From IMG/VR virus record IMGVR_UViG_3300048597_000651, positions 1 through 50,608 of that record: 50,608 bases of DNA, one strand, 5' to 3'. Every line of letters begins with the position of its first letter. The stretch's first letter is position 1. This stretch comes from a virus. Lineage: Duplodnaviria; Caudoviricetes. Positions 1 through 50,608 of the stretch are shown one piece after another. A program made the translations under genes and the position numbers. Under the pieces are notes generated by a model, which saw only the letters and a program-made list of their open reading frames with translations, did no database searches and was not told the DNA's origin.

Positions 1-510
1 CTGGTCGAGCGCCGGCGCCGCATCGCTGCGCATCGCCGTCGTCGCCACGCCGTTGACCGCGCTCAGCCCAATCTGCGCAGTCGGGTTGGCGAATCCGGCA
101 AACTGACCGGGCAGGTCGCTCGGCACTATGGCGCGAAACGACGGCAGGCCGGCGATCACCGGCGACGCGAGAAACAGATTCGCCGACAGCGTCGGCAGCG
201 TGTGGTGCACGCCGAGCAGGTCATGTGGAGAGGGTGCGCCGGTGGACCCGCCGCCGGTCACAACAGCACCTCCACCCGCCCCGCCGCCGGATGCCGCCCC
301 ACCCTGCACGGTGTAGGTGCCGCCGGCGTAGCGCAGGCGCACAGCCTGGCCGACCGTTGCATCAGTGAGCGCGATGCCGCTCAGCACGTCACCGCCGGCG
401 AGCTGCACGCGACATGTTTTGCCGGTCACCGCGATCACCGTGCCGAATGTGTCGCGCTCCGGCTCCGGCATCATCGCGGCGGTCGTCGTTGCCGCTGGTC
501 TCAGGCTCAT
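1..510 (-). CDS. Tail fibre / minor tail protein, N-terminal part (runs off the window)
   Basis: ATG at 510 overlaps the stop of the upstream tail gene (ATGA). The frame is open to position 1: MSLRPAATT...Gly-rich linker...FANPTAQIGLSAVNGVATTAMRSDAAPALDQ. Not in the ORF track because it is truncated. Confidence 0.75.
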   Translation of the reverse strand, partial: MSLRPAATTTAAMMPEPERDTFGTVIAVTGKTCRVQLAGGDVLSGIALTDATVGQAVRLRYAGGTYTVQGGAASGGGAGGGAVVTGGGSTGAPSPHDLLGVHHTLPTLSANLFLASPVIAGLPSFRAIVPSDLPGQFAGFANPTAQIGLSAVNGVATTAMRSDAAPALDQ

Positions 511-3500
511 GATCTAAACCCCCGAATCTGATAGGCCGATTCCCACGTGCGGTTGCCGGTTTCATCCACACTCGCGCGCGTGGATTTCGACGTGATGACG
601 TGCGCGCTCGAAGCGTGCGCGGGCGCATCGCCGCCCGGCGCATAGGCAAGCGCCAGTTTGTCTTCGGGCTGCACGTGCAGTAGCGGCACAGCCTCAATGC
701 TGTCCACGTCGGCGAACTCGCCGGCCTCTCGCATCTGCAACTGTGCATCCGCGCCGGCGGCCTGCCAGTCGATCACCGTCTCGTTGCCAATCGACGCAAA
801 TTGCACGCCGAGCGACTGCGCCAGCAGCTCATCGACATACTCGCCGGAGATGTCTGTGCCGGTGATCTCGACGTGTGCGCGCTGCACCGTGTCACTCGCG
901 CCGTCGATGTGCTTCCATGCGTTCTCGCCGAGCGTGCCGGCGTCATCACGCACCCAGAAGCGGCTGAACTCTACGCCGCCGGCAGCCGTCGAACGCGCGC
1001 GGATGTGCCGGTTCTGCTTGATCGTGTCGATGTTGCTAGCCGTGCTCGATCCCTTTTGCGCGGTGTGCTGCGCAATCTCATCGCCCAACTCCAGCACGCG
1101 GATCGTCGCGGTGTAGCTCGGCACCGTGCCGGTATAGCTCACCTGAATCGCGCCGGCGTCGTCACGTCGCCAGCTCGTCGTGCCGTCGGTCATGTCGTCC
1201 AGATGGAGCGTCCAGAACGGCTTGCGGTTGATCTCCACTACAACGCGCGGGCCACTCACAGCCACGCGCAAATCAACCAGTTGCGACGCCACTTCGCTCA
1301 GCGTGTAGTTCGGGTTTGACCCGCTCAGCGTGCCGGCCACATTCACATCGGTGTCGGGGATGGGCACGACCTTCAACCAGCGGTCGCCGCCCGCGTCAAC
1401 CGCGATGTCGGTCGACGTGGTCGCCAGCCCAATGCGGATCACGCCGGGCCGTCCTGCTGCATAGTCCGCTGCGGTCGCATATTGCTGGATCGACAGGCGA
1501 TAGTAGCCGCGAAAGAAAATATTCAGCCGGCGCTCATTGGTAATGCCGCTGCCATTGGTGTCGTTGCCAGGTATGTGCACCTGCGCATCCAGCGTGAAAT
1601 TGGCGAGGTTTGCGCGCAGCGGCAGTGATGTAGGCGATGTGCCGATTGTGCCCGACCAATTGGTCGTGGGCGTGGTGTGGTCGTTGCGAAACACGGGGTT
1701 GCGCACGCCGGCCAGCGCGCACAGCCGTCGAATCGCATCCTCCACCGGCTGAAACAGGCCGGCGTAGCGCGCCCACCTGCTCACCGTGATCTTTGACACA
1801 GCGCCGGCGCTGTCGCGCGGTGAATACAGCACCATTGCATCAGAGGCGTGCGAGTTCTTCGCCGTGTTCAACTGCGCGCGCCCGCTCACAATAGCGAGCG
1901 CGCCGGAGATCGCCTTGTCCTTGTCGGCCTGCGATGTCCCTGGGTTATCGATATCCACCATCGCGCCCTGAATGGCGTTGGGATAGGGCTTGTTGAGCGT
2001 CAGCGTCGGCTGCGTGCCGCCGGCTGCCGATGATGCGTAGATGTTGTTGGCCGCATCGTTGTTGCCGTCGCCGGCATCGCCGTCGCGCGTGACGATGTCC
2101 ACCTTCAGGCCGGCCAGCGGCGTGTTCAGGGTCGTCGCGAGCTGGTCGAACGCATCGCCTGGCAACTTGCCGCCATACGAGCGGAACTGCGTCAGCACGC
2201 TCGTCGCGCCACCCGTGCCGGCCAGCGGGGTATAGGCCGCAGGGCAATACACGCCGGTCTGATACACAGCCGTGTCGCCTGGCAGCGCGCCGCGCTTGAG
2301 ATATCCAGCCACCGCCGGCAATTCTGCGTAGCGCAGGCACTCGTCATCAATGTCGAAATATGCGCTCGCAGGCAATCCGAACTGCGACGCCGCGCCGTCG
2401 AAAAACTTGCCGCCATGCGCCACCAGCCGCCACGCGCGCGCGTTGTTTTTGTCTGGATACGTGGGATAGTCCCAGCCTTCCCATGTGCCGCCTGGGAAGT
2501 AGGTTGAGCCGGTTTTTAGCAGGTGCAAATTTGCATCGGTCTGCACCAGCCGCATCGCGATGGCCGTCGTGTCGTCGGTCACGAACGCGCCGCGATACCA
2601 GCATGGCAACGCGCGCTTGCCGGCGCGCGTTTCCGTCCACACCATGCCGCCAGTCACTGCATCCTTGCGCGCGCCGCTGGAGGCCGAGCCCGTGGTGTCG
2701 GTGCCGGCGTCGATCACATACACGGCAACACTGCGATCAACGCTTGTCGGCGCATTTATCGACGCCGGCGTCGTCGAGCGATAGTTGTAGAGCGTGATGG
2801 ATGTGCCGCCCACGGTGTTGATCGTGAACAGTTGATCCATGTGGCTGGCTTTGAGAAGACGGATTGTCATGCCGGCCTTTAGCACAGACGGGGTCGTCGC
2901 AAATCCAATGCCGTCGCTGGGGCTGCCAGGGATGCCGTTGTAGGTGCCGTTCGCGGCCAGTCGCGTGTAATCACTCAACGCCAGCGTCGAGGCGTCGGTG
3001 AGCTGCGCGGACACGTCGCCATATTCACCCTGTGCGAACCACGTCGCTGCGCCGGCCACGTCGGTCGAGAGCGCCAGCCCACACAAATCGTCGCCGGCCT
3101 GCGAACGCTTCGCCTGCCAGTCGAACAGGAACTCGCTCCACAGTTGATATTGCGCGTTGGCCGCCCACGTCGCCGCGCCGGTCACGCGCGGCTTCACAAA
3201 CACCTGCACGCGCCGGCCACTCACGCGCACGGCCACGTCATACAGGTAGCCCTTTGCGAGTGCATTCGCAGCCGAGGTGCGATATGTGCCGCTCACCGCC
3301 TGCGTGCGCAGTCCGGCGGCCAGTGGTGTCGCCCAGCCCCACAACATGTTCGCTTTGTCTTTGAATTTCCAGCCGGTGTCTTCCTTTTCGGGATCGTCTG
3401 GATCGATGCTGTTGAGTTTGAGCGCGCGCACGCGCGGACGGTCACAGGTCTCAAACGCAGTCCAAGTGTTGTAACGTGGCACCAGCACCACATTGCCGTT

Positions 3501-5246
3501 GCCGTCGTCATCGCAGCCAAACACGAAACCGAGAGCGCTCACGGCGTAGTTGTCGCCGGCGTCCATCTGCACCGTCGCCTCCATCAGCGCATCGCCGGAT
3601 TCATCACTGTCGACCAGCGCGATGAAGGACTGATTGCGGCCCGTGTAGACCAGCCCCTTCTTTGTTGGCTTCGCGCTCTGGTCATTCTCGACGAGCGATG
3701 CCGGCGGCGTGAAGTCGGGCGTTTTGACGTTGAAATCGTCGAGTGTCGCCAGCAGCGTGCGCAATACGCGTTGCCCACGCAAATCCGTTTCGGTGAGCAG
3801 GTTGTGGTCGATCAATTTTTTCTGGCCGAGATCGCGCGCGCTGATCGCGAGCGCGCCATGATCGACGCTCGTCTCGCCGGCAGCCATCGCCGTGCGTTGC
3901 AGGTCATCAATGCCATAGGCCGCATAGGACTCGGCGCTGCCGTCATAGCCGAGTTTCAGATACAGCACGCTACCGTTGCGCACATGCGCGCTGCCATCCC
4001 ACATCATCCCGCCGCCGGCGGTCGATGGATCGGCGATGCTCAGGGTGAGCTGGTCGGCGGCCTCAGCGCTCTCCTCGATCTGGATGCTCTCGATATAGTC
4101 GTCGAGCGCGTTCGCCGCAGACGATGCCGGCGCCTGTAGCTGTGTGACGAATGCGGCATAGCCCTGCCCGCCGCCGGCGTAATAGATGGTTGACGGCGAG
4201 TCATTGCGCAGGAGCAGCGCGCCGCGGCAATCGGTTTTGGTGAGGAAGCTGGATCGCTCATACAAACTCCAGTTCCAGCCGTCTGCCGACTGCAAATACA
4301 GATCGAGCGCGGCCACCTGAATGGTGCTGGACGGCGACACGCGCGTCTGACGCGTGAAGCGCGCGGTGAGAGTGAACGTGCCATTGATGCGCGTGAGGCT
4401 GCACGGCAGCAAGCCCAAGAGTGTGGCGCTGGCCGAGATCGGCGCGACCGGCACGAGCGCCGACTCGATGCCGGATTTCAAATAGAACTGCACAGCGCGG
4501 CCGGTGCTCTGGTCGTTTGCGATCACATGGATCGCGCCGGTGTCGGTGTTCGCAATCGCAGTGATGTATGAGCAGTATTTCGCGCACGTCCACCAGTCGC
4601 TATACACATCCGCGTCCAACATCGGAATCTGGATGATCGTGTTGAGCGCGACCGCAGCCGATGACGAGCCGGCGATCCAATAGAACTGAATGGTCGAGAG
4701 CTTCAGCGTGAAATCGTGCGTGCCGACGGCAACGATCACGCCGTAGTCGGTCGGACACACCGCCTCCACGCGCCGCACGCGCGTTGCATTGTTGCTGAAC
4801 GCGTCGCCGAAGACGCTGCTGTAGTTCGACAGCGCCACGCTCACGTTGTTTGTCGTGCTGCTGAGCGTGGCGCGCTTGACCTGCACGCCGGAGCCGTCCA
4901 TCGTTGCGGCGTAAAGCCGGATCGTGCCGCCTTCGTTGACGATGGCGCTGCGCATCGTCTGCACCGCCAGTGATGTCACCGTGTTGGGCAGTGCATAGTC
5001 GCCACTGCTGGCAGTGTCGAACACGCGCAGGTAGGCGTTGCCGTTGGTGTGGCGATACGTCGCATACGCAAGCGTCCCCGTGTTGCGCATGCACAACGAC
5101 TGCGCAATCTGCGTGTCGAGCGTGCCGGCGCTGCTCGATGCGAACGCGGCGAAGTGCAGCACCTCATCGCGCGCGGTGAGCACGATGGCGGGGTTTACCA
5201 GCGGCTGCTGCTGAGCGGTGAGGTTGGCGCCCGACAAACTGCGCAT
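507..5246 (-). CDS. Large tail tip / baseplate hub protein with inserted beta-rich domains
   Basis: 1579 aa, positioned after the tape measure and Dit-like genes; beta-rich composition. Confidence 0.7.
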   Translation of the reverse strand: MRSLSGANLTAQQQPLVNPAIVLTARDEVLHFAAFASSSAGTLDTQIAQSLCMRNTGTLAYATYRHTNGNAYLRVFDTASSGDYALPNTVTSLAVQTMRSAIVNEGGTIRLYAATMDGSGVQVKRATLSSTTNNVSVALSNYSSVFGDAFSNNATRVRRVEAVCPTDYGVIVAVGTHDFTLKLSTIQFYWIAGSSSAAVALNTIIQIPMLDADVYSDWWTCAKYCSYITAIANTDTGAIHVIANDQSTGRAVQFYLKSGIESALVPVAPISASATLLGLLPCSLTRINGTFTLTARFTRQTRVSPSSTIQVAALDLYLQSADGWNWSLYERSSFLTKTDCRGALLLRNDSPSTIYYAGGGQGYAAFVTQLQAPASSAANALDDYIESIQIEESAEAADQLTLSIADPSTAGGGMMWDGSAHVRNGSVLYLKLGYDGSAESYAAYGIDDLQRTAMAAGETSVDHGALAISARDLGQKKLIDHNLLTETDLRGQRVLRTLLATLDDFNVKTPDFTPPASLVENDQSAKPTKKGLVYTGRNQSFIALVDSDESGDALMEATVQMDAGDNYAVSALGFVFGCDDDGNGNVVLVPRYNTWTAFETCDRPRVRALKLNSIDPDDPEKEDTGWKFKDKANMLWGWATPLAAGLRTQAVSGTYRTSAANALAKGYLYDVAVRVSGRRVQVFVKPRVTGAATWAANAQYQLWSEFLFDWQAKRSQAGDDLCGLALSTDVAGAATWFAQGEYGDVSAQLTDASTLALSDYTRLAANGTYNGIPGSPSDGIGFATTPSVLKAGMTIRLLKASHMDQLFTINTVGGTSITLYNYRSTTPASINAPTSVDRSVAVYVIDAGTDTTGSASSGARKDAVTGGMVWTETRAGKRALPCWYRGAFVTDDTTAIAMRLVQTDANLHLLKTGSTYFPGGTWEGWDYPTYPDKNNARAWRLVAHGGKFFDGAASQFGLPASAYFDIDDECLRYAELPAVAGYLKRGALPGDTAVYQTGVYCPAAYTPLAGTGGATSVLTQFRSYGGKLPGDAFDQLATTLNTPLAGLKVDIVTRDGDAGDGNNDAANNIYASSAAGGTQPTLTLNKPYPNAIQGAMVDIDNPGTSQADKDKAISGALAIVSGRAQLNTAKNSHASDAMVLYSPRDSAGAVSKITVSRWARYAGLFQPVEDAIRRLCALAGVRNPVFRNDHTTPTTNWSGTIGTSPTSLPLRANLANFTLDAQVHIPGNDTNGSGITNERRLNIFFRGYYRLSIQQYATAADYAAGRPGVIRIGLATTSTDIAVDAGGDRWLKVVPIPDTDVNVAGTLSGSNPNYTLSEVASQLVDLRVAVSGPRVVVEINRKPFWTLHLDDMTDGTTSWRRDDAGAIQVSYTGTVPSYTATIRVLELGDEIAQHTAQKGSSTASNIDTIKQNRHIRARSTAAGGVEFSRFWVRDDAGTLGENAWKHIDGASDTVQRAHVEITGTDISGEYVDELLAQSLGVQFASIGNETVIDWQAAGADAQLQMREAGEFADVDSIEAVPLLHVQPEDKLALAYAPGGDAPAHASSAHVITSKSTRASVDETGNRTWESAYQIRGFRS

Positions 5247-5635
5247 CAGCCCACCTTCCTCAAGCTGAAATCAACGGAATACCAGCCGTCTGTGCCTTCC
5301 ATCGCCGGCGCCAGTTCCGGCGTCAACACTGACACGCCATCGATCATCACGTTGCCCTGCGACACGCCCCAGATGTCGGTGAAGGCCAGTGTGCGCCCGC
5401 TCACCGTGTTGGCATCCAGCAGCGTTTTTGCCTCAGTGCGCGAGTGATAACCCGTCGCCGGCGAGTCCTGCACCAGCGCGGTGAATGTCCATACCCTTGC
5501 ACGCGCGCCGATCACGGCGTAGGTTTTTGCGCTCAGCGTGTTGCGCCCACTAGCCGGCGCGCCCGGCTCGCGCCAGGTGTTAAGCCGCACATAGAGTTTC
5601 TTTGCGCCGAGGGTGACAAACTGGTTATAGGCCAT
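5246..5635 (-). CDS. Distal tail (Dit-like) protein
   Basis: 129 aa immediately downstream of the tape measure gene; call rests on synteny. Confidence 0.55.
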   Translation of the reverse strand: MAYNQFVTLGAKKLYVRLNTWREPGAPASGRNTLSAKTYAVIGARARVWTFTALVQDSPATGYHSRTEAKTLLDANTVSGRTLAFTDIWGVSQGNVMIDGVSVLTPELAPAMEGTDGWYSVDFSLRKVG

Positions 5636-5644
5636 CGCTGCACC

Positions 5645-7630
5645 TCACGGTTGACGGTAGTTGCGGCGCCGGTTCTGCGTCGTCGCACCCGCGCCGTTGT
5701 TGACGCTGGCACGCGCCACCGCCGCGCCGTCCACGTTGACATTGACCGTTTGCGGGGAAGACCCTTGCGCCGGCGGCGCGCCCCCCGTGTCCAGATTGCC
5801 TGGCGTGGGAAGGATTGGCTGCGAGCCGGTGCGCGGCGCATAGTTGTAAAAATCGCCGGCGAGCTGGTCGAGTCCGATCACCACCGCCTTGATCGTGACG
5901 GTCTTCTCGGTCGGCAGATTTTTCACACGATCATGCAGGTCATCCACCTGCGGCATGCCGGTGACGCTGGCGGCGATTTGCACTTGCGCCTTGCCTGGCA
6001 AATTGTCAACGCCCTGCGACAGTTGCAGCGTCTTGACTGCGCCTTCAGCAGCCGCAGACGTGAACTCGTTCAGGTCGTTGATATAGGGCTGAGCGGAGGG
6101 GCCGGCGGCTTGCAATGCGCGGGTGTAATCGATCTGTCCGTTGCGCAGCGCCAGCACCAGACCGAGCGCATCCCCCATCGAGATCGAGCCGGCGTCGAAG
6201 CCCTTCATCACACCCTGCACCGCAATCTTCATTTGCTCCTGCGCAAGCGTGGTCTGGCCAGTCGCGAGCGCGTAGGCCGACTGGAGCTTCTGCATCTTGT
6301 TCATCGGCTCCAGACTCGTACCCATCAGCCCCTGCATCTCAGATGTCTTTTGCTTCAACGCGTCTTGCGCATTGGCAACTTCCTTGACCGCTTTCGCCGC
6401 GCCACCGGCGGATCGCGTCGCTTTGTCCATCGCAGGGCTGAACTCGCTCATCATCGTCATGCCGACCTCTTTCGATGTGCCGACGACGACCTTCATCGAG
6501 TCCGTGAGCGCGCGGTTGGCGCGCTGCTGGGTGGACACGCCCTTTTGATATATGGCGTATTGAGAGGCGTACGCATTACTGAGCACCTGCTGTGTGCCCT
6601 TGATGGCGGCAGCGCTCGCCGCTGCGGCAGCGCCCTGCGCGCTGGCCAGCATGGCGATTGCCACTTCAGTGTTGGCAGCTGCGCGCAGTGCGTCCTCAGA
6701 CGCCTGCACCATCGCTGCGCCCATGACCGACGCCGCGCCAGGCACGCCGGCGAGCGCATTGACCATCGAGTCCGTCATCGACGACGAACCGCGCATCGAT
6801 TCGTTGTATGTGTCGATGGCGTCCTTGAGCTTGACCAGCTCCGCCTGCGACATCTGCGCGCCGCTGACCATTTTTGCCCAGCCATCGGCGATGGTCATCT
6901 GCGTAAACAGCACACTGACGGCGGTATTGGCCTGGGTGAGACCATCGACCAAAACGGGAATGACTTCGCCGCCGATCTTGTTTTTGAGTCCCTCCCACGA
7001 ATCGTTGAGTTGATCGAGTTGCTCGTGGAGCCGTTTGGCATCCTCAACCGTCTTCTGGCCGATGACCAGGCCGGCTTGATCCGCAGCCTGCATCATCTCC
7101 CGAATCGCTGCGCTGCCGCGATTGAGGATGGGGATCATCTCGGCGCCGCTGCGCCCGAAGGCGTCAATGGCCATTGCCGTTTTGGCCGGCCCATCGGGCA
7201 TCTTCTGAAACGCATCAGCCAGGCTCATCAACTCGCGCTCAACATTCGCGCTTGCGCCTTTAGTTTTGAAGAAGTTGTCTGCGTATTTGACCAGGCTCGT
7301 GTTGACCGCATCCGACGACACGCGCATGTCGTCCGCGGCCTGCGTGAAGCCGGAGAGAAACTGCACGGATGCGCCGGTTTTCTGTGAGAGTTTGTCATAT
7401 GCGAGCGCAGCCTGCTCCAAATCCATCGCCATGCCCACCACCGCTTTGCCGGCGGTGACGATGGCGCCGACGCCGCCGGCGACAGCGGCCAGTCCCCCGA
7501 CAAGCGCGGGCGCGGCAGCGGCGATGTCTGTCAGTCCGCTCTTGATCTGCGTCAAGCCAGACGCCACCTGTGGCGCGCCGGTCATCGTCGTTTTGACTTC
7601 GACGCCGACGGTTTTGTTTGCAATCGGCAT
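5645..7630 (-). CDS. Tail tape measure protein
   Basis: 661 aa, Ala-rich and helical, with TMP-like motifs (LSQKTGASVQFLS, AIDAFGRSGAEMIPILNRGS); follows the chaperone pair. Confidence 0.9.
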   Translation of the reverse strand: MPIANKTVGVEVKTTMTGAPQVASGLTQIKSGLTDIAAAAPALVGGLAAVAGGVGAIVTAGKAVVGMAMDLEQAALAYDKLSQKTGASVQFLSGFTQAADDMRVSSDAVNTSLVKYADNFFKTKGASANVERELMSLADAFQKMPDGPAKTAMAIDAFGRSGAEMIPILNRGSAAIREMMQAADQAGLVIGQKTVEDAKRLHEQLDQLNDSWEGLKNKIGGEVIPVLVDGLTQANTAVSVLFTQMTIADGWAKMVSGAQMSQAELVKLKDAIDTYNESMRGSSSMTDSMVNALAGVPGAASVMGAAMVQASEDALRAAANTEVAIAMLASAQGAAAAASAAAIKGTQQVLSNAYASQYAIYQKGVSTQQRANRALTDSMKVVVGTSKEVGMTMMSEFSPAMDKATRSAGGAAKAVKEVANAQDALKQKTSEMQGLMGTSLEPMNKMQKLQSAYALATGQTTLAQEQMKIAVQGVMKGFDAGSISMGDALGLVLALRNGQIDYTRALQAAGPSAQPYINDLNEFTSAAAEGAVKTLQLSQGVDNLPGKAQVQIAASVTGMPQVDDLHDRVKNLPTEKTVTIKAVVIGLDQLAGDFYNYAPRTGSQPILPTPGNLDTGGAPPAQGSSPQTVNVNVDGAAVARASVNNGAGATTQNRRRNYRQP

Positions 7631-7645
7631 AATTATTTTTGCCTG

Positions 7646-7852
7646 CTACATTGCACGCCTTGCCGCGAGCGCTTTCCAATCGCCCCACTCGCTCGCGTCA
7701 TCTTTTGCGTGTTTGGCTGTCGGCTCATCCTTTGACAATGCGGCACTCAACACGGCCAGATCGAAGTCGTAAGCCAACCGTTCATCCTCAATGCCAAGAA
7801 TCGCGCTGGGGCGCTGGCTATAAGTTGCCGCCACGACGTGCAGCGCCCTCAC
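7646..7852 (-). CDS. Tail assembly chaperone T segment (reached by -1 frameshift)
   Basis: In the -1 frame relative to 7849..8241 and open from the slippery site. Confidence 0.75.
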   Translation of the reverse strand: MRALHVVAATYSQRPSAILGIEDERLAYDFDLAVLSAALSKDEPTAKHAKDDASEWGDWKALAARRAM

Positions 7853-8241
7853 CTCGTCGCGATTTCTAAAAAACTCAGCAGCGTTGCAGGGCTGGTGTTC
7901 AGCCAGTTGAACACAGCCAGCAGGTCGTCGGCGTCAAATTCGGAAATCGAGATTTCGTCATCTTTCGGCGTTTGACCGGTTGGCACAACACGCGGCTCCT
8001 GAATGGCCGTGATGGCGTGAAGCCGGATCACGTCGATGTATTTCGTGATGGCGTCCTGGGGAGAGATCGACTTACGCAACAGGTCGTCGGCCTGCGCTGA
8101 TAGGCCCGTGGGGATGCTGCCGGCGCAGGCCATCTCCAATAGCGATAACCTTTTCACGCGCACACGCAAGCCGGAGGGAAGTTCTTTCCACTCACCCTCC
8201 TGCTTCTTTTTGCGCCACTCTGAAACGTTTGTTTGCGGCAT
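7849..8241 (-). CDS. Tail assembly chaperone (gpG-like)
   Basis: 130 aa between the tail tube and tape measure genes; ends with a slippery heptamer. Confidence 0.8.
   Translation of the reverse strand: MPQTNVSEWRKKKQEGEWKELPSGLRVRVKRLSLLEMACAGSIPTGLSAQADDLLRKSISPQDAITKYIDVIRLHAITAIQEPRVVPTGQTPKDDEISISEFDADDLLAVFNWLNTSPATLLSFLEIATR
7867..7873 (-). other. -1 programmed frameshift site T TTT TTA
   Basis: AGT TTT TTA GAA in the G frame; a -1 slip gives ...RNRDE-VRALHVV, joining 7646..7852. Confidence 0.8.
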
Positions 8242-8271
8242 GGTGATTTACGCGATCTATCAGGTGGTCTA

Positions 8272-8796
8272 TCAAGTGGTCGGCAGCGTGGCCGCCGTTT
8301 CGTTCTGCGTGACCGTCCAGATACCATTACCGTCGCCCAGATCGATAGCCGTGCCTTTGCACTTTGAGATGTAGAACGAGCCGTCTTTGAACTCGCCGTC
8401 GATGCCATCGCCGTCGATTTTGCAGTTCCACAACGTCACCCACGTGTCGTCGCTGTTCGGCCCCATCGCTTTGCCGTAGACCTTGAAATACGGGAACACA
8501 TCGCCGGCCTTGCCATTCAGTGTGATCTTCTGGCTCGGCGTGGTGCCGCTGGTAACAACAGTGCGACCGGTGAGCTTGGCGTAGGCTTCGAGCGAAATGC
8601 CGCCAGACTCCAACTCCCACTCGGCGCCGTCGGAGAACGCGACGATTGCAATGCGCTTGTCATTTCCGCGCAGCGTGCCGCTCGTCGTGGTCTCTTTGAA
8701 TTTCAGCGTCATCGCCGCCGGCAAATCGACGTAGGTGCCACCCTGCACGACGCGCACCTGTCGCAGCCCGAAGGGCTTGTCTCCAAATCCAGCCAT
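8272..8796 (-). CDS. Major tail tube protein
   Basis: 174 aa, KPFGLRQV N-terminus, positioned before the chaperones. Confidence 0.8.
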   Translation of the reverse strand: MAGFGDKPFGLRQVRVVQGGTYVDLPAAMTLKFKETTTSGTLRGNDKRIAIVAFSDGAEWELESGGISLEAYAKLTGRTVVTSGTTPSQKITLNGKAGDVFPYFKVYGKAMGPNSDDTWVTLWNCKIDGDGIDGEFKDGSFYISKCKGTAIDLGDGNGIWTVTQNETAATLPTT

Positions 8797-8801
8797 GTTT
8801 G

Positions 8802-9890
8802 CTATACCTCCAATGTGCCGAGTTCGCCCGCGCGCAAGGATGCGCGAAGGGCGAACTCGGGATTGATGATGTCATCCAGCGCGCGAGCCGCGTGCGCCCA
8901 CGTCATGTTTGCATGAATCCACGCGCTTGCGCCGGCGCCGAATGCGCTCGCCGCTTCGCGATGCTCAGCGCACCAGCGCAGTCGCGAGACCAGTTGGTCG
9001 ATGTCGGGTTCTGCCCAGTCGCCAATCTGGCCGGCGTCCCATGCGCCATACTCTGCCGTGCGCGTGCCAGCAACGCCGACCGGCATCGCCCACTTGTCAA
9101 TGTCAACGGCAAGTCCGCCGTAGTTCGTCGTGATGACCGGCAGACCGGTCGATGCCGCTTCGCGCGGCGGACTGCCCCAGCCTTCGCCCCGTGACGGGAA
9201 CACGTAGCAGTCGACCGCTGTCAGCCAGGCCAGTTGCGTTTCGGTGTCCATCAGGCCGCTGATGACCTTCACGTTCTCGTCGGCGAAGCGCGGTGACGCC
9301 GGCAGCTCGTCGCGGAAGTGCATCACCAGCCTCACATCGCTGCGCCGGCCAAAGGCCATGACAAAAGCGCGGTAGGTTAAATCCCAGCCCTTGCGCAGAT
9401 CGGGCGTGCCCGACCACATGAACACATACATGTCATTGCGCTGCTCATTACGCTGCGAATAACGAGAGGCGCGCGCGCTAAACGGATAGTCGCGCGCATC
9501 CACACCCCACGGCACAACGTGAATGGGGCGCGTCACGCCGTTGTCGCGGAACACCTCAGCACACCACGCGCAAGGCACAAGCAGCGTCTCTGCGCGCCGG
9601 TTGATCGCATCCGCCCAACCCGCCGGCAGCCTCGACGCCTCAAACATCGTGTAGCTCACAAGTTGGTCAGCGCTGATGCTGTCGAGCCAGTCCGGCACAC
9701 ACAACGCAACCGCCGTGCCAGGCACCGCCCACGTGCGCGATGTCTCACCGAATGCGCCGGTGTCGTCGCGCATGTCCAACGCGCGCCAACCCATCTCGCG
9801 CGCTGCGCGGCTCAGCTTGATCGTGCCGACACCGTAGCCGTCGCGCGGCATGTGGAAACCCATCAGCGTGCGCGTGTCGAGTGTGTGCAT
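8802..9890 (-). CDS. Glycosyltransferase family 4 (GT-B)
   Basis: RKGWD motif and YVFPSRGEGWGSPPREAASTGLPVITT (EX7E motif). Confidence 0.9.
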   Translation of the reverse strand: MHTLDTRTLMGFHMPRDGYGVGTIKLSRAAREMGWRALDMRDDTGAFGETSRTWAVPGTAVALCVPDWLDSISADQLVSYTMFEASRLPAGWADAINRRAETLLVPCAWCAEVFRDNGVTRPIHVVPWGVDARDYPFSARASRYSQRNEQRNDMYVFMWSGTPDLRKGWDLTYRAFVMAFGRRSDVRLVMHFRDELPASPRFADENVKVISGLMDTETQLAWLTAVDCYVFPSRGEGWGSPPREAASTGLPVITTNYGGLAVDIDKWAMPVGVAGTRTAEYGAWDAGQIGDWAEPDIDQLVSRLRWCAEHREAASAFGAGASAWIHANMTWAHAARALDDIINPEFALRASLRAGELGTLEV

Positions 9891-9892
9891 GG

Positions 9893-10576
9893 TTAGCCTT
9901 CACCCTCCAGCACGGTGATCGTGAACACGTTCGCCATGTAGCGCGTGCCGCCCTGGTTGGCAGTGCTGGTTTTGACCAGCGCCTGCCGCACTTCGTCTTT
10001 GGTGACATAGGCCGAATGCACCAACCCGCCGAGCGTGCGATTGCGGAAGATCAGGTCATAGAACACGCCGGTGAACTCGCGCGTGCGGCGATCCGCCTCT
10101 GCGGTCTCCTGCGCCAGCACATGGCAGGCGATGGCGTTGATGTTGTATTCGCGCGTCGTCAGCACGCCGAACGTGTCGGACGTGTTCACGCCGCCCATGT
10201 ATTCGAAGAACATGAACGGCCCCGACTCACTGAACACTGGCGGGATCGCGTCATACACCCAGCGCAGGTAGGGTTCAATGCGCACCGCCGGCGGGCCGTC
10301 GTAGCCCATGCCGGTGTCGAGCATTGTCACGTCGGCGATGCTGCCGGCGGCCACGCGTGCCGCGCCTTCAGCAGGGTATTGGCCGCCATCGAAAGCCAGT
10401 CGCACATAGTCGGCATAGCCACTGCCGCCGGCGTCCACCGTCGCGGCGGTTATCGCGCCGGACTCAACGCTGGCTGATATCTGCGCGCCGAAACCATCTG
10501 CGGTAAGCGCCTGCCGAGCAATGTCGGCCAGCGTCAGAATAACTGGGCGAATGTCGTAGCGCATGGCAGTCGTCAT
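9893..10576 (-). CDS. Tail completion/terminator-like protein with inserted GGSGY-repeat domain
   Basis: RTLGGLV C-terminal motif and synteny; internal AITAATVDAGGSGY...SIADVTMLDTGMGY insert. Confidence 0.55.
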   Translation of the reverse strand: MTTAMRYDIRPVILTLADIARQALTADGFGAQISASVESGAITAATVDAGGSGYADYVRLAFDGGQYPAEGAARVAAGSIADVTMLDTGMGYDGPPAVRIEPYLRWVYDAIPPVFSESGPFMFFEYMGGVNTSDTFGVLTTREYNINAIACHVLAQETAEADRRTREFTGVFYDLIFRNRTLGGLVHSAYVTKDEVRQALVKTSTANQGGTRYMANVFTITVLEGEG

Positions 10577-11163
10577 GGGCGCACCCGCTCGTAAGGCGAC
10601 AGCGCCTGCACGATGTCGCTTGGCGTGGCGCTGGGCACCACGATTTGCCCCACGTCGGGGAAGGCGGTCACCTCAAACGGGGCTTCGCGCTTGTGATACA
10701 TGAACGCCGTCATGCGCGCCGCGGACAGGATGATGTCGTCAGGCAGCACGGCATAGCCACCTTGATACGATAGACGCGTGAACAGCCGGCCTGTGCGCGG
10801 CGCGTTCACATTCAGAAACGTCAGCACATAGCCGGCGATGTCGAGTTGGTCGAGCGGCAGCGCCGTCCAAGTTTTTAGGTCGGTGGAATACTCCGCGCTC
10901 GTGACGAATTGGCAATAGCCCTTCGACGTGGTGACCACCAACGCGCCGTCGTCTGCGCTCACCACCTGTGGCGCGCGCCGAATCTCGCCGGTGATGGCCT
11001 CATCGTCGAATGCGCGCCGGCCACCTGGCAGCATGTGCCTGCACACGCGATCGACGCGCGCGCAGGCGCGCGGGATGCGCTCGGCAATCGCGTTGTCGTC
11101 GATTGCGCTTGCGCCCTGCTTAACCAGTTCCGTGCGTGCCTCTTCGAGCGTGCAATAATCCAC
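10573..11163 (-). CDS. Head-tail connector/adaptor
   Basis: MDYCTLEEAR start and YQGGY..LPDDII motif, typical of gp6/gp15-like adaptors. Confidence 0.8.
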   Translation of the reverse strand: MDYCTLEEARTELVKQGASAIDDNAIAERIPRACARVDRVCRHMLPGGRRAFDDEAITGEIRRAPQVVSADDGALVVTTSKGYCQFVTSAEYSTDLKTWTALPLDQLDIAGYVLTFLNVNAPRTGRLFTRLSYQGGYAVLPDDIILSAARMTAFMYHKREAPFEVTAFPDVGQIVVPSATPSDIVQALSPYERVRP

Positions 11164-11179
11164 GTTGCGCCCCTATTTA

Positions 11180-11401
11180 TTACGCCTTCTTACTGCGCTT
11201 TGGCTTGTCGTCGGTCTCTTCGAGCGACTTCTCCGCCGGCACATCAGTCGTCTCGCTCTCGACCGGCACAAGCTCGCCGCTGTCGATGAGCGGCCGAAAC
11301 GCCGGCACGTGCTCATCGGGAATATCGACCACGCCGTCGCCGGCAAAGAATTGGGTCTCGCCGTGCGACACGCTGTTGAACTCTGTTTTGAAAATTGCCA
11401 T
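11180..11401 (-). CDS. Small capsid-associated hypothetical protein
   Basis: MAIFKTEFN..., acidic/basic tail, directly after the capsid gene. Confidence 0.6.
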   Translation of the reverse strand: MAIFKTEFNSVSHGETQFFAGDGVVDIPDEHVPAFRPLIDSGELVPVESETTDVPAEKSLEETDDKPKRSKKA

Positions 11402-11499
11402 GTGTTTAGTGTTCCGTTTGGTGCTGGGCCGGCTGCCCTTGCGGAAAGCTCGCAAGGGCAGCCGGCCACTTGTCCGTCAATCAACCAACACGCTGCGGC

Positions 11500-13014
11500 T
11501 TACACGCCGTCGGCGATGTTCGTGATGAGGCCGATTGCCGACGGGAAATAATGTGCCAGCACGCCGTCGAAATACACACCCGACTCGTACTGTCGCTTGG
11601 TGATCGGCCAGTCGATCTGGTAGTAGTCCTGACGCAGGTGCATCTCGACCACGTTCGAGACGTTCGCCGCCGGATAGGGCAGCGTGTCCACGTGCGCCAT
11701 GATCGTGCCTGGCGCGGCATCGGGATGCAGCGCGATCTGGATCAATTGACCGCCGTTCATCGAATAGCGGTTCAGGTAGGAGCCGACCACGGAGCCGGCC
11801 ACCACGCCATTCACGCCGCTGGAGAAATCGCCGGTCATGCGCACGATGGGGCTGCCGCCGTTTTTAATCACGAGCGCGGTCATGTTCTTCACTTCCTGCG
11901 AAGACACATACAACACGTTCGGACTCAGGCGATACAAATCCCACATGCTCTTGAGCAGCGTCTCCACCTGGTCGATGGCGCCGTCGTTGTTCGACGCGGC
12001 CAGCTTCGTGCCGGTGCCGGCGGTGCCGGTTGCCAGTGCCTGCACCGTGCCCCCCTGAAAACCGATGTTGAGCAGACCGTCGAACTCATAGGCGTTCTGC
12101 GAGCGGTCGGCGGTGAACAGCGTGCTGAGCGCCTGCCCCGTGCCGGCCAGCGCAGTGAGCTTCACCGAGTTGATCGTCGTGATCGCTTCGAGCTTCTCGT
12201 TGCCGCTCGTGCCGACATACCACGCATACGCCACCGCGCCGTTGACTGCGGTCACCGACGCGCTGATCGTGCTGGTCGAGCCGGTGGTCGTGGTCGAGCC
12301 GGCGGTGGACTTCTGCGCAGTGCCAGGGTTGTAGGTGTAGGTCGTGCCGTCGGGCATCGTCACCGTTTGCACGCCTGGCACGCCGCCGACCAGGTCGGAC
12401 GCGAGCCAGCCGGCATGCGTGAGCGCGACCGCATACACGTTGTAGGTGGCCGCGGCAATCGAGCCACCGCTGGCCGCGTTGGCAACCGTCGGCGTCGGCG
12501 TGGTGCCGAGTGCGACCGCGCTGCCGTTGCCGCCGAAGATCAGCCGCTCTTCCTGGATCATGTTCGCCCACAGCAGCCGCTGCGCCATGGTTGCGCGGAT
12601 GTCCTCGAAGTTCACCGCGGCGTTGACAGCCTCGAAAGTCACGTAGTCTTCCAGACCGACTGTTTTGTAGCTCGCCAACTTGTCGGCGGTCGTCATCGCG
12701 ACCGTGCCGTTGCGCTTGCCTTCCGGCACTGCGCCGCGCAACTTGCCGGTGTTGATCGCGGTGACCACCTTCCAGCGCGTGGCAATGTCGCCGCTGCCCT
12801 TCACGCGCGGGATTTTGTTGCGCAGCGGCGTGATGACTGGAAAGAGGTTTTTGGCCGGCGTTTGCAGGTCATACCACACAAGGCCGGTCGATTGCGTGAT
12901 GGCCTTGTTCAGGATGCGCGGGTCGCCGGCCAGCGGCGAGCGCGCGGACTTCTCAAACAGCGCGATGGTGTCCTGGTTGATTTCACTCAAGCCAGAGATG
13001 TAATTACGGGTCAT
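11500..13014 (-). CDS. Major capsid protein with Ser/Thr-rich beta insertion
   Basis: 504 aa after the protease/scaffold gene; AGGAG RBS; YDLQTPAKNLFPVITPLRNKIPR and terminal GLITNI typical of HK97-fold capsid proteins. Confidence 0.85.
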   Translation of the reverse strand: MTRNYISGLSEINQDTIALFEKSARSPLAGDPRILNKAITQSTGLVWYDLQTPAKNLFPVITPLRNKIPRVKGSGDIATRWKVVTAINTGKLRGAVPEGKRNGTVAMTTADKLASYKTVGLEDYVTFEAVNAAVNFEDIRATMAQRLLWANMIQEERLIFGGNGSAVALGTTPTPTVANAASGGSIAAATYNVYAVALTHAGWLASDLVGGVPGVQTVTMPDGTTYTYNPGTAQKSTAGSTTTTGSTSTISASVTAVNGAVAYAWYVGTSGNEKLEAITTINSVKLTALAGTGQALSTLFTADRSQNAYEFDGLLNIGFQGGTVQALATGTAGTGTKLAASNNDGAIDQVETLLKSMWDLYRLSPNVLYVSSQEVKNMTALVIKNGGSPIVRMTGDFSSGVNGVVAGSVVGSYLNRYSMNGGQLIQIALHPDAAPGTIMAHVDTLPYPAANVSNVVEMHLRQDYYQIDWPITKRQYESGVYFDGVLAHYFPSAIGLITNIADGV

Positions 13015-13086
13015 GTCAAATCTCCTGTGAGAATGGGAATAACGGGTTGCGATGATCGACGATCAATGGACGCCTAGCGCAGTCAG

Positions 13087-14538
13087 CTAACTCAGTCGCA
13101 TGCCGCCGGCGCGATGGGTCAGCCGGATTGCTTCCTGTGCGCGCTTCGCCATTAACGACTGGCGGACAGCAGGGTCTTTCTCTTCGTCGATCAACCGATC
13201 CAGCGACGCGATGAGCGTGTCGCTGTCATTCGCGGCCGCGCCAATGGGCAACTCACGCAGCACAGGGCCAGAGCCAGCGGGCTGTTTCTCCAGCTTTTCA
13301 ATTCGACCTTCAAACGCGCCCAGCCGGGCCGTTACCTCATCGAATCGTTTCGCCAGATCAGTGCTTGCCAGTTCGGCCTTTTGCAGCGGTTGCACAGCGG
13401 CAGTCGTGAATTCCTTGAGAATCGCCTTCACATCGTCAATCAATTCGGACTTGAACTGAGACGTGAAGTCGTTGAAATGGGCTTTGTTCATGTTGTCTTC
13501 AGCAAGCGCGGCAGTCTCAGCAGTTACCTCCGCCGGCGTCTCAGTAGAGGCCTCAGCAGGGGTCTCGGCGGGTGTCTCGGCGGGTGTCTCAGTGGACGCT
13601 TCAAGCTGCGCTTCGAGCGATTCATCCTGCGCAGCATCCACTGCCGCTGCTTGTGTGGCCGCGGCCTGCTCAGCGACTTTGTCGTTGAGCGCGCTGGTGA
13701 GCAGTTGTGCGGCGGCAGAGAGTTTTGACGCAACATCGGCGTTGCTGCCGCTCATCGTGCCGGCCAGACCGCTCACAAACGCAAGCGCGCTGGCGATGTC
13801 CTGCACGGCCATGCCGGCAGAGAAGGCCGCCCACGCCGGCTCGTCGCTCATGTCTTTTTGGAGCTTCGCAACATCCGCGTCTGCTCCTGCATCCGCGTTC
13901 GCATCCGCGTTCGCAGCGACGCACATGCCACCGAGCGCGCAGGCGCTGTCATGAATGGCTTGCACGAGATGCTGATCGCCGGCGGAATGTCGCGCGCCGG
14001 CTTTTGCAAGCTCATTCAAATCGCCGGCCAGCTTCACCAGATCGGGCGCGGGGATGACAAACGGATGTTGCTCTTCCACGCCATCGGCCTTCACCATGGT
14101 GAACGTCGCCCCGCGCATGCACGGGTTGTCAACAATGCTCACTTCGCTGGGAATGGCTTCATAGCGCATCAGGCCGTTCTCGTATTTTTGCGTGCCGTAG
14201 CGGCCACCGACACTGAAGCCGGTGTACACGCCTTCGATGACTTTCTTCCATTCGCCATCGTCGATGATCTTCGTGCCGACGATGACGCGCTTTGCCTCAT
14301 CGTCAAACCGCATGTCGATCACCTTGCCGGCGGCAACGGGTTGGTGCATGGCGCGCACATTGCCGAGCGATTTGCCGCCCGTCGCATCGCTGATCGTCTT
14401 CGACCACTCCTGAAAGCGCGGCTTGGAGAGCGCGTAATCCATGATCTCGCCGGATTTATCCGGCGCTTCCTCGGCGGCCACGCCCCACACCTCTCGGCGC
14501 TGCTCATCGACTTTCGTGATCGGAATGAATACATTCAT
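13087..14538 (-). CDS. Prohead protease fused to scaffold
   Basis: KVDEQRREVWG, VRAMHQP, YTGFSVGG and EVSIVDNP motifs; acidic/coiled C-terminal half. Confidence 0.85.
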   Translation of the reverse strand: MNVFIPITKVDEQRREVWGVAAEEAPDKSGEIMDYALSKPRFQEWSKTISDATGGKSLGNVRAMHQPVAAGKVIDMRFDDEAKRVIVGTKIIDDGEWKKVIEGVYTGFSVGGRYGTQKYENGLMRYEAIPSEVSIVDNPCMRGATFTMVKADGVEEQHPFVIPAPDLVKLAGDLNELAKAGARHSAGDQHLVQAIHDSACALGGMCVAANADANADAGADADVAKLQKDMSDEPAWAAFSAGMAVQDIASALAFVSGLAGTMSGSNADVASKLSAAAQLLTSALNDKVAEQAAATQAAAVDAAQDESLEAQLEASTETPAETPAETPAEASTETPAEVTAETAALAEDNMNKAHFNDFTSQFKSELIDDVKAILKEFTTAAVQPLQKAELASTDLAKRFDEVTARLGAFEGRIEKLEKQPAGSGPVLRELPIGAAANDSDTLIASLDRLIDEEKDPAVRQSLMAKRAQEAIRLTHRAGGMRLS

Positions 14539-14561
14539 GTTTCCTCAACGAAATTCCCAAC

Positions 14562-14632
14562 GGGAAAAGCAAAACGCGGGCGCCGAAGACTTTCGAGATT
14601 GCTCTCTACTTGGTTCTTCAGCGCCCGCGTTT
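14562..14632 (-). terminator. Structured leader/terminator upstream of the prohead protease gene
   Basis: 18-bp stem (14572-14589/14615-14632) with a U-G pair on the minus strand, internal GAGA-GCAA-UCUC hairpin, followed by UUUUGCUUUUCCC. Confidence 0.7.
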
Positions 14633-14706
14633 CAGTGATTAACCCCAGCGGGGTTTTGTATCTACTTTAACGCGCGGCCAGATCGACACCGCATTTGCTG
14701 ATTGAG

Positions 14707-14734
14707 ATTCTAGCACGCTTGTTCTGTGCGTCAA
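14707..14734 (-). promoter_or_regulatory. Putative sigma70 promoter for the capsid operon
   Basis: TTGACG-16bp-TAGAAT with a TGn extended -10. Confidence 0.55.
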
Positions 14735-14739
14735 TATCA

Positions 14740-15150
14740 TCACAATCCCGCGAGATACGACTCAATGCTGCGCCCAATCTCGTCGGCAATTGCATCAAGG
14801 TCTTTCTCGACGACATTCGGCAACTGCCACCACCTGCCCTGATGCATCCATGCCTGCTCATCATCGCCGCCGATGACGTAGGGCGCGTAGGGAATGTTCG
14901 AGCCGATGACGCCGGTCACGCCGGCGCCGTCGGCATACACTTCTTCGGTAATCGACTGCCCCAGTTTGCCGGTGCGCACGTAGCTGGAGTTGGCCGGCGA
15001 CGCCGGATAGGGCGGCAGATGCTGATGCAGCAAATAGAAGCCGCGCTTCATGCCTGGCAGCACGGCCTGCTGAAACCGCGCCGGCGTGAAGCCCTTCGCC
15101 AGCTTGTCGATGTATTCGCGATTGGTGATCGCGACGCTGAAACCGATCAT
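14740..15150 (-). CDS. HK97 gp10-like / virion morphogenesis protein
   Basis: YVRTGKLGQSI...VIGSNIPYAPYV motif. Confidence 0.7.
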   Translation of the reverse strand: MIGFSVAITNREYIDKLAKGFTPARFQQAVLPGMKRGFYLLHQHLPPYPASPANSSYVRTGKLGQSITEEVYADGAGVTGVIGSNIPYAPYVIGGDDEQAWMHQGRWWQLPNVVEKDLDAIADEIGRSIESYLAGL

Positions 15151-15488
15151 GGCCTTGGCGTGACGTAAAGAGGCACCACGCCTTCGGTGAGCATGCGATA
15201 CAGTTTCGCGATAATGAGTTTGGCGTTGTGTCCATCGGTGCCGTGATTGAATCGCTGCGCATAGAGCAAAGCGAATTCAATTTCTTTCGTTTCGCGGTCG
15301 GTCAATCCAGCACCCTGCCGCACTTCAATCACGCGCACGGACTGAGCCGCGGCGCTCCATGCACTGCGCACCTCATCGCCCAATTCACTCCACGCGGGGA
15401 TGGGGCGACCATCAAAGGTTGTGCCGCGCTTCGCCTCCGTGTAGGCATCAAATGCCATCTGTCCAAACGATCTAGTTTCTTCGCTCAT
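15147..15488 (-). CDS. Hypothetical phage protein
   Basis: 113 aa with an AGGAG RBS, coupled to the next gene. Confidence 0.65.
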   Translation of the reverse strand: MSEETRSFGQMAFDAYTEAKRGTTFDGRPIPAWSELGDEVRSAWSAAAQSVRVIEVRQGAGLTDRETKEIEFALLYAQRFNHGTDGHNAKLIIAKLYRMLTEGVVPLYVTPRP

Positions 15489-15553
15489 TTAACTCCTTTT
15501 AGCAACTTTCCAATTTGCCGGCACGCATCCAGCCGGGTCTGTGTTGTATTCAC

Positions 15554-18172
15554 TCATGGCACCAACCCCGTTTCTTCGTCCCACCCATCCGGCTTCTCCA
15601 GCACGGGCACCACGTAGCACCGGCAGCCTGGATGCGCGCCAGGACGCTCATATCGCTTGTCGGTCTCAGGATCGACAAAGGGTGATCCAATGGGGCGCAT
15701 CTGCCCCACGAGCCGGCCACACACCGGACACACGCCATCATCCTGCACGCTGTTCCACATGTTGCCCCACACGCCGGCGGCCTCCCACGCCAGGTGGTTG
15801 CCAGCGGCAAAAGCGTTGGTCGTCTCGCTCTGCGCAATCAAGCGCGCGCGCTTGGGGTCGTCGATGAGCGCGTTGACGCGCTGGGTAAGCGCCGGCAACG
15901 CTTCGCCGGCTTTGATCCAGTCTGCGACCGCAACGCGAATGTCTGCAACGGTCGTTGCCTGCAACTGTTTGATGAGCCTGCCGGCATTCGCGCGCGCCCA
16001 CGACTCTGCCGCCGTATTGACCAGCGACCAATCCACGCTGGCGCGCAAGCCGGCAGAGATGACACCAGGCGCATCGCCGGCCCTACCGCGCGCCTCATCC
16101 GTGCCGTGCGTGATCGAACGCAACAGCCACACAAACACCGCCGGCAGCAGGATCACGATGAAGGATTGCCAGAACGATGCGCCGGTCGACATGCTGCTCG
16201 CGGCCGGCGGAACAGGCGCAGGATCATCGGCGCGCTTTGATCGCCCCTGCGAAGCGGCCAACGCGTCAATGTAGGCGTGCCAAAGTTCGGGATTGTCAGC
16301 CGCTATCGCTTCGGCCTGCGCTTGATCTCCAGCGGCCAACGCGCCGCTGATGAGTGCCAGTTTCGCCGCCAGATCATCCGTCATGCCGTCCTCGATCTTG
16401 CGCCGCCCCGCCGTCGGATGCTGTTCACCCTTCGACAGGGTCAACGCTTTTGGGATGTCTCGTGTTCGGAATATCTTGTTGATGTCGCTGGCGTTGTTTG
16501 CCAGTGCGAGCGCGCCACGGATGCGCTTTTGCACTGATAGCGGTATCGCGCCGGCGCTCACTGCCGGCGGCTCACAGTCGGGTTTTTTTCCGTCCCACAA
16601 TCTCCGCACCGATTTCTCGCGCCAGTGATCCAGAGCGAGTTTGGTAAATGCCGGCGGCACGTCGTCTTTGGCCGTTGCACTGGCCGGCGTGTCGTCCTGC
16701 GGTGCGTCTGCACCATCCCCGCCATCATCGCCGGCAAATGGCGCGAGTTGCGCCGGTGGTGACGCAAGGGGCGAAACAGCGGGCGAAACAGCGGGCGGCG
16801 GCGGATTAAACAGATCATCGAGCAGGATCGGCGCACCGGACACGATGATGAACGGTTTGGCGTTGGCGATGGCCGGCTGACCCTCTTTCGCGCGCCACAC
16901 GTTGATGTCGATCACGCCGTTTTGAAGCTGCGTTTGCATCAGCGCTGCCGCTGCGGCTTTGTCTTCCTCCGGCCCAATATTCACGAAACGCCACACCAGC
17001 GGCAATTTGGTCTGGCGTTGCACGATGCCGGTGAAAAGGTTTTGCAGATACTGCGTCAGCGGCCCAATGCCGAAGCGGTACATGCTGTTTTCCTGCCCTT
17101 CGAGAAACCCCTTGCCGCCGAGTCCCGCGCCGGCCACCAGCCCCAGCTCGCTGGGCAGGAAACCAAACGCGTAGCAGGTCATGCGCAACATCCACTCGTC
17201 GAATGCGTTCGACGCGGCAGCATCTGGCCGGCGAAATTCATACACCGGCTGCCCGCCGCCCGGGCTGGGCAGGAACTTGATGCGGCGCAGCTTCTCGACG
17301 TTGCCGGCCAGGAGTGCATCGATGTAGTTCTGAAACGTCTCGATCTGCTCAGGCGTCCAGTCGGAAGGTAGAAACGCGAATGCCTCCGGCACGTTGGTTG
17401 TGTCCCAGTACGACGTGGCGGCGAACTGCCGGCGCAGCGCCTCATTGATGCGCAGGATCAAAAACTCAATCGGGCTTTTGCCGTAGGGGCTGGATGCGCT
17501 CGTGTTGAACGGGCGATACAGCAGGCGGTCGGCGGTGAACCACTGCCAGTTGCGCCCCTTGATGGCCTGCATGTACGCCGGCACGGGCGCGCGCGGGATG
17601 CGTCCACGCTGGTCGAGCAGCGGGCGAATCGTGCTACCGTCGATCTGCTCCACGCTCACGATTTGGCCGCCGGCGTCCTGATCGATCCACAGGCTCACCG
17701 CGTCATACACCAGCAGATCCTCGAGCACCGCGTTGCACCACGCATCGAACTCCGTCATGCCGTCAGGCTTGCGCCAGAATGCGCGCAGCGCGTCGATCTC
17801 GCCGGCGTAGTCGGTTTTGTCAGCCAGATCGCCCTTCTGGATGTCCCATTCCAGCGAGCGAATCTCGCGCTTCACCGCCTCAATCACGATGCGCACGGCG
17901 TCTGACACATCGGCGAAGTTTTTGAGTTGCGCAAACGGCATCTGCCCATACCCGCTGCGCGGCGTCATATACAGGTTGATGCCGGACTGGTAGTCGAACA
18001 CGCGTGGCTTTTCAGCGGCGTCGGCAAAGGGCGGCAGGGGAATGCCAGGGGTGAACACGCCGTTCGCGCCCCACGCGCCGGCGTAGGCTTGCGCCATCTG
18101 CGTGCCCGTCTGCGTGCCGGCGGGAGCCGCGCTCGTTGCATCGGTTGCATCGTTGATCTCGTTATTCGCCAT
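15554..18172 (-). CDS. Portal protein fused to MuF-like minor head protein
   Basis: N-terminal portal motifs (IDGSTIRP, YGKSPIE); C-terminal RARLIAQSETT...VCPVC...PGAHPGCRC. Confidence 0.85.
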   Translation of the reverse strand: MANNEINDATDATSAAPAGTQTGTQMAQAYAGAWGANGVFTPGIPLPPFADAAEKPRVFDYQSGINLYMTPRSGYGQMPFAQLKNFADVSDAVRIVIEAVKREIRSLEWDIQKGDLADKTDYAGEIDALRAFWRKPDGMTEFDAWCNAVLEDLLVYDAVSLWIDQDAGGQIVSVEQIDGSTIRPLLDQRGRIPRAPVPAYMQAIKGRNWQWFTADRLLYRPFNTSASSPYGKSPIEFLILRINEALRRQFAATSYWDTTNVPEAFAFLPSDWTPEQIETFQNYIDALLAGNVEKLRRIKFLPSPGGGQPVYEFRRPDAAASNAFDEWMLRMTCYAFGFLPSELGLVAGAGLGGKGFLEGQENSMYRFGIGPLTQYLQNLFTGIVQRQTKLPLVWRFVNIGPEEDKAAAAALMQTQLQNGVIDINVWRAKEGQPAIANAKPFIIVSGAPILLDDLFNPPPPAVSPAVSPLASPPAQLAPFAGDDGGDGADAPQDDTPASATAKDDVPPAFTKLALDHWREKSVRRLWDGKKPDCEPPAVSAGAIPLSVQKRIRGALALANNASDINKIFRTRDIPKALTLSKGEQHPTAGRRKIEDGMTDDLAAKLALISGALAAGDQAQAEAIAADNPELWHAYIDALAASQGRSKRADDPAPVPPAASSMSTGASFWQSFIVILLPAVFVWLLRSITHGTDEARGRAGDAPGVISAGLRASVDWSLVNTAAESWARANAGRLIKQLQATTVADIRVAVADWIKAGEALPALTQRVNALIDDPKRARLIAQSETTNAFAAGNHLAWEAAGVWGNMWNSVQDDGVCPVCGRLVGQMRPIGSPFVDPETDKRYERPGAHPGCRCYVVPVLEKPDGWDEETGLVP

Positions 18173-19652
18173 GCTGTCCTCCTTGTTGCGTCTCTTCGTT
18201 CTGCATGCGCTCCATCTGCGATTGCGCGTGCTGCACCCACCCTGGCGTGCCGCTCGACATCATTGCAAACACCCCGCTGACGGCATCCACGCGATCATCG
18301 TGTGCCGCAAACGGGAATGCGCTCATCTCCTCCACCCAATCCGCGATCCATGTGTCGTCGTTGACGGTTTCCCGAACCAGCGCGAGCTTGCCCATCTCGG
18401 CGCGGTCGGCCACCGGCTGGGCGCGCGCGATTTTGTCGGTGTGCACATCCACCGCGCGCAGGGCGATGTTGACCAGTTCCTTTTCTCGCATCAGTTCCTG
18501 CACCATCGGCGCGCCGTGGGCCTTAGCCTCGACACCATGCCGCGTGTCGCGCTCGTCGAGCATCAGCTCCTTGACCATCCTGCGCGCATCGGGGCTTTCC
18601 ATTTTGCCGGCGCGACCACGTCGCAGATACAGCATGCCATCTGCGCCAAATGCCCCAGCAATCGTGGCGGTGTTGTCGGCCTGTTGTTTGAGGCTGTATG
18701 CCAGGTCGTAATAACGCACCCAGCGCAAGCCCGCCGGCGCCGCATCGACAATGCGCAGCCACGGCTTTTTGAAAATAGAGCCTTCAGCGGGGCGCGGCTT
18801 CTGTTGGTATTTTGCCAACCACGAACGTTCACTCACGCCGCGAATGGCGTTGAGTTCTGCCAGCGGCCAGCGCGCCGGCCACAACGCATCGCCGCTTTTG
18901 CGTCCAAGCGGGTCGGCGTCTTCGGCGATGGCGGGCAGTGTGACCACCTGCCATCGTTCACCTTTGCGCGTTGCATCGTTGAGCAGCCGGCCGGCGAGAT
19001 CGTCCTCATGCCATCGCTGCATCATGCAGATGATGGCGCCGCCAGGCTCTAAGCGCGGGCGGATTGTGTCGGTATACCAGGTGTAGACGCTTTCGCGCGC
19101 GGCCATGCTGTCAGCCTCCTCGGCTTTGCCGATGGGGTCGTCGATGATGATGACGCGCGCGCCCTGCCCCGTCGGCGACCCACCCACACCCACAGCGAGC
19201 ATGGCAGGGCGCGTGTGCTTGTGCAGCGTCCACCGCTGCACAGTGGCGTTGTCGTCGCTGAGTTGCGTCAGCGGGAACAGGTTCTGATATGACTCCATCT
19301 CGATCATGTTGCGGACGTTGCGGCTGAATGTGTAGGCCAGTTCGGCAGTGTGACTCGTCACCATGAACTGCTGCGACCTGTCGCGCCCCAGGCACCACGC
19401 CGGCCACAACTCGCTTGTCAACTTCGATTTGCCGTGTCTGGGCGGCGCAAAAATCATCAGGCGCTTCACATCGCCCCGTTCCACCCGCTCCAGCCATTCG
19501 GCAATGTGCGCCAGATGCGACGCCGGCTCATACGACGAATCCACCAAATGGACAAAGTCCATCAGGTGCCGGCGCGCCAGCTCGCGCTGTGCCTCCTCAC
19601 GGCGATTTCGCTCCCTTCTGTCCAGTTCCGCCCGCGCCTGCAACGATGGCAC
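18162..19652 (-). CDS. terL: Terminase large subunit
   Basis: APPRHGKS Walker A, IIIDDP Walker B, YYDLA nuclease motif and HDDRVDA; start estimated at GTG 19652. Confidence 0.93.
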   Translation of the reverse strand: MPSLQARAELDRRERNRREEAQRELARRHLMDFVHLVDSSYEPASHLAHIAEWLERVERGDVKRLMIFAPPRHGKSKLTSELWPAWCLGRDRSQQFMVTSHTAELAYTFSRNVRNMIEMESYQNLFPLTQLSDDNATVQRWTLHKHTRPAMLAVGVGGSPTGQGARVIIIDDPIGKAEEADSMAARESVYTWYTDTIRPRLEPGGAIICMMQRWHEDDLAGRLLNDATRKGERWQVVTLPAIAEDADPLGRKSGDALWPARWPLAELNAIRGVSERSWLAKYQQKPRPAEGSIFKKPWLRIVDAAPAGLRWVRYYDLAYSLKQQADNTATIAGAFGADGMLYLRRGRAGKMESPDARRMVKELMLDERDTRHGVEAKAHGAPMVQELMREKELVNIALRAVDVHTDKIARAQPVADRAEMGKLALVRETVNDDTWIADWVEEMSAFPFAAHDDRVDAVSGVFAMMSSGTPGWVQHAQSQMERMQNEETQQGGQHGE

Positions 19653-19974
19653 GGAGTTCGTCGTCACTGAGGTCGGCAAGCTCGCTCCAGGCATCTTCGT
19701 CGGCGCGCTCAAACCCGATGGTTTGTTTCGGCTTGCCGATGAGGTATTCGTAGATTTGCTGCCGCGCCCGCGCGCGGACTTGCCCGTCTCCCTCGGTCGT
19801 CGCGTCCTTGAGGTTGACCTCGACGACTTTGCGGAAGTCCTCTTCGTCGATGACCGCCGCGATGATCGCGAGCCGCGCGGCTTCGCGGGCTTTCGGCGCC
19901 CGCCCGCCGATGCCTTTGTGCCCTTCGACAAATTGCCCTTTTTCGTTGCGCTCACTCACATCAACCTCTGTCAT
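19597..19974 (-). CDS. terS: Terminase small subunit
   Basis: RNEKGQFVEGHKG N-terminus, GKPKQ and LSDDEL motifs; directly upstream of terL. Confidence 0.75.
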   Translation of the reverse strand: MTEVDVSERNEKGQFVEGHKGIGGRAPKAREAARLAIIAAVIDEEDFRKVVEVNLKDATTEGDGQVRARARQQIYEYLIGKPKQTIGFERADEDAWSELADLSDDELRAIVAGAGGTGQKGAKSP

Positions 19975-20194
19975 CCACGCCAGTTATCTGGCAAAACTGG
20001 TCTCTACATTAAATCGTATACGTGTATACAATATTGTTGCGCCGGCCATCGGGAGGCGTTGGGCGGACGGCGGATGGTGCGTCGCAGGGCTGCCAGAAAG
20101 CTCGCCCTGTGCGCCGATGAGGCATCCGCGATACGTGTAGCGATCCTGCCGCACTGCGCTCCCGAATGGCTGTATCTCATGGCCGCATTTGCCA

Positions 20195-20500
20195 CTACAC
20201 CCCCGCCGGCTGCACCACGAACACCTTGTCGCGCGATGCCATGCCGATGCCGGTCGAGAAGAATCGATACGTATATCGTCCTGGCAGCGCAACAGGCCAA
20301 TCCACGTAATATTTGCCCTGCGCGCTTTTCTGCACGATGTCTGGATATGTGTGCTCGATCACACTGCCAGCAGGCGTGCGGATGCGAAACGTGACGGTTG
20401 TCGGGTCCACCAGCGCGCCAGTCGCCGTGTCGCTAAACTCGCACGACAAGCGCACCAGATTGCCCAACTCGAATGTATTGACATCGCCTGCCATGCTCAC
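20195..20500 (-). CDS. Ig-like virion accessory protein
   Basis: 101 aa beta-sandwich pattern (LVDPTTVTF...GKYYVDW...GRYTYRF). Confidence 0.55.
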   Translation of the reverse strand: MSMAGDVNTFELGNLVRLSCEFSDTATGALVDPTTVTFRIRTPAGSVIEHTYPDIVQKSAQGKYYVDWPVALPGRYTYRFFSTGIGMASRDKVFVVQPAGV

Positions 20501-20997
20501 CTCACTATTTCCTCTACGAGCATCGCGCGCGACAACGACCGCTCACCAAGCGAAAGCGCGTATGCCCGGTCTTCACTGAATGCGATGCGATATCGCTGCG
20601 TCTCACGCAGCAAAGCGAAGCTTGCACCGCCTGAAACAACCACACTGGCAACGAGCGTCTGGCTGTCCTGCGTGGCGTTCAACGCTGCCAGGATGGAGAT
20701 CGCGCCGGCGGCGCTCAGAGTGTCATCGTCCTGCGTTGCACTCAGCGCGCCGGCCACCACCACCGACACAGACGCGCTCAGTGTGTCGTCGGCTGCCGTG
20801 CTGTTTAGCGCCCCACTAACCGCAACGGCCACACTGCTGCTGAGCGTGTCGTCGCCGGCGACAGATGACAGCGCGCCGGCCACATCCACCGTCGCCGATG
20901 CAACGAGCGCGTGATCGTCCTGCGTCGCGTTGAGCGTGGCATTGATGCCACCACCCGCCGGCGCGAGCAGGTTGTTCAGGAGCAGCGTGAGCAGCAT
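20497..20997 (-). CDS. Virion accessory protein with five ~21-aa repeats
   Basis: Repeats of the form ALNATQDDxTLxASxxVxVxG. Confidence 0.6.
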   Translation of the reverse strand: MLLTLLLNNLLAPAGGGINATLNATQDDHALVASATVDVAGALSSVAGDDTLSSSVAVAVSGALNSTAADDTLSASVSVVVAGALSATQDDDTLSAAGAISILAALNATQDSQTLVASVVVSGGASFALLRETQRYRIAFSEDRAYALSLGERSLSRAMLVEEIVR

Positions 20998-21016
20998 GGG
21001 TTACAGATCAGACAGA

Positions 21017-21415
21017 TTAGGCGTTGCCGGCATTGATCGTGAAGCCGGTCACGGTGACCGTCTGACTCACGGCGATGCTGGTGTTGTCGAGCTGCGCATC
21101 GCCCGTGCCAATGCCGCATGTGCCCTGCATGTGCGTGGTCGTGCCGGCGGTGTCCTTCAGGCGGAAATGGGCGGCGGTGCCCGCAGCCGCGCCCGTGCCC
21201 TGCCAGGTGCCCAGCTTGGTTTTGCTGCCCGATGAAGCCGCATTCATCCAGTCGCTCGGCAGCGCGATCTCGCACAGGAGCGTGCCACTGTCGGCGGCAG
21301 CGCAGTTGGCCGGCGCTGCGCCGGAGCGAATCTGGAGCTTGGGCGACGTGCCGATGGTGCTCTCCACCTGATCGAGCCGGTTGTTGCGAACCCCGACGGA
21401 ATACTGAATTGCCAT
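21017..21415 (-). CDS. Small virion fibre/decoration protein
   Basis: 132 aa Gly/Ala/Thr-rich beta protein within the late cluster. Confidence 0.6.
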   Translation of the reverse strand: MAIQYSVGVRNNRLDQVESTIGTSPKLQIRSGAAPANCAAADSGTLLCEIALPSDWMNAASSGSKTKLGTWQGTGAAAGTAAHFRLKDTAGTTTHMQGTCGIGTGDAQLDNTSIAVSQTVTVTGFTINAGNA

Positions 21416-21423
21416 GTGTTACC

Positions 21424-22812
21424 TCACTTGAATAAAACGTTGACGACGATCTCGTTTGCCGCGACGGCGCCGGTGTCGTTGTCGGCGACGCCGGTCGTTA
21501 GCGCATACGCAATGCCGGTAGCAAATGCAATGCCCATGCCGCCGGTGTCCAGCACGAAGCCGGCGCCGGCAGTGTTGCCAGGAATCGGCAGCGTCAGCAC
21601 TGGCGTGTCGGTGCCGACGGTCGGCGCCGTCGCTTTGTTGTAGAGCTTCAGATAGCGCACGGCGGCGTTTGTGTTCATCGCGATGATCGTAAACACCTGG
21701 CCGGCGCTGCCCTTCGCGCTGGTGGCGTTGGTCGATGCCGCACTGATGACGCGGGAGATGCTGAGTCCGCCGGCGGTGTGCGGCGTGGGCGTGACGGCAA
21801 GGCCGCCCGATGTGTTGACCGCGGCACGCTGGCCGCGTGTGGTGGCATCCTCAATCACGCCGACCGTGGCGCGCTTCGAGTCGATGCGCGGGGCGGCAGC
21901 GTCGTTTTCGGTCAGGGCCGTGCCGGCGGTCTCGTCGAAGATGAAGCCGGCCATGTGAAGGCGCGTCGTGCCATCGGTGAACGCGGCGTTGTCTGCGATG
22001 TTGCCGAGTGTGTTGATTTGACCGGTGCTGTCGGAGGCCACCGTCACGCGCAAGGTGTTGGCGCTCGATGTGCCGTTGTTGGCGGCAGCCGTGCCGCCGG
22101 CCACCTGCGCGATGTTGACCGACTGGTTGGCGGTCAGCGCACCAATGACGTTGGAGCCGGCCGGCAGCGGCGCATCCAACCCGACGAGACCGGTCGTTTT
22201 GGTGGCGCGCAGGCTGACCACTGCGGTGCCGGTGCCGGTGACCGAACAGCGCGCGCGCACCGATGCCAGTCCGCTCATCTCGGCCTGCCACTGGCCGTTG
22301 GCGGTGGTGGTGCCGGCAGCGGTCAACACGCCGGCAAACGACAGGATCGGCAGCGCAAACCAGTTCGAACCATCAAGCGTGCCTTCGACAATCACCGTGC
22401 CCGTCCAGGTGCCGGTGATCTGCACGCCGAGCGTCGCATCGGCGTTGAGGCCGGAGAGCGTGACGGCGTTGGCCGTCGAGCTGGTAGAGAGGTTTTGCGC
22501 AGTCGTCGCGGCGTCGGCTTCGCTGCGCACGCGATCCCACGTCGCGCCGTTCCAGCCCATCAGGTGCGCGGCCACCGCCGGCGCAGTGGGGTTGGCCGTG
22601 GCGTCAGCAAGCGCGGCAGCCGCCGGCAGTTCGCTGTCGATGGGCAGCCCGTTCGATGCGTCCACATCGCGCAGAACGCCATCCGAACCAAAGCCGACCT
22701 TCACGCGCTGCGCTTTCACGTTGGTCACCCCGCCGCCGTTGAGCGTGGTGAGGTCATCTGTGGCGATGACATCGCCGCCCGAACCGGTGTTTAATGTTGT
22801 GTTATCACTCAC
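21424..22812 (-). CDS. Virion fibre/decoration protein
   Basis: 462 aa, Ala/Thr/Gly-rich; AGGAGG RBS. Confidence 0.6.
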   Translation of the reverse strand: MSDNTTLNTGSGGDVIATDDLTTLNGGGVTNVKAQRVKVGFGSDGVLRDVDASNGLPIDSELPAAAALADATANPTAPAVAAHLMGWNGATWDRVRSEADAATTAQNLSTSSTANAVTLSGLNADATLGVQITGTWTGTVIVEGTLDGSNWFALPILSFAGVLTAAGTTTANGQWQAEMSGLASVRARCSVTGTGTAVVSLRATKTTGLVGLDAPLPAGSNVIGALTANQSVNIAQVAGGTAAANNGTSSANTLRVTVASDSTGQINTLGNIADNAAFTDGTTRLHMAGFIFDETAGTALTENDAAAPRIDSKRATVGVIEDATTRGQRAAVNTSGGLAVTPTPHTAGGLSISRVISAASTNATSAKGSAGQVFTIIAMNTNAAVRYLKLYNKATAPTVGTDTPVLTLPIPGNTAGAGFVLDTGGMGIAFATGIAYALTTGVADNDTGAVAANEIVVNVLFK

Positions 22813-22850
22813 CGTTTCCTCCTAAGTTGAGCGTTGACATCCTCATTCCT

Positions 22851-23549
22851 TTACCCCACACCCAATAGCGCCAGCGTTTGTTGTTTTGCAGCCCCGCCGC
22901 TGCTCGGCTCAGCGTCAAACGCCGTCACGTCGTCAATATCGACGGTGTATTGAGCCTTCTCGAAATTCGTCATATGGACGATTCCGGCGATGGCCTGATC
23001 GACATTGAGCGCGGCGACGTTGGCACTCACCGTGCCGGCGGTTGTCCAGTTCGCGCCGCCGTCGGTGGAATATTTCCACGTCACAGAGCCGGCCGTTTTG
23101 TTGTAGATGAGGCGGTGGCGATACCACGTGTTAACGGTCAGCGCCAGCGTAATGCCGCTCGCCGTCGCGCCGTTGATTGAATGGTTGTAGCAAAGCTCGA
23201 GCGTGCTGGATGCTCTAACGCCCAGCCACGCCGCGTCGTTGACGCCGGCGACGCCTAGGAATAGCACCGCCTTCGAGCCGGCGGCGTCGTAGCCGCCACT
23301 CGTCCACGACGAGAAGCGCATCTCGGCTTCCAGCACGGTGACGAGCGTTGCCGGCGTGGTGAAGTTCTGAATCCCGATTGCGTAACCGGCGGTATCGGAC
23401 GCCGAAGCCGCCGTTGCGCGCATGCCGTACGAGCCATTGCGCGCCGCGCCGGCCACGGCCGCGAGCGAATAGACGTTTGTAAACGTGCCGTTGCCCCACT
23501 GGGACAAGTCGCCCGTCTCAAACGTAATCGGCCCGGCAATTGTTGCCAT
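22851..23549 (-). CDS. Concanavalin-A/lectin-like virion accessory protein
   Basis: FETGDLSQW, NTWYRH and VDIDDV motifs of jelly-roll domains. Confidence 0.55.
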   Translation of the reverse strand: MATIAGPITFETGDLSQWGNGTFTNVYSLAAVAGAARNGSYGMRATAASASDTAGYAIGIQNFTTPATLVTVLEAEMRFSSWTSGGYDAAGSKAVLFLGVAGVNDAAWLGVRASSTLELCYNHSINGATASGITLALTVNTWYRHRLIYNKTAGSVTWKYSTDGGANWTTAGTVSANVAALNVDQAIAGIVHMTNFEKAQYTVDIDDVTAFDAEPSSGGAAKQQTLALLGVG

Positions 23550-24545
23550 TTAATTAGGTGCGACGACGCCGGCATTCGGGTATTCGCGCCCATCGACGCG
23601 AAACGTCAGTCGGCACACGCCGAACTGCACGCGGCAGTCACGCTCAATGCTTGCGCGCGCCTCATCGTCAAACCGGTCTGGATACAGGAACCATCCGACC
23701 GTGCGGAATGTGCCGACGCCGAAGGATTGATCGCCGGCGAAGTCGATGACGCGCCCGCAAATGATCCATTCGAGATCGACGTAACCCTCATCGGAGCGGC
23801 CATACCATGTCTCACACGCGCCATCGTTTTGCGCAAGGATGATCGGGCGCTCACCCGTGTCGGTCGTGCGAAGCGGCGGCTGCGCGGCGCATGGCTCAGC
23901 GAAACACAGTAGTCCGTCCCAGTAATGCACCTTGCCGTCGGTCGTTTTGAGCCAGAGCTGATAGTCATGGTCGCCGTGACTGCGCGCCATTGCCGTGCTC
24001 AGAATGTGCGCGATGAAATATGACTCCGCGCCGGCGTCGCTCACCCCATACGCGCCCTTGTAACCGGTGTGGGATTCGCGCACTTGCATGAAAGGTTTGT
24101 GCGCCGAGTTCAGCACCCACTGCGGCGGTGCGTCGCCATGCTCGTGGCCGGTCTCACATCCGTTGACCGTCGCGCCGTGCCATGCAGTCATGCTCTCGCC
24201 GCACTTGCCCACACTGCCCGTTGGCGGCGTGGTGGGATGTGCTTCGTGGGTCGCAGTGGGTGCGATGGTGGGTGCAACGGTGGGTTGAGGGGTTGCGGTC
24301 TGCGCGGGTTGGGTGACGTTTGCGCCGTAGTTGGCTTCGATGTAGGCGCTGAGCGCGCTCACGTCTCGAATGTCCAGCACGCCGTCGTTGTTGAAGTCGG
24401 CGCGTGGGTTGATGCTCGACTGCGCGCTCGTTTGTGCGCTCGTCTGCGCGCTCGTCGTCGTGGTCAGGATCACCGCCAGCATCAAGCCGGCGAAGATGTG
24501 TCTGCCAATGCCAATGCGTTTCCCAATGCGTTTCTGGTTCATCAT
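23550..24545 (-). CDS. Secreted protein with dockerin/EF-hand-like motif, Pro/Thr linker and His-rich domain
   Basis: Signal peptide; ADFNNDGVLDIRDV; GHEHGD and SHGDH motifs. Confidence 0.6.
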   Translation of the reverse strand: MMNQKRIGKRIGIGRHIFAGLMLAVILTTTTSAQTSAQTSAQSSINPRADFNNDGVLDIRDVSALSAYIEANYGANVTQPAQTATPQPTVAPTIAPTATHEAHPTTPPTGSVGKCGESMTAWHGATVNGCETGHEHGDAPPQWVLNSAHKPFMQVRESHTGYKGAYGVSDAGAESYFIAHILSTAMARSHGDHDYQLWLKTTDGKVHYWDGLLCFAEPCAAQPPLRTTDTGERPIILAQNDGACETWYGRSDEGYVDLEWIICGRVIDFAGDQSFGVGTFRTVGWFLYPDRFDDEARASIERDCRVQFGVCRLTFRVDGREYPNAGVVAPN

Positions 24546-24592
24546 TCACTCCTCTTTGAGTCAATCAAGCCAAGGGCACTCGTCAAAAAACA

Positions 24593-24904
24593 CTACAGGG
24601 AGGCCATCTCGGCCTCGATGTCAATGCCGTGCTTGCGCAGGACGCGATACAGCTTCGCGTTCTCTTTGCGCCCATCGGCGTTTTCCTTGCGCAGCGACGC
24701 GATCTCATTGCGCAGCTCGTCGCGCTCGGTTTCCCACTCATCTTTCTGCTCGCGCATCTGTTTGTGCAGGCGCGTGACTTCATCTCGTAGCAGGGACATT
24801 TCGTCGCTTCGCGCCTTGTTGCGCGTGGTTATATAGGTGACAAATGCGGTCGCAATGGCAGCGATGAGCGCAGAGACTGCGGTGATGGTTGCAGGGTCAG
24901 GCAT
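24593..24904 (-). CDS. Single-TM coiled-coil lysis accessory protein
   Basis: N-terminal TM segment then coiled coil; in the lysis cluster. Confidence 0.6.
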   Translation of the reverse strand: MPDPATITAVSALIAAIATAFVTYITTRNKARSDEMSLLRDEVTRLHKQMREQKDEWETERDELRNEIASLRKENADGRKENAKLYRVLRKHGIDIEAEMASL

Positions 24905-25199
24905 GATGACGATCTCCCGACAGCATCAGCGCAAACAGCAGCGCGATGATGATCGGTCGCACCACCAGCACCGGCAGCGCAGCGCCACCAATGGCGCCGT
25001 CGCTCATGTCGTCATACAGCGCATAGCTGTACACCAGCATCGTCGCCGTGCTGACAGCAACCACCAGCGCGCTCTTCCATCGCACGCGCTGCTCTGCGAG
25101 CCACACGCAGCGCAGAAGCCAGGCGTGCCGCCCCAGCGCCGCGCCGGCCATCACCACGATGACCAGCGCTGTGATCTCAGAAAGCAGCACCGCATCCAT
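24897..25199 (-). CDS. 3-TM membrane protein (holin/antiholin candidate)
   Basis: Three hydrophobic segments; in the lysis cluster. Confidence 0.55.
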   Translation of the reverse strand: MDAVLLSEITALVIVVMAGAALGRHAWLLRCVWLAEQRVRWKSALVVAVSTATMLVYSYALYDDMSDGAIGGAALPVLVVRPIIIALLFALMLSGDRHHA

Positions 25200-25204
25200 T
25201 GGCG

Positions 25205-25552
25205 TTAGCCCTGCGCGCCGTCGTCGTTGACACCATCAGCACCGACGGCGTCAGCGCCGACGCGCTTTTGCATCGCGTGATAGGCCTGCGACGTGAGCCA
25301 GCCGGCGATGGCAATCAGCGCCACTTTCACGAACGGCTCAGCAGCCACCAGCCACGCCGCCGGCACGAATGTCAGCACGGCCTGCGACAGCAGCGCCACG
25401 ACAAGCGTCAGACCCAGCACGATCCACGCCTTCGCCTGCGCTTCGAGCGCGTGGAAGCGCGCGCTCTGCTCCAGCAGCCACGACACCACGACCATCGCAA
25501 GGCCGCCGGTCGCAAGCTGTGTGAGCAGTTTGGTTGTCTCCAGTTCCGTCAA
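25205..25552 (-). CDS. Holin-like membrane protein
   Basis: GGAGG RBS then TTG at 25552; three TM segments; follows the lysin genes. Confidence 0.65.
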   Translation of the reverse strand: MTELETTKLLTQLATGGLAMVVVSWLLEQSARFHALEAQAKAWIVLGLTLVVALLSQAVLTFVPAAWLVAAEPFVKVALIAIAGWLTSQAYHAMQKRVGADAVGADGVNDDGAQG

Positions 25553-25572
25553 AATGCACCTCCGAATAAAAA

Positions 25573-26118
25573 CTATTTGTAGTAAATGGCGCGCACAAGC
25601 GCCGCCGAAAGCATCGCGCCATAGCGCGGCACGAGCGTCGTCTGGTCGCCAAACCACGGATCGTTGATGATGATCTGCTCAGCACCCGCCATGCCGAACA
25701 CGCCGACGGCCAGCACAAAATGCTGATCGATCTGGCTGTTGCGCGGATAAGGCACCATGTCCACCTCCAGAATTGCCAGCTTGCCGGCGCGCAAGTGTGC
25801 GACGAGTTGCATGATCTCGGTGCGCGGGAATGGTCGTGTGGGATATGACGCAGTGACACTCGCCAGCGCCGGCGCACCTGGCGCGAATTTCGCTGCGTCG
25901 AATGTGGCTGCGCACGCTTCGCACGCGCTACCGGCCGGCTGGAATCCGCGCGGCTTCATGCGCATGTTCAGCACGTCCGGCGTGAGACCACACAGCATCG
26001 CCATACTCGTGATGAGGCAGCCGTATACACCGATGGTGCTGTTGTTGGAGTTGCCCAGCATCTTCTTTGCCCAGCGCGCGTCGCGCTGTGAGAGAGGCTT
26101 GATGGATGTGTTACACAT
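25573..26118 (-). CDS. Peptidase C39-like protein (endolysin candidate)
   Basis: LSQRDARW, GCLITSMAM (Cys), QHFVL (His), INDPW (Asp); start ATG 26118. Confidence 0.8.
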   Translation of the reverse strand: MCNTSIKPLSQRDARWAKKMLGNSNNSTIGVYGCLITSMAMLCGLTPDVLNMRMKPRGFQPAGSACEACAATFDAAKFAPGAPALASVTASYPTRPFPRTEIMQLVAHLRAGKLAILEVDMVPYPRNSQIDQHFVLAVGVFGMAGAEQIIINDPWFGDQTTLVPRYGAMLSAALVRAIYYK

Positions 26119-26123
26119 GGCTC

Positions 26124-27257
26124 TTACGATCTCCATAGTTCGGTGAGCGTGTCGAGATAGTTCTGCACGTAGTAACCGCGCCAGCCGGCATGATTGGACA
26201 GCGTGAACAGCGTTGCGATCAGCAGCGGTGTCGCGCTGGCGCGTTGCTGTGTCATCCACCAATTCGCCCACTCGCGGAATTGATCCTGTGAATACTGCGC
26301 CCACGCGAAACCACCGGCGCCGGCTTCGACGCCATGCTCACCGCTGCAACTCACGACATTCGCGCTGAGGCCGCACTCGCGATACGCCTTCTCGTAGCGC
26401 ATCTCGAACCACTCCGGCTCGATGATGGGCGCGCCTGCCGGCGGGTGATTCAAGAAGCGCCGCCCTTTCGTGTAGAGATGGGAATCGAGCATTACCCAGT
26501 CGGGGTGATCGTTGGCAAACGCGACATAGGTGTCGCGCAACGCCTGCCGGATGTCGTCGCGCGTGAAATCGGGGCAGCCGTGCGAGAACGTACCGATGGC
26601 GCACTTCGCGGCGGGGTTGCGCTGATGGATGATCTCCGCCCATGCGCGGTCGAAGGCGAAATGTTCCTTGATCTCGTCGGGCGTGCCGTATGCGTAGGTG
26701 TCCGATTCGTTTGCACCGGTAAAGATCAGGTTGGGCGGCGCACCGCGCAAGCCCAGCAGGTCGGCCATCTGCGTCGGCGCGAGCTTCACGTTGTGATATT
26801 CGCGCACCATCACCCACCCGTCTGGATAGGCCCGCGCCAGGTTATAGGCCGCGAGCTGGTTGTTCATGATGAGCGCAGCGCGACAGCCGCGCCCGAACGC
26901 ATCCTCTGCGAGTTCGGCGCTTTGCAGCACGTTCACGCCGAGCTGGTATTTCGGGTGAACGGGGATGCGCGCCGGCTGCGGCGATGGCACAGGCTGGGGA
27001 ATAGGGGTGAGGACTGGCGTGAGATACAACTCGCTGCCGGCGCGCTCGCGCAGGTAGCACGCGCCCGAGTCGGTCGCAAGCGCGCTGGGTGCCAGCGCCA
27101 CACCGCCGGCCACCAGCGGCACGGTTGCCCACTCGCCAGCGATGCGCGCCACGTCGATGGTTGCGCCCTCTGGCGCGATGCCGAGAATGGGCGCATCCGC
27201 GCGGGGGTTGAAGCGCGCCCTCAGTCCACTTTTTGCGACTACTCGATATTTCGCCAT
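26124..27257 (-). CDS. SH3b domain plus glycoside-hydrolase-like lysin
   Basis: GLRARFNP...ILG...GEW SH3b pattern; NE, HLY and GEHG motifs of clan GH-A-like barrels. Confidence 0.65.
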   Translation of the reverse strand: MAKYRVVAKSGLRARFNPRADAPILGIAPEGATIDVARIAGEWATVPLVAGGVALAPSALATDSGACYLRERAGSELYLTPVLTPIPQPVPSPQPARIPVHPKYQLGVNVLQSAELAEDAFGRGCRAALIMNNQLAAYNLARAYPDGWVMVREYHNVKLAPTQMADLLGLRGAPPNLIFTGANESDTYAYGTPDEIKEHFAFDRAWAEIIHQRNPAAKCAIGTFSHGCPDFTRDDIRQALRDTYVAFANDHPDWVMLDSHLYTKGRRFLNHPPAGAPIIEPEWFEMRYEKAYRECGLSANVVSCSGEHGVEAGAGGFAWAQYSQDQFREWANWWMTQQRASATPLLIATLFTLSNHAGWRGYYVQNYLDTLTELWRS

Positions 27258-27267
27258 GTGAGAAACA

Positions 27268-27316
27268 GGGAAAAGCAAAAGCGGCGGCAACCTATCGTTG
27301 GATAGATTGCCGCCGC
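27268..27316 (-). terminator. Leader terminator upstream of the lysis/late operon
   Basis: GCGGCGGCAATCTATC-loop-GATAGGTTGCCGCCGC followed by TTTTGCTTTTCCC; TATAAT at 27347-27352 upstream. Confidence 0.7.
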
Positions 27317-27395
27317 AATACTGCGACCGGCTATTGAGTTGATTGGATTATATGCCCGATCAGTCGCCCGATCAGTCGTGCTATCCGTCGCCCAA

Positions 27396-27644
27396 TCAAT
27401 CGCCCATGCTGCCGGCGCCAATCTCCGCCGTCATCGTCTCTGCGCCGGCACGCGGCGCGCGCCGAACGCGGCACCATTCGTGATTGATGTAGACGCCGCG
27501 CCGTTCAAACTTGCGGACGCCGGCAAGTAGATTGCGCACCAGCTCGCGCTCTTCCGGCGTCCTGGGCGTGGTGTCGGGGTCGAGCGCGCTCTGTGGCATG
27601 TTCTGCGGCTTGATCTGCGGTGTGCGCTGCGGTGTTTTCGGCAT
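27396..27644 (-). CDS. Small basic hypothetical protein
   Basis: 82 aa ORF upstream of the late leader. Confidence 0.5.
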   Translation of the reverse strand: MPKTPQRTPQIKPQNMPQSALDPDTTPRTPEERELVRNLLAGVRKFERRGVYINHEWCRVRRAPRAGAETMTAEIGAGSMGD

Positions 27645-27884
27645 TGCTGCGATATGGGCTATTGCATGAGTATCACGATGTGCCGACAGAAACGGGTTTG
27701 TCTAGCGTGCCGTGATGTGGGCTTGATGTGCCGGTGAATGCCGTCTGTCTCGGCATTCACCTTGGAGAGGGATGGATAAACCCGCCGCTCTGATTGTCTG
27801 CGCAGAACGATTGTTCTGCATGCGCTTTGAATAGTGTGCCGGCGGCAAATCATTGGATGATTCAAAACTCACCCCCTTCACCTC

Positions 27885-27913
27885 TTGACATACTGTATAT
27901 ACGTATATACAAT
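27885..27913 (+). promoter_or_regulatory. Near-consensus sigma70 promoter with 18-bp palindromic operator
   Basis: TTGACA-17bp-TACAAT; perfect palindrome TGTATATACGTATATACA at 27894-27911. Confidence 0.85.
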
Positions 27914-27937
27914 GAGTGCAATCAGGGAGAGATGGAA

Positions 27938-28624
27938 ATGACAACCACACAAACAGAATTCAATTGGGAGACCGCCGAACAGATGTCCGAACGCCTGAAT
28001 ATCTACGACAATGGTTTTTCGCGCTGGCTCGAAAATGCACAGTGCCGCGCGTGGATGCGCGATTGGGAAACCAGCAACCTGCCGGCGGTGGGCATGACCG
28101 ATGCCGAGATCGTCGCCCTATGGAACGCTGAGAGAGCGGCGCAGAAAAACATCACCGAAATAGAGTTGACCGCCACCACCCTACTGCTCCAGTCGCTGGA
28201 GAAACAGGACATCCTCAACCCCTACGTGCGTGAATGGGTGGAGGGGCTATGTTCCGCCGCTACCTACACCGTGTATGCGCCGGCAGGCACTCACACCAAC
28301 ACGGCCAGCTACGACCACACTCAGTGGTCGATGGATTTCAAGGCAGAGGTTGAACGGCAGTGGGGTTCCGACAGTTCGATGAACGACAAAACGCGAACCA
28401 ATTACCGGTATTCATTTGAGATCATGAATGATGCTGCAATCAATCTCGGTATCGAGTTGGCGGCGTATCGCCGCGATGCACGCAAGGGTGGCGAACACAC
28501 TGACCGCATCGACAACATGAGCCAAATCAGCATCACCACGTCGCTGGCTGCGAAAATCGGCGAATTCGTCCACTCGCTGAGGCGATCACTTTTCTATCGC
28601 TACATTGACCAGACATTCAATTAA
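27938..28624 (+). CDS. Hypothetical protein (moron gene 1)
   Basis: AGGGAG RBS after the promoter; 228 aa. Confidence 0.7.
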   Translation: MTTTQTEFNWETAEQMSERLNIYDNGFSRWLENAQCRAWMRDWETSNLPAVGMTDAEIVALWNAERAAQKNITEIELTATTLLLQSLEKQDILNPYVREWVEGLCSAATYTVYAPAGTHTNTASYDHTQWSMDFKAEVERQWGSDSSMNDKTRTNYRYSFEIMNDAAINLGIELAAYRRDARKGGEHTDRIDNMSQISITTSLAAKIGEFVHSLRRSLFYRYIDQTFN

Positions 28625-28665
28625 GGCTATAGGGGGGCATTATCGCCCCCCAATGAGCAACAAAC

Positions 28666-28851
28666 ATGAACACTCTAAACGAAATCCAGAGCGCGCGCGC
28701 AGAATGCCTGCGCTCGTTCCACGAGTGGCAGGCGTATCAGGACGATGGGCAAACAGACACACCTGGGGCAGTCCGTGCGTGGGAACGTTATCAGAATGCG
28801 TGTGCAGAATACGCGCGCCTGACAGGACTGGAGTTCAAACCGCCGCTATGA
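28666..28851 (+). CDS. Hypothetical protein (moron gene 2)
   Basis: 61 aa, ATGA-coupled to the next gene. Confidence 0.6.
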   Translation: MNTLNEIQSARAECLRSFHEWQAYQDDGQTDTPGAVRAWERYQNACAEYARLTGLEFKPPL

Positions 28852-29063
28852 AACGCGAAGCCTTCGACGAAGACCTTCTGACGCTCATCGAGACTGGCCG
28901 CGTGGTAGCCATCCTGCGCGGCCAGCGCGTCACCCTCACCACCCCCGAAGCGATCAGGCCGCACATGCACGTGCTCAGCGTGCAAGAGGCGGCAAAGCGC
29001 CTCAATCTGCATCACCGGCCCCGCACACTGCTACAACGGTTGTGGGACTGGATTAGAGACTAA
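28848..29063 (+). CDS. Hypothetical protein (moron gene 3)
   Basis: MKREAFDEDLL...; GGAG RBS. Confidence 0.6.
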   Translation: MKREAFDEDLLTLIETGRVVAILRGQRVTLTTPEAIRPHMHVLSVQEAAKRLNLHHRPRTLLQRLWDWIRD

Positions 29064-29068
29064 CAAAC

Positions 29069-29401
29069 ATGAAAACCGCACTACAAATCATCATCAGCAA
29101 ATCGCCCGCCGCCGCCAGCGACGCGGCAGACTGCCTCAAGGCGATCAGGGTGAAATCGCCGGCAGTTCAATCGAGATACGAAAACGTGGTTCGGGTTGCG
29201 TTCGGCGATCCGCAGGCCGAATTCACCACGGATGAGCGCGCCATCATTGCCGGCTATTTGACCGGCGATGATGAGGACACCGGCACAAAGCCACACTCAA
29301 TCCGATTGAGCGATGAGGACTGGCTGCGTGCAATCGAGATCGGCAACGGCAGCGCGACCGCCGGCATTCGCATGGCGTTGCACGCATACACCGGCGGGTA
29401 G
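29069..29401 (+). CDS. Protein with C-terminal ribbon-helix-helix-like domain
   Basis: TKPHSIRLSDEDWLRAIEIGNGSATAGIRMAL. Confidence 0.6.
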   Translation: MKTALQIIISKSPAAASDAADCLKAIRVKSPAVQSRYENVVRVAFGDPQAEFTTDERAIIAGYLTGDDEDTGTKPHSIRLSDEDWLRAIEIGNGSATAGIRMALHAYTGG

Positions 29402-29407
29402 CCTCGC

Positions 29408-30202
29408 ATGATCGCCAAAACTGCGCCCGTCGGCATCTGCGACCACTGCGCCGGCCCCATCCACCCCGACGAGTGGTTCACGCGCCGCGGCCCGCGCCGC
29501 TACTGCTGCATTGACTGCCGCAACACAGCGAACAGCCGCAACGGCAACCCCGTGCGCACGGCCAAGCTGCGTGAAAGCGTGGCCGCCGGCGCATGGCACA
29601 ACCCGCGCGAGCGCATGACGCCGGAGCAGATCAGCGCGGTGCAGTCGCACGCATCCCGTGCAGGCCGGCTGCGCGAAGTGCGTGAGGGGCGCTGGCGCAA
29701 CCCTGCCCTGGACGCCGCCGCGCGGGAGAAACTCAGCCGGCCACGCAAACACGCCGGCGCACTCCACATCGCCATCGAGCGCATCCGTGCCGGCGCGCAT
29801 GTCGCCGATCTGACCATCGACGAGCAGGCCGCCTATCGCGCCCACGCGCACGCGCTGCGCGAGCGTTACAAGCGCGATGAGGCGTTCATCCAATCGTTGC
29901 GCAGCCGGCGCGACATCGCCGACCTGCGCGTGTCGAAGGACGTGTTCGCCATCCGGCTCGACCTGTGGCCGGCTGGCGTGACACATGCCCTGCCGAGCTA
30001 CGATCCTGACGCGCGCCAGATCGTGATCCTGCCCGTGCCGGCGCAGCGATTGCCCCTGCAAGGGACGTATCGCGTGTCGCAGAATGGCCGGCGCATGGCC
30101 GTGCTGGCGAGCCGGCTGCTGAAGCGATTCGAGATTGCTGCCGGCGAGTGGCAGCTCGTCGCTCATGGCGCCGGCGGGCAGATGGTGTTCGAGAGGGCGT
30201 GA
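29408..30202 (+). CDS. Zn-finger, Arg-rich putative DNA-binding protein
   Basis: CDHC...YCCIDCR; basic helical repeats. Confidence 0.6.
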   Translation: MIAKTAPVGICDHCAGPIHPDEWFTRRGPRRYCCIDCRNTANSRNGNPVRTAKLRESVAAGAWHNPRERMTPEQISAVQSHASRAGRLREVREGRWRNPALDAAAREKLSRPRKHAGALHIAIERIRAGAHVADLTIDEQAAYRAHAHALRERYKRDEAFIQSLRSRRDIADLRVSKDVFAIRLDLWPAGVTHALPSYDPDARQIVILPVPAQRLPLQGTYRVSQNGRRMAVLASRLLKRFEIAAGEWQLVAHGAGGQMVFERA

Positions 30203-30237
30203 TGCGGCGCGCGATGGAGAGTGACGCCCTACCCTAG

Positions 30238-30277
30238 ACGAAACAAGCCCAGACCGGTTGGTCTGGGCTTGTTTCGT
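30238..30277. terminator. Bidirectional intrinsic terminator
   Basis: Perfect 18-bp inverted repeat ACGAAACAAGCCCAGACC/GGTCTGGGCTTGTTTCGT between convergent operons. Confidence 0.85.
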
Positions 30278-30297
30278 TTGACCTCAAATGCGACTCG

Positions 30298-30540
30298 TCA
30301 CCCACCGACATCTTCCGGCTGTGGCAGTGCCACGAAGCGCGGCTTGCCTGCATCGTTCCACGTCACGCCGGCGCCACTGATCGTAATCACCAGCGCGCCG
30401 GCTTCCTCACTCACGGTCACGTCCGCGACGCGCGCAACGTCGCGCCACAGAATGTCACGAATCACGCTCAGCGCCATGTCGAGACTGACGTTTTTGCTGG
30501 GCGGCACGTTTGCGCCTGGACTGAGTTTCACGGTTTGCAT
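30298..30540 (-). CDS. Small hypothetical protein (last gene of the early-left operon)
   Basis: AGGAGGG RBS, MQTVKLSPG..., 80 aa. Confidence 0.6.
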   Translation of the reverse strand: MQTVKLSPGANVPPSKNVSLDMALSVIRDILWRDVARVADVTVSEEAGALVITISGAGVTWNDAGKPRFVALPQPEDVGG

Positions 30541-31061
30541 AATATTCTTCCCTCCTGTTTTCATCCGGCAAGTCCTCAAACTTGCCACCGCCGCCGGCGT
30601 ATGTTTCGCGCAGGTCGCCACTGCCACGACGCAGAATATACCGCTTGCCACGATCCATGACCTCGATGCGCCAGGCAGCCTCATCATCATCGTCTTTTGC
30701 GTTGCCACGAACGCTGCCACGAGACGGATTTTGCGTTTGTGGCAACATCAACGATTCACTGGTTTTTTCCCTGCGTGGCAGTGCCACGAACTCGCTTCGT
30801 GGCACTGCCACAGACTGCGCCGGCAACGCCGGTGGCAGCGACTCAAACGAATCGCTGCCACCGCCATTCACCACTGCCGGCGCTACGGTTTTGGGATGGA
30901 CTCCAAATCCTGTGGCACCGGCCAACCCTGCGCCGGCGCATCGCTCACCTCACCCGTGGCATCGTATGGCGTGCCGTTCTCGCTGAGCCGCGCCGCCTCT
31001 GGTTTATGTTCGCTTGCAAGCGCCGCCGCCTTTGCATCATCAACGGTTTCAGATTTGCCAC
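30321..31061. repeat. Dispersed bidirectional TGCCAC/GTGGCA motif array
   Basis: 17 copies counted by eye, 14 of them within 30583-30961; includes GTGGCA-N-TGCCAC palindromes. Confidence 0.8.
30455..30888 (-). CDS. -1 frame extension of the membrane protein (basic putative DNA-binding domain)
   Basis: Open -1 frame from the slippery C CCA AAA; ends WRIEV..GKRYILRRGSG..GGKF..SRRKRAAQQKRQ. Confidence 0.6.
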
Positions 31062-32322
31062 TCGCGACCAACTCGGTTTTTCGACGCGGGTCAAAAACTG
31101 ACCAGTGCGGTGTAGGCCAGTCATACACGGTGAGGTGCAGCCCGCCCCTTTTGCGCTTGTAAAGTGCCCGTTCAGGATTCGCGAATCGCTCTATCGCCCA
31201 TCCATCCCCAGCCTCTTTCACGCCCTCGTCGGCCAGCGTCGTGCCGGCGGTGAGTTGCGGCGCTGACTGTTCGCCGCGCAGTGCTTGCCGAATCTCGCCC
31301 ACGCCGGCGCGGGTGCCATTGATGCGACCGGCGATGCGCGTGGAGAGTGGGGCGGCATTCGCCGGCCTCATCACCCGCGCCGGCGCATCTGCCGGAATGT
31401 CGACCAGCGACGTGATGACGTGCGCTGCGATGGTCAGAATGAGCGACAGCCCGACTGCGCTGACATACAGCGTCGCGCCGACTTCACCCAGCGCGCTCAC
31501 GATGGGCACATCGATTTCCGCAAGCGTGGAGATGGTCTCCACGCTCACGGCAGCGAGAAACAGACCAAACGCGATGGTGGCGATGCGCCACAGCCACATG
31601 TCGAACATATCGCGCCGCTGCGTGGCACGAATGAGCATCAGGTAACTCCACAGGAAACACGACTCCAGCACGAAGCCGGCCAGTCCGGCGACGAGCGGGT
31701 TGATGTTGCGCGACAGGCCGAAATACACTGACGCCGCCGCGCTGACGGCCACGCCCACGCCTTTGGCAATGAATCCGAGGTACTTGGATGACGCTGCCGA
31801 CGCGCTGGCATAGTCGCTCTTGTCGTGTGCGGCAAGGGGCAGGGTGATTGCCGGCACCAGCGCCACGCCGGCAAGCAGCGCCGCCACCAGCCGGCCAACG
31901 CTCGTCAGGCCATCCGGCACTGTCAGCAGGCCGCCACGCAGCGCGCTGTTCAGAGCAACCAGTGCCAGCACCAGAAACGACCATGCGATCAGTACGATCG
32001 CGCCCAGCCCGCGCAGTGGCGCGTGGGTGGATGTGAGGACGATGAACAGCACGCCGACGCACACGCCAACGCTCGACAGGGTTGCCAGCGCCGCCTCGAC
32101 CAGCGTCGCGCCGAGGCGCATCTGAAACAACTCTATGACGCTGTAGGCGGCGAACGCCACCACCGCGCAAAACAGCAGCACAGCCAGCGCAAATGCCAGC
32201 GGCTTGAGAAAGCGAAAGTCGATGGGGCCGTCCTGCGTGTCGTCTGCGACCTGCGGGCCAGGGGATGCAGGTTGAGAGGGCTTCTTGTTCTTGCCCGTGA
32301 TTGCATCGAGAATCTTTCCCAT
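30883..32322 (-). CDS. Multipass membrane protein (~8 TM) with cytoplasmic tail
   Basis: G-rich RBS, MGKILDAITGK start; many hydrophobic helices; 479 aa. Confidence 0.8.
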   Translation of the reverse strand: MGKILDAITGKNKKPSQPASPGPQVADDTQDGPIDFRFLKPLAFALAVLLFCAVVAFAAYSVIELFQMRLGATLVEAALATLSSVGVCVGVLFIVLTSTHAPLRGLGAIVLIAWSFLVLALVALNSALRGGLLTVPDGLTSVGRLVAALLAGVALVPAITLPLAAHDKSDYASASAASSKYLGFIAKGVGVAVSAAASVYFGLSRNINPLVAGLAGFVLESCFLWSYLMLIRATQRRDMFDMWLWRIATIAFGLFLAAVSVETISTLAEIDVPIVSALGEVGATLYVSAVGLSLILTIAAHVITSLVDIPADAPARVMRPANAAPLSTRIAGRINGTRAGVGEIRQALRGEQSAPQLTAGTTLADEGVKEAGDGWAIERFANPERALYKRKRGGLHLTVYDWPTPHWSVFDPRRKTELVASGKSETVDDAKAAALASEHKPEAARLSENGTPYDATGEVSDAPAQGWPVPQDLESIPKP

Positions 32323-32323
32323 G

Positions 32324-32590
32324 TCAGTTTCCCCCCTTGCGTGGCTTGTCCGAGCCGTCCATCGCTCGGATAACCTGTATCGTAAACAGGTGAATCGTCG
32401 CAACCAAAAGCGATCCCCCAACCATTGCTGCAAGCAACATGGGCGGCACGCGAAAGTCAGTGAGGAGCATGGCCGCGATCAAACCGAGCGTAATCGTTGG
32501 CAATGCGCGTGTAATGATGCTGAGCGGCCTGATTCCGGCTAGCGCAAGCGCAATCACCATGCCTGCAAAAAATGCAATCTGCTCGCTCAT
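32324..32590 (-). CDS. Small 3-TM membrane protein
   Basis: 88 aa, hydrophobic, coupled to its neighbours. Confidence 0.7.
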   Translation of the reverse strand: MSEQIAFFAGMVIALALAGIRPLSIITRALPTITLGLIAAMLLTDFRVPPMLLAAMVGGSLLVATIHLFTIQVIRAMDGSDKPRKGGN

Positions 32591-33117
32591 GGCTGCACCT
32601 CATGCGATGCAGCAACGGCGGTTTCCCACGCGCTAGTACAACCGATCACCATGTCAACATCGCCTGTTCTCGGCGTCGGCTGCGGTGTGCGCATGTCACA
32701 CGCAGATGCATCCGCGTAGCCTCTCACGCCATTCGTCGCGCGAATCGCCGGCGGCTGCGGCGTGACGACGATCACCTGCGTCTGCACGTCGATTACCTGT
32801 CGCGTCACCTCAACCGTCGCCGGCACAATCACCGTCGCCGGCACAATGCGCGTTGCTTCAACGATGCGTGTCACCTCCAGTATTTGCGGTTCAACGCGCG
32901 GTTCAACGGGGGCAAAGCTGGGCGTCTCCGATGGGGCAGGGGCGGGCGTCGCCGGCGACGCTTGCTGCTGAGACTGCTGCTGAGACTGCTGTGGCATGTT
33001 TGTGCCGGCCAACCTGCGCAATTCCTCATTGCCGCCGGTGCCGTCGCTGCAACCGGCCAGCACGACCGCGACGATGAGGATCATCGCCAGTCCGATCAAT
33101 CGAAATACGTTCTGCAT
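32587..33117 (-). CDS. Lipoprotein with Pro/Gln linker and VEVTR-type repeats
   Basis: Lipobox VLAGC; GAGG RBS. Confidence 0.75.
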   Translation of the reverse strand: MQNVFRLIGLAMILIVAVVLAGCSDGTGGNEELRRLAGTNMPQQSQQQSQQQASPATPAPAPSETPSFAPVEPRVEPQILEVTRIVEATRIVPATVIVPATVEVTRQVIDVQTQVIVVTPQPPAIRATNGVRGYADASACDMRTPQPTPRTGDVDMVIGCTSAWETAVAASHEVQP

Positions 33118-33156
33118 GGTTACCTCTTTTGAATCTTGTAATCTCGTCTACAATCT

Positions 33157-33220
33157 CGCTCCGGCGCGAGTTGACTACCTCTCTCGCGCTGCCAGCGGTG
33201 ACAGCCGCTGGCCTTTTTGT
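33157..33220 (+). ncRNA. Candidate antisense small RNA
   Basis: TACAAT at 33149-33154; hairpin GCGCGAG/CTCGCGC; terminator GCCAGCGG/CCGCTGGC followed by CTTTTTGT. Confidence 0.45.
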
Positions 33221-33222
33221 CT

Positions 33223-33360
33223 CTACCGTCCACCTCCACCGCACCCGAAGAACCAGCGCGCAAACACGCCCAACACAAAACCGCTGCCGGCGCCGATGAA
33301 CAGCGCGCCGGCAACCATGACGCCCAGCAGGGTGCCCACATCATTCGGATTCAGTTCCAT
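33223..33360 (-). CDS. 45-aa single-TM peptide
   Basis: AAAGGAG RBS; MELNPNDVGTLLGVMVAGALFIGAGSGFVLGVFARWFFGCGGGGR; below the ORF-track length cutoff. Confidence 0.65.
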   Translation of the reverse strand: MELNPNDVGTLLGVMVAGALFIGAGSGFVLGVFARWFFGCGGGGR

Positions 33361-33551
33361 CGTTCACTCCTTTTTGCTTGCGCCTTTTTGCGCCGCCGGC
33401 GCTGCGTGCAATGCGTCTCGCGATATGCCGCGCCGCCGGCAGAGATCGTCTGCACGCTCCGTCCGATCACCTGGCCGAGCGCGTCTTGCAGCCGGCACCA
33501 CGCCCGCCCGCGCTCGACCCGTTCCACGATGAGGGTGAGTTGCTGTGCCAT
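33351..33551 (-). CDS. Small basic hypothetical protein
   Basis: 66 aa, GAGG RBS. Confidence 0.55.
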   Translation of the reverse strand: MAQQLTLIVERVERGRAWCRLQDALGQVIGRSVQTISAGGAAYRETHCTQRRRRKKAQAKRSERWN

Positions 33552-33554
33552 GCC

Positions 33555-33893
33555 TCATTCGCCCCCGCGCACTGCGTTGCGCCGCATCGCATCGCGCAAA
33601 ACCGTCGGCGCCCACGCCGGCACGAACGTCGAGTGCTTGGCCTTCGGCGTCACCACCGTCATCTCGATCAGCCGGCCCTGCTGGACGCCCCACTTGAGGG
33701 CCAGCGTGATCGTCGCCCCGCGCGTCAGCCCCGTCGCCGCCTGCAACTCGTTGTAGGTGGGCGGACGGCAATGCTCCACATACAGCCGCTCATAGGTCGC
33801 CAGCAGGTGCAGCCGGCGCGCCGTTGACTGCGTCTTCGTCGTAATCTTCCGTGCGCTTGTCGTCATCGTTGTTGCCATCGTCGTTGTCGCCAC
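33555..33893 (-). CDS. LexA-N-like winged HTH protein
   Basis: RPPTYNELQAATGL...ITLALKWGVQQGRL. Confidence 0.6.
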   Translation of the reverse strand: MATTTMATTMTTSARKITTKTQSTARRLHLLATYERLYVEHCRPPTYNELQAATGLTRGATITLALKWGVQQGRLIEMTVVTPKAKHSTFVPAWAPTVLRDAMRRNAVRGGE

Positions 33894-34047
33894 CCAGCCG
33901 GATCGCCGCGACCGCCGCGCCCAACGTGCTCCACGAAACCGGTTGTGCTTGCCGCCCGTTGCGGGTGGGGGTGGAGCAGGACGGGCACCGCTTCAGCGTG
34001 CCGTTCAGGGCAATGATCCAAATTTGATCCATGCAGACATTGCACAT
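33790..34047 (-). CDS. Small Zn-ribbon protein
   Basis: CNVC...RCPSC; GGAGG RBS. Confidence 0.5.
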   Translation of the reverse strand: MCNVCMDQIWIIALNGTLKRCPSCSTPTRNGRQAQPVSWSTLGAAVAAIRLGGDNDDGNNDDDKRTEDYDEDAVNGAPAAPAGDL

Positions 34048-34080
34048 CGCTCACCTCCGTGGCCGATGCGCTTTGACCTG

Positions 34081-35142
34081 CTACATCGACCGCTCCTGTG
34101 ATCGCTCCTGTTCTTCCCGCCGGCGCTTCTCCTCGCGCTCGACTGCCTCAGCCTCTTTGCGCGCCCGCTCGGATTCGGTATACACCGCCTGCGAGCGACG
34201 AAACGTTCTGCCATTTGCCATCTGCCGCTCGGCCTGTTTACGTTCGCGTTCTGCGCGCTGTTTGAGTGTGTCGTCGGCACTCTCTGCCGGTTGCGCCGGC
34301 GGCATCTCGAACAGCACCATCTGGCCGGTTTCGGCATATTCCTCAAGGATGCAGATGCCGACCGCCGTCACACTGCGCACCAGCCCGACCCGCTGCCGTG
34401 CCGCCGTTGATTCCTGCGCCCGTCGCAAATCGGCCAGAATTTCCTCTGTCCGCTCGACCGTAAAATGCTTCGCGGCCAGCGCGACAATCGCGTCACACAA
34501 CACCTGGCGCTTGCGTCCGGCGATGCCAAACTCGTAAATCACCGCCAGCACGCGCTTGCGGAAATCCGCCAGAAGCTCGAAGCGCGCCGTCCCCTCAAGA
34601 GGATTCACAAAGTTCACAAAGTTCATGCCAGCAGCAGCTTGCATGCTGCTTGCTTGATTAACTTCTGTAGTACGTACATGTACTGATTCAGAGCAGATTT
34701 CGCGTGAACTTTGTGAACTTTGTGAACTTTGTGAACTTTGAGCCACGCCTAAACATGAACTTTGTGAACTTTGTGAACTTTGTGGATTTACAAAGTTCAC
34801 AAAGTTCATGCTGTTTTGCACATCGTTTTGCGCAATGTTTCCCACGTCCGGGGCAACCGGAAGTTCACCCGTCGGGGCAACCGACATGAGCTGCGCGCCG
34901 CCTGCGCGCAACAGGTGAACCGTCGTGGCACTTTGCTTGTTTTGCTTGCGGCTGATCCAGCCGCCGGCTTCCAGTTCCTGCATCCAACGCACGACCAGCG
35001 GGTAGGCGCAACTCAGCGCCTTCGCCAGATCGGCATTTCGTGTGGTGAGCGCATCGCCACCGGCGTGCTGCCGCAGCCGGTCGTAGAAACGCTGCGCCTT
35101 CTCGCTCGGTTTCTCGCACGGTTTTGCGTTGTCGTGTGTCAA
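34081..35142 (-). CDS. Replication initiator (N-terminal wHTH, internal iterons)
   Basis: NADLAKALSCAYPLVVRWMQELEAGGWISR HTH; internal 9-bp repeats, as in lambda O-type genes. Confidence 0.75.
   Translation of the reverse strand: MTHDNAKPCEKPSEKAQRFYDRLRQHAGGDALTTRNADLAKALSCAYPLVVRWMQELEAGGWISRKQNKQSATTVHLLRAGGAQLMSVAPTGELPVAPDVGNIAQNDVQNSMNFVNFVNPQSSQSSQSSCLGVAQSSQSSQSSQSSREICSESVHVRTTEVNQASSMQAAAGMNFVNFVNPLEGTARFELLADFRKRVLAVIYEFGIAGRKRQVLCDAIVALAAKHFTVERTEEILADLRRAQESTAARQRVGLVRSVTAVGICILEEYAETGQMVLFEMPPAQPAESADDTLKQRAERERKQAERQMANGRTFRRSQAVYTESERARKEAEAVEREEKRRREEQERSQERSM
34604..34810. repeat. Putative replication origin: 9-bp iterons GTGAACTTT in both orientations
   Basis: Blocks at 34604-34626 (rev), 34704-34740 (fwd x4), 34755-34785 (fwd) and 34788-34810 (rev), around an AT-richer palindromic spacer. 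Confidence 0.8.
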
Positions 35143-35184
35143 GTCGGATCGTTGTCCGACGCCGGCACACAGGCGGACATCCTA

Positions 35185-35302
35185 TTGACACGCCCCGCAA
35201 CATGCTGTAATGTTGTTGCGGCTGGTGTGGCATCTGTCCGCTGTGCCAGTCGTCCTACCGAACCCCAACAACCCGCCAGGTGAGAGGGGTTCGAATTTTT
35301 TT
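35185..35302 (+). ncRNA. Candidate counter-transcript RNA upstream of rep, with its promoter
   Basis: TTGACA-17bp-TAATGT (35185-35213); terminator CGAACCCC/GGGGTTCG plus AATTTTTTT. Confidence 0.6.
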
Positions 35303-35319
35303 CCTCTAGATCGTCCTTT

Positions 35320-35688
35320 CTACGCCGGCATCAGTTCATCGATGGGCACGTAGTGCGGCTCACTTCTTCGTGCGGTGCTGCCGGCGGCCGCTTTTGGGGC
35401 CTTGCCCCGTTCGCTGCCCCGTTCGCTGCCCCGGTCGGGCAGGGGCGGCGGCTCGTTCAGGCTCAACAGCCGCGCAATCGCCAGTTGGATCAGCCGGCTG
35501 CGATCCATGCGCTGATCTGCATCCGCGATGTCCGCGTTCAGTTGCGCCAGATATTCATTCACCGCGTTATCCATCCACGCCGGCCACGAAATGCCGCGCT
35601 GCACCCGCCCAGGCGACGCCGGCGCAATCAACTGCTTCAACTCCCTCAGCACGGCCTCATTCACTGCCGCCTTGTTTGCCTCTCTCAT
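35320..35688 (-). CDS. Ribbon-helix-helix (CopG/Arc-like) regulator
   Basis: VQRGISWPAWMDNAV...MDRSRLIQLAIARLL; AGGAGG RBS; first gene of its operon. Confidence 0.7.
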   Translation of the reverse strand: MREANKAAVNEAVLRELKQLIAPASPGRVQRGISWPAWMDNAVNEYLAQLNADIADADQRMDRSRLIQLAIARLLSLNEPPPLPDRGSERGSERGKAPKAAAGSTARRSEPHYVPIDELMPA

Positions 35689-35695
35689 GTAGCCT

Positions 35696-35741
35696 CCTAT
35701 TGACTGGAGTCATATTAGCCTGACATATGACACTTTGTCAA
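35696..35741 (-). promoter_or_regulatory. Early-left promoter with TGAC-N5-GTCA operator
   Basis: TTGACA-18bp-TAATAT; TTGACAAAGTGTCA overlaps the -35. Confidence 0.7.
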
Positions 35742-35744
35742 GTG

Positions 35745-35780
35745 AAAAAAGAAAAACCCCGCCGGTTGGGCAGGGTTTCT
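35745..35780 (-). terminator. Intrinsic terminator
   Basis: AAACCCTGCC-loop-GGCGGGGTTT followed by a T-run. Confidence 0.75.
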
Positions 35781-35802
35781 AAAGCAAACGAGACGTGCTT
35801 TT

Positions 35803-36492
35803 CTAAAAGCCGGCGGCCTTAGCGATTTCAGCAATGAGGCGAGACACTTCATTGAAATCGCTTGTAGCGGCCTGTATCTCGGCGGGATTCATTTCGTCGA
35901 TGCCTTGTGCGTAATGAGTCGCTGCGCTGTCGAGGTGATCGGCCATCTCTTTGACCAGCCTGTCGGCTACTGCCATCTCGGGCGGCGCGGTCAACGCATG
36001 GAACTCCAATGCGTTTTGTTTCATCGTTGCCAGCTTGAGCGCCATGTTGAGCTTCCATTCGGTATTGCGCACAAGTGAAGGCGTTTTGCCGGCAAGGGAC
36101 GACAACGAGCCAAACTCAGTTAAATTTTCACCGGCGCGTTTCATGATCTCGCTGAGCGAACGTAGATATGTCTGCTTCGATGCGGTGATTGCCGAGTCAG
36201 TCGGAGTTTCGGACGGTGGCGATGTCGGCGCCATGTCTGGCTGTGCCGTTGGTTGTGCTGTTGGTTGTGCTGTTGGTACGGCGGTCGCGGTGGGCAACTC
36301 TGCCGTGGTTGACTCGACAGGCATCACATTTGCGGTCGCCGCAGGAATTGATGCAGGGGTTGGCGCAGGTTGTCTCGGTAGCAGCGCGGAGCCAATCACG
36401 CTCAGCCCACAACACGCCACAATGATGGCAACTACGCCGATTAGTATTTTCGATAACGTGCTTCGTCTGGGTTTGGAAGGTGTGGTTTGCAT
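35803..36492 (-). CDS. Membrane-anchored protein with Pro/Thr linker (lysogenic cargo, superinfection-exclusion candidate)
   Basis: N-terminal TM, PTAQ repeats, helical C-terminal domain. Confidence 0.7.
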   Translation of the reverse strand: MQTTPSKPRRSTLSKILIGVVAIIVACCGLSVIGSALLPRQPAPTPASIPAATANVMPVESTTAELPTATAVPTAQPTAQPTAQPDMAPTSPPSETPTDSAITASKQTYLRSLSEIMKRAGENLTEFGSLSSLAGKTPSLVRNTEWKLNMALKLATMKQNALEFHALTAPPEMAVADRLVKEMADHLDSAATHYAQGIDEMNPAEIQAATSDFNEVSRLIAEIAKAAGF

Positions 36493-36622
36493 GTGAACCT
36501 CGACACCGCGATGTCGGAGGACACTTCATACAGCAACAATCAGCCGGCGTAGCATCCCCGCTCGCGTTGTCTAGGGTGATAGTCGCACGTCGCGCGCGCC
36601 GGCGCATCGGCTGGAAGACTGG

Positions 36623-36656
36623 AAAACGAAACACCCCGCCAAGAGCCGGCGGGGTG
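36623..36656 (-). terminator. Intrinsic terminator
   Basis: CACCCCGCC/GGCGGGGTG followed by TTTCGTTTT. Confidence 0.65.
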
Positions 36657-36711
36657 CACTAAGGAGTGATGATTTGGTTTGCTTGAATGGGTTGGTGTTA
36701 CATAGGCAATA

Positions 36712-36936
36712 TTACTGCGCCTTTGCCTGCAATCTGCGACCCTTGTAATTGGACATTGGTCGACGCAATTGCGTTTCAATTTTGATAGCAGGCTCATGTG
36801 AATCGTTGCCAGTCGTTGAGGCCATAGGCCAGTATTCCCTTGCCGCGGCAGTATCGTTCTGTCCAATGACAAGTCGTGCGTCTGAAATCAAATCTGGCAA
36901 TGCAACATAGTAGGACCTTTCATGGTTGTCATTCAT
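36712..36936 (-). CDS. Small hypothetical protein (lower GC)
   Basis: 74 aa, starting 3 bp after the protease stop. Confidence 0.55.
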   Translation of the reverse strand: MNDNHERSYYVALPDLISDARLVIGQNDTAAAREYWPMASTTGNDSHEPAIKIETQLRRPMSNYKGRRLQAKAQ

Positions 36937-36939
36937 GGC

Positions 36940-37836
36940 TTAACTCACCTCGTGTTCGACATTATTATCCTTCAAGAATCCAATCAGTGTTGCGGCGTGC
37001 ACGCCCCATCCGACATGCATGAAACTGTGCGCCGTATCCCTCATTGTTCCTCCATCTTTGATCTGATAATTGAATCCCAACGGATAGTGTCTCGTCTGTG
37101 TTTGAATGCCCCAAATCCTGCCTTCTGCATCGAATATCGGGCCGCCACTTTGGCCTTTCAAACCCGGGCTAGATGTCTCGATATACGCTAGATCAAAGTC
37201 GAATTTCGGCGGCGGTATTCCCGCAGCCTCTTCGCGCAGCTTGATATTAATTATCCGCGTAAGTATGCCCTCGTTTGGGAACATTGGGAGTGGCGCCGAC
37301 AAGTTGAATGTCTCTTTTCCCTCATCGAATGTGGGTTGCACCTCACTAAATGGAAATCCAAGCCGGCACAGGCTGGTGCCATTGTCGAAATCAACAGTGG
37401 GATTCTTGATTTTGGGATATCCATGAATCATTGATGCATCAAATGGCGTCAATTGTCCCACCGCCAAGTCCATCAACGGGAAACTCCGAATGTCTACCAG
37501 TTGGCAATTGGGCAACCCGTAAAACAAAGAAAGCTTCCTCGGCGCATCTGCACCCGGGTCGGCTAACGCCATTTTGCGTCGGCGCTTGTCTTTGTCTTTT
37601 ATGCCAGCGTCAGCATCGATCTCGCTGCACTGTTGTTCATACGCATGCAGATCGCGTGAAGATCGCATCAGTTCATCGGCAGTTTTAAGAATGTGGGCGG
37701 CAGTGACAAACCATCCATCCCTGTTTATGACGACGCCAGTTCCAATGATTGAGTTGACATTTCTGTTTCGCGTCCAAATGGAAATGACGATTGGCAAAGT
37801 GAATAGGCGTGCAATTTTGTAGGCTTTGGCAAACAC
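36940..37836 (-). CDS. Trypsin-like serine protease (lower GC)
   Basis: VTAAHI, DLAV and GQSGGP catalytic triad; no signal peptide. Confidence 0.9.
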   Translation of the reverse strand: MFAKAYKIARLFTLPIVISIWTRNRNVNSIIGTGVVINRDGWFVTAAHILKTADELMRSSRDLHAYEQQCSEIDADAGIKDKDKRRRKMALADPGADAPRKLSLFYGLPNCQLVDIRSFPLMDLAVGQLTPFDASMIHGYPKIKNPTVDFDNGTSLCRLGFPFSEVQPTFDEGKETFNLSAPLPMFPNEGILTRIINIKLREEAAGIPPPKFDFDLAYIETSSPGLKGQSGGPIFDAEGRIWGIQTQTRHYPLGFNYQIKDGGTMRDTAHSFMHVGWGVHAATLIGFLKDNNVEHEVS

Positions 37837-37866
37837 AGTGTCCTCAATGTGGTTAGGTTGATGTCT

Positions 37867-38235
37867 TCACCGTCCAATCCAGCACCGCACGCCGCCATGC
37901 CGGCTGCACGTCCCGCTGCCGGTCGATGTGCTCGACGAGCCGTCGTTGCAGATCGCGCCCACGCGCGTTGTGCCGGTGCTGCCCGCGCACCACGGGATGC
38001 CGCCAGGCGGGTTGGGTGGCTGAGGATTGGTCGTGGGTGCCAACGTCGGCGCCGGCGTCAATGTTGGCGCGATGGTCGGTGAGGCTGTCGGCGATGGCGT
38101 GATCGCCGGCGCATCGCGCCGCACAACGGGCAGAAAAGAAACGGGCCGCAACCCGTCGGCGCTCGCCGGCCAGGCGGCCGCCAGCGCAATGCTCATGCAC
38201 GCCAGTGCGAGCACAGCAAAAATACGTTGCTTCAT
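37867..38235 (-). CDS. Secreted DUF3761-like protein
   Basis: Signal peptide, FLPVVRR motif, AICNDG..S...GTCSRHGGV. Confidence 0.75.
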   Translation of the reverse strand: MKQRIFAVLALACMSIALAAAWPASADGLRPVSFLPVVRRDAPAITPSPTASPTIAPTLTPAPTLAPTTNPQPPNPPGGIPWCAGSTGTTRVGAICNDGSSSTSTGSGTCSRHGGVRCWIGR

Positions 38236-38354
38236 GGCAATCCCCCGATTGTTAATCTACGAATACCCACAGCCGGCCATCGTCGCCGATCTGCCACGTG
38301 CCGCGCTGAAGCCGGCGCTCGATGCGAATCACGTCCACCAGCAGCGGCACAGCA

Positions 38355-38771
38355 TCAAGCCGGCTTGCTTCGCTTGCCAGTTCCCTTATCAGCAGCGCGT
38401 GGCTTGCTTTGTCGAGTCGTGTGCGCGATCTGTCGAAGAATCGCCGTAACGATTCCGACAGCCTTTCTCTTTTCATTTTCGTCTTCGATATCGTTGAGGA
38501 GTTCGGCAAACAGTTTCGTTTCATCGTCGTTGCTTCGATCCTCTCCCTCATCCATCAAACCAAATTCACGAAAGACTATCTCTGGAGACACGCTGAGCCC
38601 GCGTGCAATCCCTTTGGCAATTTTGGGGCCGACATTTCTACGACCGGCATATACGTGAGTCAGTGCAGAGCTGTTGAAATCGCCGCGCCGTGCCAACTCG
38701 GAGCGGTCAATCCCTGCCAGCCTTAGCTGCTCATCCAACCATTGAATGCCTTCTTCGGTCGTTTTTGTCAT
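38355..38771 (-). CDS. Phage repressor (XRE HTH)
   Basis: RSELARRGDFNSSALTHVYAGRRNVG; divergent from the early-right operon. Confidence 0.85.
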   Translation of the reverse strand: MTKTTEEGIQWLDEQLRLAGIDRSELARRGDFNSSALTHVYAGRRNVGPKIAKGIARGLSVSPEIVFREFGLMDEGEDRSNDDETKLFAELLNDIEDENEKRKAVGIVTAILRQIAHTTRQSKPRAADKGTGKRSKPA

Positions 38772-38818
38772 TGGTTTAGAGTGTAAGACTCCAGACTAAA
38801 GTAACTTGAAAATGACTG

Positions 38819-38862
38819 TTGACAAACCGTAAGACATGTCGTAATATGATTTTTGTCAGTAG
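38819..38862 (+). promoter_or_regulatory. Early-right promoter
   Basis: TTGACA-17bp-TAATAT; operator-like TTGACAAACCGTAA. Confidence 0.75.
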
Positions 38863-38929
38863 AAAGTGACTATAGACACACCCTCCCGCCGGCGTAGGAC
38901 CCGGCAGGAGGGGAGGAGAAAAGGACAGA

Positions 38930-39550
38930 ATGACATCGCTCAATCATTTCGTTTACATCAAGACCGACCTAGCCCGGTGGACGACCGGCCACTACGACGA
39001 GAACAATTGTTGGCACCCCGAACGTGACTGCGCATCCCCCGATTACGCCGCCGCGCGCGCGGCGTGGCTCAATGGAAGCGGCGACAACCCAGGCAACGAG
39101 ATCGAATGGACAAAGCGCCGGCAGGAATCTGCGCCGGCTCAGTCGCCGGCCACCCCAAACGCCACCGCCGACACGCTCATCGTCCCCGTGTCGCCCGCCG
39201 GCATGGCGTGGTATGCCGGTCAACTCCAGCTCGCCGACAAGCGCCTTGATGACGCCCTGGCCGTCAATCAGGGGCTGGCAACCGAGAACGCCAATCTCAC
39301 GCAGGAACTGAGCGAGCTGCACGAGCTGCTCGCCGTCGCCGGCGAGACGGTTGCAAATCTTGAGCGCGCACTCGAAAGCGAGCGCGCCATCGTCAAGCTC
39401 GCGGTCAGCGCCGCCGGCATGTTCGGCATCAGCCTAAAGACGCGCCGCTACGTGCGCATCCACAACGCCATGCGCGCCCATCGCAGCGCCCGCGGCGCCC
39501 AAGCCTGCACGCAGACCAGCACGCAATCCAACGCGGCATCTGCGGCGTAG
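38930..39550 (+). CDS. Hypothetical protein with coiled coil
   Basis: AAAGGA RBS; 206 aa. Confidence 0.7.
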   Translation: MTSLNHFVYIKTDLARWTTGHYDENNCWHPERDCASPDYAAARAAWLNGSGDNPGNEIEWTKRRQESAPAQSPATPNATADTLIVPVSPAGMAWYAGQLQLADKRLDDALAVNQGLATENANLTQELSELHELLAVAGETVANLERALESERAIVKLAVSAAGMFGISLKTRRYVRIHNAMRAHRSARGAQACTQTSTQSNAASAA

Positions 39551-39601
39551 GGCACTCCCACACTGAATCACCCAACAGGAGCACCAACAGGAGCAACAAC
39601 G

Positions 39602-40042
39602 ATGGGAGCAACCTACCGCAGGCACTGGAAGCACGGCTACACCGGCACGCCGGCATCCATCGCCTTTCACGCCATGCACGACGTGGTGCTGGTGAACCCG
39701 AATCCAGGCCTCATCACGCGCATGCACAACGCCGCCGCCGGCGTGCGCTTCGCAGCGCCCCACCAGATCGACGCGGCGCTGGCGAAACTGGCCGGCCTCG
39801 TGCAGGAGGCACACGAGGCCGGCCACATGATCGACGTGACGACCAACCGCGCCATGCTGCGCTCCAACTCCAGCAAACACTGCATCACGCTGCACGTGCG
39901 CAAGGCTGAGCAGTCGCAGGATCAAGCGAGCCGCGTGTTCATCAACCAGATGAGCCGCGCCACGCACGACGATCTGCTGCCGCGCATTCGCGGCATGTTC
40001 GTCGCCGGCGTAGTGGCTGACACGGCAGGGGAGGGGCAATAG
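39602..40042 (+). CDS. Hypothetical protein
   Basis: AGGAG RBS; 146 aa. Confidence 0.65.
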   Translation: MGATYRRHWKHGYTGTPASIAFHAMHDVVLVNPNPGLITRMHNAAAGVRFAAPHQIDAALAKLAGLVQEAHEAGHMIDVTTNRAMLRSNSSKHCITLHVRKAEQSQDQASRVFINQMSRATHDDLLPRIRGMFVAGVVADTAGEGQ

Positions 40043-40044
40043 CG

Positions 40045-40263
40045 ATGTGGCAATTCCCCTCTGATCGACCCGACGCCGGCCAGCAGCATGTCGCCGGCAG
40101 CCAGCAGGCCGCAGACGAGCGCATCGCGCGCAACATGAAGCGCGCCGCACACAAGCGCGCGGTGTGGGTCGTCCTCACCGGCTCGCCGCTGGAGATTGTC
40201 GTCATCGTGTGCGTGTTGGCGCTGTGTGTCGCCGGCGCCGCGCATTTTCTTTCGCTGAGGTGA
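40045..40263 (+). CDS. Small membrane protein
   Basis: C-terminal TM; GGAGG RBS. Confidence 0.6.
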   Translation: MWQFPSDRPDAGQQHVAGSQQAADERIARNMKRAAHKRAVWVVLTGSPLEIVVIVCVLALCVAGAAHFLSLR

Positions 40264-40267
40264 ATTT

Positions 40268-40657
40268 GTGAACACCTTGACCCTATTTAACGCATACGAG
40301 AAGGCGCAAAACGATCTGTCGAATGTGTGCGTGCTGCTTGCAGCCGTGCCGATGAGCGCGGGCGAGATTGCCAGCAATTACCAACGCGCTCGTCGGCTGG
40401 AGCGCCAGTGCAACACCCTTGCCGCCGCCATCCGCGCACGGCTCACACCGCCGCACTCGAAACAGTCGCGGGTCGCTGGCGTGTCGATCCATCCGAATGC
40501 CGTGTTTGTGCACCGCAACAACGAAGACGATTACGCGATGTATGCCGGCACCACCGCCTCACGCAAGCGGCTCTTTTGCGTGTGTGTAGACACAATGCAC
40601 CCCACGTGGAGCGGGATCGCCGGCGTGATGCGATTCGAGCGTGAGGTGAAGTCGTGA
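40268..40657 (+). CDS. Hypothetical protein
   Basis: GAGGTG RBS; coupled to the next gene. Confidence 0.6.
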   Translation: MNTLTLFNAYEKAQNDLSNVCVLLAAVPMSAGEIASNYQRARRLERQCNTLAAAIRARLTPPHSKQSRVAGVSIHPNAVFVHRNNEDDYAMYAGTTASRKRLFCVCVDTMHPTWSGIAGVMRFEREVKS

Positions 40658-41013
40658 CCAGCATCACCGGCACACAGCTCACCTTCACCGCGCCGCTGCC
40701 GGCGCACAACGGCACGCCCACATCGCGCGCCGCCGCCGAGCGCATTGAACCCGTTGCCGGCACGCTTCGCCGGCAGGTGCTCGACTACCTGCGCGAGCAG
40801 GGCGAACACGGCGCGACCGACGAAGAGATGCAGGACGCGCTGCACATGAACCCGTCGACGCAGCGCCCGCGCCGCATCGAACTGTGCGACACGGGCTGGA
40901 TCTTGCGCACCGACGACGTGCGCAAGACGCACAGCGGGCGCGACGCCGCCGTGTATCGCGTCGCCCCGTCTGAACAGGGTGACGCGCCAGTGATCGTAGA
41001 GGTGGCGCGATGA
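40654..41013 (+). CDS. Winged-helix DNA-binding protein
   Basis: TSRAAA...GATDEEM...STQRPRRIEL..GWI...TxSGR pattern. Confidence 0.75.
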   Translation: MTSITGTQLTFTAPLPAHNGTPTSRAAAERIEPVAGTLRRQVLDYLREQGEHGATDEEMQDALHMNPSTQRPRRIELCDTGWILRTDDVRKTHSGRDAAVYRVAPSEQGDAPVIVEVAR

Positions 41014-41384
41014 GCAACACGCCAAAGACGATCTATCGCCGGCCAGAGCACGCGGGCAACCCGCCAACGAAAGCCGTCATACGCGGAGAAACATCCATGC
41101 TGACGCTTGACCCTGCGCGACTGGCGAAGGCCGGCAGCGTGTACACCGCCCCCAGGGGGTGGCACACGGTCAAGCCAGTCAGCCGCCGGCCCCTGAGCAA
41201 GGCCGCGGTGATTCTCTTCCTCTTGGGTGTGCTGGTGGTGGTGGTCGTTCTGATCGCCATCACCAGCGAGAGAAGGGCGCATGCTCAGATCATCGGCGAG
41301 CCTGTGTGCTACATCAGCGCGCCGGCATTGCCGGCCATGTCCTGCATAGAGCCGCGCGCATATTTGCCAATAGTGCAACGATGA
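41010..41384 (+). CDS. Membrane/secreted protein ending YLPIVQR
   Basis: TM segment plus a Chloroflexota-type terminal motif. Confidence 0.65.
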   Translation: MSNTPKTIYRRPEHAGNPPTKAVIRGETSMLTLDPARLAKAGSVYTAPRGWHTVKPVSRRPLSKAAVILFLLGVLVVVVVLIAITSERRAHAQIIGEPVCYISAPALPAMSCIEPRAYLPIVQR

Positions 41385-41596
41385 AAACACAACCAAAAAC
41401 ACAAACACAAACGTGTGAGAAATGCGGCGCAACACTGCACCGCGAAGATTTGATTGAGGACGCCGACAACATGCAGCGGGTCTGGAAGTGCCGCGCATGC
41501 GGACACGACAACGGCACACCGAGTGCGCCGCGTCGCGCCGGCTCGCTCGGCGATGACAGCGAAGCGAGTCGCATCGACAGGAGCAACATCAGTTAA
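41381..41596 (+). CDS. Zn-ribbon protein
   Basis: CEKCG...CRACG. Confidence 0.6.
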   Translation: MKTQPKTQTQTCEKCGATLHREDLIEDADNMQRVWKCRACGHDNGTPSAPRRAGSLGDDSEASRIDRSNIS

Positions 41597-41703
41597 CAGG
41601 CGGCGGGATTCTCCTTTCCCGCTTTGGGTTGGTTTCGCTGGCGGCCGGATCATGGGGCGGCTGCCAGCGAGCCGGAATGCACAGGAACATGGGAGCACAT
41701 GAA

Positions 41704-42855
41704 ATGGATCAACTTCAATTTGGCGCGTTCATCGAGCAACTGACGCGCATCGCCAATGCGCTGGAAGCCGCAAAGCCGGCAGAGCCGGATGCGATCACGC
41801 TGCCCATCGGCGCATACAAAACGTTCGACTGGACGCAGATCAACTGCCGCGTGTTCGCCGACGATGATTTCGGCGTGTCGCAGGTGTTCTGCATGAATGA
41901 CGGGCGCGTCTATACGCGCCGCACCAACGACAAATTCGGCTCTGAAATCTGGTTCTCGCGCGGTGACGGCAAAGCCGCCGACGGCACCGCGCGCTACAAG
42001 CGGTTGATCGAATTCCGCGAGATCAAGGACGCTGAACCCATCGGGCGCAAGGCCGAGCAGGCGCTGAAACACGCGCCGAACGTGCAAGCACCTGAATTAA
42101 AAGCGCCTGCGCTCAACGCGCCGCGCATCGAGTTGCCGGCAGACCTGCGCAAAGACTGGCTCTACTGGCATGACGAAGCTTCGAAGTTCGGCGCCGTGCC
42201 GGCAGAACTCGGCATCTACGAAGCCGACACCATCAGCAGCGTGAAGGACAAGATCGCGCGCCTCACGGCGCTGGTCGAAGCCGGCGCGGTCGCAGATGCG
42301 CAGATACTGCTCGACAAGCTGGTCATGGCACTAGCCGACGCGAAAGAGGCCGGCGTCGATGTGCCGGCAGAGTTCTATGCGACCGCCGGCGTTCCCGCTG
42401 ATGTGATCGAGATGCGCATCGGCACGGTGAAGAACCTTATCGCCGCCCAACAGGGCGCGCAGGTGATGACGCAATCAGCGACACAATCGGCACCCGCGCA
42501 ACAGCCTATTGCAAACGTTGCTGCCCAGCAGGTCATCAACGACCTGCGCGACGCCGCCGGCAAGAGCGCCCAGCGCGTCACCACGCAGTCGCAGGACTTC
42601 GACATCATCAGCGCGCTGGAGCATGTCTGTGGCACGGAGAAGGCGCGCCAGAGGTTCACCGAGATCGTGTTTGGCGAAGCGCGCTTCGACAAGCTCAAGC
42701 CGGCGCAGCGTTGCGCGCTGCTCACCTGGCTCAGGCCGGCGCGTGTCGCGAGTGGCAAAGCTCAGCCAACCAACCCGAAGGCCGCCGCCGGCGTTGCCGC
42801 CGTGCTGACCATGCCGCAGGCAGCAGAATCCCCTGAACAGGCGGTGACGGCGTGA
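41704..42855 (+). CDS. DdrB-like ssDNA-binding/annealing domain protein
   Basis: FDWTQI...GRVYTRR...IWFSRG...YKRLIEFR resembles Deinococcus DdrB (FDWSLI..GHAYRRR..IKYSRG..Y.SLAIFR, recalled from memory). Confidence 0.6.
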   Translation: MDQLQFGAFIEQLTRIANALEAAKPAEPDAITLPIGAYKTFDWTQINCRVFADDDFGVSQVFCMNDGRVYTRRTNDKFGSEIWFSRGDGKAADGTARYKRLIEFREIKDAEPIGRKAEQALKHAPNVQAPELKAPALNAPRIELPADLRKDWLYWHDEASKFGAVPAELGIYEADTISSVKDKIARLTALVEAGAVADAQILLDKLVMALADAKEAGVDVPAEFYATAGVPADVIEMRIGTVKNLIAAQQGAQVMTQSATQSAPAQQPIANVAAQQVINDLRDAAGKSAQRVTTQSQDFDIISALEHVCGTEKARQRFTEIVFGEARFDKLKPAQRCALLTWLRPARVASGKAQPTNPKAAAGVAAVLTMPQAAESPEQAVTA

Positions 42856-43097
42856 CATCATCTCTCCGCAAGGGGCAGCGCGTCCGCCTCACGCAGATGC
42901 AGCGCGCGCGGCTCGTCGTCAACGGCACGCTCGTGTTCGACTACGACAACGCGCGCGGCAACACCGCAGTTGTCGAAGAGATCGTCGAAGGGCAGGGCGT
43001 AAAGGCCGTTGTGCGCTTCGATGCACCGAACGCCGGCGTCATGCTGGTGCCGGCGAAGTATTTGAAGCGCGTCGCGAAGCAGGAGCGTGCAACATGA
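42852..43097 (+). CDS. SH3/KOW-like small protein
   Basis: LRKGQRVRL...VVRFD. Confidence 0.55.
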   Translation: MTSSLRKGQRVRLTQMQRARLVVNGTLVFDYDNARGNTAVVEEIVEGQGVKAVVRFDAPNAGVMLVPAKYLKRVAKQERAT

Positions 43098-43453
43098 TGG
43101 AAGAATTTGACATCAACGGAAACACATTCCATGCGCGTATCAATCAGGAAGTCATCATCAAGTTTTCGGGCAACGTCACGGTGAAGGGGTTAACCATTGA
43201 GGCTGATGACGACTGCGACGATGAGCAGGATGTGATCGACAGCCTCAAAGAAAAACTTGGAACTCTTTTCCCAGAACTATGCCTGCCAGCCGAGAGCGAA
43301 GAAGACCCGCTCGCGCCCATCGTGCCGCGCTGGATGCGTAATCACGAGCCAGATCGCAGGCAACTACAGCAATGGAATCAGGGCGCGCCGGCACAGTCAC
43401 CAGAGTTGCGATTACGCGATCTGCCCATCGCCAACGCATTAACCCAACCATGA
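43094..43453 (+). CDS. Acidic hypothetical protein
   Basis: AGGAG RBS, coupled. Confidence 0.6.
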   Translation: MMEEFDINGNTFHARINQEVIIKFSGNVTVKGLTIEADDDCDDEQDVIDSLKEKLGTLFPELCLPAESEEDPLAPIVPRWMRNHEPDRRQLQQWNQGAPAQSPELRLRDLPIANALTQP

Positions 43454-43634
43454 CAACTGACACAACGGAGGCGATAACGGCGCCGTAAAAGCGCCGACGC
43501 GACGCGGTGGGGCCGGCTCTGGAGACTGACGCAAGCCGTCACTGTTTTATGGGAGCACACGGTTTGATAGGTCAGCCGGCCTCATTTGTAACACGATGAA
43601 AAAGAAATCCTACATTCAGGATGGTTTGTTTTAG

Positions 43635-43976
43635 ATGGCGCGCAACATGAGCTTCATGCTTACCGCGCAGCAGGTGCTCGCCGGCACGAAGGACGTGACA
43701 CGCCGGCACGGCTGGTGGAATCTCAAGCCAGGCGACCCGCTCAATGCCGTCGAGAAGGGTATGGGGCTGAAGCGCGGGCAGAAGATCGTCAAGCTGCGCC
43801 GCATCGAAGTCGTCTCGATTCGCCACGAGCGACTGGACGCCATCACGCCGGCGGACGTGTGCCGCGAAGGATTCCCTGAAATGACGCCCTTGCAGTTCAT
43901 CGAGATGTTCTGCAAAACGCATCAGGGTTGCACGCCGGCCACCATCATCAATCGCATCGAGTTCAAATATCTATGA
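43635..43976 (+). CDS. ASCH domain protein
   Basis: GTKDVTRR, LKPGD and ITPADVCREGF motifs. Confidence 0.85.
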   Translation: MARNMSFMLTAQQVLAGTKDVTRRHGWWNLKPGDPLNAVEKGMGLKRGQKIVKLRRIEVVSIRHERLDAITPADVCREGFPEMTPLQFIEMFCKTHQGCTPATIINRIEFKYL

Positions 43977-45010
43977 ACACACCATCGACCGACATTCGCA
44001 CTCGCGTTGACGACGCCTTCGCCGGCTTCATCGGCAACACGCCGGCGGTGTATGCCATCAAGCGCAGTCTGCGCGTCGCGCTCTCGCACACTCCGGCGCG
44101 CATGGATCGCGTGTTTCTGTTTGTCGGCGGCCCGTCGCTGGGCAAGACGACGATAGCGAAGCGCACCGCAAGCGCGCTCGGCCTGCCGTTCCTCCAACTC
44201 GACGGCACAGCGATCAAAACCCGCGAGCAACTGTTCGACGCGCTTGAAGACATGCTCGTTGATGGCGGCCTGCCAACAAAGCGGGTGGGTGAGCGCAGCG
44301 GCATGCCGATGATCGAGTATCCGCCCTGCGCCATCTTTATCGACGAGATTCACACGCTGGGCGCCGGCGTCCAGAACGCGCTGCTCACCGCGCTCGAAGC
44401 GAGCGACCGCAGTGTCGTATTGAGCCGCGCCGGCGTGCGTCGTGTGGCGCTGGTCGGCAACGTGCTGTTCATGTTCGCCACCACGAAGCAGGGACTGCTC
44501 GACGATGCATTCCGCTCGCGCTGCACCGAGATTCTGTTGCAGCCATATTCGCAGTCGGAGATCGAAGAAATGGTGCGGCTGAACTACGCCGGCTTGCCGG
44601 CTGAGGCCGTGCCGCTGGTCGCTCGCGCATCGCGTCTCGTGCCGCGACGGGCGTTTATGCTCGCGCGCGATGTGTCTGAGGAGATCGCCGACACGGGCAA
44701 GCCGGTCGAAACGTGCTTCGCGCACGTCATGTATGGTCTCGGCATCGTCAGCCGCAATGGCCTGACGCATGATGATCTCGCATACCTCAACGCGCTAGTG
44801 AATGAGCGCCGGCCGCTGGGCGAGCGCGTCATCATCGCATCGCTAGAGGGCATCGAATCCGAGCGCGTGCGCGATGAGATCGAGCCGTATCTGAAGCGGC
44901 TCGGCTACATCAAGCTCGCCAAAGACGGGCGCGTCATCACACCCGACGGCCTTGATGCGCACACCCGCATCAAGGCGCGCCTGGCCGAACTGCCGCTGGG
45001 AGTGAACTGA
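43973..45010 (+). CDS. ruvB: RuvB-like AAA+ ATPase
   Basis: GGPSLGKTT, IFIDEIH, FATT..GLL..AFRSR, SRLVPR and EIEPYL..GYI....GR..T, i.e. full RuvB architecture. Confidence 0.8.
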   Translation: MNTPSTDIRTRVDDAFAGFIGNTPAVYAIKRSLRVALSHTPARMDRVFLFVGGPSLGKTTIAKRTASALGLPFLQLDGTAIKTREQLFDALEDMLVDGGLPTKRVGERSGMPMIEYPPCAIFIDEIHTLGAGVQNALLTALEASDRSVVLSRAGVRRVALVGNVLFMFATTKQGLLDDAFRSRCTEILLQPYSQSEIEEMVRLNYAGLPAEAVPLVARASRLVPRRAFMLARDVSEEIADTGKPVETCFAHVMYGLGIVSRNGLTHDDLAYLNALVNERRPLGERVIIASLEGIESERVRDEIEPYLKRLGYIKLAKDGRVITPDGLDAHTRIKARLAELPLGVN

Positions 45011-45011
45011 C

Positions 45012-45239
45012 ATGACCCTGCGCCGGTATCGTGACCCCAAACTGCGCCAGCGCATCCGCGATCTGCGCAGAGCGGAGAACTGCGAGCGCAAGACGCATTT
45101 CGACTCACGCAAAGACGCGCAGGCCGTGCGCGTTGACATGACGCATGGCGACAACAGCAAATTGGCGATCTACGTGTGTCCGGTGTGTGGCAAGTTCGTG
45201 CTGGGCAGTGATCGCAAGAAAAGCAGGAAGATGAAATGA
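45012..45239 (+). CDS. Small Zn-binding phage protein
   Basis: CERK..F...A...YVCPVCG. Confidence 0.65.
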   Translation: MTLRRYRDPKLRQRIRDLRRAENCERKTHFDSRKDAQAVRVDMTHGDNSKLAIYVCPVCGKFVLGSDRKKSRKMK

Positions 45240-45728
45240 ACAACTTACCGATCCGTAATCGCACCAGCACGGTCGCGCCAGAGCGCACCGCTGCACGCAT
45301 TGAGGAGATGCTCGCGAAGGCCGGCGCATCCGACATTCGCAAACGCTACGAGAACAGCGAGCTGCGCGGCATCGACTTCATCATCCCGACAGAGCAGGGT
45401 GAGATGTCGTTCCGCATGCCAGTGGACACGGGGGGCCGCTTATCAGGTGCTCTATGACGAGCGACGCAAGCGCAGGCTGTCCACGACGCTAGTACAGCAG
45501 AAGTCTCTGCGCGAGCAGGCCAGGCGCACGGCGTGGAAGCTGGCGCAGGAGTGGCTGGAAATTCAACTCGCGATGGTCGCCATGCAGCAAGCCGAGATCG
45601 TGCAGGTGCTGCTGCCGTATGCCGTGCGCGGCGATCAAACGTTCTTTCAGGCGTTCAAGCGTGCCGGTTATGCCGGCCTGCTGGCCGCGCCGAAGGATGA
45701 CGCCGGCGATGTGATTGATGCGGGGTAG
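45236..45728 (+). pseudogene. Phage protein split by an extra G in a G6 tract (or a sequencing error)
   Basis: Removing one G at 45430-45435 joins the two ORFs (..MPVDTG-AAYQVLY..) into 163 aa. Confidence 0.65.
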
Positions 45729-45732
45729 GGCG

Positions 45733-45942
45733 ATGAAAGCGCGCATTGTCTACATCAAGGTCTTTGATTGCCGGCTCTTGATTGCCGGCGCAATTGTGAT
45801 CGTGCGCCGCAGCGACGGCACGAGCCGGCGCTATGCCACCTATCCGCGCTGGCGTTTATCCACCAGTCACGCCAAGGGAATATCCAGCGCCTCCGTGGAT
45901 CGCGCGATAAAAGCCAGCGACGCCGGCCCGAGTATTGCTTAA
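45733..45942 (+). CDS. Small hypothetical protein
   Basis: 69 aa within the operon. Confidence 0.45.
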   Translation: MKARIVYIKVFDCRLLIAGAIVIVRRSDGTSRRYATYPRWRLSTSHAKGISSASVDRAIKASDAGPSIA

Positions 45943-45964
45943 TTTAAGTCCAGTTAAAGGAAGT
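45937..45964. other. dif/lox-like recombination site candidate
   Basis: GCTTAATTTAA-GTCCAG-TTAAAGGAAGT (11-6-11 imperfect inverted repeat) abutting the recombinase start. Confidence 0.55.
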
Positions 45965-45965
45965 A

Positions 45966-46919
45966 ATGAGTAAAGAACTGGTTGTTTCCACCCAGAAGAC
46001 TGACTATCAGGCCGCCAATGCTTACCTGATGTCGCTCAGCATCACCGGCCGCGGCAGCATGGAGTCGTCGCTGCGATTGGTGGCGCGTGTGATGGGCGCT
46101 GAAGATTACACGCGGGTCAATTGGGCATCGCTCAACGCCGCCAACGTGCAAGCGCTGGTGTCGAAAATTCGAGAGACACCCACCGAGCGCGGCACGGCGC
46201 GCTCACCCAACAGCGTGCATACCGTCCTCAATGCGCTCAAGGGCGTCGCGAAGGCCGCTTGGCGTCGCAACACGATCAACACCGACACATGGGAGCGCAT
46301 CCGTGATCTGAAAGCGCCACGCGGTTCGCGTCTGCCGGCTGGCCGTGACATTGCGCCCATCGAGCGCGCCGTGCTCATTTCCTCAGCCGTCGAAGATGAT
46401 CGCGCCGCCGGCGTCCGCGATGCCGCGATCATAGCTATGCTGATGGCGACGGGCATGCGCCGCGCCGAGTTGGTCGCACTCGCACTAGAAGACATCGAGA
46501 TGGCGACCGGCAAGATCACCATCATCGGCAAGGGCAACAAGGAACGCACCACCTATCTGGGTGATGAGACGATGCAGGCGCTGCGCGACTGGCTCCATGT
46601 GCGCGGCATGGACGCCGGCCCGTTGTTCTGCGCGATCACGAAAGGCGGCGCATTGCAGCGCGACCGCCACATGAGTCCTACCGCGCTGCACTACATCATT
46701 CAGCGCCGCGTGGACAGCGCCGGCCTGAGCAAGATGACCGCGCATGATTTCCGGCGCACACTCGCCGGCGATCTGCTCGACGAGAACATCGACATCTCCA
46801 CCGTCGGCGAGATGCTGGGTCATTCAGACCCGAAGACGACGAAGAAATATGACCGGCGCGGCGAGCGTGCAAAGCGACGGGCGGCCACGCACGTGCATGT
46901 GCCATACAAGCGAGGTTAA
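45966..46919 (+). CDS. Tyrosine recombinase (XerC/D-like)
   Basis: GMRRAEL, GKGNKER, HDFRR, LGH and catalytic Y. Confidence 0.93.
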   Translation: MSKELVVSTQKTDYQAANAYLMSLSITGRGSMESSLRLVARVMGAEDYTRVNWASLNAANVQALVSKIRETPTERGTARSPNSVHTVLNALKGVAKAAWRRNTINTDTWERIRDLKAPRGSRLPAGRDIAPIERAVLISSAVEDDRAAGVRDAAIIAMLMATGMRRAELVALALEDIEMATGKITIIGKGNKERTTYLGDETMQALRDWLHVRGMDAGPLFCAITKGGALQRDRHMSPTALHYIIQRRVDSAGLSKMTAHDFRRTLAGDLLDENIDISTVGEMLGHSDPKTTKKYDRRGERAKRRAATHVHVPYKRG

Positions 46920-46921
46920 TC

Positions 46922-47479
46922 ATGCCAATGAAAGACAACAAGATGACACAGGTAATCAGTGAGTTCTTCAAATCAATGGTTGAAGCCATGGGTGTAGACA
47001 GTTGGAATTTTGGCTTGCCGGTGATTACACGAAATATCTATGATCTTTCGTTACACAAATACATTCTCACAAAAGAGGAAGCCAAAATTGTGTATGAAAG
47101 TCATCTGGCTTTCTATGATCTTGTCGGCGAAGAATCAATCAAGCGTTACAACGAAGCAGTGTTTGCATTCCACGACGATCCCTTGCAGGCTGGATTCGAG
47201 CAGCAAAAGTTTGAAACTGGAGCATGGGTATACGTGATTGGAACACCAGAAGGCGAATACAAGATCGGCTGGTCTATCGCCCCAGAGAAACGTATTGAGC
47301 AAGTCACTGCTCCATCTCACGGCAAGAAGGAGTTGCTTCACGTGATTCGCTGTGCGAACGCTGCAAGAACCGAAAACATTCTTCATCAAACATTTCACCA
47401 CAAACGTATTGAAAGAGAATGGTTCAGATTGACTCCAGAAGATGTGGCATGGCTGAAATCCATTTCGGAGTGGCCGTAG
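46922..47479 (+). CDS. GIY-YIG (T5orf172-like) nuclease domain protein, lower GC
   Basis: VYVI...YKIGWS..PEKRI...E..LH..F..KR...EWF.L. Confidence 0.85.
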   Translation: MPMKDNKMTQVISEFFKSMVEAMGVDSWNFGLPVITRNIYDLSLHKYILTKEEAKIVYESHLAFYDLVGEESIKRYNEAVFAFHDDPLQAGFEQQKFETGAWVYVIGTPEGEYKIGWSIAPEKRIEQVTAPSHGKKELLHVIRCANAARTENILHQTFHHKRIEREWFRLTPEDVAWLKSISEWP

Positions 47480-47488
47480 GAGGTAGTA

Positions 47489-48055
47489 ATGTCGAGAGGC
47501 AAATTTGAGTATCAATGGTCACCGTTCGTGAATGCGCCGAAGCACACGATCAGCAACGAGCACCTGGTGTGCTGCACGCAAGCCGGCAACCTGCATCTGT
47601 GCCGGTTCGAGAATGAGCAGTTCGTCACGCTGGCCGGCGAGCCTATTAAGAACGTGGCCGTGTATCAAAATGACGAATCGCTGGCAAACGCGCTCAGAAT
47701 GGTTCTGTCTGATAGGTTTGCCCCGCCTCAGTTCTCTGAGCCAGCGAGTTGCGTGAAACAGACAACGCCTTCGCCGGCTTTGGCCGCGCTGTCATGGAAT
47801 GGATTCTCGACTACCCCGACTGGTGGGACGATGAGTTTAGCGAAGACATCATGCCTCTTGCCGAGAAATTCGGGCTGGCTGAACGCGTGCCATACAACCC
47901 CGAAATTCACGGCGAAGGTGTTGATGCGGGAACTGACGATGAGATTTGGTGGATTGATCGTGAGAAGTGGCCGGCGACCGACGACACGATTGCTAGACTC
48001 CACGCCGACATCGAGCGCATCACCGCAGAGCGCGATGCGTTGCAGGCGCGCCTGA
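47489..48055 (+). CDS. Hypothetical protein (3' end uncertain)
   Basis: AGGAGG RBS; C-terminal half overlaps the next ORF. Confidence 0.45.
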   Translation: MSRGKFEYQWSPFVNAPKHTISNEHLVCCTQAGNLHLCRFENEQFVTLAGEPIKNVAVYQNDESLANALRMVLSDRFAPPQFSEPASCVKQTTPSPALAALSWNGFSTTPTGGTMSLAKTSCLLPRNSGWLNACHTTPKFTAKVLMRELTMRFGGLIVRSGRRPTTRLLDSTPTSSASPQSAMRCRRA

Positions 48056-48081
48056 GCAAACTGGAGGATGACGGCAAGTGA
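47749..48081 (+). CDS. Acidic hypothetical protein with coiled-coil tail
   Basis: Protein-like composition; GTGA-coupled to the HNH gene. Confidence 0.55.
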   Translation: MRETDNAFAGFGRAVMEWILDYPDWWDDEFSEDIMPLAEKFGLAERVPYNPEIHGEGVDAGTDDEIWWIDREKWPATDDTIARLHADIERITAERDALQARLSKLEDDGK

Positions 48082-48518
48082 ACCCCACCCTGTTTGATGA
48101 TCCGAACTCTGAATATGAGCCGAGAGTGCAAACATTCGACGAAAGATATCGTCGCTACATCAACTCGTCTCAATGGAAGAAGAAACGGCAAGAGGCTATT
48201 GCTCGCGCCGGCAATCAATGCCATGTGTGCGGCGTGTATGGCACACGCTACACAAGGCTGGAAGTTCATCACAAAACGTATGAGCGGTTCGAGCATGAAT
48301 TGCCAGACGACCTCGAAGTGGTGTGCAGCGAGTGCCATCGCGAGCAAGACCGCAAACGCGCGAAAGAGTCACAGCGCCGTGCCCGTTACGCGCTGGAGGA
48401 CGCGCAGCTAGATGGATGGGCGTCGAAAGTGTATGGGCATGATTGGCGCGAATTACACAACCCAGACATGATCGAAGAAAGGTTCTATGAGTGGCTTGAA
48501 CGCAGAGGTGATACATGA
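48078..48518 (+). CDS. HNH endonuclease
   Basis: CHVCG...LEVHHKTY...DLEVVCSECH. Confidence 0.85.
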   Translation: MNPTLFDDPNSEYEPRVQTFDERYRRYINSSQWKKKRQEAIARAGNQCHVCGVYGTRYTRLEVHHKTYERFEHELPDDLEVVCSECHREQDRKRAKESQRRARYALEDAQLDGWASKVYGHDWRELHNPDMIEERFYEWLERRGDT

Positions 48519-48736
48519 CCAAACTCGGCAATGACATCATCAACGCCACGCTCGGCAATGCGCAGACGCTCTTGCTCGTGCCGGCGTCATGCCGCCCCAC
48601 CCTCACGCTCACCCGCGCCGACGGCTCCACGGAGGTGCGCGAGTTGGGTGACGTGGCGCTGGTGCCGGTGATCGACATGCCGGCGGCCATTGACGACCTC
48701 ACCGAAATCAAGGAGGACAACCATGCGCGTGAGTGA
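48515..48736 (+). CDS. Hypothetical protein
   Basis: GAGGTG RBS, coupled. Confidence 0.55.
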   Translation: MTKLGNDIINATLGNAQTLLLVPASCRPTLTLTRADGSTEVRELGDVALVPVIDMPAAIDDLTEIKEDNHARE

Positions 48737-48929
48737 ACTGGTGGCGCGTTACCTTCCCACGGGGACGTTCCGCAACCCGCAAACAGCCGCAGGGGTGGTT
48801 GACAATCCGTCAAGCCTTCTACAATACGACCAGTATTTCGTCATGTTCGTCGAAGCCTTCGTGCCATGGGCATTAAACGAGTTGCAGAAGAGCAGCCCCC
48901 CACTATCAATAACGCCGGCTGGCCGTTAG
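48723..48929 (+). CDS. Small protein upstream of the integrase (RDF candidate)
   Basis: AGGAGG RBS, ATG 48723; overlaps the integrase start. RDF role is inferred from position only. Confidence 0.45.
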   Translation: MRVSELVARYLPTGTFRNPQTAAGVVDNPSSLLQYDQYFVMFVEAFVPWALNELQKSSPPLSITPAGR

Positions 48930-50608
48930 CCGGCGGCTACTACCGCAAGTCGCAGGTATTCGGCGAAGAGGATCGCGTCAGCACCGCACGTCAGCGCGAA
49001 GCGATCCTGCGCGAAGGCGAGCGCACCGGACACAACATCGAATGGTGGTGCGATGAGGAAGGCCATCGCTCAGGCCGGCACGATCACACGCGGCCAGGCT
49101 ACATGCAGTTCAAGCGCCGGCTTATTTCCGGCGCATATCGCACGGTCATCTTCTATCGTCTTGACCGCGCCAACCGCTCGATCAAAGAGACGATCTGGCT
49201 GGTCGAACACTGCCAGAAGGCCGGCGTGCGCCTCATCATCATCCGCGACGGCTTCGACTCTGCCCGTGACGGCTGGCAGGCGCGCGCGATTCGCCGGCTG
49301 TATCACGACGCGGTTGACAATCAGGGCGAAGCCGACGATGCCGCCGACCGGATGCGTGATGCGATCCGGCACGCGAAATCGAAGGGCATTCCGTGGGGCA
49401 CGACGCCGAAAGGGCTGCTGCGCGTCGGCATCGGCTCACAGGCGCGCTGGGTGAAGCGCGCAGCGCATGAGCCTCGCTCAAAACGCCAAACTGACAATAG
49501 CGCCGGCGACGTGCGCACGTGGCTGACGCTGTTTGCGACGCACTCATATCAGGCGACCGCCGACGAAGCCAACCGGCGCGGCATGCGCTGGTACGATCGC
49601 GACGGCCTGCCCACCCCGCTCACGCCTGAGCGCATCCGCCAGATCGCCGGCAACCTGCTGACCTACTGCGGCTACGTCATGCCGGCAGCCGGCCACTCTA
49701 AAGCGCGACTGGTGAAGCTGGACGGATCGGGCAGCCTGCTCGACCAATTCGCGCGCGCTTACGACGCCGTGCGCACGGATCACATCGAGCCGATTCTTGA
49801 TCCTGTGGCCGATGCACGCCTGATCGAGCGCATCATCACCAAGCGCCGCAATGCGCAGGGCGCGCTGGATGATCGTGGCCGGCGCGCAAAGAAACGCTGT
49901 GGCATCCTCACGCCGGCGCTGTTCTGGAAACGCGACGACGGCCGGCTGATAAAACTGCGGTCACACGACAACAACGGCACGCACTACTACATCACCCGCG
50001 TCAGGCCGCAGATGAGCTGGCACGCGGAAGCCGTTGAGGACATGCTGCTGGAGCAACTGCGCGGTGTGACGTTCCCGCCGGCGGCGCGCGATGCGCTGCG
50101 CCGGATCATCGCCGCGCAACACGACGACGCCAAACACGCAGAGGCGCAGACCAGTGTCACCCGCGCGCGCAACCGGCTGATTGCGATTGATGAAATGCGT
50201 GTCGAACTGAAGGCGAGACGGGCCGGCGGCGAGATCGACGCGAATCGCTACGCAGAGGACGACGCGCGCTACAGGCAAATGCAGCACGACGCCGAGTTGC
50301 AGCTCTTTCAGGCGCAGCGCGTGCTATCGAGCGCCGGCGACATAGACCAGGTGATTAAGCTGTTGAGCGATCTGGGTGAGGGCATCAGCCGGCTCACGCC
50401 GGAGATGAAGCGCCAGGCCCTGCAGGGGCTGTTCGCAAAGAAGATCATCAGCACCGCCGGCGAGATTGTGCGGCTGGAGCCTCAAGCGTGGATTGCGCAG
50501 CCCTTTGGCGAGCTGGTGTGGGCGTGGCGACATTCGCACCCCGCCCACAATGCTGGAGATATACCAAATGTGACCCCTACGGGACTCGAACCCGTGTTTA
50601 AGCCTTGA
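48866..50608 (+). CDS. Large serine recombinase (integrase)
   Basis: YYRKS catalytic motif, RSGR..TRPG, YRLDRANR, coiled-coil C-terminal region; 580 aa. Confidence 0.92.
   Translation: MGIKRVAEEQPPTINNAGWPLAGGYYRKSQVFGEEDRVSTARQREAILREGERTGHNIEWWCDEEGHRSGRHDHTRPGYMQFKRRLISGAYRTVIFYRLDRANRSIKETIWLVEHCQKAGVRLIIIRDGFDSARDGWQARAIRRLYHDAVDNQGEADDAADRMRDAIRHAKSKGIPWGTTPKGLLRVGIGSQARWVKRAAHEPRSKRQTDNSAGDVRTWLTLFATHSYQATADEANRRGMRWYDRDGLPTPLTPERIRQIAGNLLTYCGYVMPAAGHSKARLVKLDGSGSLLDQFARAYDAVRTDHIEPILDPVADARLIERIITKRRNAQGALDDRGRRAKKRCGILTPALFWKRDDGRLIKLRSHDNNGTHYYITRVRPQMSWHAEAVEDMLLEQLRGVTFPPAARDALRRIIAAQHDDAKHAEAQTSVTRARNRLIAIDEMRVELKARRAGGEIDANRYAEDDARYRQMQHDAELQLFQAQRVLSSAGDIDQVIKLLSDLGEGISRLTPEMKRQALQGLFAKKIISTAGEIVRLEPQAWIAQPFGELVWAWRHSHPAHNAGDIPNVTPTGLEPVFKP
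50569..50608 (-). tRNA. 3' half of tRNA-Glu (att core), truncated by the window edge
   Basis: Reverse complement reads TCAA GGCTT AAAC ACGGG TTCGAGT CCCGT AGGGGTC A: end of anticodon loop, T-arm and acceptor strand. Confidence 0.8.

What the first reader, a model, noticed from the sequence alone, without database searches (positions are those of the whole stretch)
30455..32322. Membrane protein with a frameshift-added basic domain: candidate phage DNA-membrane tethering system
Seen: the ~8-TM protein ends ATC CCA AAA CCG TAG, which contains the slippery heptamer C CCA AAA (30895-30889). Five nt downstream a 9-bp stem begins (30883-30875 pairing with 30825-30817), enclosing a second 12-bp hairpin (30863-30830). 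The -1 frame stays open for 144 more codons and ends in a basic domain (WRIEV..KRYILRRGSG..GGKF..RRKR). Known: CCCAAAA near a stop codon drives -1 frameshifting in Lactobacillus phage A2 structural genes. Inference: two isoforms (479 and ~620 aa) form a membrane complex in which a minority of subunits bind DNA. Frameshifting in a non-virion early membrane gene is unusual. With the co-transcribed lipoprotein and TM peptides, this resembles Streptomyces spd/clt spreading loci or a segregation device, which would make sense in a filamentous host.
Basis: partly seen in the sequence, partly recalled or inferred. Interest (0 to 1): 0.85.

Follow-up and report, generated by a model that had tools for sequence, protein, structure and literature searches.

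The report
Frameshifted phage membrane protein with DNA-binding tail
A prophage membrane protein very probably uses a conserved programmed -1 ribosomal frameshift to make a second, longer form carrying a small, probably DNA-binding domain, an arrangement repeated in many unrelated phages and apparently not described before.

Summary
An 8-TM protein gene (32322..30883, minus strand) ends ATC CCA AAA CCG TAG. An in-phase C CCA AAA lies at 30895-30889. A two-tier stem-loop follows (-54.1 kcal/mol, z -6.55), and the -1 frame stays open for 144 codons.

In 7 of 9 lineages of the family (window included), an in-phase slippery heptamer (C CCA AAA or A AAA AAA) sits at the stop. It is followed by a hairpin and a -1 ORF ending in one conserved 'GWRIEV...RRGSG...GGKF' domain.

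In 10 of 10 further viral loci, this domain follows a different multi-TM protein. It is again in the -1 frame, and an in-phase X XXY YYZ heptamer lies in the overlap.

None of 128 database proteins with the domain is an in-frame multi-TM fusion. Elsewhere the domain is fused to HNH and T5orf172 modules, so it probably binds nucleic acid.

TGGCA-core repeats, including three perfect 13-bp palindromes, are packed into the DNA encoding the linker. Similar arrays occur in 6 other phage loci at P<1e-3.

Frameshifting is well supported (about 0.85). DNA-to-membrane tethering through the TGGCA array is plausible but untested (about 0.35). No homology to Spd/clt was found.

The parts
33223..33360 (-). 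45-aa TM peptide, first conserved gene of the module
   Evidence: ORF. BLASTP to ORFs upstream of the homologous TM gene in L009-L011 (60% over 35 aa, E 4e-11) and L005 (E 4e-6).
32587..33117 (-). 176-aa lipoprotein (lipobox LAGC)
   Evidence: Sequence. Weak similarity to the ORF just upstream of the TM gene in L005, L008 and L009-L011 (E 1e-6 to 3e-4). No Pfam family above cut-off.
32324..32590 (-). 88-aa hydrophobic peptide; its stop lies 1 nt before the TM gene's ATG
   Evidence: No family. No counterpart found in the related loci.
30883..32322 (-). Zero-frame ORF: 479-aa protein with 8 TM helices, an amphipathic helix (327-348) and a small beta/alpha domain (376-439)
   Evidence: 31 homologues. 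No Pfam/PHROG family. No fold match. K+R 18 on the N/C side against 3 on the other, so the C-terminus is cytoplasmic by the positive-inside rule.
30889..30895 (-). Slippery heptamer C CCA AAA, in phase, one codon before the stop
   Evidence: Conserved as C CCA AAA or A AAA AAA at the stop in 15 of 17 related loci.
30817..30883 (-). Two-tier stem-loop (9-bp outer stem, 15+3-bp inner hairpin), 5 nt after the heptamer; the presumed frameshift stimulator
   Evidence: z -6.55. Same architecture in L005/L009, with 5 of 25 pairs compensated. No T-run behind it and no terminator call there.
30455..30889 (-). -1 frame extension: 144 codons plus stop (variable linker, then conserved domain)
30455..30694 (-). 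'WRIEV' domain (AAWRIEV..KRYILRRGSG..GGKF.. plus long basic helix)
   Evidence: Alignments A2/A3/A6. 128 database relatives. AF2 pLDDT 81.3.
30321..31061 (.). Array of TGGCA-core repeats (consensus tcgTGGCA), both orientations
   Evidence: 17 of the window's 45 GTGGCA copies lie here (0.66 expected if evenly spread). Orientation and flanks. Poisson P 2e-8 for the slip-site-to-ORF-end stretch.
30799..30811 (.). Perfect 13-bp palindrome GTGGCA-N-TGCCAC
   Evidence: 3 matches in the window against 0.34 expected, and 0 of 100 shuffles reach 3.
30775..30787 (.). Perfect 13-bp palindrome GTGGCA-N-TGCCAC
30321..30333 (.). Perfect 13-bp palindrome inside the next gene; L005 has a counterpart at a comparable place
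   Evidence: L005 6957/6963.
30298..30540 (-). 80-aa gene with a strong SD (AGGAGGG); it overlaps the last 28 codons of the extension and is the last gene of the leftward operon
   Evidence: SD -10.8 kcal/mol. Positional counterpart in L005 (BLASTP E 0.13 only). A relative is fused behind a WRIEV domain in P0136 (by eye).

Best explanation
The gene at 32322..30883 (minus strand) encodes a cytoplasmic-membrane protein with 8 TM helices. Most ribosomes terminate at TAG (30885-30883) and make the 479-aa form. A fraction pause on the two-tier stem-loop at 30883-30817, slip back one base on C CCA AAA (30895-30889) and read on in the -1 frame. This makes a 622-aa form (...SIPK-TVAPAVV...).

Its cytoplasmic C-terminus is a variable linker followed by a small conserved 'WRIEV' domain (beta-hairpin plus long basic helix). 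I read this domain as a nucleic-acid-binding module.

Frameshifting thus sets a fixed ratio of anchor-only to anchor-plus-binding-domain subunits.

I further infer that the domain recognises the TGGCA-core repeats and palindromes packed into the very DNA that encodes its linker (30321-31061). If so, the long isoform ties the phage genome to the membrane during early development, for replication, segregation or spread.

Shown: the sequence features, their conservation, the domain family and its fusions. Inferred: the frameshift itself (about 0.85), nucleic-acid binding (about 0.6), and the TGGCA array as the cognate site with membrane tethering (about 0.35). The confidence given is for the core claim, frameshift-made membrane-anchored binding isoform.
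For: (1) The heptamer, the 5-nt spacer, the hairpin and the open -1 frame are in the sequence.

(2) 8-TM family. Of 17 related loci that include the gene's 3' end, 15 end in C CCA AAA TAG or A AAA AAA TAG, with the -1 frame open 81-149 codons. At 90% aa identity these 17 loci form 8 clusters, so there are 9 lineages with the window. 7 of the 9 have the heptamer and the -1 ORF.

(3) The -1 ORFs of the five most typical lineages share GWR[IV]EV..NR.[YW]...R[KR]GS... and a basic tail, although the linkers and the zero-frame C-termini are unalignable. L009 is more divergent.

(4) Each heptamer-bearing lineage folds into a stable structure downstream of the site (-36 to -66 kcal/mol per ~100 nt). 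In L013/L022 the structure next to the site is poor and the strong hairpin lies about 70 nt downstream. The two loci without a heptamer fold weakly (-16, -19). WIN, L005 and L009 share the two-tier design, with 5 of 25 pairs compensated.

(5) Background. Only 2 of 101 long ORFs in the window have an in-phase heptamer at their end, and only 1 (this gene) also has a long -1 frame.

(6) No candidate start codon upstream of the domain in the window has an SD. The best is -5.0 kcal/mol, against -7.2 to -10.8 for four neighbouring genes.

(7) In 11 of 11 viral loci where a multi-TM ORF precedes a WRIEV ORF (one of them is L005 again), the WRIEV ORF is in the -1 frame. In 10 of 10 of the new ones an in-phase X XXY YYZ lies in the overlap: A AAC CCT, C CCA AAC, C CCA AAA, G GGA AAA, C CCT TTT, T TTA AAC. 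Those TM proteins are not detectably homologous to this one (hhalign probability 2.7%).

(8) 0 of 128 WRIEV proteins among 1.84 billion representatives is an in-frame multi-TM fusion.

(9) Nucleic-acid binding. The domain is fused to MUG113/T5orf172 and HNH_3 modules. 5 of 50 members give sub-threshold hits to the integrase Arm DNA-binding domain.

(10) Array. 17 of 45 GTGGCA copies lie in 741 bp, with three perfect palindromes. L005 has its own variant (tttcTGGCAcat) in both orientations, coding different peptides (VPE or SGT), which argues for a DNA-level rather than a peptide-level repeat. Enrichment reaches P<1e-3 in 7 of 17 TM+WRIEV loci. It is absent from the 2 loci whose TM gene lacks WRIEV and from the 2 WRIEV loci without a TM gene.

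(11) The C-terminus is predicted cytoplasmic.
Against: No trans-frame protein, ribosome profiling or reporter data exist. No RNA run was available.

A GTG (window) or ATG (L005, L009) lies 3-4 codons after the stop. L019 has an ATG with GGAGG close by, though only 2 nt away. Independent or re-initiated translation of the downstream ORF therefore cannot be excluded.

Many WRIEV proteins in the database look like free-standing 60-80-aa proteins with their own Met, so the domain does not need an anchor.

Two lineages (L008, L012) do without any frameshift. They carry a separate zinc-ribbon ORF instead.

Many of the metagenome loci come from one series of related samples, so the 15 of 17 is not 15 independent events.

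The fold of the domain matched nothing, and the Arm-domain hits are below threshold.

TGGCA arrays are missing in 5 lineages that have the frameshift signals (L009, L013, L014, L019, L021). Three of the window's copies fall in conserved codons of the domain (RGK, RGSG, GGKF) and may reflect protein constraint.

Nothing shows which protein binds the array.
Confidence: 0.75

Rival explanations
1. Two separate genes. The WRIEV ORF is translated on its own, from the GTG/ATG just after the stop or from an internal ATG, possibly by termination-reinitiation. The hairpin and heptamer have no recoding role.
For: GTG GTG (window) or ATG (L005, L009) lies 3-4 codons after the stop. An internal ATG exists in L013/L014. 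L019 has ATG with an adjacent GGAGG. Gene callers list the relatives as separate 58-220-aa proteins, 105 of 128 starting with M. Several are short, apparently free-standing proteins. L008/L012 show that a separate basic partner gene is a viable design.
Against: It does not explain why in-phase slippery heptamers of seven different sequences sit exactly at the junction in 7 of 9 lineages of this family and in 10 of 10 loci of other TM families. It does not explain why the WRIEV ORF is always in the -1 frame (11 of 11), nor why the frame is open from the heptamer onwards. No SD precedes the candidate starts in the window, L005, L009 or L013. The nearest start codon lies inside the outer stem.
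Confidence: 0.12
2. The frameshift is real, but the TGGCA array is the cis site of another function, such as an origin, a centromere or an operator cluster. It would be bound by a different phage protein, for example the MarR-like winged-helix protein at 34081..35142 or the HTH protein at 38355..38771. The WRIEV domain would then bind something else: non-specific DNA, its own mRNA hairpin, or a protein.
For: Five lineages have heptamer, hairpin and WRIEV domain but no TGGCA array. The array extends beyond the extension into the TM gene and the next gene. The inner stem of the stimulatory hairpin is itself an inverted pair of the repeat in WIN, L005 and L009, which leaves room for an RNA-level role. 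No binding test was possible.
Against: Arrays with the same TGGCA core but different flanks recur next to WRIEV ORFs in phages that share no other recognisable protein. They are absent where the TM gene lacks WRIEV (L008, L012). All three perfect palindromes of the window lie in this locus.
Confidence: 0.3
3. The module is a prophage-expressed superinfection-exclusion or defence device. A membrane protein, lipoprotein and small TM peptides act on incoming DNA at the envelope. The frameshift isoform serves that role rather than the phage's own replication or segregation.
For: The operon runs leftward from an HTH_3 gene (38355..38771), divergent from the DdrB/RuvB/integrase operon. Lipoprotein and membrane-protein pairs are typical of exclusion systems (recalled general knowledge). 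The module is the last unit of its operon.
Against: No PADLOC search was run, and no Pfam/PHROG family was found. In L015 the module lies just upstream of a D5-type primase-helicase. The cognate-looking repeat array lies in the phage's own genome. Whether the HTH_3 gene is the lysogeny repressor is unknown.
Confidence: 0.15
4. Artefact or decay: an assembly or sequencing indel, or a frameshift mutation that split a once-continuous gene. Alternatively, transcriptional slippage on the A-run rather than ribosomal slippage.
For: L005 and L009-L011 have a run of seven A, which can support polymerase slippage and sequencing error.
Against: The window has only four A. The same arrangement recurs in independent assemblies and lineages. 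No in-frame version exists among 128 relatives.
Confidence: 0.03

Closest known systems
Tail assembly chaperone G/GT-type -1 frameshift of tailed phages (lambda G/GT)
   Same: A conserved -1 slip on an X XXY YYZ heptamer near the 3' end of the upstream ORF. It yields a short and a C-terminally extended protein in a fixed ratio. The two frames are never found fused. It is conserved across families with no sequence similarity (general knowledge; review PMC5009743 and PRFect paper PMC10885494, passages seen).
   Different: The gene here is not between tail tube and tape measure. It lies in the early leftward operon, about 10 kb from terminase and portal. The protein is an 8-TM membrane protein, and the extension is a putative nucleic-acid-binding domain.
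Lactobacillus phage A2 head and tail protein -1 frameshifts
   Same: The slip is near the stop codon, with a C-terminal extension made by a minority of ribosomes (passages of PMC5009743).
   Different: Those are virion proteins with Ig-like extensions. This is a non-virion membrane protein.
E. coli dnaX tau/gamma frameshift (A AAA AAG plus stem-loop)
   Same: A bacterial -1 frameshift with a lysine-codon heptamer and a stable hairpin 5-6 nt downstream (recalled).
   Different: In dnaX the shift truncates the protein. Here it extends it by 144 residues.
Bacillus phage phi29 p16.7 (membrane-anchored DNA-binding protein organising membrane-associated replication)
   Same: A phage early protein that joins a membrane anchor to a DNA-binding domain. 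This is the proposed working principle (recalled; not searched).
   Different: p16.7 has a single N-terminal TM segment. It has no frameshift and no cognate repeat array. No sequence relation was detected (no Pfam/PHROG hit for any part).
Streptomyces conjugative-plasmid TraB/clt and Spd spreading proteins
   Same: A membrane-associated DNA-handling protein whose short recognition repeats lie at or just beyond the 3' end of its own gene. Spd proteins are small membrane proteins. The hosts are filamentous (recalled).
   Different: There is no FtsK-like ATPase and no detectable homology. The repeats here are TGGCA-core palindromes inside a frameshift extension. This is a tailed temperate phage with terminase, portal and two recombinases.
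Integrase Arm DNA-binding domain (Pfam PF13356) / AP2-like three-strand-plus-helix DNA binders
   Same: Size, a beta-hairpin followed by a helix, and occurrence behind HNH_3 nucleases, where AP2-type domains are usual (recalled). 5 of 50 members give weak hits (best E 0.0022).
   Different: All hits are below the curated threshold. The AF2 model found no such fold in PDB or BFVD.

Membership tests
Programmed -1 ribosomal frameshift cassette | In-phase slippery heptamer X XXY YYZ in the zero frame | tested here: met
   C CCA AAA at 30895-30889, phase checked against the ORF. Only 2 of 101 long ORFs in the window end with one.
Programmed -1 ribosomal frameshift cassette | Stable RNA structure starting 5-9 nt downstream | tested here: met
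   5-nt spacer, -54.1 kcal/mol, z -6.55, 0 of 200 shuffles. The design is shared with L005/L009, with 5 of 25 pairs compensated among 3 sequences.
Programmed -1 ribosomal frameshift cassette | -1 frame open from the slip site and coding (conserved at protein level) | tested here: met
   144 codons. The conserved WRIEV domain is present in the other lineages of the family that carry a heptamer and in 128 database proteins.
Programmed -1 ribosomal frameshift cassette | Signals conserved in homologues | tested here: met
   15 of 17 loci and 7 of 9 lineages. 10 of 10 loci of other TM families.
Programmed -1 ribosomal frameshift cassette | Trans-frame protein actually made | not testable with these tools
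   No proteome or ribosome-profiling data. No RNA run listed.
Tail assembly chaperone (G/GT) frameshift | Gene pair lies between the major tail and tape-measure genes | tested here: not met
   The gene lies in the early leftward operon at 30.3-32.3 kb. Terminase and portal are at 15.5-20 kb. The product has 8 TM helices.
Streptomyces TraB/clt-Spd spreading system | FtsK-like translocase or Spd protein homology | tested here: not met
   No Pfam or PHROG family for the TM protein, the extension or 8 neighbouring ORFs. No fold match.
Streptomyces TraB/clt-Spd spreading system | Short recognition repeats at the 3' end of the gene of the protein that reads them | tested here: inconclusive
   An analogous array is present, but who binds it is unknown.
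ParABS-type partition system | ParA ATPase and ParB next to the repeat array | tested here: inconclusive
   None among the 30 window ORFs scanned with Pfam. Not every ORF of the window was scanned.
Integrase Arm DNA-binding domain (PF13356) | Profile match above the curated threshold or a matching fold | tested here: inconclusive
   5 of 50 members hit below threshold (best E 0.0022). The fold searches list no such domain.
Intrinsic terminator (alternative reading of the hairpin) | GC-rich stem followed by a T-run | tested here: not met
   No T-run after 30817. The scan reports no terminator there.

The most novel reading that the evidence does not exclude
A widespread, undescribed phage module. 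A programmed -1 frameshift sets the ratio between a bare multi-pass membrane anchor and the same anchor carrying a sequence-specific DNA-binding domain. The cognate TGGCA-repeat 'centromere' is written into the coding DNA of the domain's own linker. The long isoform physically ties the phage chromosome to the cell membrane. This would be a self-contained replicon-to-membrane attachment device used for replication, segregation or cell-to-cell spread in filamentous Chloroflexota hosts. The anchor has been swapped between unrelated TM families, while the frameshift and the domain were kept.
Probability: 0.3. Interest if true: 0.9.

Novelty: new variant of a known kind. Interest (0 to 1): 0.8.

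Why it matters
In phages, programmed frameshifting is known almost only from virion genes (tail chaperones, capsid and tail decorations). Here the same device appears to be conserved in an early membrane-protein gene. It recurs across at least two TM-protein families that are not detectably related, always joining the anchor to one small domain of unknown fold. That adds a new gene class to recoding and names a new, fairly widespread domain family (128 representative clusters).

Gene callers will systematically mis-annotate these loci as two genes. If the TGGCA array is the domain's target, the module would be a compact and easily testable example of sequence-specific attachment of a replicon to the membrane. 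That idea dates from the replicon model and has few molecularly defined cases. It also gives an entry point into the biology of phages of Chloroflexota, about which little is known.

Tried and rejected
- **Families:** Pfam and PHROGs gave nothing above threshold for the TM protein, the extension and 8 neighbours.
- **Phage DNA:** blastn of 30200-33200 against 50,697 phage records found no match.
- **Single-protein locus search:** a search of viral contigs with the TM protein alone found no relative. The alignment-based searches then worked.
- **Fold searches, TM protein:** Foldseek against PDB gave nothing at E<=0.001.
- **Fold searches, WRIEV domain:** PDB, VIA wide (best Z 3.8) and BFVD gave nothing. 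My AP2/Arm-domain idea therefore stays a lead.
- **PDB sequence search:** the domain profile gave only chance-level rows.
- **ESM Atlas:** only unnamed viral or Chloroflexota clusters, all under 0.9.
- **Internal domain:** hhalign of the internal beta domain (residues 365-445) against the WRIEV profile aligned GWAIERF with GWRIEV but was not significant (probability 1.1%).
- **Two TM families:** hhalign of the 8-TM family against the 4-TM family was not significant.
- **Rfam:** nothing at the hairpin.
- **Promoter/terminator scan:** nothing at the hairpin.
- **Genome search:** the TM protein was found only in the MAG already known, 1 of 401 genomes of that phylum searched.
- **Not used:** Complex prediction and a PADLOC scan.
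- **Rejected, non-coding intergenic iteron region:** the -1 frame carries a domain conserved in 128 proteins.
- **Rejected, intrinsic terminator:** there is no T-run.
- **Rejected, peptide repeat as the cause of the TGGCA array:** copies occur in both orientations and code for different peptides.
- **Literature:** two full-text searches and passages of PMC10885494 and PMC5009743 showed no frameshifted phage membrane protein. 'membrane' occurs 0 times in the main text of the PRFect paper. 'membrane protein' occurs 0 times in the held first 300,000 characters of the review. These are narrow searches, supplements were closed, and the PRFect supplementary category tables might list such genes.


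Full report
**What the window is.** The window is a complete IMG/VR provirus record of 50,608 bp.
- Large terminase is at 18162..19955 and portal at 15554..18172, both on the minus strand.
- An HTH_3 gene (38355..38771) heads a leftward operon. This operon contains a trypsin-like protease, a MarR-like winged-helix protein (34081..35142) and the genes of the finding.
- A rightward operon carries DdrB-like, RuvB-like, tyrosine-integrase, T5orf172 and serine-recombinase genes.
- The only genome hits for the membrane protein are two short contigs of a Thermoflexales MAG, so the host is probably a member of the Chloroflexota.

**The observation.**
- The 479-aa ORF 32322..30883 (minus strand) ends ATC CCA AAA CCG TAG.
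- C CCA AAA (30895-30889) is in the X XXY YYZ phase.
- Five bases later a 9-bp stem (30883-30875 with 30825-30817) encloses a hairpin of 15+3 pairs (30863-30830).
- The structure has an MFE of -54.1 kcal/mol, z -6.55, and is reached by 0 of 200 shuffles.
- After a -1 slip the frame is open for 144 codons, giving a 622-aa product.
- AF2 models 8 TM helices (37-307), an amphipathic helix and a small beta/alpha domain (mean pLDDT 65.8).
- The distribution of K+R (18 against 3) puts both termini in the cytoplasm.

One caution applies. In this GC-rich genome 30 of 101 long ORFs have a -1 frame open >=80 codons past their stop. Only 2 have an in-phase heptamer at their end, and only this gene has both.

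This gave 1 viral, 2 genome and 19 metagenome loci.
- 17 loci contain the 3' end of the gene.
- 15 of these 17 end in C CCA AAA TAG or A AAA AAA TAG, always in phase, with the -1 frame open for 81-149 codons.
- At 90% identity the 17 loci form 8 clusters. With the window there are 9 lineages, and 7 carry the signals.
- The zero-frame C-termini and the linkers of these lineages cannot be aligned. Their -1 ORFs nevertheless end in the same domain, GWR[IV]EV..NR.[YW]...R[KR]GS... followed by a basic helix. L009 is the most divergent.
- Two lineages (L008, L012) have no heptamer, no -1 ORF and only weak downstream folding. They have a separate ORF in the +1 frame, with its own ATG, encoding a basic zinc ribbon.
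- Two protein-database homologues (P0014, P0017) carry such a zinc ribbon fused in frame.
- By my count, 21 of the 31 homologues end in PK or KK plus 0-2 residues. That is what the two heptamers at the stop would encode. Their DNA could not be seen.

**RNA structure.** Each heptamer-bearing lineage folds stably downstream of the site (-36 to -66 kcal/mol per ~100 nt). In L013/L022 the structure next to the site is poor, and the strong hairpin lies about 70 nt downstream. The window, L005 and L009 share the two-tier design and much of the sequence (CGCCGGC..GGTGAATGGCG..TGGCA..TGCCA..GCCGGCG). This holds although the proteins are only 48% identical. RNAalifold finds 25 pairs, 5 of them with compensatory changes among the three sequences. 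There is no T-run, so the hairpin is not an intrinsic terminator.

**The two-gene rival.** A GTG GTG (window) or ATG (L005, L009) lies 3-4 codons past the stop, inside the outer stem. None of these has a Shine-Dalgarno (best -5.0 kcal/mol), whereas four neighbouring genes score -7.2 to -10.8. L019 has ATG next to GGAGG, but with a 2-nt spacing. Independent initiation is therefore not excluded. It leaves the heptamers, their phase and the constant -1 relation unexplained.

**The extension domain.** A profile of five domains found 128 representative proteins at E<=0.001 among 1.84 billion, 29 of them at E<=1e-10.
- The consensus is GWRIEVTxxGxYWQWRRGSGxNRxSRYGGKFxxLSxERKxAYxxNK.
- Median length is 112 aa and the domain is nearly always C-terminal.
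- None of the 128 is a multi-TM fusion; 2 of 128 have a single hydrophobic segment.
- Some are short proteins with their own Met.
- Others are fused to MUG113/T5orf172 (GIY-YIG-like) or HNH_3 nuclease modules, confirmed for P0096, P0157 and P0145. By eye, some are fused to a PD-(D/E)XK-like N-terminus.
- These partners, and 5 of 50 sub-threshold hits to the integrase Arm DNA-binding domain, are the basis for calling it a nucleic-acid-binding module.
- AF2 gives a beta-hairpin and a long helix (pLDDT 81.3), but no library matched.

**Beyond this family.** Searching viral contigs with the domain gave 13 loci.
- In all 11 with an upstream multi-TM ORF (L027 is L005 again), the WRIEV ORF is in the -1 frame relative to it and overlaps it.
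- In 10 of 10 new ones an in-phase heptamer lies in the overlap: A AAC CCT (L028, L032, L033, L034, L037; the DNA AAACCCTAC is conserved), C CCA AAC (L029, L033), T TTA AAC (L028), C CCA AAA (L030), G GGA AAA (L035) and C CCT TTT (L038, L039).
- Most of these loci have a hairpin a few bases downstream.
- The upstream proteins have 2-4 predicted TM segments and are not detectably related to the 8-TM family.
- The remaining two loci are a T5orf172 fusion (L031) and one near a contig end (L036).
- So the constant is 'membrane anchor, -1 slip, WRIEV domain', not a particular anchor.

**The repeat array.**
- 17 of the window's 45 GTGGCA copies lie in 30321-31061, where 0.66 would be expected if they were evenly spread.
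- All three perfect GTGGCA-N-TGCCAC palindromes of the window are in this stretch (0.34 expected).
- The consensus is tcgTGGCA, in both orientations.
- L005 has tttcTGGCAcat about 12 times, also in both orientations. It is read as VPE in one direction and SGT in the other, and once forms an 18-bp perfect palindrome read as FWHVPE.
- Both phages have one more palindrome in the gene that follows.
- A 13-bp palindrome with a 1-nt centre cannot pair fully as RNA. Opposite orientations give unrelated peptides. Both facts argue for a DNA-level element.
- From the slip site to 150 bp past the ORF, TGGCA is enriched at P<1e-3 in WIN, L005, L030, L033, L037, L038 and L039, and at P<0.05 in L034 and L035.
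- It is not enriched in L009, L013, L014, L019, L021, L028, L029 or L032. In several 4-TM loci the array also runs upstream of the slip site, which inflates the background rate.
- It is absent in L008 and L012 (TM gene without WRIEV) and in L031 and L036 (WRIEV without TM gene).
- Three of the window's copies sit in conserved codons of the domain.
My counts were made before I saw that note.

**Module and context.** The 45-aa TM peptide and the lipoprotein upstream are conserved in L005 and L009-L011; the lipoprotein also has a weak match in L008. The 80-aa gene downstream has a positional counterpart in L005, and a relative is fused behind a WRIEV domain in P0136. In L015 a D5-type primase-helicase follows the module, and in L010 an integrase does.

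**Mechanism proposed.** Most ribosomes make the 479-aa anchor. A fraction slip on C CCA AAA at the hairpin and add a cytoplasmic linker and the WRIEV domain. That domain binds nucleic acid, most simply the TGGCA array in its own locus, and so attaches the phage genome to the membrane complex.

My odds are:

| Claim | Odds |
|---|---|
| Frameshift | 0.85 |
| Nucleic-acid binding | 0.6 |
| Array as target, with tethering | 0.35 |

A defence or exclusion role, or an array read by another protein, remains open.

**Comparison and novelty.**
- The recoding signals are textbook: G/GT, A2 and dnaX types. The review passages confirm two -1 shifts in A2 virion genes. The A2 heptamer is recalled and was not checked.
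- The gene class is new to me and to the sources I could search. Those searches were narrow and supplements were closed.
- phi29 p16.7 and Streptomyces TraB/clt-Spd are functional analogies from memory. No homology was found.
- I rate the finding a new variant of a known kind. Its boldest reading is a self-contained replicon-to-membrane attachment module.

**Limits.** There is no expression or protein evidence. Many metagenome loci come from related samples. The lineage counts rest on a 90% clustering. The TM counts use a simple hydropathy rule. Peptide-repeat readings of database proteins were made by eye.

Noticed in passing
L028-L039 (viral contigs), e.g. L032:3432-3438, L033:3390-3399, L035:3453-3459, L038:3225-3231: A second set of phages has 2-4-TM proteins not detectably related to the window's protein. 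Each is followed in the -1 frame by a WRIEV ORF with an in-phase heptamer in the overlap. Five of them share the DNA AAACCCTAC (A AAC CCT), an unusual Y=C slippery site.
   Followed up: partly
L008:3223-3460, L012:6168-6462; proteins P0014, P0017: In two lineages of the 8-TM family the WRIEV extension is replaced by a separate basic zinc-ribbon ORF (CTECG..YTCSDKCRRKRARR) with its own ATG. In two database homologues a similar zinc ribbon is fused in frame. The anchor seems to need some basic partner domain.
   Followed up: partly
window 34704-34784 (inside the MarR-like gene 34081..35142, minus strand): There are 9.3 tandem copies of a 9-bp unit (GTGAACTTT), with further 9-bp repeats at 34604-34625 and 34790-34808. 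They are read as NFVNFVN in the protein. These are possible origin iterons inside a replication-initiator-like gene.
   Followed up: no
window 30988-31230 (residues 365-445 of the TM protein): The small beta/alpha domain (pLDDT ~80) begins GDGWAIERF..YKRKRGG, which resembles the start of the WRIEV domain. hhalign aligns the two there but without significance (probability 1.1%). Homologues P0003, P0004, P0019 and P0020 carry one or two extra such inserts.
   Followed up: partly
protein P0136 (database hit); window 30298-30540: One database protein fuses a WRIEV domain to a relative of the 80-aa gene that follows the extension in the window and in L005. This suggests that the small protein works with the domain.
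   Followed up: no
proteins P0137, P0156, P0160: These long secreted-looking proteins carry three or more repeats of ..W[PN]xxCLGL..C....GWR[IV].V.....W.YR.. They match only the first 20 residues of the WRIEV profile, so the beta-hairpin motif also exists in an unrelated repeat context.
   Followed up: no
window 30238-30331 (minus strand): A sub-threshold Rfam match (Thr_leader, 32 bits against a gathering score of 55) lies in the gap between the convergent operons. It is probably just a terminator-like hairpin.
   Followed up: no
window 45966-46919 and 48866-50608: The provirus carries both a tyrosine integrase and a large serine recombinase. A T5orf172 protein (46922-47479) lies between them.
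   Followed up: no
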